Source: a virus. Taken from it: a stretch of DNA of 64,000 nt. The translations under genes were made by a program, and so were the position numbers. The first letter of the stretch is position 1; each line of letters starts with the position of its first letter. The notes beneath the pieces were generated by a model. That model made no database searches and was not told the origin of the DNA. It saw nothing but the letters and a program-made list of their open reading frames with translations. The stretch covers positions 1 through 64,000 of IMG/VR virus record IMGVR_UViG_3300020421_003230. The stretch is one strand, 5' to 3'. This document shows positions 1 to 64,000 of the stretch, piece by piece.

Positions 1-147
1 TATGCCACAGGTGGTACTGCAAAGGCCACACGAGAATTGTGTGAAGAAGCTGGGTATGATGTGATAGATGAAGTCTATCTAATCAATCTTAGTTTCCTCA
101 ACAAAGATAAAGTTAAATCAGTTATAACATATAAAGGAGATAAATGA
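1..147 (+). CDS. apt: Phosphoribosyltransferase, probably adenine PRT; C-terminal fragment, truncated by the window edge
   Basis: Not in ORF track. Frame 1 reads YATGGTAKATRELCEEAGYDVIDEVYLINLSFLNKDKVKSVITYKGDK*; ATGGT is the end of the PRPP-binding loop. Stop overlaps the next ATG. Confidence 0.7.
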   Translation, partial: YATGGTAKATRELCEEAGYDVIDEVYLINLSFLNKDKVKSVITYKGDK

Positions 148-329
148 TGGCAAATGTAAATGAACTATTTAATACAATCCAAGAACTCTATACAGAGTTT
201 GAGGCTAACCACTTAACATATGTGGAAAAGGGAAACAAGGCAGCTGCTGGAAGAGCCCGTAAGTCAATTGGAGAGATTAAGAAGTTGGTTACTGAATATC
301 GTAAAGAATCAGTATCAGCTTGTAAATAA
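144..329 (+). CDS. Histone H1-like nucleoid protein (Hc1 family)
   Basis: KGNKAAAGRARKSIGEIKKLVTEYRKESV matches the Hc1 pattern; AAGGAG RBS upstream. Confidence 0.8.
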   Translation: MMANVNELFNTIQELYTEFEANHLTYVEKGNKAAAGRARKSIGEIKKLVTEYRKESVSACK

Positions 330-346
330 CAACAGAAGGAGATAGA

Positions 347-427
347 ATGGACTTTATTATAAGTTTAGTACCTTACCTTACATTTTTTGGTGTAGCGTTT
401 TTGGTATATAAAGACACGAGAGGGTAA
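347..427 (+). CDS. Small hydrophobic peptide (26 aa)
   Basis: MDFIISLVPYLTFFGVAFLVYKDTRG*; AAGGAG RBS; fills the intergenic gap. Confidence 0.5.
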   Translation: MDFIISLVPYLTFFGVAFLVYKDTRG

Positions 428-437
428 GGAATGGTAG

Positions 438-1481
438 GTGTATAGAACAGCAGAGTTTGTAACACCGAAACATCCTGATAAGATATGTGATAGAATATCT
501 GATAGGATATTAGATTACTGTCTTGAACAAGATAGAGATGCTCGTGTGGCCGTAGAAACAATGGGTGGACACGGGCATGTCTATGTTACAGGTGAAGTTA
601 CAATTAAATCAGATAAAGAAATTCCTGTACCACATTTGGTAGATGAGGTATTAGGTGAACCAGAGATTTTTGATGAAACACATACCACATCAGTTAACTT
701 GGTGAAACAATCACCAGAGATTGGTAGAGGTGTTGATAGTGGTGGAGCGGGAGACCAAGGTATTATGATTGGTTATGCTTGTAATCACAATGAAGAATTT
801 GTACCACAAGAATACTACTTGGCAAGAAGTTTGTGTAAACATATTTACCACTTCTTTAGTTATGATGGTAAGACACAAGTTACCATAGATGAAGACCATA
901 ATATAATTGCAATCGTTTGTAGTTTTCAGAATGCAGATTCTGGTCAATTAAGATATTTAATTACAACATGGTTGGAAAAGATTGATATGGTACATCTCTA
1001 TGATGATACCACACACGAATTCAATGATGTAAAAGTATTTATTAATCCAGCAGGAGATTGGGAACAAGGTGGATTCGATGCAGATGCAGGATTGACTGGT
1101 AGGAAGTTGGTAGTTGATAATTATGGGCCTCGTGTACCAATTGGTGGTGGAGCCTATAGTGGTAAAGACCCAAGTAAGGTTGATAGAAGTGCGGCATACA
1201 TGGCAAGACATATTGCGGTAGACCAATTAATGAAAGGTGGTATCGGAGATATAGATGAAGTGTTTGTTCAGTTGAGTTATGGTATTGGAATGAAAGAACC
1301 AATTCAAGCTATCATTCAAACTTCACTTGGTGAATGGGATGTAAGTAAAGAATATGATTTATCCCCACAAGGTATTATTGATTACTTAGATTTAAAGAAA
1401 CCAATATATTATAAAACATCCGAATGGGGTGCTTATGGTAATGGGAATAAATGGGATAAATGTTATCAAGAGAATACTTAA
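438..1481 (+). CDS. metK: S-adenosylmethionine synthetase
   Basis: HPDKICDRISD, GAGDQGIMIGYA, DGKTQVT, GLTGRK and GGGAYSGKDPSKVDRSAAY motifs. Confidence 0.97.
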   Translation: MYRTAEFVTPKHPDKICDRISDRILDYCLEQDRDARVAVETMGGHGHVYVTGEVTIKSDKEIPVPHLVDEVLGEPEIFDETHTTSVNLVKQSPEIGRGVDSGGAGDQGIMIGYACNHNEEFVPQEYYLARSLCKHIYHFFSYDGKTQVTIDEDHNIIAIVCSFQNADSGQLRYLITTWLEKIDMVHLYDDTTHEFNDVKVFINPAGDWEQGGFDADAGLTGRKLVVDNYGPRVPIGGGAYSGKDPSKVDRSAAYMARHIAVDQLMKGGIGDIDEVFVQLSYGIGMKEPIQAIIQTSLGEWDVSKEYDLSPQGIIDYLDLKKPIYYKTSEWGAYGNGNKWDKCYQENT

Positions 1482-2242
1482 TAGATAGAGGTTTTTGTTG
1501 TGGACACGGATGTTTGATGTGTCCATACGAACCTAAACATACAAAAGGTAATACTAAGTTAATGGAACATATAAAGATACACGATTACGATAAGGTGAAG
1601 TTTAATTTCAAGATGTTCTTTGAAGAGAGGTTAAAGTTCTCATTAGAGAATTTTCATGACCACTATGAATTTGAATATGAAGATGATGCAAAACATCATA
1701 CAGATAATCCTATATATGATAAACTATATAGTTGGATTAGGAGTGATGAGTTTGGTGAGATGTGGAAAGGTTTTATAGAAGAGTGTGTGAAACCAGCACT
1801 TAAGAGTGATGATATAGTATTACAGAAGTTACCAAGTATTAAAGTACATCCACCTATATATAAAGGTAACTTCAAAGATAGAGATAATAACTTTCATACT
1901 GATGGTGGTAAGTATTGGCACCCACCATTTGAAACAAATTTTTGGTTACCACTAACCACATTAGATAGATGGAATACACTTCATGTTGATGAAGGAGAGA
2001 AAATAATTAGACCACAATTAATGGAAGTGGGAGAGTTCATGCAGTTCGATGGACAAAGTAAAGTTCATGGAACTATCAATGAAAACAAATCAAAAACAAC
2101 AAGAGTTAGTTTAGATTTCAGAGGATGTAGTTTAGAAGATTACGATGAAGAAGAACTAACTGAAGAATTAATGACTTCAAAGAAAGTACCAGTTCGACAA
2201 AAGGATTGGTTTAGCATAGGGAACTATTATGAAAGATTCTAA
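1460..2242 (+). CDS. Cys-rich DUF5522-like N-terminus fused to a putative 2OG-Fe(II)/cupin oxygenase (StrG-like)
   Basis: RGFCCGHGCLMCPY at the N-terminus; FHTD...NFWLPLT...VHG...TRVSLDFR pattern of the DSBH fold. Confidence 0.65.
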   Translation: MLSREYLIDRGFCCGHGCLMCPYEPKHTKGNTKLMEHIKIHDYDKVKFNFKMFFEERLKFSLENFHDHYEFEYEDDAKHHTDNPIYDKLYSWIRSDEFGEMWKGFIEECVKPALKSDDIVLQKLPSIKVHPPIYKGNFKDRDNNFHTDGGKYWHPPFETNFWLPLTTLDRWNTLHVDEGEKIIRPQLMEVGEFMQFDGQSKVHGTINENKSKTTRVSLDFRGCSLEDYDEEELTEELMTSKKVPVRQKDWFSIGNYYERF

Positions 2243-2828
2243 TTTAGATAAGAAAATATTAATCGTGTGTGCTCTTGAAGTTGAAACACAAAATCAACTT
2301 GAAGACTATGATGTATTATATACTGGTGTAGGAAAAGTAAATGCAACTTATACATTAACAACACACTTTGGAAAGTATGGTTCACATATACCATATGATT
2401 TAGTAATCAATTATGGAACTGCTGGTTCACGAAAGATTAAAAAGAAAACCTTAGTTGATTGTACTAAGTTCGTACAAAGAGATATGGATGTTACAGGTCT
2501 TGGATTCATGAGAGGTGAAACACCATTCGAAGATGAACCACCATTGATGTTAGACTTTGGAATAACTAAGTATAACAATATTAAGAGAAGAGCTGTATGT
2601 GGTAGTGGTGATAACTTCGTAGAAGATAGAACACAATACTATGGTGAGGTTGTAGATATGGAAGCTTATGCTTTAGCAAAAGTTTGTCATCTAAGAGATA
2701 TACCATTCGTATCATTTAAATATATCACCGATGGTGCTGATGAACAGGCACATGAAGATTGGGAAGCTAATCTTGCAGATGGTATTAAAGAATTTAAAAA
2801 GATAGTATTGAGTAATATTGATGGCTGA
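2229..2828 (+). CDS. mtnN: MTA/SAH nucleosidase family
   Basis: TGVGKVNA, INYGTAGS, SGDNF, VDMEAYALAKVC and KYITDGA motifs. Confidence 0.88.
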   Translation: MKDSNLDKKILIVCALEVETQNQLEDYDVLYTGVGKVNATYTLTTHFGKYGSHIPYDLVINYGTAGSRKIKKKTLVDCTKFVQRDMDVTGLGFMRGETPFEDEPPLMLDFGITKYNNIKRRAVCGSGDNFVEDRTQYYGEVVDMEAYALAKVCHLRDIPFVSFKYITDGADEQAHEDWEANLADGIKEFKKIVLSNIDG

Positions 2829-3030
2829 TGATTTCGTTCATGTAAGTGTAGTTGGTAATTTAATCAAGTGTATTGTTTATAGTGATGAACAAGCAACAAA
2901 GGTTATTAAGAATATGACTGGGCCTAATACTAATTGTGTGTTTGAGGGTTATGAGCCTTGGGAGGAAGATACAACCATACTTACATTTAAAGTAATGGAT
3001 TACGATGATATACGACCAGTACAAAACTAA
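2818..3030 (+). CDS. Hypothetical protein
   Basis: ORF coupled to both neighbours. Confidence 0.65.
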   Translation: MMADDFVHVSVVGNLIKCIVYSDEQATKVIKNMTGPNTNCVFEGYEPWEEDTTILTFKVMDYDDIRPVQN

Positions 3031-3590
3031 TGTTTATAAATCACAAACATAAGTTTATCTTTGTTCATGTACCTAAGAATGCTGGTACAAGTATTCGAAA
3101 CTCTTTTGATATAAATGGTTATGATAAGAAAGTAGTTAGGAGAAAATATCCACATTATAGTTGTAGTGAAATTAAAGAATATTGTGGGGATACTACATGG
3201 AATAACTTCTATACATTTTCAGTCGTAAGAAATCCATATGATAGAATGGTATCATACTATCACTTTCACTTATCATCAAATTATAGATATTCATCTACAG
3301 CACAGAAGTATAATTTCCAAGAATGGTTAAGTAAGGGATTAGATAGGAATTTAAGAAAGACACAAAGTGATTACTTGGATATTGATGTAAATCATATTAT
3401 GAGATACGAATCGTTGCAAGAAGATTTTAATCTCGTATGTGATAATATCAACATACCAAGATATACGCTTCCAAAGTATAACACTTCAAATCATCTAAAC
3501 TTTGCGGTGTATTATGGTGAAAAGGAAAAGGATATTGTGAGGAGATTGTTCGAAAAGGATTTTGAAAGGTTTGAATATCCTATACTTTAA
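3030..3590 (+). CDS. Sulfotransferase (Sulfotransfer_2 family)
   Basis: FVHVPKNAGTSI (5'-PAPS-binding) and VRNPYDRMVSYY (3'-phosphate-binding) motifs. Confidence 0.88.
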   Translation: MFINHKHKFIFVHVPKNAGTSIRNSFDINGYDKKVVRRKYPHYSCSEIKEYCGDTTWNNFYTFSVVRNPYDRMVSYYHFHLSSNYRYSSTAQKYNFQEWLSKGLDRNLRKTQSDYLDIDVNHIMRYESLQEDFNLVCDNINIPRYTLPKYNTSNHLNFAVYYGEKEKDIVRRLFEKDFERFEYPIL

Positions 3591-3658
3591 ACTTTGAAAA
3601 CTATATAGAATTTCCGCCTTTCGAGTACCTACCTACCTTTAATATATATCAAAAAAGT

Positions 3659-3702
3659 AAAAAAAGACTTGACTTATATAGGTTTTTTTTCGTAGCATTA
3701 GG
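3659..3702 (+). promoter_or_regulatory. Conserved early-type promoter, copy 1
   Basis: A-tract-GAC-TTGACT (3669-3674), 18 bp spacer, TAGCAT-TAGG. Confidence 0.7.
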
Positions 3703-3777
3703 TATATGATAAGGATAGTTTATTTAGGTTTTATGATTTTTGTTGGATTAACGAATCCAATTAATTTAAATAAAGAC

Positions 3778-3820
3778 AAAAAAAGACTTGACTTATATAT
3801 GAAAAATTCACTATATTTAG
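3778..3820 (+). promoter_or_regulatory. Conserved early-type promoter, copy 2
   Basis: TTGACT (3788-3793), 18 bp spacer, TATATT-TAG. Confidence 0.75.
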
Positions 3821-3823
3821 TAT

Positions 3824-6010
3824 ATGATAAATAAGGAAAAAAGAATGGATTCAAAACTTAAACATTTTAACCCTATGGCTCTTCGTGAGAAATATAGTAT
3901 TGGTTCTGAAAAAAGAACTAATCCATTTTCTTCGTTCTGGTCTGATAATGATTGGTCTTCTCGTAGGACTGAGTTCATTGATGATGTAGATGAAGCTCCT
4001 ATTAAGAAAGGTGTTGACCACATTCAGTTGGCTTCATATCGTAGGGCTATTTCAAACTTTGTAAATATTGTAACTGGTCGTTCTGATATACCAGTTAGGT
4101 TCCAATCTAATGATAGTTCTTACACAGATGGTAAGGCTGTTATGATTGGTTCTAAAATTAATGAGAATAACTTTGACCCTGTTGTTGGGTTGGCTCTTCA
4201 TGAGGGTTCTCACATTAAGTTATCTAACTTTGATTTCTTAAAGAATCTTGAGACTTCTATTACTGAAGAGATTTACTTGGATGCTGAAAAGATTGGTTAT
4301 TCAAGATATGATGTTATTGGTCATGTAAAGAATTTATTAAACTATGTTGAAGATAGAAGAATCGATTGGTATGTGTTCTCTTCTTCACCTGGTTATAAAG
4401 GTTATTATCAATCAATGTACAACAAGTACTTCCATTCTAAAATTATTGATAAGGGTATCAAATCTAATGAGTATACTGATTTAGATTGGGATTCATATAT
4501 TTTCAGAATCTTAAATCTAACTAATGAGAATCGTAGATTAGATGTTCTTCCTGACCTTGATAAAATTTATAATTCTATTTTCAAAAATGGTAAAGTAAAA
4601 ACCTTAACTTCTACTGAAGAGGCTTTCAATGTGGCTCTTGAAGTTTATGGATACATCCTTGATAATGTTGCTACTCTACCAAAAGTTACTGATGAGAATC
4701 AATTACAAAATCAAGAGATGGAAGGTTCACTTGCTCAGGCTCTTAATGATTTAGATACTGAGAATTATCACAGAGAGAGAAATGGTTTAGAACCTTTATC
4801 TCCTGAAGATGCTGGTATTGATTTACCAGAACCATCAGATTTTCTTCCTGAACATTCTGACCCAAGTGGTAATCCACCAAGTACAGATGTTGAGTTGACT
4901 GAGAAACAAATCAAACAATTACAAAATGCTTTAGATAAACAAAGAAAATTTAATGATGGAAATCCTGTTAAGACTGGTAAGTTATCAAAGAAAGATTCTG
5001 CTATGGTTCAAACAATGGAAGATGCTGGAGTTGATAAAGTAACTGCTGGTTCTGATATTGAAACTCGTGGTTCTTATGATTATGAATCAGGTGAGTACAA
5101 ATACACTAAGAATGGTTGTGAAGTTATCTATGTTAAGAAACTTACTCAATCAATGATTGACCAAAATCTTTTTCCTTACTTGGTTAGAAGTGGTGGTTAC
5201 TACTTTGAAGAATCACCTGAGTGGTTGACTCAAGGTATTTCACTTGGAACTAAGTTAGGTAGAAAACTTCAAGTTCGTGGTGAATCAAGAGATTTAAAAT
5301 GGAACAGATTAGATTCTGGTCGTATCGATAAAAGATTAATTGCTGAGTTAGGTTTTGGAAACTCAAGAGTTTTCTCTCAAACATTTACTGAGAGTTACTC
5401 AGATGCTTTCTTACATATCTCGGTTGATGCTAGTGGTTCTATGAGTGGTGATAAGTGGAAAAACACTATGACTTCTGTTGTGGCTATCTGTAAGGCTGTT
5501 GATATGATTCAGAATGTTGATGTTCAAGTTTCTTTCAGAAGTACACATGCTGGTTCAGGTCGTGGTTATTCTTCTGAGAATCCTTTGGTTCTTGTTGGTT
5601 ATGATTCAAGAGTTGATAAGTTTCAGAAAGTAAAGAAAATGTTTCCTCACATTTATCCTGGTGGAACTACACCAGAGGGTTTATGTTTCGAGGCTCTTCT
5701 AAAAGATATTGTACCAAGTACAAATGATAGAGATTCTTACTTCTTAAATCTTTCTGATGGGATGCCAATGTTCAGTAATTCAAATTTCAATTACTACAAT
5801 GCTGAGGCTCTTCATCACACTAAGAATCAAGTTAATGAGTTCAGAAAAATGGGTATCAAAGTTCTTAGTTACTTTGTTGGTGGTGATTATGGTGATGATA
5901 GAAATATGAATGATTTCAAAACTATGTATGGTAATGATGCTGAGTTCATCAATCTAAAAAATGTTACTCAGATTAGTAAAACTATGAACTCTAAGTTCTT
6001 GGAGAAATAA
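3824..6010 (+). CDS. vWA-domain protein with N-terminal HExxH zincin-like region (CobT-like MoxR partner)
   Basis: ALHEGSH...NYVEDRRI; C-terminal MIDAS motif VDASGSM...GGTTP...LSDG. Confidence 0.85.
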   Translation: MINKEKRMDSKLKHFNPMALREKYSIGSEKRTNPFSSFWSDNDWSSRRTEFIDDVDEAPIKKGVDHIQLASYRRAISNFVNIVTGRSDIPVRFQSNDSSYTDGKAVMIGSKINENNFDPVVGLALHEGSHIKLSNFDFLKNLETSITEEIYLDAEKIGYSRYDVIGHVKNLLNYVEDRRIDWYVFSSSPGYKGYYQSMYNKYFHSKIIDKGIKSNEYTDLDWDSYIFRILNLTNENRRLDVLPDLDKIYNSIFKNGKVKTLTSTEEAFNVALEVYGYILDNVATLPKVTDENQLQNQEMEGSLAQALNDLDTENYHRERNGLEPLSPEDAGIDLPEPSDFLPEHSDPSGNPPSTDVELTEKQIKQLQNALDKQRKFNDGNPVKTGKLSKKDSAMVQTMEDAGVDKVTAGSDIETRGSYDYESGEYKYTKNGCEVIYVKKLTQSMIDQNLFPYLVRSGGYYFEESPEWLTQGISLGTKLGRKLQVRGESRDLKWNRLDSGRIDKRLIAELGFGNSRVFSQTFTESYSDAFLHISVDASGSMSGDKWKNTMTSVVAICKAVDMIQNVDVQVSFRSTHAGSGRGYSSENPLVLVGYDSRVDKFQKVKKMFPHIYPGGTTPEGLCFEALLKDIVPSTNDRDSYFLNLSDGMPMFSNSNFNYYNAEALHHTKNQVNEFRKMGIKVLSYFVGGDYGDDRNMNDFKTMYGNDAEFINLKNVTQISKTMNSKFLEK

Positions 6011-6199
6011 ATGATGAGATGGTTACATAATAAATTTTGGAGAGAACATACACCAGAGTGTATGGAATGTAAATGGAATATGAAACCATTTAAAGATTCT
6101 ATATTTAGAATTGAATGGAAGTGTATTTGGAAATCTTGCGGTTGGGGTACATTTCAAACTACCAATGGAAAACTACATTGGTATAAAGGATTAAAATAA
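6011..6199 (+). CDS. Small Cys/Trp-rich protein (possible zinc ribbon)
   Basis: CMEC...CIWKSC; GGAG upstream. Confidence 0.55.
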   Translation: MMRWLHNKFWREHTPECMECKWNMKPFKDSIFRIEWKCIWKSCGWGTFQTTNGKLHWYKGLK

Positions 6200-6212
6200 T
6201 TTGCAAAAAGAC

Positions 6213-6256
6213 AAAAAAAGACTTGACTCATATACTATTTCTTTCGTACATTTAGG
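6213..6256 (+). promoter_or_regulatory. Conserved early-type promoter, copy 3
   Basis: TTGACT (6223-6228), 18 bp spacer, TACATT-TAGG. Confidence 0.78.
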
Positions 6257-6264
6257 TATAAATA

Positions 6265-7461
6265 ATGAGTAAAGAATTAATAAAAGAAAAGGAAACCAAT
6301 AATATGAATATTGTTGTAAAAATAGAAAAATCAGGTAATAGGTATAATGCCGTTGATACCAATGGAAATAAATATACATCTTCTATTACCACAGGTGCTC
6401 GTAAGAGGGCCTTTAATAATGGGATGGCTCTTGAACAAAGAGTTAATAAATCTGGTAAAAATTACTGGTGGGCTGTTCCAATGAGTGAGTTCGAAAAAAC
6501 TTCGGCTCCCGTTATTGATGTTTCATCAATCGATGTTCCTGAAGAACATGGTGAGATGTTAAACTTCATTCACTCTTCTTATTCACTTAAACCAGAAGGT
6601 TTGGTGATGAAAGAATTAAAGTGGAAATACTTAATTCGTTCTGCTGTTCGTGGTAAGAACATTCTAATGACCGGCCCGGCTGGTTGTGGAAAAACTATGG
6701 CTGCTAAATCATTGGTTAATTCCCTTGATAGACCAGACTTTTATTTTAACATGGGTTCTACTCAAGACCCAAGAGCTACCTTGATTGGTAATGTTCACTT
6801 TGAGAAATCAAAAGGTACTTACTTTTCAGAATCTCTTTTTGTAAAGGCTATTCAGACTCCAAATGCTGTGATACTTCTTGATGAGTTATCAAGAGCTCAT
6901 CCAGATGCTTGGAATATTCTGATGACTGTTCTCGACCAAGGTCAGAGATACTTGAGATTGGATGAGGCTTCTGGTCAAGAAACTATTCCAGTTGCCGAGG
7001 GTGTTACCTTTGTTGCTACTGCTAACATTGGTAATGAGTACACTTCTACCAGAGTTATGGATAAGGCTTTGATGGACAGATTCACTATCGTTGAGATGGA
7101 TGTTCTAACTGATGAAGAAGAGTTTGGTCTTCTAAGTTATATGTTCCCTCATGTTGACCCTGAGTTGTTGAAGGCTGTTGCTGAGATTGCTCACACTACG
7201 AGAATGGAATCTAAATCTGATTCAGGTAAAGTTTCGACTGGAGTTTCAACAAGAACTTCTGTTGAGATGGCTGGATTGATTTACGATGGTTTCGGAATCG
7301 ATGAGGCTTCTGAAGTTTCTATCTATCCTCAGTTTGCTGATGATGGTGGTGTTGATTCAGAGAGAACTTTTGTAAAACAATTAGTTCAGAAATTCATGAA
7401 CGATGGTTCAGATGAAAACCTCTTCAACGAAGAAGAAGAATCATTTGACTCTATGAGTTAA
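6265..7461 (+). CDS. MoxR/CbbQ/CobS-like AAA+ ATPase
   Basis: Walker A GPAGCGKT, Walker B ILLDELSRA, sensor ATANIG, ALMDRF. Confidence 0.92.
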   Translation: MSKELIKEKETNNMNIVVKIEKSGNRYNAVDTNGNKYTSSITTGARKRAFNNGMALEQRVNKSGKNYWWAVPMSEFEKTSAPVIDVSSIDVPEEHGEMLNFIHSSYSLKPEGLVMKELKWKYLIRSAVRGKNILMTGPAGCGKTMAAKSLVNSLDRPDFYFNMGSTQDPRATLIGNVHFEKSKGTYFSESLFVKAIQTPNAVILLDELSRAHPDAWNILMTVLDQGQRYLRLDEASGQETIPVAEGVTFVATANIGNEYTSTRVMDKALMDRFTIVEMDVLTDEEEFGLLSYMFPHVDPELLKAVAEIAHTTRMESKSDSGKVSTGVSTRTSVEMAGLIYDGFGIDEASEVSIYPQFADDGGVDSERTFVKQLVQKFMNDGSDENLFNEEEESFDSMS

Positions 7462-7471
7462 TAATTTCTTT

Positions 7472-7526
7472 ACCCCGTTTGGGGTTTGGTGGGGTGGTTT
7501 TATTCCTTTCTTTCCCATCCCACCAG
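7472..7526 (+). terminator. GC-rich double hairpin, possible terminator
   Basis: ACCCC-gttt-GGGGT followed by TGGTGGGGTGG...CCATCCCACCA just after the ATPase stop; no clean U-tract. Confidence 0.45.
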
Positions 7527-7620
7527 TAAAACATTTTAGGATTGGAAAAAATATTTTTGATTTTGGAATCAAAAGTATATATGTATATATGAACATAAAA
7601 ATAAATTGGAGAATTGAATA

Positions 7621-7896
7621 ATGAAAAATATAATAAAAAAAGTTTTGGATAGACATAAGGATTCTCAAGGTAACTTGGGTTCCGATTCATTCAGAGATAT
7701 GTTGGCTGTAGAGATTGCTGCTAATCTTGATAAGGGTTTGGCAAAAGATAATCCACTATCAATTGAGATGTGGAAAGGTTATCAAGAAAGTTTTAAAGAT
7801 GTTACTGGCGAACAATTAGAATTAAATTTTGAAGAAACTATCGAATACGAAACTCGTAAAGATATGTTTATGGATAACCCAATAAGGAATAAATAA
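7621..7896 (+). CDS. Hypothetical protein
   Basis: ORF with GGAG RBS. Confidence 0.65.
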   Translation: MKNIIKKVLDRHKDSQGNLGSDSFRDMLAVEIAANLDKGLAKDNPLSIEMWKGYQESFKDVTGEQLELNFEETIEYETRKDMFMDNPIRNK

Positions 7897-9656
7897 TGAA
7901 TATTGAATTATATAATAAGCATGACCTCTTTGAGAAATTAAAGAATACACCTGTACCAATTGAATCATCTTTACGAGATGTATTGATGAACTATTTGCGT
8001 GGTGTTAACTTTGTAAAGGTCGTGATTAATTTTGAAGAAGTATCTCAAGGTGTTTGGAATCTAACACTTTATGATATTAATAATACAGGTAGTACACCAG
8101 ATATTGTTACAGGTCAATTACTTTATGTAGTTGGTGAAGAGAATCGCAATGCTGATGAGGCTGGTAAACTTGGTGTACATGGTGTTGGTCTTGACCAATT
8201 CATTGCTAAGATAACTACACAACAAAGTATTGATAATGGTGGTGGTATTAAAGTATTGACACATCGACATAATACAAATGGTAACGGACACTTCCAATTG
8301 ACTGGTGCTAATCCATGGCGATATGGTAGTGATGATTCAACAGTTGATGTTGATATGAGAACCTTAGATTTAGTTGGTGAATCAGAGATTGATTTTGTAG
8401 ATGGTTTAGAACCTACCGAAAACTATTTGGCTATAGAGATACCAGGTGTTAACTTTGATACATTTGATTTTAGTAGTAAGGAAAATACTACATTAGAAGT
8501 TATGGCTAACATGGTTGCTACTGATTTTGTTAAGGCATTAGATGATAAGGTTATATCATTCCATTTTAGAAAAACCGATATACTTGGTAATACAGAATCT
8601 ATTGATGTTACTGAGGGTGCTAAGTTTGTTGATGAATATGGTAACTTTAAATCATATGGAGAATTGCCTGTTCAAGAATTTGTAACTTCTAAGGAACATA
8701 AATATGTAGGTAGGTTTATTCAATCAAGAGAATTGAATGATACTATCAAACAAGAAGCCAAGAGAAAAGGTTATCGTATCTTTGGTGTTATACCAGAGTT
8801 GAATAGAAAACATGCTGATGATTGGCGTGGATATGTTATTGATACAGAAGCACACTCTGGTGTTATCTTAGGAGAATTTGGTGAAGGTAGAAATGCTGGT
8901 ATACCTTATTCTATTATGTTCTGTGAATGTCCAGTTGCTAATGTTATTACTGATACTAATAAGAATTCAGTTAAGTTAGCAAGTTCTCGTAAGTATAGAG
9001 TTAGTGAGGGAGTTACTACTCCTGTAGTTGGATTAGATGGTAAGAAGTATCGACCAGTAAATAGAATTGGTGATATCAATAAGTTCTTCAAGGCATTTGG
9101 AAAACAATGTAATCCAACACAACAATTCAAAGAAACATCTCGTAGAGATTTAGGTCGTAGATTGCTGATGGGTGAGTTACCTTATTCAGATGATAAGTTT
9201 ACTGTACCTGCTATCTCACCTGCCTTACTTAAAGAATATCTATCTGTTTATAAAATGGATTTGGATAGTGATTTAGATAAGATAAGTTTTCCAAAGGAAG
9301 TTAACTTCTTCAATGGTCGTACTATACTTGACCAAGTTGTTAACAATGGTGTTACTAAGATTGCAAACGAATGGAAGAAAAAAGAATCAGATGTTAAATG
9401 GCATCAGATAATTTCTGAGATTCATGGATTTAAAAAAGAGTATGGAAGTTTTCCAACACACTTTATTATATCTGCAGATTCAGAAGCCGAGAGTATTCCA
9501 ATGGATTACTCAAGTAACTTCGGTGAAGATATTAAAAGTATTGTAGAGGATTTGAAAGATTCATATCCTGATATCACATTTCAATTAGTTGATACACGAT
9601 ACTTCACATTAAACAAGAAGTATAATTACTTCAAAACATACAAACAGGAAAACTAA
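7896..9656 (+). CDS. Hypothetical protein; possibly a divergent GHKL ATPase plus C-terminal PD-(D/E)xK nuclease
   Basis: LRDVLMN, YDINNTG and GKLGVHGVGL resemble GHKL boxes; ILD...IANEWKK...WHQI resembles a D..ExK..Q nuclease site. Confidence 0.45.
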   Translation: MNIELYNKHDLFEKLKNTPVPIESSLRDVLMNYLRGVNFVKVVINFEEVSQGVWNLTLYDINNTGSTPDIVTGQLLYVVGEENRNADEAGKLGVHGVGLDQFIAKITTQQSIDNGGGIKVLTHRHNTNGNGHFQLTGANPWRYGSDDSTVDVDMRTLDLVGESEIDFVDGLEPTENYLAIEIPGVNFDTFDFSSKENTTLEVMANMVATDFVKALDDKVISFHFRKTDILGNTESIDVTEGAKFVDEYGNFKSYGELPVQEFVTSKEHKYVGRFIQSRELNDTIKQEAKRKGYRIFGVIPELNRKHADDWRGYVIDTEAHSGVILGEFGEGRNAGIPYSIMFCECPVANVITDTNKNSVKLASSRKYRVSEGVTTPVVGLDGKKYRPVNRIGDINKFFKAFGKQCNPTQQFKETSRRDLGRRLLMGELPYSDDKFTVPAISPALLKEYLSVYKMDLDSDLDKISFPKEVNFFNGRTILDQVVNNGVTKIANEWKKKESDVKWHQIISEIHGFKKEYGSFPTHFIISADSEAESIPMDYSSNFGEDIKSIVEDLKDSYPDITFQLVDTRYFTLNKKYNYFKTYKQEN

Positions 9657-9941
9657 ATGAATCATTCATTTGAAAAGTACTTACTGATAGCTGATGCTAA
9701 GACCGGTCCATTGATTGGTAGTTACGAAGGCTTTATTAATGTACAAGAAGTTATTGATATTTTAGAAACGATATCTCAAAATCGAAATACTTCATATTTA
9801 TATAATGGTGAGTTGATTAAAGTTAAACTTACGATTAGTGAAATCAATACTATATTAAAATGTTGGGAAGACGGAAAATATAGTCCTGGTTTTAACAAAA
9901 TCAAAGTACTTGCTCATCAATTAGGAATCAGAAAAATATAA
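9657..9941 (+). CDS. Hypothetical protein
   Basis: ORF abutting the upstream stop. Confidence 0.6.
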   Translation: MNHSFEKYLLIADAKTGPLIGSYEGFINVQEVIDILETISQNRNTSYLYNGELIKVKLTISEINTILKCWEDGKYSPGFNKIKVLAHQLGIRKI

Positions 9942-9991
9942 ATAAGTAGAGGATAATAATTCTCTTGGTTGATTACAATAGGAGAATTATT

Positions 9992-10486
9992 ATGGGTAAG
10001 AAATTAGATGTTCGTGAATATCAATGCGAATTAATTAAAGTTTTAGATGGAGATACAATCGATTGTTATATTGATTTAGGTTTCAATTTAAAAACTAAAA
10101 AACGAGTTAGATACATGGGTATCGATACTTGGGAATCTCGTACAAGAGATTTAGATGAGAAGGCAAAAGGATTACTTGCTAAAGGTAGAAATAAGGAGTT
10201 ATTAGAACAAGGTGTTTTTAAACTTAAATCATTCGGAACTGGTAAGTTCGGAAGAGTACTCGGAGAAGTATTTGTTGCACCAGACTTTGTGGGTGAACAT
10301 ATCAACGAGTGTATTTCTAATCCTGATAGTGCTATTGACCTTAGTGTTGATGGATGGGTATCAGTTAATGATATCTTAATCGAAGAAGGTCATGCCTATG
10401 AGTATGGTGGTGGAAAGAAAAAGGATTTTAAAAATGAAGTCAAAGAAGAAAAAGCAAAACAAGAAAACGACCCAAAAGCTGTTTGA
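9992..10486 (+). CDS. Thermonuclease (SNase-like)
   Basis: KVLDGDTI, RVRYMGIDTWE and GKFGRVLG; start moved to the ATG with an AGGAG RBS. Confidence 0.9.
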   Translation: MGKKLDVREYQCELIKVLDGDTIDCYIDLGFNLKTKKRVRYMGIDTWESRTRDLDEKAKGLLAKGRNKELLEQGVFKLKSFGTGKFGRVLGEVFVAPDFVGEHINECISNPDSAIDLSVDGWVSVNDILIEEGHAYEYGGGKKKDFKNEVKEEKAKQENDPKAV

Positions 10487-10594
10487 GGTCGTAACAGAAC
10501 TACAGAAGAGTAAGGATGAGGTATATGATATAGTTTGTCCTTACGCTACTGAAACAACAACAATGAGTTATAACAAAATACAATGGAGTAGATA

Positions 10595-10873
10595 ATGAAT
10601 GATAATGTAAGATTTCTATATTTCAGTGCAGAATGGTGTGGGCCATGTAAGGCATTCAAACCAGCAGTTGAAAAATTAGAAGAAGCAGGATATCCTGTAT
10701 ACTTTGCGGATATCGATGAAGACCCTGTGTTAGCAGAATCACATCAGATTCGTGGAGTACCATCAATACTAATTGAACAAGATGGGAAGATAGTTGAGAG
10801 AATGGTTGGTGTACAAGACCCAATTACTTTAGCAGCTAAGTTCCAAATGTATAGTCCTATAGAAGAGGAGTAA
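10595..10873 (+). CDS. trxA: Thioredoxin
   Basis: AEWCGPCK active site; IRGVP cis-Pro loop. Confidence 0.93.
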   Translation: MNDNVRFLYFSAEWCGPCKAFKPAVEKLEEAGYPVYFADIDEDPVLAESHQIRGVPSILIEQDGKIVERMVGVQDPITLAAKFQMYSPIEEE

Positions 10874-10877
10874 TACA

Positions 10878-11057
10878 ATGATAAAGGTTCTGGTGGAACA
10901 TGACTTCCCTACAATAGAGGGAATGATTTACAAAGGAACAAAACTATCAGTAGATGAATCAGAGTTTAATTCTAAACAACATGATGAGAAAGTTAAAGGA
11001 TTAGATGGCATGGGTAAGATAGTTTGGGTTCCAAAAAAAATGTTAAAAAAAATGTAA
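10878..11057 (+). CDS. Hypothetical protein (59 aa)
   Basis: Below ORF-track cutoff: MIKVLVEHDFPT...KIVWVPKKMLKKM*; GAGGAG RBS. Confidence 0.65.
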   Translation: MIKVLVEHDFPTIEGMIYKGTKLSVDESEFNSKQHDEKVKGLDGMGKIVWVPKKMLKKM

Positions 11058-11192
11058 TTTTATAAGGTTTCTATATACTTATATATGTAGAATAAAATCT
11101 ATGCACTAATGTGATAGATTCTACAATAATTGTATTGCTCAAATGAGGATACAAGTTGAACGAAAAGTTAACTAACAACAAGGAGAAATAAA

Positions 11193-11666
11193 ATGACTAA
11201 GTTCGTTATTAATCACAAGGTTCCTGTAATAGGCAGGGACGAATTCTTAACCCCATTCGACAGAATGTTTGACCAATTAATCAATACTCAATTTCCTGAG
11301 ATTGAAAAGCAAGTTGGTGTTAAACCATTTCAAGGTACAGCATATCCAAAAGTAAATGTATATGAATACGATGACAAAGTTGGTGTTATTGCTGAGATAC
11401 CTGGATTAGATAAAAAAGATTTATCTATAGATGTAGAAGATGGTGTATTAACAATTGCTGGAAACAAACATGGGTTGTTTGATGATGAGGGTGCTAAAGT
11501 AATTCGTAAAGAATTAAAACAATCATCTTTTAAACGACAGTTCGAATTAGGGGATTTACTCAATGGTGATAAAGTAAAGGCTACATTTAAAGATGGTCTA
11601 CTTTCTATTGAGATACCAAAAATAGAACCAGAAAAACCAAAGAAGACTTCTGTCAAGATTTCCTAA
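11193..11666 (+). CDS. Small heat-shock protein (Hsp20/alpha-crystallin)
   Basis: YPKVNV, AEIPG, DGVLTI, FKRQF and ATFKDGLLSIEIPK motifs. Confidence 0.95.
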   Translation: MTKFVINHKVPVIGRDEFLTPFDRMFDQLINTQFPEIEKQVGVKPFQGTAYPKVNVYEYDDKVGVIAEIPGLDKKDLSIDVEDGVLTIAGNKHGLFDDEGAKVIRKELKQSSFKRQFELGDLLNGDKVKATFKDGLLSIEIPKIEPEKPKKTSVKIS

Positions 11667-11856
11667 ATTAGTCTCAGTAGGAAACGATAGATATGCCGTT
11701 CTCGGAACAGCAAAGGTTGATTCTGGTTATTCTCCCGAACAATTAAAACTCCAGTATGGATTAGCTGATACTGTTCTGAGGAACGGTGATGTCTATTATA
11801 TCTGCTATAAGATATTAGAAGCAGAGTTTGAAGAATTAGATAATCAAGAAACATAA
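11650..11856 (+). CDS. Hypothetical protein, possible CTG start
   Basis: Open frame SRFPKLVSVGNDRYAVLGT...YICYKILEAEFEELDNQET*, bounded upstream by TAG at 11623; no ATG/GTG/TTG available. Confidence 0.5.
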   Translation: MSRFPKLVSVGNDRYAVLGTAKVDSGYSPEQLKLQYGLADTVLRNGDVYYICYKILEAEFEELDNQET

Positions 11857-11863
11857 TAGAGTC

Positions 11864-12150
11864 GTGATTTCTTGTTACCACTTAGGTGGGTTGTTATTTT
11901 CGGAATGTGGTGAAAAGGATTCGGATAAGTGACCGAACGAAAGTCCCGATGAGATAGTGCTCATCAGTCCAAAGATAAGTTCCATTGGGGAACTTTAGGA
12001 TTTACAAAAAAGTCATCGGGAGATACCCTAACGAAATAGAAGAATGTTTCTATTTCATGATGAAAATAGGGATACTGTAAGTTAGGCTGGGTTGTAGACC
12101 AGAGATGCAGTATACCGCTGTAGTTTGATTTTTGATATAGCAATAATCAT
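11864..12150 (+). ncRNA. Unassigned structured RNA, about 290 nt
   Basis: No sizeable ORF; GC-richer than flanks; 5' and 3' ends pair; at least seven internal helices; terminator immediately after. Confidence 0.65.
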
Positions 12151-12152
12151 AG

Positions 12153-12176
12153 AATAGGAAATTAATTCCTATTTTT
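12153..12176 (+). terminator. Intrinsic terminator
   Basis: AATAGGAA-attaa-TTCCTATT followed by TTT. Confidence 0.6.
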
Positions 12177-12203
12177 ACACGCTCGGAGAGATACTTATTA
12201 TAT

Positions 12204-12740
12204 ATGGATGAATTAAAGTTATTACATCAAAAGAAAGTTCGGCAACAATTAAGATTTCTACAATTAGAATTAGAAGAAACAAAAGTAGTATATAATAGAT
12301 GTGTAGAAAAATTCAATAATGATTTCAGAAACTTTATGTTAGAGAATCCATCTGAATTCCAAAAGAATGAAAAGCATGTTCCAGAAGATGAGAACTTGAA
12401 GTTGGAAACAGATGTTGATGATGATACATTTAAAAAGGTATATCGAAAGGTTGCTGGTAAAACACATCCTGATAAAGGTGGAGATGGTGATGAGTTCAAG
12501 AAGGCCAACGAAGCTAATAAGAATAAAGATTTAGGTGCTCTCATGGAGATGGCAGATGATTTAGGAATAGAAGTTCCTATGGATGAAGAGATGTTAGGTA
12601 GCATGAGAAAACAAACTACGGCTATAGTTAAAACGGTTGAGAAGTTAAAGACCACTATGGCTTGGGCTTGGGTACATACACCTAAAGAACAGAAGAAAGA
12701 TTTAAAACAATATATTTTACATCAATTACAGATGTTGTAG
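12204..12740 (+). CDS. J-domain-like protein (DnaJ-type co-chaperone)
   Basis: FKKVYRKVAGKTHPDKGGDGDEFKKANEA, containing the HPD motif. Confidence 0.8.
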   Translation: MDELKLLHQKKVRQQLRFLQLELEETKVVYNRCVEKFNNDFRNFMLENPSEFQKNEKHVPEDENLKLETDVDDDTFKKVYRKVAGKTHPDKGGDGDEFKKANEANKNKDLGALMEMADDLGIEVPMDEEMLGSMRKQTTAIVKTVEKLKTTMAWAWVHTPKEQKKDLKQYILHQLQML

Positions 12741-12766
12741 ATATTTATATAATAATAGAGGTTAAT

Positions 12767-12955
12767 ATGAGAAACAGAAATAAGATATTAGATTTAATTG
12801 ATACAGTTGGTGAAGAGATAGATAGACTCTATTCTCGTATACCAGAGGATTTTAATGATGAAGCTAATCTTCAATTAAGAATGATTCGTGGAATTAAAAA
12901 ACAATTAGACCTGATACAGAACTTCGTTGAATTAGAAGACGACGGAATTCAATAA
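12767..12955 (+). CDS. Hypothetical helical protein
   Basis: ORF with GAGG RBS. Confidence 0.6.
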   Translation: MRNRNKILDLIDTVGEEIDRLYSRIPEDFNDEANLQLRMIRGIKKQLDLIQNFVELEDDGIQ

Positions 12956-12968
12956 CAGGAGAAGTTAA

Positions 12969-13895
12969 ATGGAACGCTCTGAGAATTTCCATATATACTT
13001 GGGAATTGCTGCGTTACTTATAGCTGGAAGTGCTGCATTCTTTTCAGTATTCGGTTTAAGTAAACTTTTTGCAGGAGCAGCATTTAGTGTAATCATCATG
13101 GCAGGTTCGTTAGAATTTGGTAAGTTGGTTACCGCCGCATTCGTATATCGTTATTGGGATAAGATTAATATATTCCAAAGAACTTATTTAATGACCGCAG
13201 TTGTAACATTAGTATTGATTACATCTGCTGGTATATTTGGTTATTTATCTAACGCCTATCAAGGTGCTACGGTTTCCTTTGAGAAACAAACTAATCAATT
13301 ACTCGCCTACGAGGATAGGTTAGAACAATTAGTAGAAGATAAATCATTTCTAAAAGAAGAGTTAGAAGTACAGGTAAATGATTTACCTGAAAACTACATA
13401 ACAGCAAAACGAAAACTAAGAGAAGAATATAATCCACGAATACAACAAGTTAATGATGAGATACTTAATGTCAAGGGTAGGATAGGTGATTTAAAAGTTG
13501 AGTTGGTTGAAACAGGAGTTGATGTTGGACCGGCAATCTATCTGGCAAGAGTATTCGGTACGGATGTAGATACAATTGTAAAGTTCTTTATCTTTATTCT
13601 TATCTTTGTGTTTGACCCATTAGCAGTAATGTTAGTGGTTGCATTTAATCAAGCACTTATACTTAGAGAAGAAAACGATAGTTCTAAAAAAGGTAATCAG
13701 GTAAACTTGATTACCAAGAAAGAAAAATCATGGTGGAAGTTTTGGGAAATGTATGGTGAAGATGAAAAAGAAAAAACTCAAACAGAACATTGGCAAGATA
13801 TATACAATGAACCAATTGATGTAGATGATTTACCAGAAATAGAAGATAAAACTTCTAAAAATAATATTGGTAGAGATGGAGTAAAACCTACATAA
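12969..13895 (+). CDS. Membrane protein with coiled coil (conserved in large myophages)
   Basis: Three N-terminal TM segments (MAGSLEFGKLV, TSAGIFGYLS), a coiled coil, then TM FVFDPLAV. Confidence 0.75.
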   Translation: MERSENFHIYLGIAALLIAGSAAFFSVFGLSKLFAGAAFSVIIMAGSLEFGKLVTAAFVYRYWDKINIFQRTYLMTAVVTLVLITSAGIFGYLSNAYQGATVSFEKQTNQLLAYEDRLEQLVEDKSFLKEELEVQVNDLPENYITAKRKLREEYNPRIQQVNDEILNVKGRIGDLKVELVETGVDVGPAIYLARVFGTDVDTIVKFFIFILIFVFDPLAVMLVVAFNQALILREENDSSKKGNQVNLITKKEKSWWKFWEMYGEDEKEKTQTEHWQDIYNEPIDVDDLPEIEDKTSKNNIGRDGVKPT

Positions 13896-13977
13896 TCAAA
13901 TTTTTCCGCTTTATATATTGTATTTATTAGTAAGAACCCAAGTTACAATTAACCAAACAAACATAGGGGATGTTACT

Positions 13978-14808
13978 ATGAGTAGAAAACAAAAAGTACA
14001 AACTATTACAAAGGTTGCAAGTAACCAAGAATGTCAAAACCATCGTCAAGCATTATCACAGATGAAACGAATCAGATGGAATTTCAAACCTAAATCAAGA
14101 AACCAACAATCCTTTTGGGATGGTATAGATTCTAATACTATTACATTTTGTGTTGGGCCTGCAGGATGTGGTAAAACATATGTTGCTACATATTGGGCAC
14201 TACAGAATCTTGTAAACAAGAACACAAATTATGATGGTATCATTATTACTAAACCAATGGTAGAAGTTGATGGTGAGAGAATTGGATATCTGCCTGGTGA
14301 TATTGATGAGAAAACCGAACCATTTATGCAATCTGTTTATTATAACATGGAACAGATTATTGGTAAATCAAGAATGGAAGTTCTGAGAAAAGCTGGTATA
14401 ATAAAAGTTATACCACTTGCATATATGAGAGGTTTAACATTACAGAATAAAATTGTAATGTTAGATGAAGCACAAAATTCAACACCATCACAAATTAAAA
14501 CTTTCTTAACGAGAATTGGAATGGGTTCTAAATATATCGTTAGTGGAGATTTACAACAAAGTGATTTAAGAACTAAATCTGATAATGGATTAGAAGATTC
14601 AATAAAAAGATTTACAGGTGTTTATGGATGTGGATTCTGTCAATTTGATTTACAAGATATTGTTCGACATCCAATCGTATCTGATTTATTACATCGATAC
14701 AATGATTTCGATATATCAGAAGATGTGGAGGCAGAAGTAACATTAAGTAAATGGTTAAAGAAACCTACTTATGAGATACCTAAGTTTGGATATTGGGAGA
14801 AAAATTAA
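13978..14808 (+). CDS. phoH: PhoH-like ATPase
   Basis: GPAGCGKT, GYLPGDI, AYMRGLT, DEAQN, GDLQQSD and DIVRH motifs. Confidence 0.95.
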   Translation: MSRKQKVQTITKVASNQECQNHRQALSQMKRIRWNFKPKSRNQQSFWDGIDSNTITFCVGPAGCGKTYVATYWALQNLVNKNTNYDGIIITKPMVEVDGERIGYLPGDIDEKTEPFMQSVYYNMEQIIGKSRMEVLRKAGIIKVIPLAYMRGLTLQNKIVMLDEAQNSTPSQIKTFLTRIGMGSKYIVSGDLQQSDLRTKSDNGLEDSIKRFTGVYGCGFCQFDLQDIVRHPIVSDLLHRYNDFDISEDVEAEVTLSKWLKKPTYEIPKFGYWEKN

Positions 14809-14811
14809 TTT

Positions 14812-14855
14812 AAAAAAAGACTTGACTTATATAGTATTTCTTTCGTACCTTTAGG
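14812..14855 (+). promoter_or_regulatory. Conserved early-type promoter, copy 4
   Basis: TTGACT (14822-14827), 18 bp spacer, TACCTT-TAGG. Confidence 0.78.
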
Positions 14856-14861
14856 TATATT

Positions 14862-15386
14862 ATGAAAGGAAATATTATGAATAAGAAAACCGTTATTTTT
14901 GACTTGGACGGGACTCTTGCTAACATTGATGTTAGGAGAGATAGGTCAGTAAAACCGAATGGTAAACTTAATTGGGATATCTTTGCATCTCCTGATTCTA
15001 TTCTTCATTGGGATACACCAAATGCTCCTGTAATTATGATGGCTCAGATGTTCCACCAACAAGGATTCAAGATTGTTATCTTTAGTGGTAGGAATGATAG
15101 AGGTTTCTTCGCGACCAAAGAATGGTTGAAGAAACACGATGTACCATTTGACCTTTTGGTTCTTAGACCCGATAAGTTCAAAGACCATTCATGGCCTATT
15201 GCCGATGGTAATCCAGCCACTTTCGATATGAGGTTTATGCCTGATGAAATCCTTAAGAAAAAAATGCTTGATACTTTCGTAGATATCAACGATGTATTTC
15301 TTGTGGTTGATGATAGGGATAAAGTTGTAAAGATGTGGAGAGATTTAGGTCTTAACACTTTCCAAGTGGCTCCTGGTGATTTCTAA
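14862..15386 (+). CDS. HAD-family phosphatase (PseT/PNK 3'-phosphatase-like)
   Basis: IFDLDGTLA, FSGR and VDDRDKVVKMWRDLGL motifs. Confidence 0.88.
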   Translation: MKGNIMNKKTVIFDLDGTLANIDVRRDRSVKPNGKLNWDIFASPDSILHWDTPNAPVIMMAQMFHQQGFKIVIFSGRNDRGFFATKEWLKKHDVPFDLLVLRPDKFKDHSWPIADGNPATFDMRFMPDEILKKKMLDTFVDINDVFLVVDDRDKVVKMWRDLGLNTFQVAPGDF

Positions 15387-15896
15387 ATGAATTGTTCAGT
15401 ATGTGAAAATCGAATTGATAATCATCGAGCCCACTTGGGATTTACTGAGTGTACTGATTGTAGTGAAGTAGAAAAGTATTCTGCTCATGTTGTGTATCCA
15501 CATAAGACTGGTGCATTTGTACAACCTGTATCTAAAACTGCATCCAAGAATCTTAAGAAAATTGATAGAAGAAGTACAGGTGGAACTCGTACTGCCAAAG
15601 GTATTTATGTAGATAATAGTTGGGATAGATATCTAAAATCACTTGAGAATCCACCACCAGAAAAGAAGAAGTTTGTACCTAAAAAAGTTTCATATAATCA
15701 CAGGTCATATGAATTAGTTGCATGGACTTGTATAGATTATTATATAAATAATGGTTATGAACCAGCATTAGATTTTGTAAAAGAATTGTATAAAACTGAT
15801 AAAATTACTATGATGACTAAAACTCGTATCGTTAATGATATCACTAACTTACAGGTATTACCTCGTAGGATGAGAAAAAAAGTTTTAAAAAAATGA
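15387..15896 (+). CDS. Hypothetical protein with N-terminal C4 zinc finger (DksA/TraR-like spacing)
   Basis: CSVC...RAHLGFTECTDC. Confidence 0.65.
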   Translation: MNCSVCENRIDNHRAHLGFTECTDCSEVEKYSAHVVYPHKTGAFVQPVSKTASKNLKKIDRRSTGGTRTAKGIYVDNSWDRYLKSLENPPPEKKKFVPKKVSYNHRSYELVAWTCIDYYINNGYEPALDFVKELYKTDKITMMTKTRIVNDITNLQVLPRRMRKKVLKK

Positions 15897-15940
15897 AAAA
15901 AAGACTTGACTTATATATAAATTATTTCGTACCTTTAGGG
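15896..15940 (+). promoter_or_regulatory. Conserved early-type promoter, copy 5
   Basis: TTGACT (15906-15911), 18 bp spacer, TACCTT-TAGG. Confidence 0.78.
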
Positions 15941-15967
15941 GTAAATTAAATAAAGGAAAAAAACAAT

Positions 15968-16243
15968 ATGACATATGTATTTGAAAAAGAAACATCTATG
16001 GGAACCTTAGTGGTAGAATATGTTCTATCATCGGTTACTGAGATGGTAAAGGTTGTTGAGATGACACTCAATGGCGAGTTTCATAGGACTAATTGGATGA
16101 GTAAACAAGGCCAGTTAGAATTGAATGATGAGTTAGAGAGGGATTTATTAGATAGGGCTTGTAAGACTGGAATTCATTCACCTATGAGTGATGACGAGGA
16201 AAATTATTTAGTAGGTAAAATGGAGTTTGCATATGGGTTATAG
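15968..16243 (+). CDS. Hypothetical protein
   Basis: ORF directly after promoter; AAGGA RBS. Confidence 0.7.
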   Translation: MTYVFEKETSMGTLVVEYVLSSVTEMVKVVEMTLNGEFHRTNWMSKQGQLELNDELERDLLDRACKTGIHSPMSDDEENYLVGKMEFAYGL

Positions 16244-16358
16244 TAATTTTCTAATGAGGAAAAAGATAAAATCGTTCTTTTATGGAGTAGGTGAATTCCT
16301 AACTTTATTGTGGATATTTTTTGTTTTTTACATTTTAATGATTATGGTTAATATTTAA
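16233..16358 (+). CDS. Small membrane peptide
   Basis: MGYSNFLMRKKIKSFFYGVGEFLTLLWIFFVFYILMIMVNI*; fills the gap. Confidence 0.4.
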   Translation: MGYSNFLMRKKIKSFFYGVGEFLTLLWIFFVFYILMIMVNI

Positions 16359-16362
16359 TAAC

Positions 16363-16632
16363 ATGGAACAATCTTTAATAGATTATATTATAGAAGTTTT
16401 CGATGGTGTGGTTATCGATGATTATGGTTGGGAACATTACACCATCAAGGGTAAGAAGTACGATATCAGATTTGACCCTTCAAGAATAGAGTGGGCATGT
16501 GATTGTCCCGCATTTGTATATCGTAGAAAGTTTAAAAGAAAGTATTGTAAACATATACTTGAAGTGCAAGATAAGAAACTTAAACAACGAGTGGCAACCA
16601 ACAGAGGCCGTGCTGGTGCCAGAGTGGTTTAA
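16363..16632 (+). CDS. SWIM zinc-finger protein
   Basis: WACDCPAF...YCKHI (CxC-xn-CxH). Confidence 0.8.
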   Translation: MEQSLIDYIIEVFDGVVIDDYGWEHYTIKGKKYDIRFDPSRIEWACDCPAFVYRRKFKRKYCKHILEVQDKKLKQRVATNRGRAGARVV

Positions 16633-16683
16633 TGGGGTGGATTGCAAATCCATTGTTCGTAGGTTCGAATCCTATCCAGCACT
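16610..16683 (+). tRNA. tRNA-Cys (GCA)
   Basis: Acceptor stem GTGCTGG/CCAGCAC, anticodon arm GTGGA-TTGCAAA-TCCAT, T-arm GTAGG-TTCGAAT-CCTAT, U discriminator; CCA not encoded. Confidence 0.92.
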
Positions 16684-16701
16684 CAAAATTTGGAGAGATG
16701 A

Positions 16702-16938
16702 ATGAAGATTGTAGACTTAGTTAATAAGTTAGAAGAGATAGAAAAAGAATCAAAAGGAAAAGCGAAAGAATTGTGTGGACTTTTGATTGATGATTTAATT
16801 GAATATGATTTAGAGATGTCTAAGTTTATGAGTAAGGTAAATCGAGATGTAATGAAATCGATGGACCGAGAAGATGAAAGTTTAATAGATTATTTAATTA
16901 GCCAAGGAATCCAAAGTGGTTCTATTGGGGAAGCGTAA
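16702..16938 (+). CDS. Hypothetical protein
   Basis: ORF with GGAG RBS. Confidence 0.65.
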   Translation: MKIVDLVNKLEEIEKESKGKAKELCGLLIDDLIEYDLEMSKFMSKVNRDVMKSMDREDESLIDYLISQGIQSGSIGEA

Positions 16939-16953
16939 TAAAGGAGAAGTTAC

Positions 16954-17415
16954 ATGGGTAAATTTGAAGATAATGGTGGTTACTTTATTGATGGTGTACC
17001 TTATATGGATTGTAAAATCACAGGCATACCAGTAAAGAATGTAAGTACTGATGCTACCTCTGTTATTGGAGATAAAGCATTGATGAGTAGGATGCATAAA
17101 ATGTTTCCTGAAACACTTGATAAGGCTATGGCTCAACCAAGAAAGAAAACAGGCAGGCCTGCTGGATGGCATTTCATGAATGAATTTGTAGATAAAGATG
17201 GTAATGTATTTCATAAGGGTAAAGAGCAACCTAAGTTAAAGGGTACACTTAAACCTACTAAGGTGAAACCACCTAAGAAGAAAAAGAAACGAAAAACTCG
17301 TGATGAGATACTTGTTGCGAAACATAAAGAAAAGTTAGCAGCTCAAAGAAAACAAAAACGAGAGTTGGCTAAAGAGTTGAAAAAACAAAAAGATTTTCTT
17401 AACCATAAAGTATAA
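16954..17415 (+). CDS. Hypothetical basic protein
   Basis: GRPAGWHFMNEFVDKDGNVFHKG core and Lys-rich tail; AAGGAG RBS. Confidence 0.75.
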   Translation: MGKFEDNGGYFIDGVPYMDCKITGIPVKNVSTDATSVIGDKALMSRMHKMFPETLDKAMAQPRKKTGRPAGWHFMNEFVDKDGNVFHKGKEQPKLKGTLKPTKVKPPKKKKKRKTRDEILVAKHKEKLAAQRKQKRELAKELKKQKDFLNHKV

Positions 17416-17423
17416 GGATACTA

Positions 17424-17549
17424 ATGAGTAAAAAAACAAAAGGTCAGTTTGACCATTACAAGACTTTCACTTTGAAAGATGGAACTAAATTTAAAGCAAA
17501 GGATGAATCCGATGCTAAACTATACAGAGAAAAGGTAGGTGAAAAATGA
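17424..17549 (+). CDS. Hypothetical protein (41 aa)
   Basis: MSKKTKGQFDHYKTFTLKDGTKFKAKDESDAKLYREKVGEK*; AAGGA RBS; ATGA overlap with next gene. Confidence 0.6.
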   Translation: MSKKTKGQFDHYKTFTLKDGTKFKAKDESDAKLYREKVGEK

Positions 17550-17752
17550 GCCAACAAGTTACAGGATTTGTTTATCCAATTCAAACTAAAGAGATGAGGA
17601 CAAACGATGAAGACCCAAGAGTAAGAGTATCAGATGTTATCAAAGGTGCTACACGACTTGAGGGAGAATCATATGAGGATTACAAACTTCGTATGAAAGT
17701 AGAAAACAAGATGACCAGAGATTATTTAAAAGGATATATAGTTGAGAGGTAG
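17546..17752 (+). CDS. Hypothetical protein
   Basis: RLEGESYEDYKLR motif; coupled ORF. Confidence 0.65.
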   Translation: MSQQVTGFVYPIQTKEMRTNDEDPRVRVSDVIKGATRLEGESYEDYKLRMKVENKMTRDYLKGYIVER

Positions 17753-17755
17753 TAA

Positions 17756-18355
17756 TTGAAAAAGGTTATAAATTGTCTTAAGGATTCCAATCCTTTAATT
17801 AATAAAAAACTAAGAGAGGTATCAGTTGAAGAAGGAAACAAGATTGCAACAGAATTATTTCAGATACTTAACCAAAGAAAAGACGGCATTGGGTTGGCAG
17901 CTAATCAAGTGGGAATTGATGCACAAGTGGCCGTGGTCAATGTTCGTAAACCTTTGGTTCTCATTAATCCAAAAGTTATCTCAAAGGAAAACAAAATAAG
18001 ATATTATGAGGGTTGTTTAAGTTTTCCAAAAAAAGGTGTACATACCGAAAGATACGAAACTATAGAAATCAGTACAGAACAAGAAGAAAGTAATTTAGTA
18101 TTTAGTGGGGCTGGTGATGGTAAGTATAAAGACTTATTAACATTAGAGGCAGTATGTATACAACATGAGATTGACCACTTAAATGGTTTGGTGTGTATGG
18201 ATAGGAAGATTGAAACAAGTTATAAACGAGCAGAACCTAAGATTGGTCGTAACGATAAAGTTACTATCAGAAAAGGTGATGAAACCAAAGTATTAAAATA
18301 TAAAAAAATAGAAAACTATATTAATCAAGGATGGGAGTTAGAATGGATGGATTGA
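17756..18355 (+). CDS. def: Peptide deformylase
   Basis: GIGLAANQVG, EGCLS and QHEIDHLNG motifs. Confidence 0.96.
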   Translation: MKKVINCLKDSNPLINKKLREVSVEEGNKIATELFQILNQRKDGIGLAANQVGIDAQVAVVNVRKPLVLINPKVISKENKIRYYEGCLSFPKKGVHTERYETIEISTEQEESNLVFSGAGDGKYKDLLTLEAVCIQHEIDHLNGLVCMDRKIETSYKRAEPKIGRNDKVTIRKGDETKVLKYKKIENYINQGWELEWMD

Positions 18356-18486
18356 TACATTTTATTAAACACTTGATTGGCTTATGTGGTGAACCACATC
18401 CAAGTATATTAATGGGTGGTGGAGTTTTACTAACATCAGTAAGTGTTTACATTAATCAGATAAGGAGAAAATATGCCAAGAGGTAG
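18343..18486 (+). CDS. Small membrane protein
   Basis: MDGLIHFIKHLIGLCGEPHPSILMGGGVLLTSVSVYINQIRRKYAKR*; GGGAG RBS. Confidence 0.6.
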   Translation: MDGLIHFIKHLIGLCGEPHPSILMGGGVLLTSVSVYINQIRRKYAKR

Positions 18487-18706
18487 AAAACAAACAAGAC
18501 CAGTAGTAGAACCAATCAGAAGAAAGTGTGCTGCTTGTGGTAAAATTAAATTAGTAGTATTTAGAAAGTGGACAATGCCACCTTCTAAGTTTGTTGCTAA
18601 TCAAAACAATAGACCTAATAGAGGTGATGTAGATGGTGCTCAAGTAGAAAACTATTGTTGCTTTCAAACAGATAGTGGTGAGATGGAGTGTATGGTTAAT
18701 GCCTAA
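18473..18706 (+). CDS. Hypothetical Cys-containing protein
   Basis: CAAC...YCC; AAGGAG RBS. Confidence 0.6.
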   Translation: MPRGRKQTRPVVEPIRRKCAACGKIKLVVFRKWTMPPSKFVANQNNRPNRGDVDGAQVENYCCFQTDSGEMECMVNA

Positions 18707-18860
18707 GAAATCAATATTCGATTCGGGTACCGTAAAGGGTTCAGCACCAAGACCTGGTAACCAAAAGAAATACGAAGAAAATTATGATAAGATTTTTCGA
18801 AAGAAAAAGAAAACCGAAAAGGAGAATGTAGATGTCGAGAAAAAAGACAGCAATAGTTAG
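18699..18860 (+). CDS. Hypothetical basic protein
   Basis: MPKKSIFDSGTVKGSAPRPGNQKKYEENYDKIF. Confidence 0.6.
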   Translation: MPKKSIFDSGTVKGSAPRPGNQKKYEENYDKIFRKKKKTEKENVDVEKKDSNS

Positions 18861-19287
18861 TGGATACTTTGACCCACTTCATGTAGGTCATATAGAGTAT
18901 TTTAAATTAGCTAAAGAGATGGCAGATGAGTTAATTGTAATTGTTAACAATCACGAACAATGTATGTTGAAAAAGGGTGATGAGTTTATAATAGAACATG
19001 ATAGATTAGAAATCGTATATCATTTAGATATGGTTGATGAAGTAATCTTAGCTTGTGATGAAGATAAATCCGTTAGTGATACTATTCGTATGATACACAG
19101 ATTCAAACCTATGAACAAACTAATCTTTTGTAATGGTGGAGATAGAGATGCTAGTAATTCACCAGAGGTAAAAGTATGTAGTGAATTAGGTATAGAGTTC
19201 GTTCAGAACTTAGGTAAGAAAATTCGTTCATCATCAGAAATTACAGGAATGGTAGAATATGATAAACCTGCTAATCAACGCTATTAG
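18832..19287 (+). CDS. HxGH-family cytidylyl/adenylyltransferase
   Basis: SGYFDPLHVGH, FCNGGDR and KIRSSS motifs. Confidence 0.9.
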   Translation: MSRKKTAIVSGYFDPLHVGHIEYFKLAKEMADELIVIVNNHEQCMLKKGDEFIIEHDRLEIVYHLDMVDEVILACDEDKSVSDTIRMIHRFKPMNKLIFCNGGDRDASNSPEVKVCSELGIEFVQNLGKKIRSSSEITGMVEYDKPANQRY

Positions 19288-19395
19288 AAAAATACTTTGG
19301 TATTTGGGAAATTTGAAACATATATATTTTATGTATCAATACAAGAAACACTTAAAAATGAGAATTGAAAAAAATGACTTTGGGAGAAATGAAGA

Positions 19396-20346
19396 ATGGT
19401 AAATAACAAAATCGGTTATGCCTGTATCAATATGCAACTTAGTTATCCTACTAAGTATGGAAACAAACCAAGAGGTACAGAACCTATTACAACCAATCGT
19501 AGTATGATTCGTAGAACCTTTGATGAGAAAGGTTTGGATTATGCTTCAGAACTTGGATTAAAAAATGTCAAAGATTTAAACTCACTTATACAATGGAACA
19601 TAATGAATGGTTACGATTTCTTTCGTATGAGTTCAGATATGATGCCTTGGAAGACTGAGTATGATTGGGATGACCTTAAACATATTACAGAAATAAAAAT
19701 GTATTTACATTCTGCTGGTACAATGGCAGACACACATGGAGTTAGGTTGACTACTCATCCTGGCCCATTCAATGTATTGGTATCACCTAAAGAGAATGTA
19801 GTTGAGAACACAATCAAGGACTTAACTATACATGGTGATATTATGGATATGATGAATTTATCTCGTACACCTTACAACAAGATTAACATTCATTGTAATG
19901 GTGTGTATGGAGATAAACAATCTGCTATGGATAGATTCTGTTCTAACTTTGAGAGATTACCTGATTCCGTAAAAACACGACTTACGGTCGAGAACGATGA
20001 CAAGGCAAGTATGTACTCGGTAAAAGATTTATATGAAGGTATACACAAAAGAATCGGTATTCCTATCGTGTTTGATTACCATCACCACAGATTTTGTACA
20101 GGTGACATGACTGAACAAGAAGCTTTAGAATTGGCTATATCTACATGGGGTGATATCAAACCTGTAGTTCACTATTCTGAATCTCGTTCAATCGAACAAT
20201 TAAATGAAAGTATTAAACCACAAGCACATTCAGATTATGTACTTGATTACATTGATACCTATGGCCACGAGGTTGATATTATGGTTGAAGCAAAACACAA
20301 AGAGTTGGCCGTTAACAAATACAAGGAGTTACATAATGTATTATGA
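19396..20346 (+). CDS. uvsE: UV-damage endonuclease
   Basis: GYACIN, FRMSSD, HPGPF, ENDD, FDYHHH, HYSE and MVEAKHKE motifs. Confidence 0.95.
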   Translation: MVNNKIGYACINMQLSYPTKYGNKPRGTEPITTNRSMIRRTFDEKGLDYASELGLKNVKDLNSLIQWNIMNGYDFFRMSSDMMPWKTEYDWDDLKHITEIKMYLHSAGTMADTHGVRLTTHPGPFNVLVSPKENVVENTIKDLTIHGDIMDMMNLSRTPYNKINIHCNGVYGDKQSAMDRFCSNFERLPDSVKTRLTVENDDKASMYSVKDLYEGIHKRIGIPIVFDYHHHRFCTGDMTEQEALELAISTWGDIKPVVHYSESRSIEQLNESIKPQAHSDYVLDYIDTYGHEVDIMVEAKHKELAVNKYKELHNVL

Positions 20347-20542
20347 AACACAAGTAATATTCACAGAAGAAATACAAACTAAAAACGGAACAAAAGAAAA
20401 AAGAACTCGTAGAAGTTTTTTAGTTGCCTGTGATTCTGTTTCTGTTGCAGAAGCAAAAGTAAATGAAACCTTAAAAGATTCACCATATCCATTTGAAGTT
20501 AAAGTGGCTAAAGAATCTAAAATTGTAGAGGTAATAGATTAA
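20336..20542 (+). CDS. DUF4494-like protein
   Basis: MYYETQV...FLVACDSVSVAEAKV...KESKIVEVI; start reassigned to the ATG with an AAGGAG RBS. Confidence 0.65.
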   Translation: MYYETQVIFTEEIQTKNGTKEKRTRRSFLVACDSVSVAEAKVNETLKDSPYPFEVKVAKESKIVEVID

Positions 20543-20685
20543 TGAGACCAGATAAAGTAGAGATGGTATTTGATATCATAATTACAAGTCTTAAACTTGG
20601 AGCAGGATGTATATTACTATATGTGATGTATCAGTTCTCTCAAGGTATGGAGGCATGGGTTGAATTAGATAGGATGACGAGATGA
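20542..20685 (+). CDS. Small membrane protein
   Basis: MRPDKVEMVFDIIITSLKLGAGCILLYVMYQFSQG...; overlaps neighbours on both sides. Confidence 0.55.
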   Translation: MRPDKVEMVFDIIITSLKLGAGCILLYVMYQFSQGMEAWVELDRMTR

Positions 20686-21272
20686 TAGCACAGAGTTTAT
20701 TAAGTGGGTTGGTATTGTTCACATCATTCAGTATGAGAACACCTAACGATGAATCCATTGGTGTAGATGATTACGAAGTTGCATTAGGTTTTAGAAGTGA
20801 AAACATATACTTCAAGAGAGATTGGGAACGAGAGTTAGGACAATCTTATATTGATGATGAAGTATGGTTTGAATGGGAACCTAAGAACTTTTATTTTAAA
20901 CCACAATATGTTAATAAAACATCTCGTGATTTACAATATGGTAAGGCTGATGTTCGTTATCGTAATGGTGATTACTCAATTGGTTACACAGGATTATTTG
21001 CAGATGATAAATTTGAAAGTGGTTTATCTGTAGGTATCCAAAGGAAGAAAGAAATTTCAGATAAGTTCTCAATGGAAGTTAAATGGGATGGATATTGGTT
21101 TCGTGATGAATTGACTGGGTATAGTAGATTCGACATGGAAGATTATGCAAAAATTAATTGGAAATTATCTGATAAGTTGATACTTACTAATATCTTTGAT
21201 TACAATGATATCAAGGGTAGGAAGTATTATAAATTTAGCGTAGGAGTAGAGTATGAGCTTGGCAGAAATTAA
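20682..21272 (+). CDS. Putative outer-membrane beta-barrel protein
   Basis: Hydrophobic N-terminus, aromatic-rich amphipathic strands, C-terminal FSVGVEYEL. Confidence 0.6.
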   Translation: MIAQSLLSGLVLFTSFSMRTPNDESIGVDDYEVALGFRSENIYFKRDWERELGQSYIDDEVWFEWEPKNFYFKPQYVNKTSRDLQYGKADVRYRNGDYSIGYTGLFADDKFESGLSVGIQRKKEISDKFSMEVKWDGYWFRDELTGYSRFDMEDYAKINWKLSDKLILTNIFDYNDIKGRKYYKFSVGVEYELGRN

Positions 21273-21402
21273 AGAGAAATTAGAAAGAGCATATAATGAA
21301 GAAGATTGGAACATTGTTGAAGATTTGATAGATGTTCTCGATACTTATATATCATTAGGTGATACCATCGATTGGGAAGATGATAATGATGAGATTGATT
21401 AA
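21253..21402 (+). CDS. Small acidic protein
   Basis: MSLAEIKEKLERAYNEEDWNIVEDLI...WEDDNDEID*; AGGAG RBS. Confidence 0.6.
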   Translation: MSLAEIKEKLERAYNEEDWNIVEDLIDVLDTYISLGDTIDWEDDNDEID

Positions 21403-21405
21403 TAT

Positions 21406-21750
21406 GGGGCTGAACGGATTCGACAGCTATCGTAGATGTTTAAGTGCAACGAGGTTTGAACAAGACCTGCTAAAAAAGGTTCACTTTGTTTAATTGGCAC
21501 ACAGTTCAATTACGCTTACGCTTAATGTGTAAGGCTCGTTCCATGACTCAGATAATGGGTAACGGGTTCAGATATCTGAAAAGAACTCACTTTAGTTAGA
21601 GGGAAGTTAGTGATTAAAGAAACTACCAGTTCTCAAGACCTGTATATAACTTGATAAGGGTTGTTGGTAACACATTCGGAACCATCTAAAGTTGTAAACG
21701 ACTTAACTTTGAAAGTAGTATGGACGGGGGTTCGATTCCCCCCAGCTCCA
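21406..21750 (+). ncRNA. ssrA: tmRNA
   Basis: 5' GGGGCTG-AACGGATTCGAC; 3' GGACGGGGGTTCGATTCCCCC-CAGCTCCA with a G3:U acceptor pair; probable tag reading frame GTQFNYAYA* at 21496-21525. Confidence 0.95.
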
Positions 21751-21805
21751 CTTAAAAAAGTTACAAAAAAAACGAAATAATCTCAATGAAAGGAGATATT
21801 TATAT

Positions 21806-22363
21806 ATGAGTGTTAATAGACTACTTCATACTTTTGAATTAACTATGAAGAACAAATTAATTTACATATTAGCCATGCTAATCGTTATGATGAACGGTTT
21901 TATATGGACAAACATTTTTGACAATTATAAACAATTCCATAAGGATTCGGTAACCGAAATGACTGCTGAAAATGAGAGATTACAATCTCTTGTTGATGAG
22001 TTTAAATTAGAGGGGATGGAAGTGACTGTAACTATGTATCATCCAGTTCGTTCTCAAACTGATTCTACACCGAACATTCTCGCGGATGGAACGCGTATAA
22101 GGGTACACAAAGCTAGTGAGTACCGATTCATAGCGGTGAGTAGAAATCTTTTGAAACGCTGGGGTGGTTTTTTAGATTATGGTGATTTCATTGTTCTCAA
22201 GGGTACAGGAAACAAAGATGGAGTTTATCAAGTTAAGGATACTATGAATCCAAGATTTGTCAATCGTATTGACATATTAGAATCACCAGGCACTAAGCCT
22301 TATAAGATTGATAGTGCAAAAATTGTTAAAACAGATTTAGTATTGAAAAATAAAAGTGAATAA
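21806..22363 (+). CDS. 3D-domain / DPBB lytic-transglycosylase-like protein with N-terminal TM and coiled coil
   Basis: VTMYHP..SQTDSTP...IAVSRNL...VKDTM...RIDIL. Confidence 0.78.
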   Translation: MSVNRLLHTFELTMKNKLIYILAMLIVMMNGFIWTNIFDNYKQFHKDSVTEMTAENERLQSLVDEFKLEGMEVTVTMYHPVRSQTDSTPNILADGTRIRVHKASEYRFIAVSRNLLKRWGGFLDYGDFIVLKGTGNKDGVYQVKDTMNPRFVNRIDILESPGTKPYKIDSAKIVKTDLVLKNKSE

Positions 22364-22408
22364 CGCAAATTAAGATTATACTTATTATTATATGAGTAAG
22401 GAGTTACA

Positions 22409-24049
22409 TTGAAAAAATGGTTTTATGAGAGAAGTCGTTTCTCTGAGTTCAAATCAAATACGACATATCACAAACTACTCTCTATGTCCGATTCTGAGTT
22501 TATTGAATGGGCAAGATTACTTAGAAAAGAAGTAACCACACAATGGGATGAGTTTGGAACGCCACCAGTAATTGGTAAGGATGAAGAACAGATAGTTGAA
22601 TCACTATCTAAGTTAAAAGATAATCCTTGTAATTTTTTACAAGAAGATTTAACAGGTGATAAAGAATCACTTGGTATTATACAAAACTTCAACAAAGATG
22701 CAAGTGCTGTTAATCAGTTCTTTCCAACAATGTTGAAAACAAAAATCTCATCAGGTAAAAGTGCAGATAATGGTTTAAGTATTTACGACCATTTTGCAGA
22801 CCCCGATATGGAAGAGAAGTTTGTTAACATTATGAAACGAGCCGTGAAGAAAGATTCAATGTATAGTTGGAGTAGAAGTGTTACAAACAAAAGAGATGAG
22901 AATCCATTTTGGAATGGACAGAATGGAAAAGATTTTATTCGTGATGTACACGAGGGTAGAGTGTTTATAGATAAGTACAAAGATTGTGCTATTGTACTTG
23001 CTAAAGTTAAGAAGAGTACTACAGATAATTATGGTACCGTAAATGAAGAGTATCATGATTTTACTAACTTGTATCTAACAGCTGATGATGTTAATGAGTG
23101 TGTAGAAAATGGTTGGTTAAGTAAAACACAGATAAGTAATCTTGGTGATATAGTTGAATCTACTACATCAGATAGTACAGGTAAAGTTACAGAGTATCTT
23201 TATCAAAGTAGATGGTATGATAAGAACGATGGAATCTTTCCAAAGATATTACAAGTATTTAGATTATCATGTGGACAACCAGCAGTAAACTTTCCAGCAC
23301 TAACTGCAAAGTATTTATATGAAACCTATACATCTCATGTTGAAGAACCAATAACTATTTATGATAGTAGTAGTGGTTGGGGTGGTAGAATCATTGGTGC
23401 TATGAGTATGAGAAAGAAAGCACACTATGTTGGTACAGACCCTAATCCTGATACAGGTGGTAGATACCAAGCAGTTGCTGATTTCTATAATAACAATTGT
23501 GTTGATAATGAAAGTGAAACCTTTCAAAAGTTTTTTGAAGTAGAAAAGAAAAGTAATACATACGATGTCTTTTCTGATGGAAGTGAATTAATTGGGAACA
23601 ATCCTAAGTTTCAATCGTATAAGGGGAAAGTAGATATGGTTTTTACAAGTCCACCTTATTTCAATAGGGAACAATATTCACAAGATGAGAATCAAAGTTT
23701 TAAGGCATATGCAGAATATGATGATTGGAGAGATAATTTCTTAGAACCAACATTAACTACAGCATATGAATATCTAAAAGATGATAGATATATTCTATGG
23801 AATATAGCCGATATAAAAATTGGAAGTAGTACTTACTTTCCATTAGAGCAAGATAGTATTGATATCCTAACTAAGTTAGGGTGTGAGTATAAAGGTAAAC
23901 TTAAAATGTTGATGACACGGATGGTGGGGTTAGACCCAACAAAGACGGGAATAAAGAATGCTGTAAAACATAACGGAAAAGCATACAAGTTCGAACCGAT
24001 ATTCGTGTTCTACAAAGGAGCACAAAATGAAATTCAGAAATTGGGATAA
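22409..24049 (+). CDS. Amino (N4-C/N6-A) DNA methyltransferase-like protein
   Basis: SAM-binding IYDSSSGWGGR...YVGTDPN followed by catalytic VFTSPPYF. Confidence 0.85.
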   Translation: MKKWFYERSRFSEFKSNTTYHKLLSMSDSEFIEWARLLRKEVTTQWDEFGTPPVIGKDEEQIVESLSKLKDNPCNFLQEDLTGDKESLGIIQNFNKDASAVNQFFPTMLKTKISSGKSADNGLSIYDHFADPDMEEKFVNIMKRAVKKDSMYSWSRSVTNKRDENPFWNGQNGKDFIRDVHEGRVFIDKYKDCAIVLAKVKKSTTDNYGTVNEEYHDFTNLYLTADDVNECVENGWLSKTQISNLGDIVESTTSDSTGKVTEYLYQSRWYDKNDGIFPKILQVFRLSCGQPAVNFPALTAKYLYETYTSHVEEPITIYDSSSGWGGRIIGAMSMRKKAHYVGTDPNPDTGGRYQAVADFYNNNCVDNESETFQKFFEVEKKSNTYDVFSDGSELIGNNPKFQSYKGKVDMVFTSPPYFNREQYSQDENQSFKAYAEYDDWRDNFLEPTLTTAYEYLKDDRYILWNIADIKIGSSTYFPLEQDSIDILTKLGCEYKGKLKMLMTRMVGLDPTKTGIKNAVKHNGKAYKFEPIFVFYKGAQNEIQKLG

Positions 24050-25355
24050 GGAATACGATAAACCTTATCATAATGGAAAACAATGGATGTATGATAAAAC
24101 ACCAATCTATGATAATATCTTAGATTGTTTTTTAGAAACACAAAGACCAGAGGGTGATAAAGGTACCAGAGAAAAATATGGTATGACGAGATTGAGAGAC
24201 CCTTTTAGAAAAATAAACAAATATAAAATCCAACAATATCTCGGACACATGGAACAAAACAAATATAAAGAAGTTGATTGGGTGGAAGATGATAATGGTA
24301 AGATTGTTGCTATTATTCATTATTACGATTTAAATAAAATGTCTACACAATTTAAAAAGGTAAAATCTTTTTGTGGACAAGAATATATTTTAGATAAATC
24401 AAGAGGTGATATGTACATTAAAGAGATGGCATGTTATCCTGGTTACGAAGAATGGTTACAAAAATTAGTAGAGAAAAATATTGCTAAAGAACCTGATGGT
24501 TTTAGTTTTCACGAAACACCAATTACAATTGTAGAGATTGATAATCAATTGAAAAGAAATAAAGATATATTAGAAAATTTAGGATTCGAATGTATTGATA
24601 ATATTGTAACATCGTTTGCAGATGTTTATGGTATATGGGCGTACAATGGTGAGAGTTTAGAACGACCTGATAAAGCACAAGAGTTATCACTTCAGAGATT
24701 AGATTATGATACACAAGATACAAAAGAGTTGATGGAACAAATTCTAAAACTTAATCCTGATGATTTTGCTAATCACTATTCTAACTATAACAAAGGAAAT
24801 ACTTGGAAAGGTATGGTAGTTCGTGGTTATGGTGGATTAGTTGATTTCATTGTTAAACCTGCAGAGATGGTTAACTCTTGGAAGAAAGCAAACAAAGAGA
24901 AGATGGATTGGAAAGTAGAAGATACACCATTAAGAGAACAAGTACCTGCCGTAGAAAAGTTTGCAGATATACTTGGTGATTACGACCATGAAAGAATTCG
25001 AATACTTAAACTATCAGAAGGACAAGGTGAACTTGAAAGACATACTGATAGACAAGATGTAGAAGCTGGAATTGGTGATGGTCAATGGGCAAGGTTACAC
25101 TTTCCTTTACAAACAAATCCAAAGGTAGAATTCACACAATGGAATGCTGATGGTACAAGAACCAAATGTAAAATGGGTGAAGGTGAGTTGTGGTATTTAG
25201 ATATGAGAAAACCACACACTGCAGTTAACTTTGGTGAACAAGATAGATACCACTTAATCATAGATATTAAATCAGACCAACGATTAAGAGATTGGTTAGT
25301 GAGGAGTAGTGAGAAGTATCCATCTACAAAAGAGGTTGATGATTATATAGAATGA
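24027..25355 (+). CDS. Possible GNAT-like N-terminus plus Asp/Asn beta-hydroxylase-like 2OG-Fe(II) dioxygenase
   Basis: C-terminal RHTD...RLHFPL...HTAVN...RYHLIID; N-terminal MYIKEMAC...LENLGF resembles a GNAT fold (weak). Confidence 0.72.
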   Translation: MKFRNWDKEYDKPYHNGKQWMYDKTPIYDNILDCFLETQRPEGDKGTREKYGMTRLRDPFRKINKYKIQQYLGHMEQNKYKEVDWVEDDNGKIVAIIHYYDLNKMSTQFKKVKSFCGQEYILDKSRGDMYIKEMACYPGYEEWLQKLVEKNIAKEPDGFSFHETPITIVEIDNQLKRNKDILENLGFECIDNIVTSFADVYGIWAYNGESLERPDKAQELSLQRLDYDTQDTKELMEQILKLNPDDFANHYSNYNKGNTWKGMVVRGYGGLVDFIVKPAEMVNSWKKANKEKMDWKVEDTPLREQVPAVEKFADILGDYDHERIRILKLSEGQGELERHTDRQDVEAGIGDGQWARLHFPLQTNPKVEFTQWNADGTRTKCKMGEGELWYLDMRKPHTAVNFGEQDRYHLIIDIKSDQRLRDWLVRSSEKYPSTKEVDDYIE

Positions 25356-25816
25356 GAATCAAAGAAAAAGAGTTACAAAAAATGTTTGATGTAGCTGGTG
25401 TTTCCAAAGGCCAGTTACATGAAGCATTAAAAACAATGGGTAAGAAACATCTTAAAACAAAACTAATGAAAGATGCATGGACAATGGATAATCCTACTAA
25501 GAATTATTGTTATGTTGTTTCTGAATTTGTATATTATTATTTATCACCACCAGGTTCTAAACCTTATAAGTTGGCTGGTATACCTGGTGATGATGGGTTA
25601 CACAGATTCATTAAATGGCCAGATGATACAATAGTAGATTTATCAGTTGACCAGTTTGATAACTATGAAGATGTAGATTACACACAGGCTAAGGTTTGTT
25701 ATTTTATGACTAACCAATATAATAAAGGCCCAAGTAAAAGAGCTCGTATCCTTGCAGAATTAATGGGATGTGAGTTACCAGGTGATAGAGAAAAAGTAAA
25801 CACAAAATTTTGGTAA
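25352..25816 (+). CDS. Hypothetical protein (possible Cys-His-Asp triad)
   Basis: NYCYVVSE...LHRFIK...IVDLSVDQF. Confidence 0.65.
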   Translation: MRIKEKELQKMFDVAGVSKGQLHEALKTMGKKHLKTKLMKDAWTMDNPTKNYCYVVSEFVYYYLSPPGSKPYKLAGIPGDDGLHRFIKWPDDTIVDLSVDQFDNYEDVDYTQAKVCYFMTNQYNKGPSKRARILAELMGCELPGDREKVNTKFW

Positions 25817-25823
25817 GGATATT

Positions 25824-26642
25824 ATGAATAAATTTTTTGAACCGACCTACGAAGATAATAGTGGGAAAGTGTGGGGAGTTACTGAGTTATTAGATTTAGT
25901 AAAAGATTGGGAAGACCCAAATCCACCAGTAGTTATAGAAGAGTATGATGGGATAAAAGTTGTAAGAGATGATTTGTTACATCATGGTAGTAAGATTAGA
26001 TTTGTTGATAAGTACATAAAAGATACACCAGCAAAAGAAATAGTATTTGGAAGTTGTCCTGCTACAGGTTATGCACAAATATCGTTACCTGCTGTAACCA
26101 ACAAGTATGGAAAGAAGACTGTGTTGTTTATGGCTAAAAGAAATCCTGAGAACTATCATGAGTATCAAAAAAGAGGAATGGATTTAGGTGCTGAATATAA
26201 ATGGGTAAACATGGGAATGTTATCAGTAACTCAGGCAAGAGCAAGAGAGTATGTAAACGAAAGTCCTGATACAAGAGCTTTGTTTCCTATTGGATTAGAA
26301 CATCCAACAAACATTGGTAGTATGATAAAGGTTATTAGAGAAAATTTAAAAGATGTAGATTTTAGTGAGATATGGAGTGTTGGTAGTAGTGGTTCTTTGA
26401 GTAGAGGATTACAATTAGCATTTCCTGATAAGGATGTGAATGTAGTTTCAGTAGGACATAAAATGAACGAGAGAGAAATAGGTAGAGCTAAATACTATCG
26501 TTCTGAATATAAATTCGAAAAGGTGATACCTGAATCAGAGATGCCACCTTTTCCATCGGCTCCAAGTTATGATGCTAAGGCTTGGAAGTTCATTAAAGAG
26601 TATGCCAAACCCAATGCCATTTTTTGGAATGTTGGTTATTAG
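25824..26642 (+). CDS. PLP-dependent fold-type II enzyme (ACC deaminase/D-Cys desulfhydrase-like)
   Basis: VVRDDLL..GSKIR (PLP Lys), SVGSSGS phosphate loop, YDAKAW, FWNVG. Confidence 0.82.
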   Translation: MNKFFEPTYEDNSGKVWGVTELLDLVKDWEDPNPPVVIEEYDGIKVVRDDLLHHGSKIRFVDKYIKDTPAKEIVFGSCPATGYAQISLPAVTNKYGKKTVLFMAKRNPENYHEYQKRGMDLGAEYKWVNMGMLSVTQARAREYVNESPDTRALFPIGLEHPTNIGSMIKVIRENLKDVDFSEIWSVGSSGSLSRGLQLAFPDKDVNVVSVGHKMNEREIGRAKYYRSEYKFEKVIPESEMPPFPSAPSYDAKAWKFIKEYAKPNAIFWNVGY

Positions 26643-26643
26643 C

Positions 26644-26689
26644 AAAAAAAGACTTGACTTTTATATAAAAAGTTTCGTACATTTAGGGG
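26644..26689 (+). promoter_or_regulatory. Conserved early-type promoter, copy 6
   Basis: TTGACT (26654-26659), 18 bp spacer, TACATT-TAGG. Confidence 0.78.
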
Positions 26690-26722
26690 TAAATTAAATT
26701 GGGAAAATACAAAGGTTATTAA

Positions 26723-27499
26723 ATGAAACAATTAACAGAACAGCAATTACTCGACAACTACGGTAAGTTAGTATCAGTAGTAGAAGAACATTTTTCTGGC
26801 GACAGGAAAGAAACATTGCTAGAGATGTATAAGTACTTTCAAGAAAGAATCGTAGTTGCACCAGCTAGTGGTAAACCATATTATCATTATTGTTTTGTAG
26901 GTGGATATGTAGAGCATGTTTTACATATTGTAGAAACCGCAAAAGAATTAATGAAGGTTTATGAAAAGGTTGGTGGGGTTATAGATTTTACTGAAGAAGA
27001 ACTTGTATTCTCTGCACTACATCACGACTTAGGTAAGGTTGGTGATTTAGAACATGAATATTATCTTGTACAAGATGATGATTGGCGAAGAAAGAAATTA
27101 AATGAATGGTTCACTCAGAATCCTGAAATGAATTATATGTCAGTAACAGATAGGGCGTTGTATCTATTACAACACTTCAAAGTTCCTATTACACAAAACG
27201 AATGGTTGGCAATCAAATGTAGTGATGGTATGTATGATGAAGCTAATATGCAATACTACAAAACATTCAAACCTGAGAACTCGTTCAGAACTGCTTTACC
27301 ATATATCATTCATTGGGCAGACCACATGGCTACCGTGAGTGAGAAATCAATGTGGAAGAATCAAGAAGAAGTAAAAACTCAAAAGGTAAATAAATCGGTT
27401 GGTAATATCAAACAGGCTGTAAAGACGGAAGTAGAAACAAAACTTACAGGTGATTCACCAAAGGATTTATTTGATGAGTTGTTTGGAGATAAGAAATGA
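26723..27499 (+). CDS. HD-domain phosphohydrolase (YhaM-like HD)
   Basis: APAS...YH...GGYVEH...LHHDLGK...HWAD. Confidence 0.88.
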   Translation: MKQLTEQQLLDNYGKLVSVVEEHFSGDRKETLLEMYKYFQERIVVAPASGKPYYHYCFVGGYVEHVLHIVETAKELMKVYEKVGGVIDFTEEELVFSALHHDLGKVGDLEHEYYLVQDDDWRRKKLNEWFTQNPEMNYMSVTDRALYLLQHFKVPITQNEWLAIKCSDGMYDEANMQYYKTFKPENSFRTALPYIIHWADHMATVSEKSMWKNQEEVKTQKVNKSVGNIKQAVKTEVETKLTGDSPKDLFDELFGDKK

Positions 27500-27747
27500 T
27501 ATTAGAAATTATCTTAGGTTGTTTGGCAGTAACATTCGGATATACAAGTTGGAATCTCTTTCAAAAGGTTGAAAGATTAGAAGGTTGGATAGAAGAGTTA
27601 TCTGCTAAAATTACCATAACAAAAAATGTACTCGATGAATTAGATTCAGAGGGTAAGTTCGAATCCGATGATGAGATTGGAACAGTCTTTCAAGGTATAA
27701 AGGATACCATGAATGAATTAAATACTATAACAGATAAGGAGATATAA
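27496..27747 (+). CDS. Hypothetical membrane-anchored protein
   Basis: N-terminal TM followed by FESDDEIG. Confidence 0.7.
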   Translation: MILEIILGCLAVTFGYTSWNLFQKVERLEGWIEELSAKITITKNVLDELDSEGKFESDDEIGTVFQGIKDTMNELNTITDKEI

Positions 27748-28476
27748 ATGCCTCGTAAAGCAGCTAAAGGTTCACCAAGATATTACTTCCATCAAGGAAC
27801 AGAAAATGCTATCATTAGACATAATAAAGAAACTCGACCTCATATGAGGAACAGAATCTATAATGAACATATTCGTACACCATTTGAAAAGTTGTGTGAA
27901 AACATTATCCATACATTTAAGTTTTATTACTTTGATGTTCCAAGTGATGATGTTAAACATGAGGTTGTATCGTTCTTATATATGAACATGCACAAGTTCA
28001 CAGAGGGTAAGGGTAAGGCCTTCTCATACTTCAGTATTGTTGCTAAGAACTATTTGATTCTACACAACAACAATAACTACAAGAGATTAAAACAACATGA
28101 TGGTGAAGAGGTTACGGATTACAAACGAGACCCTATGACTGAACTTCGTGGTAAGGAAAACCAAGAAGTACAATTTGAATATCTACATCAGTTGGTTGAG
28201 TATTGGAAGAATAATCTAACTACCGTTTTCAAACGAAAGAAAGATTTAGATGTTGCCAATGCTGTAGTTCAGTTAATTGAAATGAAAGATAGTATTGATA
28301 ACTTCAACAAGAAGGCATTATATATTTTGATTCGTGAGATGACTGGTTCCAACACACAACACATTACTCGTGTTATCAATGTGATGAAGAAACATCACTA
28401 CCAATTACAAAAGGCATACATTGCTACTGGTTCAATCGAAACCAGATTCACAGGTAGTTGGACTTTCACTAAATAA
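27748..28476 (+). CDS. Phage late sigma-factor-like protein (T4 gp55-like)
   Basis: Region-2-like HKF..GKGKAFSYFSIVAKNYL; sits just upstream of the structural module. Confidence 0.65.
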   Translation: MPRKAAKGSPRYYFHQGTENAIIRHNKETRPHMRNRIYNEHIRTPFEKLCENIIHTFKFYYFDVPSDDVKHEVVSFLYMNMHKFTEGKGKAFSYFSIVAKNYLILHNNNNYKRLKQHDGEEVTDYKRDPMTELRGKENQEVQFEYLHQLVEYWKNNLTTVFKRKKDLDVANAVVQLIEMKDSIDNFNKKALYILIREMTGSNTQHITRVINVMKKHHYQLQKAYIATGSIETRFTGSWTFTK

Positions 28477-28486
28477 TCCAAAGCGT

Positions 28487-28520
28487 AAAAAAGGGGAGCC
28501 TCGGAAAAGACTCCCCTTTT
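28487..28520. terminator. Bidirectional intrinsic terminator
   Basis: AAAAAA-GGGGAG...CTCCCC-TTTT between convergent genes. Confidence 0.8.
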
Positions 28521-28541
28521 ATCGTTCTATCCGATATAGTA

Positions 28542-28763
28542 CTACTTACGGAATAAACCCACTAACACCAACAAAGCGACTAATCCAGCAAATCCAGATT
28601 CGCCGAATGTGTTGATTATAGATGTTAGGTTACCAATAACATTAACGCCGAAGACACCACTTCCAAAGATTACTTCAGAAATCGCACCAATGGCTACCAA
28701 AGATAACATCAAGTCCGCTAGGTCGTTGACATATCCTTTTACGAGTGTTATGATTTCCTTCAT
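28542..28763 (-). CDS. Small two-TM membrane protein
   Basis: Hydrophobic 73 aa with VIGNLTSIINTFGESGFAGLVALLVL; GGGAG RBS on the minus strand. Confidence 0.8.
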   Translation of the reverse strand: MKEIITLVKGYVNDLADLMLSLVAIGAISEVIFGSGVFGVNVIGNLTSIINTFGESGFAGLVALLVLVGLFRK

Positions 28764-28920
28764 ATGGTCTTTTCTCCCGTTAGTTAATCAATTTAGTCGG
28801 AATTTTCCACCGACATAATATAACTATTGTATATATTGAGAAATATTAAATAGTATATAAATATATATGACACTTTTTCCGCATAACTGATATTTATTAT
28901 TGAACCAAAACAGGTAAATT

Positions 28921-29298
28921 ATGGCAATCGATTTCGAAATATTTGATGGAAAAACCTTATCCGATGTATTCAAAGACATCTATGATAATTCTAAAAGAAA
29001 CAAAGAACAGTTAGAAGTACTCATGAAAGAAGTAGTTGGATTCATTAAGGATGGGGATACCGCTGTTCAAATCATTCCTATGTTGAAAGAGTACTTAGAA
29101 ATCAATGTAAAGAATGATGAACAATTAGTTAAACTCGCTACAATCGTACAACGATTAGCTCAAGCAGGAAATAAAAGTGATTCTGATGGGGAGTTCGGTT
29201 TAACTGATAAGGAAAAAGAACAATTGATGAGTTCAATAGAAGAAACAGTAAATGAGTTACAAGACCATAATGATAATATATTACAAAAGATAGAATAA
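28921..29298 (+). CDS. Conserved phage hypothetical (helical)
   Basis: IIPMLKEYLEINVKNDEQLVKLA; first gene of the structural transcript. Confidence 0.75.
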   Translation: MAIDFEIFDGKTLSDVFKDIYDNSKRNKEQLEVLMKEVVGFIKDGDTAVQIIPMLKEYLEINVKNDEQLVKLATIVQRLAQAGNKSDSDGEFGLTDKEKEQLMSSIEETVNELQDHNDNILQKIE

Positions 29299-30452
29299 TG
29301 GCATATGAAAAGAAACCTGGTAGAGGTGTATCTGTACCAGAAACAGGTGGATTACAAACTCTAAATTCACTTAAAAAACGAATAAAAGAAATTATTAAAG
29401 ATTCTGAATTTTATGAATTAGAACCATTAGAAGTTCTTGAAGTACATTTAGATGAAACTAAATCGTCCTTTCCACTTAAAGATGACCAACCAGATTATTC
29501 TTACATCGGTGGTGTACTTGGTAGATTTATTTATTCCGACCAAGGTTTAAATATTGATAGATGTAAAAATTTTAAACCACTCAATCCTAATATGAATAGT
29601 ACACCAGTAGTTGGTGAGGTTGTTATTGGTGTAAGATATCTATCAGATTTTTATTACATTAGTTCTTTAAATTTATTTGGTAATCCTAATTTAAATGCAC
29701 AACATGGAGTAAGTAGATTAAAAAGAAAGAACACATTAGAATCTGAATTAGGTTTAGATACACCTAATGAGGGTGATGATAAAGGAACTAAGATAGGTTA
29801 TTATATAGATGAGGGTAGAGATACCGATGCAAGAAAACTATTACCTAATGAGGGTGATATTATTATTGAGGGTAGATTCGGAAATACTATACGATTAGGT
29901 AGTGATGTAAAAAACGAAAATACTGAATCACCAAATATTATTTTAAATGTTGGTCAAAGTAAAGATGAGTTCCCTAATACAAAACAACCAATAGAAGAAA
30001 AAGTTGATACTGATGGTTCAAGTATTTACATGACCACAAATCAAACATTAGAATTTGTAGGTGGTATGGAAACTCAATTAGTAACTGGCCCTTATGAGGG
30101 AAACAATATTTTAATTAGTTCCGATAGAATTTTATTTAACACAAAGAATGGTGGTGATATAGGAATGTTTAGTAACAACAATTTATCGTTGGGTGCTAAA
30201 ACAGAAGTAGTACTTGAATCTCCTGTAGTAAAGGTTGGTAGTACAGGTGCTTCAGAACCACAAGTGTTAGGACAAATATTATATGATAAGTTGGATGCTT
30301 TAGTAACTGCCATAGGTGGTGTTACTGGAATACCAACACCAACAGGCCCTACTCCTGGCCCAATACAAGCGGCACCAAATTGGAGTTCGGTAACATCAGC
30401 CATGAGTGCTGTGAAAGATGCTTTAAGTTCAAAGCACAAAATAGATGAGTAA
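29298..30452 (+). CDS. Baseplate hub/central spike protein (gp5/gpV-like)
   Basis: OB-fold-like PVVGEVV, EGDIIIEGRFGNTIRLG, beta-helical C-terminus. Confidence 0.65.
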   Translation: MAYEKKPGRGVSVPETGGLQTLNSLKKRIKEIIKDSEFYELEPLEVLEVHLDETKSSFPLKDDQPDYSYIGGVLGRFIYSDQGLNIDRCKNFKPLNPNMNSTPVVGEVVIGVRYLSDFYYISSLNLFGNPNLNAQHGVSRLKRKNTLESELGLDTPNEGDDKGTKIGYYIDEGRDTDARKLLPNEGDIIIEGRFGNTIRLGSDVKNENTESPNIILNVGQSKDEFPNTKQPIEEKVDTDGSSIYMTTNQTLEFVGGMETQLVTGPYEGNNILISSDRILFNTKNGGDIGMFSNNNLSLGAKTEVVLESPVVKVGSTGASEPQVLGQILYDKLDALVTAIGGVTGIPTPTGPTPGPIQAAPNWSSVTSAMSAVKDALSSKHKIDE

Positions 30453-30455
30453 AAT

Positions 30456-30908
30456 ATGAGTTGGTCGATATTTAAGAGTGAGTATAAAAAAGGTTTAAAT
30501 AATGATGATGATATGGCTACGGTAATTGCCGAGGCATATGATAAATGTGTAAAGTTAGGAGTAGCAGTTCCACCAGCAATTGGCCCAATGGCTTCAACAA
30601 ATATGGCTGGATTAGAAGGTCAGTTGAAGGCGTGTTTTAATAGTAGAGGTAAATACAAATTAGATGTGGGGCTACAAGTTGGTTTAACTTTATATTGGTT
30701 AGGTGGAGCAACAGCAGGTGGGAGTACAGTTGTGGCACCAGGTATATTTTCTGGATACCTAACTGCAATAGCAAAGAATTCGAATGATGTTGATGAGTAT
30801 TGTGATTACTTGATTGAATGTTTTAACAGATATCATGGGCAGGTAAGTTTTATAACACCAGCCGCACCATCACCACTACCATCAGTAGGTTATAATGTAT
30901 CAAACTAA
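30456..30908 (+). CDS. Hypothetical structural-module protein
   Basis: Position between the spike and gp25-like genes. Confidence 0.65.
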   Translation: MSWSIFKSEYKKGLNNDDDMATVIAEAYDKCVKLGVAVPPAIGPMASTNMAGLEGQLKACFNSRGKYKLDVGLQVGLTLYWLGGATAGGSTVVAPGIFSGYLTAIAKNSNDVDEYCDYLIECFNRYHGQVSFITPAAPSPLPSVGYNVSN

Positions 30909-30919
30909 AGGAGTTAGAA

Positions 30920-31375
30920 ATGACTAAAAAAGCACTTGTAAAAATAATACAAGAAGTAGTTCGTAGAGAAGTACAAAAAGAGGTGAACAAACTATTTATT
31001 AAGGAGAATAAATCTTCTCTTAAATCTCTTGCACCCAAGAAGAAAGTTGTGAAAAAGAAACGAGTTCAGTATACTGATAATAAATCTTTAAATGACATAC
31101 TCAATGAAACCGTAGGTTTAAGTAAGGGTGATTCAGAAATGGATGAATATCCAACAATGGGTGGAGGGGCTTTCGATTCAAGTAGAGCTTCTGAACTTTT
31201 AGGATATGGTGATAGCACTTTTGGAGATGATGAAACAAAGAGAAATATGAATGCAGCTCAAACACTAAGAGAAAAAGGCGTTTCAACAGAACAAGTACCT
31301 GAATCATTAGTAAATGCACTCACAAGAGATTATTCAGATTTAATGAAAAACGATAAGTTCAAGGGTAAAAAATAA
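30920..31375 (+). CDS. Hypothetical structural-module protein
   Basis: KIIQEVVRREV N-terminus; ALTRDYSDLMK C-terminus. Confidence 0.7.
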   Translation: MTKKALVKIIQEVVRREVQKEVNKLFIKENKSSLKSLAPKKKVVKKKRVQYTDNKSLNDILNETVGLSKGDSEMDEYPTMGGGAFDSSRASELLGYGDSTFGDDETKRNMNAAQTLREKGVSTEQVPESLVNALTRDYSDLMKNDKFKGKK

Positions 31376-31794
31376 TGGCATCAATCAGAGAGTTAAATGA
31401 AGATAGAGATTCTTTTTTTGGATTAACTTTCCCACTACGAGTTGGTACTGATAATAATTTTATCAGGTCACAAACTTTAAGGGAACAAGTTTCTTCAAAT
31501 ATTAAGAACCTATTATTAACTCACAAAGGTGAAAGAGTTGGGCAACCAAATTTTGGTAGTAGATTACCAGCCATTTTATTTGAACCTATTGATAATACAA
31601 TTGGTGATAAGATAGAAGAAGCAATTCATGAGGCACTTGCAGAGTGGTTACCTTATGTTGTTGCTGAAAATGTTATAACAGTTACTGATGAAAAAAATCC
31701 TAACTCATTAATCGTTAGTTTAGAATTTAGGGTAACAATTGATGACCCTGATTCTATTGAAACAATAACATTTAATTTTAATACTGGAGCTTAA
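31375..31794 (+). CDS. Baseplate protein, gp25-like
   Basis: NIKNLLLTHKGERVGQPNFGSRL..LFEP...WLPYV. Confidence 0.92.
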   Translation: MASIRELNEDRDSFFGLTFPLRVGTDNNFIRSQTLREQVSSNIKNLLLTHKGERVGQPNFGSRLPAILFEPIDNTIGDKIEEAIHEALAEWLPYVVAENVITVTDEKNPNSLIVSLEFRVTIDDPDSIETITFNFNTGA

Positions 31795-31795
31795 G

Positions 31796-33769
31796 ATGCC
31801 ATCACAAAATCCTGATTTTAATACAAGTAAGAAAAGTGTAAAGAAAGAAGTTTCTTACTTAGGTAGAGAGTTTGGTTCAATCAGAAATAACTTGGTTGAA
31901 TTTGCTAAATCCTACTTCCCAAAAACATATAACGATTTCAATGAATCAGACCCTGGTATGATGTTCATAGAGATGGCAGCATATGTTGGTGATATGTTAA
32001 ACTTTTATATTGATAATCAATATCGTGAAACACTTTTACACTCTGCAGAAGAAAAGAAAAACATTTTTAAGATTGCACAATCATATGGATACAAACCAAA
32101 ATTAAGTTCACCTGCAACTGCTATATGTTCTTTATCAGTACAGGTTCCTGCTATTCAAGTGGGTGATTCATATCAGGCAGATTTAAACTATGCTCCTACT
32201 ATTGATGCTGATAGTACATTACAATCAACAGGTGGAACATCATTTAGATTAGTAGATGATATTAACTTCAAGGCATCAAGTTCATTAGATAATATGATTA
32301 CTGAAGTATCACAAACATCTGGTACTAATCCAACACATTTTAAATTAACTAAATCTGCAATTGCTAAATCAGGAACAAAAACTTCTCAGAATTTTTCATT
32401 TGGAAATGCTGTTAAGTTTGATAAAATTATTTTAAACAACAATGATATAATTGATATTATCAGTTGTGTTGATAGTAACGGAGATGAATGGTACGAGGTT
32501 CCTTTCCTTGCACAAGATACAGTATTTAGTTCTATAGAAAATACAGATTTAAATAGTCCTGATTTATCTTCATTCAAAAAGGAATCACCATTTTTATTAA
32601 AGTTAATTAAAACTTCTAAGAGATTTACAAGATATATTAGAAGTGATGGTAAAACAGAAATTAGATTTGGTGCTGGTGTTAGTAATAATGCTGATGAAGA
32701 AATTATACCTAATCCAGATAATGTTGGTAGTTCACTTGGTACAGGTTTATCTAAACTTGATGAATCGTTTGACCCAAGTAATTTCTTGAAAACACAAACT
32801 TATGGATTAGCACCAAGTAATACAACACTAACAATTACTTATACACATGGTGGTAGTATAAAAGATAATGCACCATCAAATACAATATCTAATTTAGATG
32901 AAGTTAACTTCACAATAGATGAATCAGGATTAGATAGTACAGCTATTACTGATATGAAATCAAGTTTATCAGTAAACAATTCAACACCAGCAACTGGTGG
33001 TTCAAGTGGTGAAACTATAGAAGAAGTTAGACAAAATGCATTGGCATATTTTAATTCACAGAACAGAGCTGTTACTAAGGAAGATTATATTATTAGAACA
33101 TATTCCTTACCACAAAAGTTTGGTAACATTGCAAAAACTTATATTGTACAAGATGAACAATTAGAAGAATTTACTAATCTAATTATGCAAGATGGAAAGA
33201 TTGTAAAGAATGCAGGAAGTACTGCTATTCCAAATCCACTGGCACTAAATATGTATGTGTTGGGTTACGATGCAAAAAGTAATCTTGTTAGTTTGAATAG
33301 GGCAGTAAAACAAAATTTAAAAACATATTTATCTGAATATAGATTAATGACAGATGCGATTAATATTAAGAATGCTTACATTGTAAATATTGGTGTAAGA
33401 TTCTCAATCATTACACAACGAGGATTTAACAAGAACGAAGTATTATTACGATGTGTTGATGAGATGAAGAAACACTTTGATGTTAAGAAGTGGCAGATAG
33501 GGCAACCGATTATTCTAAGTGATGTTGCTTACAAACTTTCATTAGTGGATGGTGTGGCAAGTGTTGTTCCACCAGCAGATGATAATCCACAGAAACAAAT
33601 GGTTGTTATTGAAAATAAATTCCAAACTTCAAGTGGGTATAGTGGTCATGTATATGATATGCAATCAGCTACAAAAGATGGTGTGATATATCCATCATTA
33701 GACCCATGTATCTTTGAAGTAAAATTCCCGAACATAGATATTTCGGGTAGAGTAATAGGAGATATTTAA
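31796..33769 (+). CDS. Baseplate wedge protein, gp6/baseplate-J-like
   Basis: YNDFNESDPG..FIEMAAYVGD, IRFGAG and ATGG...QNRAVTKEDY motifs. Confidence 0.9.
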   Translation: MPSQNPDFNTSKKSVKKEVSYLGREFGSIRNNLVEFAKSYFPKTYNDFNESDPGMMFIEMAAYVGDMLNFYIDNQYRETLLHSAEEKKNIFKIAQSYGYKPKLSSPATAICSLSVQVPAIQVGDSYQADLNYAPTIDADSTLQSTGGTSFRLVDDINFKASSSLDNMITEVSQTSGTNPTHFKLTKSAIAKSGTKTSQNFSFGNAVKFDKIILNNNDIIDIISCVDSNGDEWYEVPFLAQDTVFSSIENTDLNSPDLSSFKKESPFLLKLIKTSKRFTRYIRSDGKTEIRFGAGVSNNADEEIIPNPDNVGSSLGTGLSKLDESFDPSNFLKTQTYGLAPSNTTLTITYTHGGSIKDNAPSNTISNLDEVNFTIDESGLDSTAITDMKSSLSVNNSTPATGGSSGETIEEVRQNALAYFNSQNRAVTKEDYIIRTYSLPQKFGNIAKTYIVQDEQLEEFTNLIMQDGKIVKNAGSTAIPNPLALNMYVLGYDAKSNLVSLNRAVKQNLKTYLSEYRLMTDAINIKNAYIVNIGVRFSIITQRGFNKNEVLLRCVDEMKKHFDVKKWQIGQPIILSDVAYKLSLVDGVASVVPPADDNPQKQMVVIENKFQTSSGYSGHVYDMQSATKDGVIYPSLDPCIFEVKFPNIDISGRVIGDI

Positions 33770-34929
33770 TGCATTATTTTGAATACCCGATAACTGATAC
33801 AACAATTTATGAGGGAAATGTAACTTCATCAATCAATACAGGCTTAGACCAAATATTAGAAGTAGAGAAGAATATAAACTCTTCAGGTACTACTATTTCA
33901 GTATCTCGTATATTAATGAAGTTTGATTATTCTTATATTTCACAATCAATACAAGATGGTATTATTCCAAGTACTGCAAAATTCTATTTGAATCTATATG
34001 ATGCAAGTTCAGAAGAGTTGGCAGTAGAACAATCACTACATGCTTACATAATTAGTGGAAGTTGGAATGGTGGAACAGGAACCAAAGATAGGAGTCCAGC
34101 ACTAAGTGATGGTGCTAGTTGGAAGTATCGTGATAATGATACAACCAAATCTACATGGATGGGTGGAACCGATACTAATCAAGGTGGTAGTTGGTTTACA
34201 AGTTCTGTATCACAATACAATGTTAGTGCATCAGAAAATTTAGTTTATGAAACAAAAGATATAAGAATGGATGTAAGTGGTTTGGTTAAGAATCACATCT
34301 ATAGTGGTTCAACATATCCAAACAATGGTTTTATAATCAAGAGAGAAAATCTACACACATCATCAAGTAGATATTCTATCTTTGACCCTGCAACTGCTAC
34401 TGGTTCGGCTGAACATGATACGAATCCATTAGGACAACTAAAGTTTTTCTCAAGAGAAACAAATACAATCTTTCCACCTAAGTTAGAAATTGAGTGGGAT
34501 GATTCAAGTTGGAATACAGGTAGTTTAAGTGCTTTGGGTTCAACAGATTTAGAAAACTTAACAATTTATTTTAAAGGGTTAAGAGATGAATACAAACAAA
34601 ACTCAAAAGTGAAGTTTAGAATTGTAGGTCGTGAATTATATCCTACTCGTGGATTCGATACTACACCAGCAGCATTGACTGTTAAAACATTACCAAGTGG
34701 TAGTACATTTTATTCTGTGGTTGATTCTTTAACTGATGATGTATTAATACCATTCGGTACTGGCTCACTTGTAAGTTGTGATTCACAAGGAAACCAATTT
34801 AATTTATGGATGAATGGGTTTATGCCAGAAAGGCACTACAAATTCCAAATTAAAGTAGTGAGTGGAAGTGGAGCAGATGAAACTTCACAAGTATATGATG
34901 ATGGATTTGAATTTAAAGTGGTGAGATAA
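33769..34929 (+). CDS. Virion structural protein (DNRLRE-like beta domain)
   Basis: DTTIY..NTGLDQILE...SRILMKF...FFSRET..FPPKLEIEW. Confidence 0.65.
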   Translation: MHYFEYPITDTTIYEGNVTSSINTGLDQILEVEKNINSSGTTISVSRILMKFDYSYISQSIQDGIIPSTAKFYLNLYDASSEELAVEQSLHAYIISGSWNGGTGTKDRSPALSDGASWKYRDNDTTKSTWMGGTDTNQGGSWFTSSVSQYNVSASENLVYETKDIRMDVSGLVKNHIYSGSTYPNNGFIIKRENLHTSSSRYSIFDPATATGSAEHDTNPLGQLKFFSRETNTIFPPKLEIEWDDSSWNTGSLSALGSTDLENLTIYFKGLRDEYKQNSKVKFRIVGRELYPTRGFDTTPAALTVKTLPSGSTFYSVVDSLTDDVLIPFGTGSLVSCDSQGNQFNLWMNGFMPERHYKFQIKVVSGSGADETSQVYDDGFEFKVVR

Positions 34930-34930
34930 A

Positions 34931-35227
34931 ATGCCTTATATAATTGCAGAACCATGTGTAAGTACTTGTGATACAGCTTGTGTTGAGGTATGTCCTGTTG
35001 ATTGTATTCATGGGCCTTTTGATAAAGAGGGTAGAGGTGAAGAAGCAAAAGCAGATGGATTTAATCCTGATGGGTTACAATTATATATCAATCCTGAAGA
35101 GTGTATTGATTGTGGAGCTTGTGAACCTGAATGTCCTGTAGAAGCAATCTTTGATGAAGATGAGATACCTGATGAGTGGAACAAATATATTAAATTAAAT
35201 TATGATTATTTTGGTGTGGAGCAATAA
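34931..35227 (+). CDS. Dicluster ferredoxin (FdxA/7Fe-type)
   Basis: CVSTCDTACVEVCPVDCI and CIDCGACEPECP. Confidence 0.93.
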   Translation: MPYIIAEPCVSTCDTACVEVCPVDCIHGPFDKEGRGEEAKADGFNPDGLQLYINPEECIDCGACEPECPVEAIFDEDEIPDEWNKYIKLNYDYFGVEQ

Positions 35228-35712
35228 TGCCGTATACAATTAAACAAGCAAAGAAACAAGATTTCTATCGTAATGTTCAAGATGCAGATGAACAAAAACA
35301 TTTGAAAAGACTTGAGGAAGATAAGAAGAGAGCTCAGATATCTGGTTCTGCTATCGATGCAACTAATCCATTACGAGATGAGGATGGTTCATTACTATCT
35401 TATGAAGACCCTTTCAATATTTCAAGAAGTGGTAAACCAATATCATTAGAAGAACCATTTCAGTATGTAAGAATACCATTAACACAAAAATCATCTACCT
35501 ATAGTTTATTTTATAAATTTATAGATGATAAGAATAAGTTTAGTGAATTCTTACCAAACATAGTAGAAGAAGAAGAACCTGAAGTAACACCAGAAGAATT
35601 AGAAACATTAAGAACACAATTAGAAACTGATGTTGCAACACAACAAGAATTAAATACTACATTGGAAACTGAAATAGCAAATCTACAACAAAGAATACAG
35701 GACCTTCAATAA
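35227..35712 (+). CDS. Hypothetical protein with C-terminal coiled coil
   Basis: Coupled ORF in the structural operon. Confidence 0.7.
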   Translation: MPYTIKQAKKQDFYRNVQDADEQKHLKRLEEDKKRAQISGSAIDATNPLRDEDGSLLSYEDPFNISRSGKPISLEEPFQYVRIPLTQKSSTYSLFYKFIDDKNKFSEFLPNIVEEEEPEVTPEELETLRTQLETDVATQQELNTTLETEIANLQQRIQDLQ

Positions 35713-38700
35713 TGTTACAATACGGATTAACACCTAAAGATAAAGAACAATTTGAATCACCTAAAGAACTCTACACAGGTTTTGGTAGAGGACAGCGTGA
35801 TTATATTCATATCTATGTATATGATTCTGAAGATAAGTTTTTACAAGAAGAAATCTTTCCTGTAAGTGAGATTGATATATCAAGTGATGAAAGAGTTGCT
35901 GATATTGATGTTGGTACACATCTTCGTGATATGGGGTATACTGAAGGTCAGTACAAAGTTAAATATCTTTTCTTAAGAAGATTAGCTGGTAAAGACCAAA
36001 CCGTATTTGTAAATGATGAGGGATTCGTACATACAAATAAAGTTCAAACTAAATTAATAAATGGTGAAACAAAATATTATGCTACAAAGAAATTTGGTAA
36101 AAGACAATCACGACAAGAACTAAAACAAATATTTCCAAAAGAATTAAAATATGTTGTAAAGAAAATATCTTCGGATAGAACAGAGGTGGAAGTTGATACT
36201 CAAGAGATTCAAAATACTTTATACAATAAGAATTTTAGAGAAATCAATAAGATGATTAACTACACACCAACCATGTCAAGGTTGTTGCCAGGTGCTGGAA
36301 ACATTAGGTTTGATTTGACGGATAAGAATGTATTGATTGCGGAGTTGAATAGTGGTGATAGAGGATTTACGGATGATATGGTTGGTGGTATTATTACTAT
36401 CAAAAATGTTTATTCAATAGAGGCTCAAACACTTGAACCAACACCACCGCCACCACCACCAAGAGGTGTAGTACAACCATCACCTGAAAATGTTGAAGTT
36501 GTTAATCAACAATTAAATTCAGAACCAAGACCATTAATGGAAATGGTAGAAGAACAAGTACAAGATTATGAACAAGGTAATTTTGATGATGATAGATATG
36601 GTAGTGTTTGTTTTCATGGTGATACAAGAATTAAATTAAATAACAATCGTTCCATACCAATTAAAATGATTAAACCAGGTATGAGAGTAAAAACAGAATT
36701 AGGATATGCAAAAGTTCTTAAGGTTGTTAAAGATGGTAGACCTGATGGAGAGAAGTTGGTAAAGTTTGGTAGATTAATTACTACAGATAACCATCCAATT
36801 AAACATCGTGGTCAATGGCATTTAGCAAAAGAAGTTGGTACACAATTTAAATCAAATTCATTAGAAGTATGGAATTTAATATTAGATAAACATCATACAA
36901 TTTATGCTAACAATATAGTTAGTGCTACACTTGGTAAATGGAATAGTATAGAACATTTCTTACGAGTAAAAGATAATCGTATTAATATGTTAAGACCTAT
37001 GCGTGAAAGTGATAATGGTGATGGAACTTTTACTGAAGAGAGTATCCCACAATCAAATGCATATCTATCTGATAATGAAGTAGTTGTTAAAGATATACCA
37101 CCTACTGTCGATAGATTTTTTGTAGAAACTAAAATGTTTGAGGCTGCTGCACTTGGAACACCAATTCCAACACCAGAACCATCAACAAGAATCTCACTTG
37201 ATTATAAAGCAAAAATTGTAGAGGTATTAGATTACAATCGTGTTCGTGTTAACATCTCATATGAAGAGGGTGCTAACAAACAAGGACATAGTGGTGAAGA
37301 TAATGCTAATAAGATATTTGATGATGGGTTCATGGTTAACTTTACAAAATCAGATATTGTAAGATTAAATACTTACCTTGTTGTTAATGGTACTTATAAC
37401 TTAGTTACAAATACTATGGATAACAAAGATGGTAGTTCTCGTTATTTTAAATTATTTGATAAGTTACCTGATGAAGTAAATGAATTTGATTTATGTTATT
37501 TTGTAGAAGAGAAAATGGATTCATATAATGATGTAGTTAAGTTGGTTCCGTTTGTAGAGGATGAAGATGAAGTTTTATTTTTAAGACTACCTGATTTTAA
37601 TTCTGTAAGTAATCCTATTAGTATGAGGTCTACACACTTCAATACATTTAATGATTTGGTTGGTACAGATACAACTGTAAAACAAGATATACAAAATAAA
37701 GTTCTATCTTCAAGTTTATTAGATGTACAAGTAAATGTAGATTACACTAAGAGAACAGATATTATAGACCCATTGGTAAATGATTATGGGTTTGGTAATT
37801 TCATAATGTTTGGAAGTGCAGAAAAAAGAATACAAAATTTTAAAAAGAAAGTAGAATTAATTGAAACATATACATCATCAAGTTTATCGATAGCAAATGT
37901 TACAGGTTCTGCTAATACTAAACTTGAATTTGATAATAAGAAAAGAAGAGTAATAAATTCTTTTGACCCGTATGAAAATTTTCTATATTTTGAAAGTTCT
38001 TCATATGCCTCAAGTTCAATTGGAGAGTTCAATGATGCAAGTTGGCCAAAAGAAACTTCTACAGAACCTTACACTTTAGTTCACACAAGTGGTTCTAATG
38101 CTATCAGTTGGTTTAACACTTGGACTGGATATGCAAAAGATTATGATAGATTGAATCGTGAAAGATTAGTTAATAATTTACCACTTCATGTTAGTGCTGA
38201 TGTAGAAAATAATTTCTTCTTAGATTTTATGGATATGACTGGACAACAATTTGATGAGATATTTGTTTACTTAAGACACTTCACAGATATCAACGAAAGA
38301 ACAAGTAAGTTGAGTGAGGGTATCTCAAAAGATATTGTACAAGAGGTTGCTAAATCTATGGGAATAGATGTGGTGAATGGTAATGATTTATTAATCTTAC
38401 CGAAGTACCTATTAGGTAAAGATGCTGATGGTACAAGTTTATTTGAAACACCACAAGAAAAGGTAACGGAAGAAATATGGAAAAGAATTTTAGCTAACTC
38501 ACCTTTCTTCATGAAAACAAAAGGAACTAAGAGAGCATTAAAAGGATTAATGAATTGTTATGGTATACCAAGTACTATACTAAGAGTAAGAGAATATGGT
38601 GGGCCTGATAAAGGAACTGCTGTTAGTTATGATTTTAAAAGAAAGTTTACATATGCATTAGATTTTAAATCAAGTGAGTATTTAGAGTTGCCATGGAAAG

Positions 38701-40520
38701 ATGATTCTAATTCTATGAAACCACAAACTATTGAGTTTAGATTTAGAACACCTAAATCACAAGACCAAGTATTATTACACAAAGGTGTAGGTAATGATAG
38801 TTTTGCTATTCAGTTACAAGATAATGGAGAAACTGATGATTATGGTCATTTACAATTTGCACTTAGTTCTTCTGTAGGTGTTACTTATATTACATCATCA
38901 CTACAACCATTTTACAATGATGATATGTGGAGTGTGATGTTAACAAGAAAATCTTCAAGTGGTGCAGATTTAACTACAGATACTCATACACAAAAAATTA
39001 AATATGAATTAACAACAAAACAATATGATGCCACAAGAGAAGTGATACTTCACCAAACAAGTGAAAGTGTTGTATTAGATGGTAGTACATCAGCCAATGC
39101 TTATAATAATGGATTTGTTACAGATGGTAATATCTATCTTGCTGGTAGTGGTAGTTCAGGATACTTTACTGATTTTAGTGGTTCACTAATGGAGTTCAGA
39201 TTATGGAACGAACATATTTCACAAAGTGTATTTGATAATCATGTAAGAGCACCAAAATCATACAATGGAAATACAACATCATCATATTATGATAATTTAC
39301 AATATAGATTACCATTAGATAATAATGTTAATTTAAATTCAAATCCAAGTGGAGCATTAGATGTTGCAAATGCTAAGTTGTATCACACAAGTGCAAGTGC
39401 TCATGGATTTAGTGGAAATCAATTTAGAAGTTTTGTTGATAAAGAACAAATGAGAGTTCCTAATCTTGGGCCTCAAAGAAGAAATGCTACAAAGATTAGA
39501 ATTGAAGATACAACATTAAATGGTTCACTATCATCTAATGTTCGTAGGGAAGCCTCATCACAAGATTTTGCACCAATTGATAGTAATAAGTTAGGAATTT
39601 ATTTTTCACCATCGGATGTTGTGAATGAAGATATTATTTATTCGTTAGCTGATTTTGATTTTGATAATCAAGTTGGTGACCCAAGAGACCAATATAAATT
39701 ATCTTACAGAGGATTACAATATGCTCAAGATAATTATTGGAAAAAATATGATAGAACTAATAACTTTTGGGATTATATGAGAATCATAAACTTTTATGAT
39801 AATAGTTTATGGACACACTTAAGAAAGTTATCACCAGCAAGAGCTAACACTACATTAGGTTTATTAATAGAACCAAATATTTTAGAGAGAAGTAAAGAGA
39901 TTGTAGGTCAACCACCTGAATTTACAAATGAGTATTTTGAAAATGCAGGACACTTTGATTTTGGAGTACAATTAACTTCAAGAGAAACAAGTTCGTTTGG
40001 GCATGTACCATTTAGTTTCAATGGTGAGTATAGAATGTTTGGACAAAGTGTTACAGATATGAAAGATGGTAGAATTAATTTACATAATACTGAGAGTGGT
40101 TCTCTTGGTAGTTTAGGTTTACCATCATTGGTACATTTAAATGAAATAAATCCAAGAAGTGAATTTAGTACTACATATGCAACTGCAAGTATTACATTTG
40201 GTGGTACAACAACAGAGTTTGTTGAAACCGTACAACCTTTCATTAGTGCCTCAAGAGTATCAGAACACAATGAGATTAAAAGATTATTTTTCACGAGTTC
40301 AATTGATGCCAATACTAATAATCCAGAGAGTTCATCTTTCGAACCTGCTGAGTTTCAGAGTATGGCATATGAATCAAAACTTTTTAGACTTTTTTATAAA
40401 GGTCAATTATTAACAAAGGATAATACAATAGATGGAAAAGACCCTGTCGAGATAACTATAACTTCACCAACAAAACTTGTAACACAAGAGCCTGGTGAAA
40501 GTAAACTTAAAGTTGAATAA
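35712..40520 (+). CDS. Large baseplate/tail structural protein with an inserted Hint domain and LamG-like region
   Basis: KTKGTKRAL...YGIP..LRVREYGG (tail protein I/gp7-like); TIEFRFRT...FSGSLMEFRLW (LamG-like); Hint domain. Confidence 0.8.
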   Translation: MLQYGLTPKDKEQFESPKELYTGFGRGQRDYIHIYVYDSEDKFLQEEIFPVSEIDISSDERVADIDVGTHLRDMGYTEGQYKVKYLFLRRLAGKDQTVFVNDEGFVHTNKVQTKLINGETKYYATKKFGKRQSRQELKQIFPKELKYVVKKISSDRTEVEVDTQEIQNTLYNKNFREINKMINYTPTMSRLLPGAGNIRFDLTDKNVLIAELNSGDRGFTDDMVGGIITIKNVYSIEAQTLEPTPPPPPPRGVVQPSPENVEVVNQQLNSEPRPLMEMVEEQVQDYEQGNFDDDRYGSVCFHGDTRIKLNNNRSIPIKMIKPGMRVKTELGYAKVLKVVKDGRPDGEKLVKFGRLITTDNHPIKHRGQWHLAKEVGTQFKSNSLEVWNLILDKHHTIYANNIVSATLGKWNSIEHFLRVKDNRINMLRPMRESDNGDGTFTEESIPQSNAYLSDNEVVVKDIPPTVDRFFVETKMFEAAALGTPIPTPEPSTRISLDYKAKIVEVLDYNRVRVNISYEEGANKQGHSGEDNANKIFDDGFMVNFTKSDIVRLNTYLVVNGTYNLVTNTMDNKDGSSRYFKLFDKLPDEVNEFDLCYFVEEKMDSYNDVVKLVPFVEDEDEVLFLRLPDFNSVSNPISMRSTHFNTFNDLVGTDTTVKQDIQNKVLSSSLLDVQVNVDYTKRTDIIDPLVNDYGFGNFIMFGSAEKRIQNFKKKVELIETYTSSSLSIANVTGSANTKLEFDNKKRRVINSFDPYENFLYFESSSYASSSIGEFNDASWPKETSTEPYTLVHTSGSNAISWFNTWTGYAKDYDRLNRERLVNNLPLHVSADVENNFFLDFMDMTGQQFDEIFVYLRHFTDINERTSKLSEGISKDIVQEVAKSMGIDVVNGNDLLILPKYLLGKDADGTSLFETPQEKVTEEIWKRILANSPFFMKTKGTKRALKGLMNCYGIPSTILRVREYGGPDKGTAVSYDFKRKFTYALDFKSSEYLELPWKDDSNSMKPQTIEFRFRTPKSQDQVLLHKGVGNDSFAIQLQDNGETDDYGHLQFALSSSVGVTYITSSLQPFYNDDMWSVMLTRKSSSGADLTTDTHTQKIKYELTTKQYDATREVILHQTSESVVLDGSTSANAYNNGFVTDGNIYLAGSGSSGYFTDFSGSLMEFRLWNEHISQSVFDNHVRAPKSYNGNTTSSYYDNLQYRLPLDNNVNLNSNPSGALDVANAKLYHTSASAHGFSGNQFRSFVDKEQMRVPNLGPQRRNATKIRIEDTTLNGSLSSNVRREASSQDFAPIDSNKLGIYFSPSDVVNEDIIYSLADFDFDNQVGDPRDQYKLSYRGLQYAQDNYWKKYDRTNNFWDYMRIINFYDNSLWTHLRKLSPARANTTLGLLIEPNILERSKEIVGQPPEFTNEYFENAGHFDFGVQLTSRETSSFGHVPFSFNGEYRMFGQSVTDMKDGRINLHNTESGSLGSLGLPSLVHLNEINPRSEFSTTYATASITFGGTTTEFVETVQPFISASRVSEHNEIKRLFFTSSIDANTNNPESSSFEPAEFQSMAYESKLFRLFYKGQLLTKDNTIDGKDPVEITITSPTKLVTQEPGESKLKVE
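36609..36935 (+). other. Hint domain (Vint-like), in frame within the 1602-aa protein
   Basis: Block A CFHGDTRI, block B ITTDNHPI, C-terminal VWNLILDKHHTIYANNIVSATLG; no terminal HN. Confidence 0.8.
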
Positions 40521-40588
40521 AACTTGAGCAAGTATATATTTATCTATGAGGTTTTCTATCTCAAACAAATCTAATAGGAGTAAAAAAC

Positions 40589-41404
40589 ATGGGATTTTTA
40601 AATAATACAAGCGTAACCGTTGATGCTGTTCTTACCAAAAAAGGTCGAGAATTGTTGGCAAGAGGGCAAGACGAGTTCAAAATCACAAAATTTGCATTAG
40701 CAGATGATGAGATTGATTATAGTTTGTGGGATGTAGCACATCCTAATGGTTCAAACTATTACGGTGCAGTGATTGAGAACATGCCATTGTTGGAAGCTTT
40801 TGTTGATGAGAATCAAGTGATGCGATATAAGTTAGTTTCTTTACCTAAGAATACTGCTAAACTTCCAATACTTGAAGTCCCATCACCAAACTTGAATTTC
40901 AACGGGCCTGGTATAACTCAAACAATTACACCAAACACAAGAAATGGTAGTGATAACGAAAGTGGATATAACTTTATTCTTCATGATGCAACAATTGCTA
41001 ACTTAACACCAGTTATTGTTAAGACGAAGAAAAAGAAATCTAAAAAGAGTGTACCGAAAATATCACCAGCTCAAATGGCTAATGTGATGAAGTTTGGTGC
41101 AGGAGCTATGACTGGAACATTTAATTCTAAGTTCAGTTCAGGTATTTTGCCTCCACCATTACAAGAAGAATTCTTGGTACAACAAGAAATCGAAGATTTA
41201 CAATTTAACACAGGTGCGACCACACCAGTATTTGTAAACGAAGAAGAAAGAAAGAGTTCTATTACCTTAAGTGGTAAATCAGTTAACCTTGTTTCTCGTT
41301 CAGTAACTACAGATACTTCAACAAATGTAACCGTGATTGGTTTAGATAGTGGGGCTACTTTCAATGTGGCTGTAACTATTAAAGCTGACCCGAGTAGATT
41401 ATAA
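40589..41404 (+). CDS. Virion structural protein
   Basis: VDAVLTKKGRELLA...ITKFALADDEIDY (tail/baseplate-associated N-terminus). Confidence 0.75.
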   Translation: MGFLNNTSVTVDAVLTKKGRELLARGQDEFKITKFALADDEIDYSLWDVAHPNGSNYYGAVIENMPLLEAFVDENQVMRYKLVSLPKNTAKLPILEVPSPNLNFNGPGITQTITPNTRNGSDNESGYNFILHDATIANLTPVIVKTKKKKSKKSVPKISPAQMANVMKFGAGAMTGTFNSKFSSGILPPPLQEEFLVQQEIEDLQFNTGATTPVFVNEEERKSSITLSGKSVNLVSRSVTTDTSTNVTVIGLDSGATFNVAVTIKADPSRL

Positions 41405-41414
41405 GGAGTAGGAG

Positions 41415-42419
41415 ATGTCAGTATTTACAAGATTTGATAGAGAAAATGATGTGGTGGAAAACCAAAGAACTAAGGTATCAAGTGGTATCTTTAGTGGAGG
41501 AAGTGGAACTTTAACAGCTTTCTTTAGTTCATCTAATGCTGGAGCAGTAAGTGCTTCTTATGTTAGTGTGTACAATAAAGCAACTTCTGATTCAACATCT
41601 GAAATTCAATTTGATATTGGATATGCAAATTTGAATGGAAGTGGTTCTGCTGGTAATACTACAAAATTAAATACAGGTGGTAGAGAAACTGCTGCTATGT
41701 ACAGACAATTTAGAAATGTATTATTAGCACCTGATACTTCAAGGTTTACATTCACAGGAGCCTCAAGTGGTTCTGAAGACTTTTACTTTGTTGCTTTCAA
41801 TCGTGCTCGTATGAGAGAAAAGATTGACCCAGGTAATTGGGAACTAAAAGTTGGTACTACAAAACTAATTGATGATAGTGGTGCAACTAACAATCCAACT
41901 GTTAATGAGGGTGGAAGAGTATTTAATATTGTTTCAGGTTCATTAGAAACAGGTAAGGGTGTTATTAAAACTGCAGCTGCTTCTCAACCAGGTGGATGTT
42001 TTGGTAGTTTCTATCCTGATTTAGGAATCATATTATTAGATGCTTCTCAAATGGATGCAAGTGCTTCATTTGGTACAAGTAGAAGTCCAGATACATTTGA
42101 TAACAATGGGGCTAAGTTCTTTCAGAAACTTTCTGATGGTAGTAAGTTCCAAGTAAGAAGAGAAGAAGAAATTAATTCGACTAACTTCTTCTGTAGGGTT
42201 AACAACAAAAGATATAACTTTAGTGCTAATCCAACATTCTTCACAGGTTCAGATGGGGCGTTTACAAATGCTACATTCTTTAAAGACCCTAAAGTTTATA
42301 TAACAACTGTAGGTCTTTATAATGATGATAATGAATTATTGGCAGTTGCTAAACTAAGTAAACCAGTATTAAAATCATACTCAAGGGAAGCTATTATTAA
42401 GGTTAAACTTGACTTCTAA
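41415..42419 (+). CDS. Virion structural protein (tail/baseplate)
   Basis: C-terminal YITTVGLYND.NELLAVAKLSKP. Confidence 0.75.
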   Translation: MSVFTRFDRENDVVENQRTKVSSGIFSGGSGTLTAFFSSSNAGAVSASYVSVYNKATSDSTSEIQFDIGYANLNGSGSAGNTTKLNTGGRETAAMYRQFRNVLLAPDTSRFTFTGASSGSEDFYFVAFNRARMREKIDPGNWELKVGTTKLIDDSGATNNPTVNEGGRVFNIVSGSLETGKGVIKTAAASQPGGCFGSFYPDLGIILLDASQMDASASFGTSRSPDTFDNNGAKFFQKLSDGSKFQVRREEEINSTNFFCRVNNKRYNFSANPTFFTGSDGAFTNATFFKDPKVYITTVGLYNDDNELLAVAKLSKPVLKSYSREAIIKVKLDF

Positions 42420-42430
42420 GGGAAAGTAAA

Positions 42431-43444
42431 ATGTTAAAAAACATTGACCCAACAAATAAGTCAATAAAACCATTTAAAGTTCACAAAAACTTCACTCTCA
42501 CTAATAACGATAGTGGGAGTGGACACTTTGTGTTAAAAGCTGAAAGTGGTTCTATATATAATTTCAGTACAGGTTCTGCTGCTTCACAATCCTTTGGTAC
42601 ATATAATGTTACTGCAAGTAATTACTCTATGGGTACATTTTATAATCTACCCAATTGGCATTCAGTAAATCAATTATATTACAAACGAAGTAATGAACCT
42701 TATGGTAATTTTGGTAAGAACGATACTCGTAAAGTTAATCGTGAACTAAATTCTACCGCTCGAGTATTTACAATTCCAAGAGATTTATTTGGTGAACAAA
42801 TAAAACCTGGTAGTATAAAATTAGATGTTACAATAAATGGTATCGAATATAATTTAAGAGATGATGGTGATGGTAACATTTATGATAATGCACATTCAGC
42901 AAGTTTTGCTGCATTTAAATCAAGTTCATTTAGTAGAGGAGAAGGTGTTCTATCTAATGGAAGTGGAAGTGAAGTAGGAAATGTTATCTATGAACATGGA
43001 CAGATAATTCTTACTGATACTGGTTCTTATAAAGAAGCTGGTACAAGTACAGGCCACACATTAAAATATAAAGCAACACAAACAATATATGAACATGAAT
43101 ACATTGTTAGTATTGAACCATTTGAGTTTAATAGAACAATGAATATAAGTACCACTTATCAACGAAGTGGTAGTTTAACTATAACAGAGGGAAGTGTTTC
43201 TATGAGTAGATTCTTCCCACCAGGTGACCAACCAAGTGGTGCGGGAACTGGTAGTTTCAAAACATTCTATAATGCGGCTGATAAGTATGAGGGGTTTGTA
43301 ACTCACTCAGAATTCCAACCATATTGTAGTACCGTAGGACTTTATAATGATAAAGAAGAATTACTGGCTATTGGTAAATTAGCTAAACCAGTAAAATTGG
43401 ATACGGATGTTACAACAAATATAGTTGTGAGATTTGATATATAA
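42431..43444 (+). CDS. Virion structural protein, paralogue of the upstream gene
   Basis: GEQIKPGS..DDGDGN and YCSTVGLYND.EELLAIGKLAKP. Confidence 0.75.
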   Translation: MLKNIDPTNKSIKPFKVHKNFTLTNNDSGSGHFVLKAESGSIYNFSTGSAASQSFGTYNVTASNYSMGTFYNLPNWHSVNQLYYKRSNEPYGNFGKNDTRKVNRELNSTARVFTIPRDLFGEQIKPGSIKLDVTINGIEYNLRDDGDGNIYDNAHSASFAAFKSSSFSRGEGVLSNGSGSEVGNVIYEHGQIILTDTGSYKEAGTSTGHTLKYKATQTIYEHEYIVSIEPFEFNRTMNISTTYQRSGSLTITEGSVSMSRFFPPGDQPSGAGTGSFKTFYNAADKYEGFVTHSEFQPYCSTVGLYNDKEELLAIGKLAKPVKLDTDVTTNIVVRFDI

Positions 43445-43561
43445 GTAACCCGATTACGAAATTTTTTTTCGTGATTAGATATTTATTATTGTAAATTAAG
43501 GCTACAAAATACTGCTGACCTCTAGCAGGGTTTATATTAATACAACATATAAAGGAAAACG

Positions 43562-46426
43562 ATGAAAAAGTTTTTAGGTTTATTAACTTTGTTATTGGGA
43601 ATGGCGACTGCCCAGGAACCAATTATCAGAGTTATGCAAATAGGAGATTGGTCTACACCAGCTATGTGGTGGAAAGACACGGTTACACAAGATTTAGATA
43701 CATTCTTGGCACAAGATGCAACTAAACCAGCTGAAGATAATAATAACTTCGATATTTGGAGAGATAAAGTATTGGAGATGGAAGTTACTTTAGATGATAA
43801 AGGTGCAGATGTTACTACATTCAGAATAGATATCGCATTTGATAATGATTTAATCACTTGGGTAGAATCAGGTGAAACATCAGTTAATGCTTGGAGTCAA
43901 GGAAACTCACGAGTAGTTAAAGGTTCACATATAAGTGGTTGGACTGAGGGTGATAATGGAGAGAATGGTCATGATTATTCTTTTGAAGTAGTTCATTATA
44001 GTAATGTATCATATCAAGATTCATTAGCAGCTACAGGTAATTTAATTGAAGAATCAATATCAGATAATAGATATGATTGGTTAAGAATTACTATGGTATC
44101 ACATGGAGTTGATGGTAACTCAGATGGAACACCAGATAAAACATTTGGTGGTGGTGATGGAGTACAAAAACAATTATTAAAATTTCAATTTTTAATCAAT
44201 GATGTAGTTGATGATTTTGCACCAAAGGCATTTAGAGTTGCTACTCAGTATGATGGAGCAGAGGGATACTACACTTATGTTTCTGATGATTATCTATTAG
44301 ATTATAAAGTTTACATAGATGGTAATTGGGGTGATTCATATGCAGGAGAAAGAACATTTAATGGTGCTGCTCGTGGAGATATCACACTACATCCAAAACT
44401 TGTGCAACTTGAGGGATACTTAAGATACATTGGTGAATGGATTGATACTGATAAAGATGGAACAAAAGATAGTGGTGAAGATTTTTCACAAAACAAATAT
44501 GCTATGATGAAAGTTATCTTTGAAGTAGATGAAACTAATCCAGATAATCTTTCTAATTGGAGAAACATAAGGGATATTAATTATCCAACAAGTTTAGTAG
44601 ATGAATCTTTAAACGATGATGTTATGGGAACTTATGATGAGTATTCAACGAATGCATTAGGATATCAACATATGAGATACTATGAACAAAATGCTGGAAC
44701 AACATCAGACCAAAAGATTCAGAATCAAGGATTTAAAGATGTAACTTATTGGTATTGGACATACACAGATGATAAAGGATATTTCAATATATCTTTACCA
44801 AGAAACAATAGATATAAAGTATCGTTCTGGCCACCAGAAGCAGATGATGTGGTTGGTGACCATACCACTTATCTATTAGATAGAGATGCAATTACAAATA
44901 TCAATGATGCTATTGCAGGATTTAATTTCCAATCAAATAAGTTTGATAATGAAGCAAATATTGAAATAGAATCACCAAGTGGATATTTAGTTGGTGATGT
45001 TGATGGTGATGATAGATATCAATTAAACGATTCGTATTTCTTATGGGCATACACAAGTGGAGTGTTCGATACAGATTACACACACTACAATGGTGAAACT
45101 TATCAACAATGGTCAAGTATTGATAATCTAAATGGAGATGACGACACTTATACTTACAAACAAGACTATGATGGATTTACAAGAAACCAAAGAGGAGAGT
45201 TCAGTATTTTTGTTGATGGTGATTTAGACCAAGAAACTACAGCACTAACTACAGACCAGGGTGGTATCATAAGATTGAATCCATTAATGAATGATGTTGA
45301 GACCAGATTAGATATATTAAGTATTAAGGTTGGAGCAGGTAGTTCTACATTTGGTAGTGATGTTAATCCTGATTATTATTTTAATGAACCAGATGGTGGA
45401 AATGGTTCTAAACAAGTAGATATTATTGGAACTACAAATGATTCTGATATTGGATTCTACTTTACAGGTGATGTAAACCTAACAGGTTTAAAAGTTGATA
45501 ACGATGGAACTGCAATAACACCAGTTGTAGATGGTACAACATATTATCGTTGGGGTAATTCACCACCAGATGAGTGGGCTAGAATCTCAGAAGATGGAAT
45601 GGGTAGAATGGCAATGAAATCATTCATGACAGACCATGATGTAACATTATCATTTCCAGCAGATTCAACTGTAAGAGTACAGAGTGGTGAGATTATAGAA
45701 GTACCATTACTGATTACACCAACAGAGGGTATTAATATTGCTGGGTTTGAATTTGAGGTAGAGTTCAATACAACCGAGTTAGATTTTATTGATATGAAAA
45801 CAGGTAACTTGCCAGGGCCATGGATGACCTATGTTAATGTAGGTGAAGTTGAAGAGGGATGGCAACGAGTACGATTTGGTGGATTAGATTATTCACCAGG
45901 TAATGCTCCTACTAACTATTGGGTTAATCAACCGATGAATGCATTAAAGTTAATGTTCAGAGCGGAGTTTCCTGATGAAGAATGGACAGAAGCTCCTATT
46001 AGATTCGTAGGAAAATATGCAGCAGGAAATCCAAATGGTGATGATTTAAGAATGGAACGATTAAGTGGTAAAGTAATGGTATGGAATAAGTATTGGGCAT
46101 TCGGTGGTGGAGAACCAGGTGAGGATGACATAACTTATAACTATCCAAATCCATTTAGAGAGAATACAAAGTTTCAGTTCTTTATAGACCAAATGGAGCA
46201 TGTAAAACTTTACATACTAAATTCTAATGGACAATACATTGGAACACTATTAGATGAAGTAGTTGATAGTGGTATACATACATTTGATTTCACAAACGAA
46301 CCAAGTGTGTGGTTACCAGAAGTAAGTGTATATGAGAATCATCAAACTTTAGAACCTGGTGTTTATATATTTGTATTACAAACAGAGAATAGATTAAAAG
46401 CTAATAAATTCACGGTGGTGAAATAG
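43562..46426 (+). CDS. Secreted protein with cohesin-like and dockerin-like modules and a T9SS type-A C-terminal domain
   Basis: Signal peptide ..MATA/QEP; dockerin-like GDVDGDDRYQLNDS; cohesin-like SGEIIEVPL...IAGFEFEVEFN..LDF; CTD YNYPNPF...LEPGVYIFVL...KFTVVK. Confidence 0.8.
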   Translation: MKKFLGLLTLLLGMATAQEPIIRVMQIGDWSTPAMWWKDTVTQDLDTFLAQDATKPAEDNNNFDIWRDKVLEMEVTLDDKGADVTTFRIDIAFDNDLITWVESGETSVNAWSQGNSRVVKGSHISGWTEGDNGENGHDYSFEVVHYSNVSYQDSLAATGNLIEESISDNRYDWLRITMVSHGVDGNSDGTPDKTFGGGDGVQKQLLKFQFLINDVVDDFAPKAFRVATQYDGAEGYYTYVSDDYLLDYKVYIDGNWGDSYAGERTFNGAARGDITLHPKLVQLEGYLRYIGEWIDTDKDGTKDSGEDFSQNKYAMMKVIFEVDETNPDNLSNWRNIRDINYPTSLVDESLNDDVMGTYDEYSTNALGYQHMRYYEQNAGTTSDQKIQNQGFKDVTYWYWTYTDDKGYFNISLPRNNRYKVSFWPPEADDVVGDHTTYLLDRDAITNINDAIAGFNFQSNKFDNEANIEIESPSGYLVGDVDGDDRYQLNDSYFLWAYTSGVFDTDYTHYNGETYQQWSSIDNLNGDDDTYTYKQDYDGFTRNQRGEFSIFVDGDLDQETTALTTDQGGIIRLNPLMNDVETRLDILSIKVGAGSSTFGSDVNPDYYFNEPDGGNGSKQVDIIGTTNDSDIGFYFTGDVNLTGLKVDNDGTAITPVVDGTTYYRWGNSPPDEWARISEDGMGRMAMKSFMTDHDVTLSFPADSTVRVQSGEIIEVPLLITPTEGINIAGFEFEVEFNTTELDFIDMKTGNLPGPWMTYVNVGEVEEGWQRVRFGGLDYSPGNAPTNYWVNQPMNALKLMFRAEFPDEEWTEAPIRFVGKYAAGNPNGDDLRMERLSGKVMVWNKYWAFGGGEPGEDDITYNYPNPFRENTKFQFFIDQMEHVKLYILNSNGQYIGTLLDEVVDSGIHTFDFTNEPSVWLPEVSVYENHQTLEPGVYIFVLQTENRLKANKFTVVK

Positions 46427-46432
46427 GAAAAG

Positions 46433-47308
46433 ATGATGAAAAAAATAGTATTAGGATTGTTGATGATTGGAACTTTGTTTGGACAAGTAAATAGTGTCCT
46501 TACAATTTCACCTACAGCAAGTGAAACAATATTGGGTAACCAATCACTTGCTTTTAGAAATCCAGCAATGAATAATTTAAACCTTATTGATTCTACTTCA
46601 AATATTAGTTTTACTAATGTTAAATGGTTAGGAAACATTGTAGATGATATGGGTTTCAATTACATAGAGTTTAGAAAAGGTAAATTAGATTACTCACTTT
46701 TATACTTTAATTATGGTGAACAAAAGTTTGCTGATGAGAGTGGTATTGTAAGTGGTAATTTTTCACCAAATACAATAGTTGCTTCAGTAGGATGGGGAAC
46801 TGATATATTATATAAAGGTGAGAGAATAGATAGTGTGGCACTTGGTTTCAGAGGAAAAGTTGTTGCACATGATTTATATACTGAAAAGACTGATGGGATG
46901 ATGTTTGATATTGGTGTTCACTTTCATAAACTATATGGAGCAGTTAACTTAGATTTAATGGTTTCAAATTTAGGTATTATGACAAAGATGAATGGATATG
47001 AAATAGACCAACCAACAGCATTAAATGTTGGGTTTAATATTCCGATTAAAAACAAATGGAATATTTATAACCAATGGAATCTTTACGATGGATATCATAC
47101 ACATGGTCAAGGTGTTTCTTATAACTTTAAAGATATGTTATGGGTAAATGCTGGGTACTACAATGATGTAGAACATGAGTTAAATTATTCATCAATAGGT
47201 ATGGATTTAAAATACGAGAAGTGGAAGTTTGGATTTGGGGTTCTCAATGGTGATGAAAACCATCCATTAAAAAATACATTATTACTAACAATAAATATGG
47301 AGATGTAA
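46433..47308 (+). CDS. porV: PorV/PorQ-family outer-membrane beta-barrel (T9SS shuttle homologue)
   Basis: Signal ..LFG/QVN; LTISP.A...NPA...ISFT..KWLGNIVDDM...YFNYGE..DESG...FDIG...SNLG. Confidence 0.75.
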   Translation: MMKKIVLGLLMIGTLFGQVNSVLTISPTASETILGNQSLAFRNPAMNNLNLIDSTSNISFTNVKWLGNIVDDMGFNYIEFRKGKLDYSLLYFNYGEQKFADESGIVSGNFSPNTIVASVGWGTDILYKGERIDSVALGFRGKVVAHDLYTEKTDGMMFDIGVHFHKLYGAVNLDLMVSNLGIMTKMNGYEIDQPTALNVGFNIPIKNKWNIYNQWNLYDGYHTHGQGVSYNFKDMLWVNAGYYNDVEHELNYSSIGMDLKYEKWKFGFGVLNGDENHPLKNTLLLTINMEM

Positions 47309-47309
47309 A

Positions 47310-47348
47310 ATGAAAAAATGTGATTGTTGTGATTGTAATTGTTGCTAA
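47310..47348 (+). CDS. Cys-rich micro-peptide MKKCDCCDCNCC
   Basis: GGAG 7 nt upstream; starts 1 nt after the porV stop; 6 of 12 residues are Cys. Confidence 0.5.
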   Translation: MKKCDCCDCNCC

Positions 47349-47363
47349 CTAAGGAGAAATAAA

Positions 47364-47744
47364 ATGGCAAAAGATATAGAGAAAGCTATTGAAGAAGTTA
47401 AAGGAAAAAAATTCGGAGTATCAATTAACAATATTATTGCTATTGTTACTTTTCTTTCTACCGCAATTGCTGGGTGGTATAGTTTTACTGGCCGCATTGA
47501 TTCATTGGAAGAAGTAGTACAAGGTTTTGCAGAAGCAAGTGATATAGAAATTGTAACCAATAACTTCAACAATATTGATGAAGAATTAAAGTATCTACGA
47601 GAAAAGGTAGATGCACTAAAAACACCAAAAGTGAAATCATACGATGGTGATATAATTAAACTACAGAATGAGATTGATAAATTAAAAAGTGAAATCTCAA
47701 GGTTAGAGAAATTATTAAAAGACCCATTGGCTGATTTCAAGTAA
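47364..47744 (+). CDS. Single-TM coiled-coil protein
   Basis: TM IIAIVTFLSTAIAGWY, heptad repeats, ends LKDPLADFK. Confidence 0.75.
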   Translation: MAKDIEKAIEEVKGKKFGVSINNIIAIVTFLSTAIAGWYSFTGRIDSLEEVVQGFAEASDIEIVTNNFNNIDEELKYLREKVDALKTPKVKSYDGDIIKLQNEIDKLKSEISRLEKLLKDPLADFK

Positions 47745-47752
47745 GGAGCTAA

Positions 47753-48148
47753 ATGAGTAAATTAATAAAACTATTAATTGTTGTGGTTTTGTTTGGAGTA
47801 GGTTCTCAAGTATTCGGACAGGATGCATATGATACACCTGAAGAACGAGATAGAAAAATCCAAATACAAGAACAACGAGAACAAAGAATAGCAAACCAAT
47901 CTATGATGTATAAACGTCAACAGATGAAAAGATTTCATATGATGGATTCTGAAGATAGAAGAGAGTTTCGTATAAAACGATATCATCTAAAGAAACATCA
48001 AATGAAAAAGAAGAAACAAAAGAGAATAGTTACTCTTATGGTTGTAGGTGTAACATCTTATGTTATTGGATATGAAATGGCAAAAGATGAACACAGATAT
48101 AAAAAACATGGATGGGAAACAAAACCATCCGATAATTGGAGAAAGTAA
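47753..48148 (+). CDS. Secreted or membrane-anchored charged helical protein
   Basis: Signal ..VFG/QDA; C-terminal hydrophobic stretch. Confidence 0.7.
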   Translation: MSKLIKLLIVVVLFGVGSQVFGQDAYDTPEERDRKIQIQEQREQRIANQSMMYKRQQMKRFHMMDSEDRREFRIKRYHLKKHQMKKKKQKRIVTLMVVGVTSYVIGYEMAKDEHRYKKHGWETKPSDNWRK

Positions 48149-48786
48149 TGAAAAAACTATTACTATTATCGTTAATGGTTTTGATGGGATGTGCTGCATC
48201 AGTATCAACGGAACAATATGTTGGTGAGTATGAAAAGCAGAAATCATTGGATGAGATAGAAATTACTAAAGTTGATAATCTAAAGATTTTGGATGTTAAG
48301 TTCAATAAAGAACTTGAAGATAGATATCCAGAACTTGGAGATAAACGAGTTGCATTTGGGTTAAACCAAGAACTTGCAAATGTAATTTCATTCATCGGTA
48401 GATTTAATCTTGTTGAGGGAGATAGAGATGTACAATTATCTATCATCAACGATTTGAAAGCTAACGATGCAAAAATAGAAAAAACCAAATATACTGCTTA
48501 TGTAACCATTTATGATTTCGCTGTTAACTTAAAAGAAGATATCAAGGCTGGTAAAGTTCAAACAATAAACGAAACTATTGTTGGTATCCAAGTTAAAGTA
48601 ATCAATAATGAAAATACTCAGTATGTAGTTGGAAGTGGACAAGGAAGAGCATCCACCATAGGACAAGGATTTTTAAAGAATCCTAATATGGAATGGAATC
48701 AATCTTCTTTAAGTTCTGCATCTAACAAGGCTATGGAAACAGCTGTTGTCAATGTTATCAAAGCAATTGACAAACGAGGTTGGTAG
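48148..48786 (+). CDS. CsgG/HfaB-like lipoprotein
   Basis: Lipobox LMG-C; GRFNLVE...IYDF...VGIQVKVIN...GSGQG pattern of the CsgG fold. Confidence 0.65.
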   Translation: MKKLLLLSLMVLMGCAASVSTEQYVGEYEKQKSLDEIEITKVDNLKILDVKFNKELEDRYPELGDKRVAFGLNQELANVISFIGRFNLVEGDRDVQLSIINDLKANDAKIEKTKYTAYVTIYDFAVNLKEDIKAGKVQTINETIVGIQVKVINNENTQYVVGSGQGRASTIGQGFLKNPNMEWNQSSLSSASNKAMETAVVNVIKAIDKRGW

Positions 48787-48791
48787 AATGA

Positions 48792-58406: not shown

Positions 58407-58504
58407 ATTATACTCACTTTATACACACTCTATACATATAAATAAGTATTAAAATATAAAATTTTAATATTTATAGTAGACACCAAATATCGGAAACATC
58501 TTAA

Positions 58505-61500
58505 ATGGCAATATTAAAACGAATCAACAAATATCAAGGATTGAAGGACATTGATGTTTTAGTAGATGAGAAAGGATTAAGTTCTCAGTACTTTAATATC
58601 ACACAAGTTCCTACATCTTTCCCACAAGGAAGGTCTACCTTTATAATCGGTGGTTCGCCTTTCTTAAAAAATAATGTAGAACTTAAAATAGAGATATTAG
58701 ATTCTAAGGGTAAGACTGTTTATACAGAACCTATTACAAATTATCTTGAAGGTGATGGTAGAAGAGTAAGTGTAGAAATATATAACGATACATCACCTGG
58801 TGATTGTTTCTTATATGTTGTAGGTGAATTAAAAGATAATTACAAAAGTGTTTCTGCTCTTAATGAAAGTGTAGAAGATATTACCGACCAAATGCCTGAG
58901 ATGGAATTTGATGCATTTGATGGAAGTACTCAAGATGTACCATCAGAGTTTCAAGGTGTTTATAATGTACGATATTCAAGACCTATTAGTATCAGTACAA
59001 CAATTCCAAATAGTGAACCGATATTATTTTATAACCAACCAAGAGTTACAGTATCTGAAATATTAAAAGGATATGTAGTAGAGGTTCCTGTATCATCATC
59101 AGTACAGATAACAGGAAGTGCAGAATTTAAACCACAACCAAATTTACAACCTTTACCACCTGTACCTGAACCAGACCCAAATGGGTTTCCAATTATTGAT
59201 ACAAGTACAAGAGAAGATGTTGGTAAATCATTAGAAATATTTAAGAATCGCAGAAGTTCTAAAATAGAACCATTAAGATTCAGTAACTTTAAATCTCGTG
59301 GAAGAATCATGAGAAGAAGTTCACCTGAGATAGATAGAAATGAAATTATAATAGATTCATTAGAAACAGGTGAGGGAGTTGATGCAGATAAAGCTTCAAG
59401 TCAATTTGTTGGTGGTAATATTACAATTAATAATCCAAAAGTTGATTTTAGTAAACTACCTGGTGATGAGAGTAGATATACGATACCTGATAAATACGAA
59501 TCACAAATATCTAAAGTAAAGAATGAAAAAACAATTGTTCCTTTAGATGATTTTTTAATTACAGATAATGAAACAGGTGAAAGAATACCAATTGATATCA
59601 AACCTAATACAGAGGTTACGATGTCTTATGTTCCTACACCAGACCCTTCAATAAGTACAACACACTTCAGAGCATTCGCAGATATAACTCTTGGTAACTT
59701 AACCACATTTAGTGGTGATGTTTATAAGGCTAAGATTTCTGCTAGAAGTAGAGGAACACTTGGTGATTTTGAAACATTATATGATTCAACAATTGAAGCA
59801 CCAACTGTTTTAATAGATACATTCAGTCCAACAGGATTTAAAAATGTAGGTTACTTTTATACGGGTTCAATCATATCTGATTATTGGGATGTTTCAAATG
59901 GAACGGCAACTATAGATAATAGTAAGATGATTGATTCGGTATTGATTAGTGGTTCGAATCAAGGATTTACACCAGGTGTTGGTGATAGTACAAGTGGGCC
60001 AGTAACGAGTGATAGAAATGCAGTTATATTTGCTACATCACAAAGTTACGATTTAGAAAAGAATGTACCATATACGGTTTCATTCGATGCCTATTATTAC
60101 ACAGGCCCAAAACAAATGTCCCAAGATGGTGGAGTACAACAACATGCTGAGTTAGAAGTTATTGTAAGTGGTTCTGCAAGATTAGGAAATACAAATGAAG
60201 ATTATTCATTAGGTAAGGTAGAAGTTCCAACCAATACCACAGAGGGTGAAATAAAAGGAATACACAATACCTTTGTATCATCCACAACAGGAGACCCTAA
60301 ACTACGATTAAAATTTAAAGCAACTGCTGGTCAATGGATTATACATGATGTAGAAATAAAACCTTATAGTGAAACAAACTTTAATCCTGATTACTTCAGA
60401 ACGATTCTACCGATGCCACATCCAATGCCTAAGAAACCTGATAGTTATGATTTCTTAGTAGAGTTCTTTGATGTAAATAATAATATTGCTGAAACCATTG
60501 TAGTTAAAGAAGAAGTACCTTTTGCTGGTGCTCCTATAAACATTGATGGTGATGGTAACTTACTTAGTGGTTCTATGTATCTTGGTAATACTGAGGGTAG
60601 TGGTATTGAGATGCATGGTGGTTCTGCTTATCTAAGAAGTATTGGATATGATGGGTTTGATAACACTATAGCAAGTGGTAGTGGTGGATTTTTAATATTT
60701 AGTGGTTCTGTTGGGGATAGATTAAATTCTTCTGAAGATTATCAAGGTGTTGGTTTAGAAATAGTTGATGCTCATGGGGCAACAAATAGATTTATGAAAT
60801 TTAGAACAGACCCGAGTACATTCCAAGTACAAACGGATGAGTTCTTTTTAGGTAGTACATCACAATTTGTTAGTGGTAGTAATGGTAACATAGAAATTAG
60901 TTCAAGTAATTTCCACTTATCACCTGATGGTGATGTTACTATGGCAGGTACGATTAGTGCAACTGCTGGTAACATTGGAGATTTCCAAATTGTAAATGGA
61001 CAGATTAGTGGTAGTAACATTACTATGAATGCTACTCGTTCACAAATATTTAAAACAGACCAGGGTCCTGGTTCAGATACTTCAGCAGTTTTTGAAAACT
61101 TAAGAGATGAGTATTATATAGATTTTACACCAAGTGAAAGTATAGATAAAGTAAATAATTATCGACCTGGTTATTACATCAAGATGGGGCCAAACTTCAT
61201 GGTGGATAAAGATGGTATCTTGATTGCAAGTGGTGCAACATTCGAGGGTAGTATTACAGCATCTGCTGGTTTAATTGGTGGGTTCACAACGGATTCACAT
61301 TCGTTTAGTAGTAATAATATTTTTATTAGTGGTTCACCTGAAGTTGGTGGTATTGATGATTCTAAATATATGTTTATCAGTACATCAAAGTTTAATGTTA
61401 AACAAGATGGTAGTGTAACAGGTAGTGAATTTTTATTAGAGGGTGGTACAATTACTGATAATGTTACGATACTTGGTTCAGTATCTGCTAACTCTATTTT

Positions 61501-64000
61501 AACACCTGCTATAATTAATGGTAATCCATCAACAGAAGCAAATGCTTCATCATCTATATCATCAGAGGGATTTGCTAAGTTTGTTTCTGCTTCTATTGCT
61601 GGGTTTACTGTAAACACCGAAGAAATAAAATCATCGGATGAAAGCTTACGATTAAAATCAACAGGACAAATCACAGGTTCGAATGTATTATTTACTGGTG
61701 GTAAAATTGCAGCTTGGAGTATAAGTGGTAATAATATATCAAGTGATGGTGGTGGAATCAGATTAAATGGTAATGGAAATAGTGCAGAGATATCTGTAAA
61801 CTCTCATACTTTTGGAAATGAAGGAATACAATTTGGTTTCAATAGTGGAGCTCCAAGATTTTATGCTGGTGATGGTTCAAATAATTTTTTAAGATACGAT
61901 ACGAGTAATGGTGTAAATATTAAAACAATTAAATTTGAATTAGATACACCTACACTTGAGATATCATCTGCAGAAGCTTCTATGTCTTTGGGTTCAGGTC
62001 AAGAAGTTGTTATAAGAGGAAATAGTAATAGTCCATTTATAGCTATTCAACCAAGTGTAGCTCTTGTAGATAAAGCTTATGGTGAAATAGGAATAATGCT
62101 TGCAGTTGCGGCAGGTACAACACCATTGTTTTCAGTTGTAGGTACTGGTGGACATATAAAATTTAATGGAACTGGAATAGATTTAGCTTCCGATACTTTT
62201 GATTTAGATGCTGGAACTATCATTATGGCGAGTGCAACAAACAATGGTAAGATTGCACTTGGAGCAACACCACCTACGGCATACAATAGTGGTGATGGTG
62301 TTTACATGGATGGTACTGGTAAACTATTAATTGGTAGTGGGAGTGGAGACCATATTCAATTTGATGGTACTAATTTTGATGTTCAAGTTGGTTCATTAGA
62401 ATTAGATGCAAATAATATTGAAATCAGTTCTGCAAATGCTAGTATGTCATTGGGTGAGGGTAATATCTTACTTGATGGTTCTAATAATAAAATTAAAGTT
62501 GGTGCACACTCAAGTAATAATGTTGAGATAGTTGGTTCATCAACACAAGGATATATTGCTACAGGTAAAACATCTGCCACATCAACCACTGCTGGTTTTT
62601 GGTTGGCTAATAATAATTCAGACCCTGAGTTTCATGTTGGTGATGCTTCTAACTTTGTAAAATTTGATGGAGGTAATTTTAACCTTGCATCTGAGAACTT
62701 AGAAATATCATCATCTACAATTCAAATCTCTACTGCAGAATCAAGTATGAGTTTTGGTCATGATAATACTGCTAGTGATGGTAAGATTATAATAGAGGGT
62801 AAAGGTACACCATCATTTAGAGTTGGGCCTGATGCTGGAAACTTATCACTAACAGCAGGTAGTGGAGTATTCATAGATGGGGATGGTAACTTTAAGTTTG
62901 GTGATAGTGATGGTAATGTAACATTTGATGGTGGTTCATTTAGTATTACAGGTTCAGATGTTGCAATTAATGTTACAGATATTAATATTAGTTCAAGTGG
63001 ATTTGAAGTATCATCTACTGAAGCTTCTATGTCATTGGGTACTAATAAACAATGGTTGGCAAGTGGTAACGGAGTTAATCCATTTTTAAGTATAGGACAA
63101 ACCACAGCCGCCTATGATAATACAGGAATATTTCTTGGATATGTAAACTCAGTATCAAGACCTAAGTTCTCACTTGTGGGAAGTTCAGGACACTTAAAGT
63201 TTGATGATGGTATTGATATTGCCACAACAACATTCGAACTTGATACACCTGGTTTAGAAATATCTAACACACAACAAAGTATGAGTATTGGGCCTTCCAA
63301 TACAAATCCAATCACACTACAAAGTAATGGTGCTGATAGGTCTATAAGGTTTGGAAGTAAAACAGATTTTGACCAAACCACTACTGCTGGTTTCATTATG
63401 GGTATCGATAATGGAAATGCTAAGTTTGATTTTACAATAGGTTCAGGTAACAACAATTATATAAGAATGAGTTCAGGTGGAGTTGATATTAAAACACCTA
63501 ACTTCCTTTTAGATACCACTAACTTAGATATAAACTCAGCAACAAGTAGAATCTCAGTATCCGATGGAAGTAACGAAAGAGTACGAATTGGTGAGATAAG
63601 TGATTCGGCTTCTGATTTGTTTGGAATGAAAATTTATGATGGTAGTGGAACTGCCGATAGTAATACACTTGTAAAACTTGGAGAAGAAGGAAACGAAATA
63701 GCTGGTTGGACAATCACCAATGATAGATTGAGTGGTGGTAAGATGATTATCCGACAAGATGGTACAATTGAATCAGATGGGTTTGCAAGTAATGTTGCTG
63801 GTAGTGGATTTAGATTAACCGCTGACCAAGGTGGTTTCTTAGAAGTAGAAAATGCAAGAATTCGTGGTACGATGTCTACTACCGTATTTGAGAAAGAAAG
63901 TGTAAATGCAGTTGGTGGACAATTGTATGTTGCTAACTCAACAACATTAGCAACAGGTAGTATTGTAACGGCAGCTCAAACTACTATGTCGGTAGAGAAT
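58505..64000 (+). CDS. Very large tail/tail-fibre protein (>1830 aa, runs off the window)
   Basis: Absent from the track because no stop lies in the window. Begins MAILKRINKYQGL; Gly/Ser-rich beta repeats (AGNIGDF, AGLIGGF, GKIAAW); GFASNVAGSGF...LEVENARIRG...VNAVGG near the end. Confidence 0.85.
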   Translation, partial: MAILKRINKYQGLKDIDVLVDEKGLSSQYFNITQVPTSFPQGRSTFIIGGSPFLKNNVELKIEILDSKGKTVYTEPITNYLEGDGRRVSVEIYNDTSPGDCFLYVVGELKDNYKSVSALNESVEDITDQMPEMEFDAFDGSTQDVPSEFQGVYNVRYSRPISISTTIPNSEPILFYNQPRVTVSEILKGYVVEVPVSSSVQITGSAEFKPQPNLQPLPPVPEPDPNGFPIIDTSTREDVGKSLEIFKNRRSSKIEPLRFSNFKSRGRIMRRSSPEIDRNEIIIDSLETGEGVDADKASSQFVGGNITINNPKVDFSKLPGDESRYTIPDKYESQISKVKNEKTIVPLDDFLITDNETGERIPIDIKPNTEVTMSYVPTPDPSISTTHFRAFADITLGNLTTFSGDVYKAKISARSRGTLGDFETLYDSTIEAPTVLIDTFSPTGFKNVGYFYTGSIISDYWDVSNGTATIDNSKMIDSVLISGSNQGFTPGVGDSTSGPVTSDRNAVIFATSQSYDLEKNVPYTVSFDAYYYTGPKQMSQDGGVQQHAELEVIVSGSARLGNTNEDYSLGKVEVPTNTTEGEIKGIHNTFVSSTTGDPKLRLKFKATAGQWIIHDVEIKPYSETNFNPDYFRTILPMPHPMPKKPDSYDFLVEFFDVNNNIAETIVVKEEVPFAGAPINIDGDGNLLSGSMYLGNTEGSGIEMHGGSAYLRSIGYDGFDNTIASGSGGFLIFSGSVGDRLNSSEDYQGVGLEIVDAHGATNRFMKFRTDPSTFQVQTDEFFLGSTSQFVSGSNGNIEISSSNFHLSPDGDVTMAGTISATAGNIGDFQIVNGQISGSNITMNATRSQIFKTDQGPGSDTSAVFENLRDEYYIDFTPSESIDKVNNYRPGYYIKMGPNFMVDKDGILIASGATFEGSITASAGLIGGFTTDSHSFSSNNIFISGSPEVGGIDDSKYMFISTSKFNVKQDGSVTGSEFLLEGGTITDNVTILGSVSANSILTPAIINGNPSTEANASSSISSEGFAKFVSASIAGFTVNTEEIKSSDESLRLKSTGQITGSNVLFTGGKIAAWSISGNNISSDGGGIRLNGNGNSAEISVNSHTFGNEGIQFGFNSGAPRFYAGDGSNNFLRYDTSNGVNIKTIKFELDTPTLEISSAEASMSLGSGQEVVIRGNSNSPFIAIQPSVALVDKAYGEIGIMLAVAAGTTPLFSVVGTGGHIKFNGTGIDLASDTFDLDAGTIIMASATNNGKIALGATPPTAYNSGDGVYMDGTGKLLIGSGSGDHIQFDGTNFDVQVGSLELDANNIEISSANASMSLGEGNILLDGSNNKIKVGAHSSNNVEIVGSSTQGYIATGKTSATSTTAGFWLANNNSDPEFHVGDASNFVKFDGGNFNLASENLEISSSTIQISTAESSMSFGHDNTASDGKIIIEGKGTPSFRVGPDAGNLSLTAGSGVFIDGDGNFKFGDSDGNVTFDGGSFSITGSDVAINVTDINISSSGFEVSSTEASMSLGTNKQWLASGNGVNPFLSIGQTTAAYDNTGIFLGYVNSVSRPKFSLVGSSGHLKFDDGIDIATTTFELDTPGLEISNTQQSMSIGPSNTNPITLQSNGADRSIRFGSKTDFDQTTTAGFIMGIDNGNAKFDFTIGSGNNNYIRMSSGGVDIKTPNFLLDTTNLDINSATSRISVSDGSNERVRIGEISDSASDLFGMKIYDGSGTADSNTLVKLGEEGNEIAGWTITNDRLSGGKMIIRQDGTIESDGFASNVAGSGFRLTADQGGFLEVENARIRGTMSTTVFEKESVNAVGGQLYVANSTTLATGSIVTAAQTTMSVEN

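Follow-up and report, generated by a model that had tools for sequence, protein, structure and literature searches.

An uncatalogued, modular structured-RNA family predicted downstream of hsp20 in uncultured marine myovirus-like phages

What lies between hsp20 and the next large gene of this phage: spacer, or a structured RNA, and if an RNA, of what kind and with what role? The window, i.e., the 64,000-nt stretch analysed here, forms the opening 64 kb of a viral record 122 kb long, estimated to be 67% complete. All its open reading frames of at least 150 aa are on the plus strand except one (61174-61674), which is nested in a larger plus-strand gene. On this strand, which also bears the RNA and every part of it described below, hsp20 (11193-11666; Pfam HSP20, 1.1e-20) is followed by a small conserved ORF of 63 aa (11665-11856) that is in the +1 frame and overlaps the hsp20 stop codon; tblastn found this ORF 3' of hsp20 in 74 of 80 related loci. 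It contains no in-frame ATG, GTG or TTG after the upstream in-frame stop at 11623-25, and may have an unusual start or be reached by reinitiation or a frameshift out of hsp20. Next come a J-domain-like gene (12204-12740; DnaJ 27.3 bits, slightly below the Pfam cut-off of 27.8), two more ORFs and then phoH; the genes adjoining the RNA are of the chaperone type. In a comparison of baseplate wedge proteins, the nearest cultured phages were Microcystis phage Mel-JY01, at 49%, and Flavobacterium phage immuto, at 40%.

On the folding and comparative evidence, a structured RNA of ~332 nt is predicted to be genuinely present on the plus strand at 11845-12176. The minimum free energy of this strand is -94.6 kcal/mol, against -72.7 ± 5.7 for shuffled sequences (z = -3.9), and none of 100 shuffles folded as well, which bears out the first-pass annotation in its claim of a multi-helix RNA downstream of hsp20. 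That annotation had set the borders at 11864-12150; the RNA is there, but its 5' border moves to 11845 and its 3' border to about 12176. These predicted ends, from the H0 hairpin to the U-run of a terminator, come from the terminator and from matches to two covariance models described below, R2 (11845-11946, 80.9 bits) and R1 (12023-12154, 76.9 bits). The minus strand gave z = -5.9, as is expected of any strongly paired stretch; the excess of G.U over A.C cells in paired columns (172 vs 69) indicates the plus strand. Each pairing of the window copy was verified letter by letter with a script.

Comparison with catalogued RNAs, a check that the first-pass annotation had proposed, returned no known family. 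The RNA was unmatched when the 64-kb window was searched with Rfam at gathering score; at E ≤ 10 the stretch 11600-12300 matched no family (the three matches listed were far under their gathering scores), and at E ≤ 1 nothing was found inside the RNA in ten member loci (58,310 bases). Neither manA (RF01745) nor wcaG (RF01761) was among the Rfam matches of the window, of 11600-12300 or of the ten member loci. A tRNA or tmRNA was rejected because ARAGORN found no such gene in 11600-12400 and because the phage-encoded full-length tmRNA (21406-21753; Rfam model, 101.7 bits) and tRNA (16610-16683; Rfam model, 62.4 bits) of the window sit elsewhere. A literature search found no published account of the RNA, with the proviso that supplementary lists may contain such motifs; the accessible part of PMC9004378 deals with a different phage group and does not mention the RNA family of 11845-12176. 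By these comparisons the RNA is a putative uncatalogued family that has no Rfam counterpart.

Relatives came from two routes. DNA searches of a phage record collection gave no match for 11850-12200 in distant mode or for 7000-17000 in near mode. With hsp20 as anchor, 80 viral loci were collected independently of any conserved-stretch pattern, and the RNA was then sought in them with blastn and nhmmer; 17 bear it, 16 clearly and one as a diverged, weak match (L012). A pattern taken from the most conserved stretch added three viral contigs and at least 117 metagenome stretches, and at least 93 of the newly gathered loci carry both the conserved 5' block and the 3' block. After removal of loci whose copy runs off the contig, complete copies stood at no fewer than 108 loci, with at least 73 distinct sequences; the 73 distinct copies listed comprise 37 short forms of ~215 nt and 36 long forms of 290-340 nt. 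The pattern used for most members included UAGGC..GGUUGUAGAC and UAUAG, so that the invariance of these letters is partly by construction; the single-stranded motif GAAAGUCC lay outside every search pattern later than a 15-letter one. That 15-letter pattern, built around GAAAGUCC, returned 48 stretches in which blastn and nhmmer found no family member and which we read as chance. An exact 17-letter pattern gave 11 stretches, one of them (L140, GC-rich) a chance match. The J-domain-like protein, tried as an anchor, led to 42 pattern matches and no relatives.

The conserved-stretch pattern was also run against genomes of 185,579 species, where it matched 15 places, none with the 5' block; two of these stretches (L315, L319) gave a weak match, at the pattern itself only. 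Since the cellular matches lack the 5' block, we read them as chance. The RNA thus appears only in viral and marine metagenome contigs, its absence from cellular genomes applying to this pattern only. Neither cultured relative, Flavobacterium phage immuto or Microcystis phage Mel-JY01, was matched by R1 or R2.

For structural comparison, the RNA was divided at the long-form insert site and the halves were aligned separately (alignments A2 and A4). One locus was left out because its copy is cut at the contig end (L132), another was left out of A2 and A4 for an anchor-motif mismatch and kept in the model searches (L262), and a third was left out of A4 for a duplicated block (L250). R1 and R2 were built with helices read from the sequences, and 73 sources were re-aligned to them. 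All 73 distinct sources match both models, and in the entire 122-kb record each model finds one place only, this RNA. Both domain models match the window copy in order on one strand, with helices X, H4 and H5 present; the window belongs to the seed of R1 and R2, and its membership in the family therefore holds by construction.

In the 3' domain, the paired share of cells is 88.2% (shuffles, 72.1%), and two-sided changes are seen at 18 of 27 pairs. Across the 73 distinct relatives covariation scores 0.449; shuffles score 0.164, none of the 500 attaining the observed value, and sliding the partners gives 0.05-0.10. The homologue test proposed in the first-pass annotation thus came out in favor of a conserved fold. 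In the 5' domain, two-sided changes occur in 9 of 17 pairs, compared with 4.8 in shuffles (0 of 500); its 'further pair types' are not above shuffles (123 of 500 reach the value). The model-based alignments, A3 and A5, were fitted to the structure and are biased towards it, and two structure-free checks were added for this reason. RNAalifold on the unfitted MAFFT alignment A2 recovered H4 only; it missed X and H5 because MAFFT sets their strands out of register. An alignment-free test favored both of these helices, strands from the same molecule pairing at -11.0 kcal/mol (X) and -8.0 kcal/mol (H5), against -7.0 and -3.1 kcal/mol for non-cognate strands. Taken together, compensating changes support six predicted helices (H0, H1, H2, X, H4, H5) and a small loop contact, PK0. 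Beyond the known helices, a mutual-information scan over both domains found only signals that track the two main subgroups. With its strong covariation, its lack of an Rfam match and its restriction to viral and marine metagenome contigs, the RNA fits the earlier suggestion of a new phage noncoding RNA.

The comparative analysis thus identifies 11845-12176 as a predicted member of an uncatalogued, modular structured-RNA family of uncultured marine myovirus-like phages. The predicted core of the family is three 5' hairpins (H0, H1 and H2), the near-invariant GAAAGUCC, and a 3' domain (X, H4 and H5). H0 (11845-51/11868-74) has seven Watson-Crick pairs in the window, two-sided changes at three of six pairs, and, by eye in the alignments, at least four distinct helix sequences among relatives (in a shifted subgroup, AU 48 and GC 7). 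Its loop holds the stop codon of the small ORF (11854-56), and three loop nucleotides, UCG (11862-64), would form PK0 with CGG (11901-03) in block B. Of 65 distinct rows, 60 have CG and 5 have GC as the middle pair of PK0, and no row leaves it unpaired; this variation probably reflects one or two events, a small effect. H1 (CCAC/GUGG, 11878-81/11886-89) shows two-sided changes at three of five pairs, with variants such as CCCAA/UUGGG and ACCC/GGGU in relatives. Block B (11890-11919), which contains the 3' side of PK0, is a purine-rich joiner conserved in A4, as is the 8-nt loop of the next hairpin, H2 (UUCGG/CCGAA, 11920-24/11933-37), in which 97.5% of cells are paired and three of six pairs change on both sides. 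GAAAGUCC (11939-46) follows, its columns invariant or near-invariant in A4.

In the 3' domain, helix X (12072-78/12107-13) has two-sided changes at seven of eight pairs, and encloses an invariant UUAGGC, the hairpin H4, and the 3' side of a proposed pairing across X, PK1, that would make a pseudoknot (CCUAAC, 12027-32, with GUUAGG, 12081-86). Four pairs of PK1 are invariant, and the fifth, over 64 rows, is AU 44 times and UA 3 times, with 17 rows unpaired; its 3' side lay within the search pattern and its 5' side in none. A PK1 pseudoknot fitting every member is possible, not proven, and both long-range contacts, PK0 and PK1, are likely ones of which we are less sure than of the helices. H4 (CUGG/CCAG, 12087-90/12099-102) has two-sided changes at two of four pairs; on the unfitted alignment, two-sided changes that keep the pair occur in 33 and 26 of 72 sequences. 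The invariance of its loop, GUUGUAGA, is partly by construction because the loop sat in the search pattern. H5 (12126-34/12141-49) changes on both sides at eight of nine pairs, and its loop, AUAUAG (12135-40), contains the self-complementary UAUA.

Two fixed sites are predicted to accept optional domains, and both are occupied in the window copy, a long form. The first, a 'type A' insert (11944-12021), is absent from the 37 short forms and present in ten type A relatives; its ten distinct sequences are 96% alike. Its closing helix (11944-52/12013-21) carries two compensatory changes, and its inner helix (11966-70/11998-12002) one paired insertion, when the window is compared with the others. 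Between the strands of the inner helix is a conserved hairpin, AAGTTCC/GGAACTT (11977-83/11989-95), in which no two-sided change was seen among relatives. The second optional element is a hairpin, GAAATAGA/TCTATTTC (12033-41/12048-56), found in a minority of members; relatives have, by eye, a different self-complementary sequence at this site. Other long forms (L003, L022 and L039 among them) carry a second insert type; it includes an additional hairpin whose 8-letter loop, GUUGUAGA, is that of H4, and some members therefore display this loop twice.

Most helices that had been read from the single sequence survive this comparison. The relatives support CCAC/GTGG and TTCGG/CCGAA, which are H1 and H2, as well as GAAATAGA/TCTATTTC; CTGG/CCAG, which is H4, covaries; CCCGATGA/TCATCGGG stands as the closing helix of the type A insert, lengthened to 11944-52/12013-21 and backed by its two compensatory changes; and AAGTTCC/GGAACTT is present and conserved, minus any two-sided change. 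Three proposals gave way to other pairings. The strands of a supposed closing stem (11864-77/12138-50) belong to two local hairpins, 11868-74 pairing with 11845-51 in H0 and 12141-49 with 12126-34 in H5. The local partner in CCCTA/TAGGG is missing from the closest relative with the same insert (L302), and this pairing is displaced by PK1. As for TGCAG/CTGTA, 12107-13 is instead in the covarying helix X with 12072-78. RNAalifold on short forms suggested two further pairings that we rejected: one closing the 5' on the 3' end (H0 3' strand with GGAAG after H5), which lacks covariation, and one of CGG with UCC, which is contradicted by members having CCG.

The type A insert raises the question of a sensor or switch, responding to a ligand, to temperature or to translation, that would set read-through of the terminator into the next gene. 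As had been noticed, GATGAG (11948-53) can alternatively pair with CTCATC (11960-65) in a local hairpin that is conserved in the ten type A relatives; 11948-53 thus has two mutually exclusive partners, each conserved. In many members the H0 3' strand can likewise pair with a GGAA-type stretch after H5 (RNAalifold, by eye), and the adjoining genes are of the chaperone type. Against a switch, the alternative pairings have no covariation of their own, the bistable insert is missing from short forms, and the gene that follows differs between members and is preceded by a promoter-like block of its own. C11947 of the window pairs with G12018 where relatives have U-A, whereas in the local hairpin this C faces an A as a C.A mismatch; the long-range helix is therefore the better supported of the two. 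We consider a switch quite improbable.

A second possibility is a reduced RNase P RNA. The hairpin followed by GAAAGUCC resembles, in what we take to be the standard picture, the P3/CR-I region of bacterial RNase P, but the echo that the first-pass annotation had remarked on amounts to no more than eight letters. CCUAAC/GUUAGG could also mimic part of P4 (CR-I ..AAGUCC.. with CR-V and a bulged U). Membership in the RNase P family does not follow, however. RNase P models (bacterial A and B, archaeal, type T) were unmatched in the window at gathering score, in 11600-12300 at E ≤ 10 and in ten member loci at E ≤ 1. P4 was rejected because the next C and U belong to H4: the U after GGC, which a P4-like extension would use, covaries with its H4 partner (column pair 80/94: GC 31, UA 27, CG 6). 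Nor does the strand order agree with P1-P2-P3...P2'-P4'-P1' plus a specificity domain, the short forms having ~10 nt there. A reduced RNase P is, on this evidence, scarcely credible.

A ribozyme of another kind would have the candidate pseudoknotted core as its catalytic center, and would cleave itself or process precursors of the phage tRNA and tmRNA, both of which this phage encodes. A conserved core with optional peripheral domains at fixed sites, and invariant single-stranded stretches such as GAAAGUCC, are in keeping with this. So is the order of strands if PK1 forms (a, b, a', hairpin, b'): the group I intron core, with its P3-P7 pseudoknot and P8, presumably has the same order as X, PK1 and H4, namely first helix 5', second helix 5', a joiner of 2-3 nt, first helix 3', a hairpin, and second helix 3'. 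A group I intron itself was rejected because the RNA is intergenic, its short forms have no equivalent of P4-P6, and Rfam intron models were unmatched; in syntenic loci that lack the RNA, the flanking reading frames are unchanged apart from the tail of the small ORF. Weighing against ribozymes in general, all Rfam ribozyme families were unmatched, and the short forms have ~10 nt at the place of the group I P4-P6 domain. A ribozyme accordingly seems to us improbable.

Comparison of loci shows that the RNA travels in a cassette, RNA plus terminator plus restart promoter, with syntenic relatives that do without it. The terminator-like hairpin (12151-60/12166-75, with a U tract to 12176), seen by folding and script-checked, agrees with the terminator of the first-pass annotation; a consensus terminator scan that requires three G-C pairs did not flag it. 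Close relatives have a different hairpin and U-run at this site, and many short forms have no evident terminator after H5. At the 3' edge, ahead of the J-domain-like gene, is a promoter-like site (TTTACA, 16 nt, TATTAT; 12174-12201), one of seven in the region where 9.8 are expected, i.e., not above chance. In family members the RNA is followed by a terminator or a conserved spacer, then by a conserved promoter-like block (..ACGC..GATACTTATTA) ahead of the next gene. This block (ACGC, 6-8 nt, GATACTTATTA; 12174-12203, compared in L002-L039) ends a few bases before the ATG in some members, and the short gap suggests a nearly leaderless message. Resembling 11-mers occur at 21179, 22377, 28889, 43478 and 54174; the 11-mer count of seven is equalled by 12 of 100 shuffles and does not exceed chance.

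In RNA-bearing loci the small ORF (elsewhere the J-domain-like gene) extends through the 5' strand of H0 and terminates inside the hairpin loop; of 67 distinct rows, 41 have an open frame of at least 40 codons that ends 1-8 nt past that strand. Where the gene order is kept but the RNA is lacking (L009, L016), the small ORF stops a few codons sooner, and the next gene begins 8 nt past it. Because H0 covaries, the transcript would have to start upstream of 11845, within the preceding ORF. A sigma-70-type promoter before the RNA (TTGAAG, 18 nt, CATAAT; 11828-57) was rejected as the sole start since its transcript would lose the covarying H0 5' strand. On the downstream side, members differ as to the next gene, some having the J-domain-like gene and others a 308-aa ORF, and the RNA is therefore not the leader of one particular gene; a riboswitch or leader of the downstream gene was rejected on this ground and because the promoter-like block intervenes. 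The J-domain-like gene follows the RNA in the subgroup of the window, precedes it in another subgroup and is missing from a third (L005, L006, L018), where the RNA persists; this gene is therefore not an obligate partner.

Four RNA libraries, from four studies, supplied two contigs that lie on the RNA. One of 270 nt covers 11702-11971 and bridges the ORF and the 5' half of the RNA; another of 181 nt, from a different study, covers 12006-12186. Both are low-depth, all four runs leave parts of the RNA uncovered, and two runs (X18, X19) cover neighboring genes only. The RNA is thus weakly indicated to be transcribed, and co-transcribed with the small ORF, the indication being weak because RNA libraries can contain DNA. 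Sequence like hsp20 (window 11281-11581) is present in contigs from three of the four libraries (X15, X17, X19), whose depth cannot rank expression; several of these contigs have many differences and therefore derive from related phages.

These features are also what would be expected of a cis-acting 3'-end module, which would shield the hsp20/small-ORF message from 3' exonucleases or act as an insulator that terminates one transcript and restarts the next. H0 spans the upstream stop codon, the frame ends 1-8 nt past the H0 5' strand in those 41 of 67 rows, the cassette has a terminator and a promoter-like block, and an RNA-library contig bridges ORF and RNA. At 215-340 nt, with conserved loops, likely PK0 and PK1 contacts and optional domains, the RNA nevertheless far exceeds the needs of a protective hairpin; besides, many short forms have no obvious terminator after H5, and syntenic phages manage without the RNA. 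We regard a cis role at the message 3' end as the main rival, and as somewhat unlikely.

The reading that we modestly favor is that this uncatalogued cassette RNA is made as a message tail and persists as a stable, free-standing, trans-acting RNA. We propose this origin, at the 3' end of the hsp20/small-ORF message (an early chaperone-gene message), because H0 spans the ORF stop codon. The tail would then persist as a stable folded RNA, whose rigid core may hold out the invariant loops for docking by a protein or by further copies of the RNA, and which would act in trans rather than on a neighboring gene. We infer the trans role in preference to a cis role from the size, the conserved loops, the optional peripheral domains with their fixed sites, and the independence from neighbors; as a counterpoint, the overlap of H0 with the ORF end and the built-in terminator fit a cis role equally well.

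Such a trans-acting RNA would have parallels among phage RNAs. In the accessible parts of the respective preprints, GOLLD and ROOL, which are linked to phages and prophages, form RNA-only multimers (bioRxiv 10.1101/2024.12.08.627333), and multimers of the cyanophage motif manA are held by kissing loops (bioRxiv 10.64898/2026.07.01.735769). Like these orphan RNAs, the window RNA has a large, conserved, multi-helix, phage-borne fold with invariant loops; it differs in that it matches their Rfam models in neither sequence nor structure, and it is smaller than GOLLD and ROOL. That copies of the RNA might multimerize via the UAUA of the H5 loop is pure conjecture. A bolder reading would make the RNA a new ocean-phage machine produced early alongside the chaperone genes, either a pseudoknot-core ribozyme with swappable domains or a loop-multimerizing RNA, whose contacts would by conjecture be the H5 loop with its UAUA and the GUUGUAGA hairpin in its one or two copies; this we think unlikely.

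The family is common in ocean samples (at least 117 metagenome stretches) and compact enough for probing and cryo-EM, and its natural short and long versions mark core and optional parts. It adjoins chaperone-type genes in phages whose nearest cultured relatives lack the RNA, and solving its job could reveal a new aspect of host takeover by marine phages. To our knowledge, large RNAs with folds kept by evolution are rare, and each class that has been solved revealed new biochemistry.

The diverged relative among the hsp20-anchored loci (L012, 2303-2587) matches R2 at 34 bits and R1 at 31 bits, and has, by eye, compensated changes in H0 and PK0 and a differing hairpin loop, which hints that the family may be wider than the set collected by pattern.
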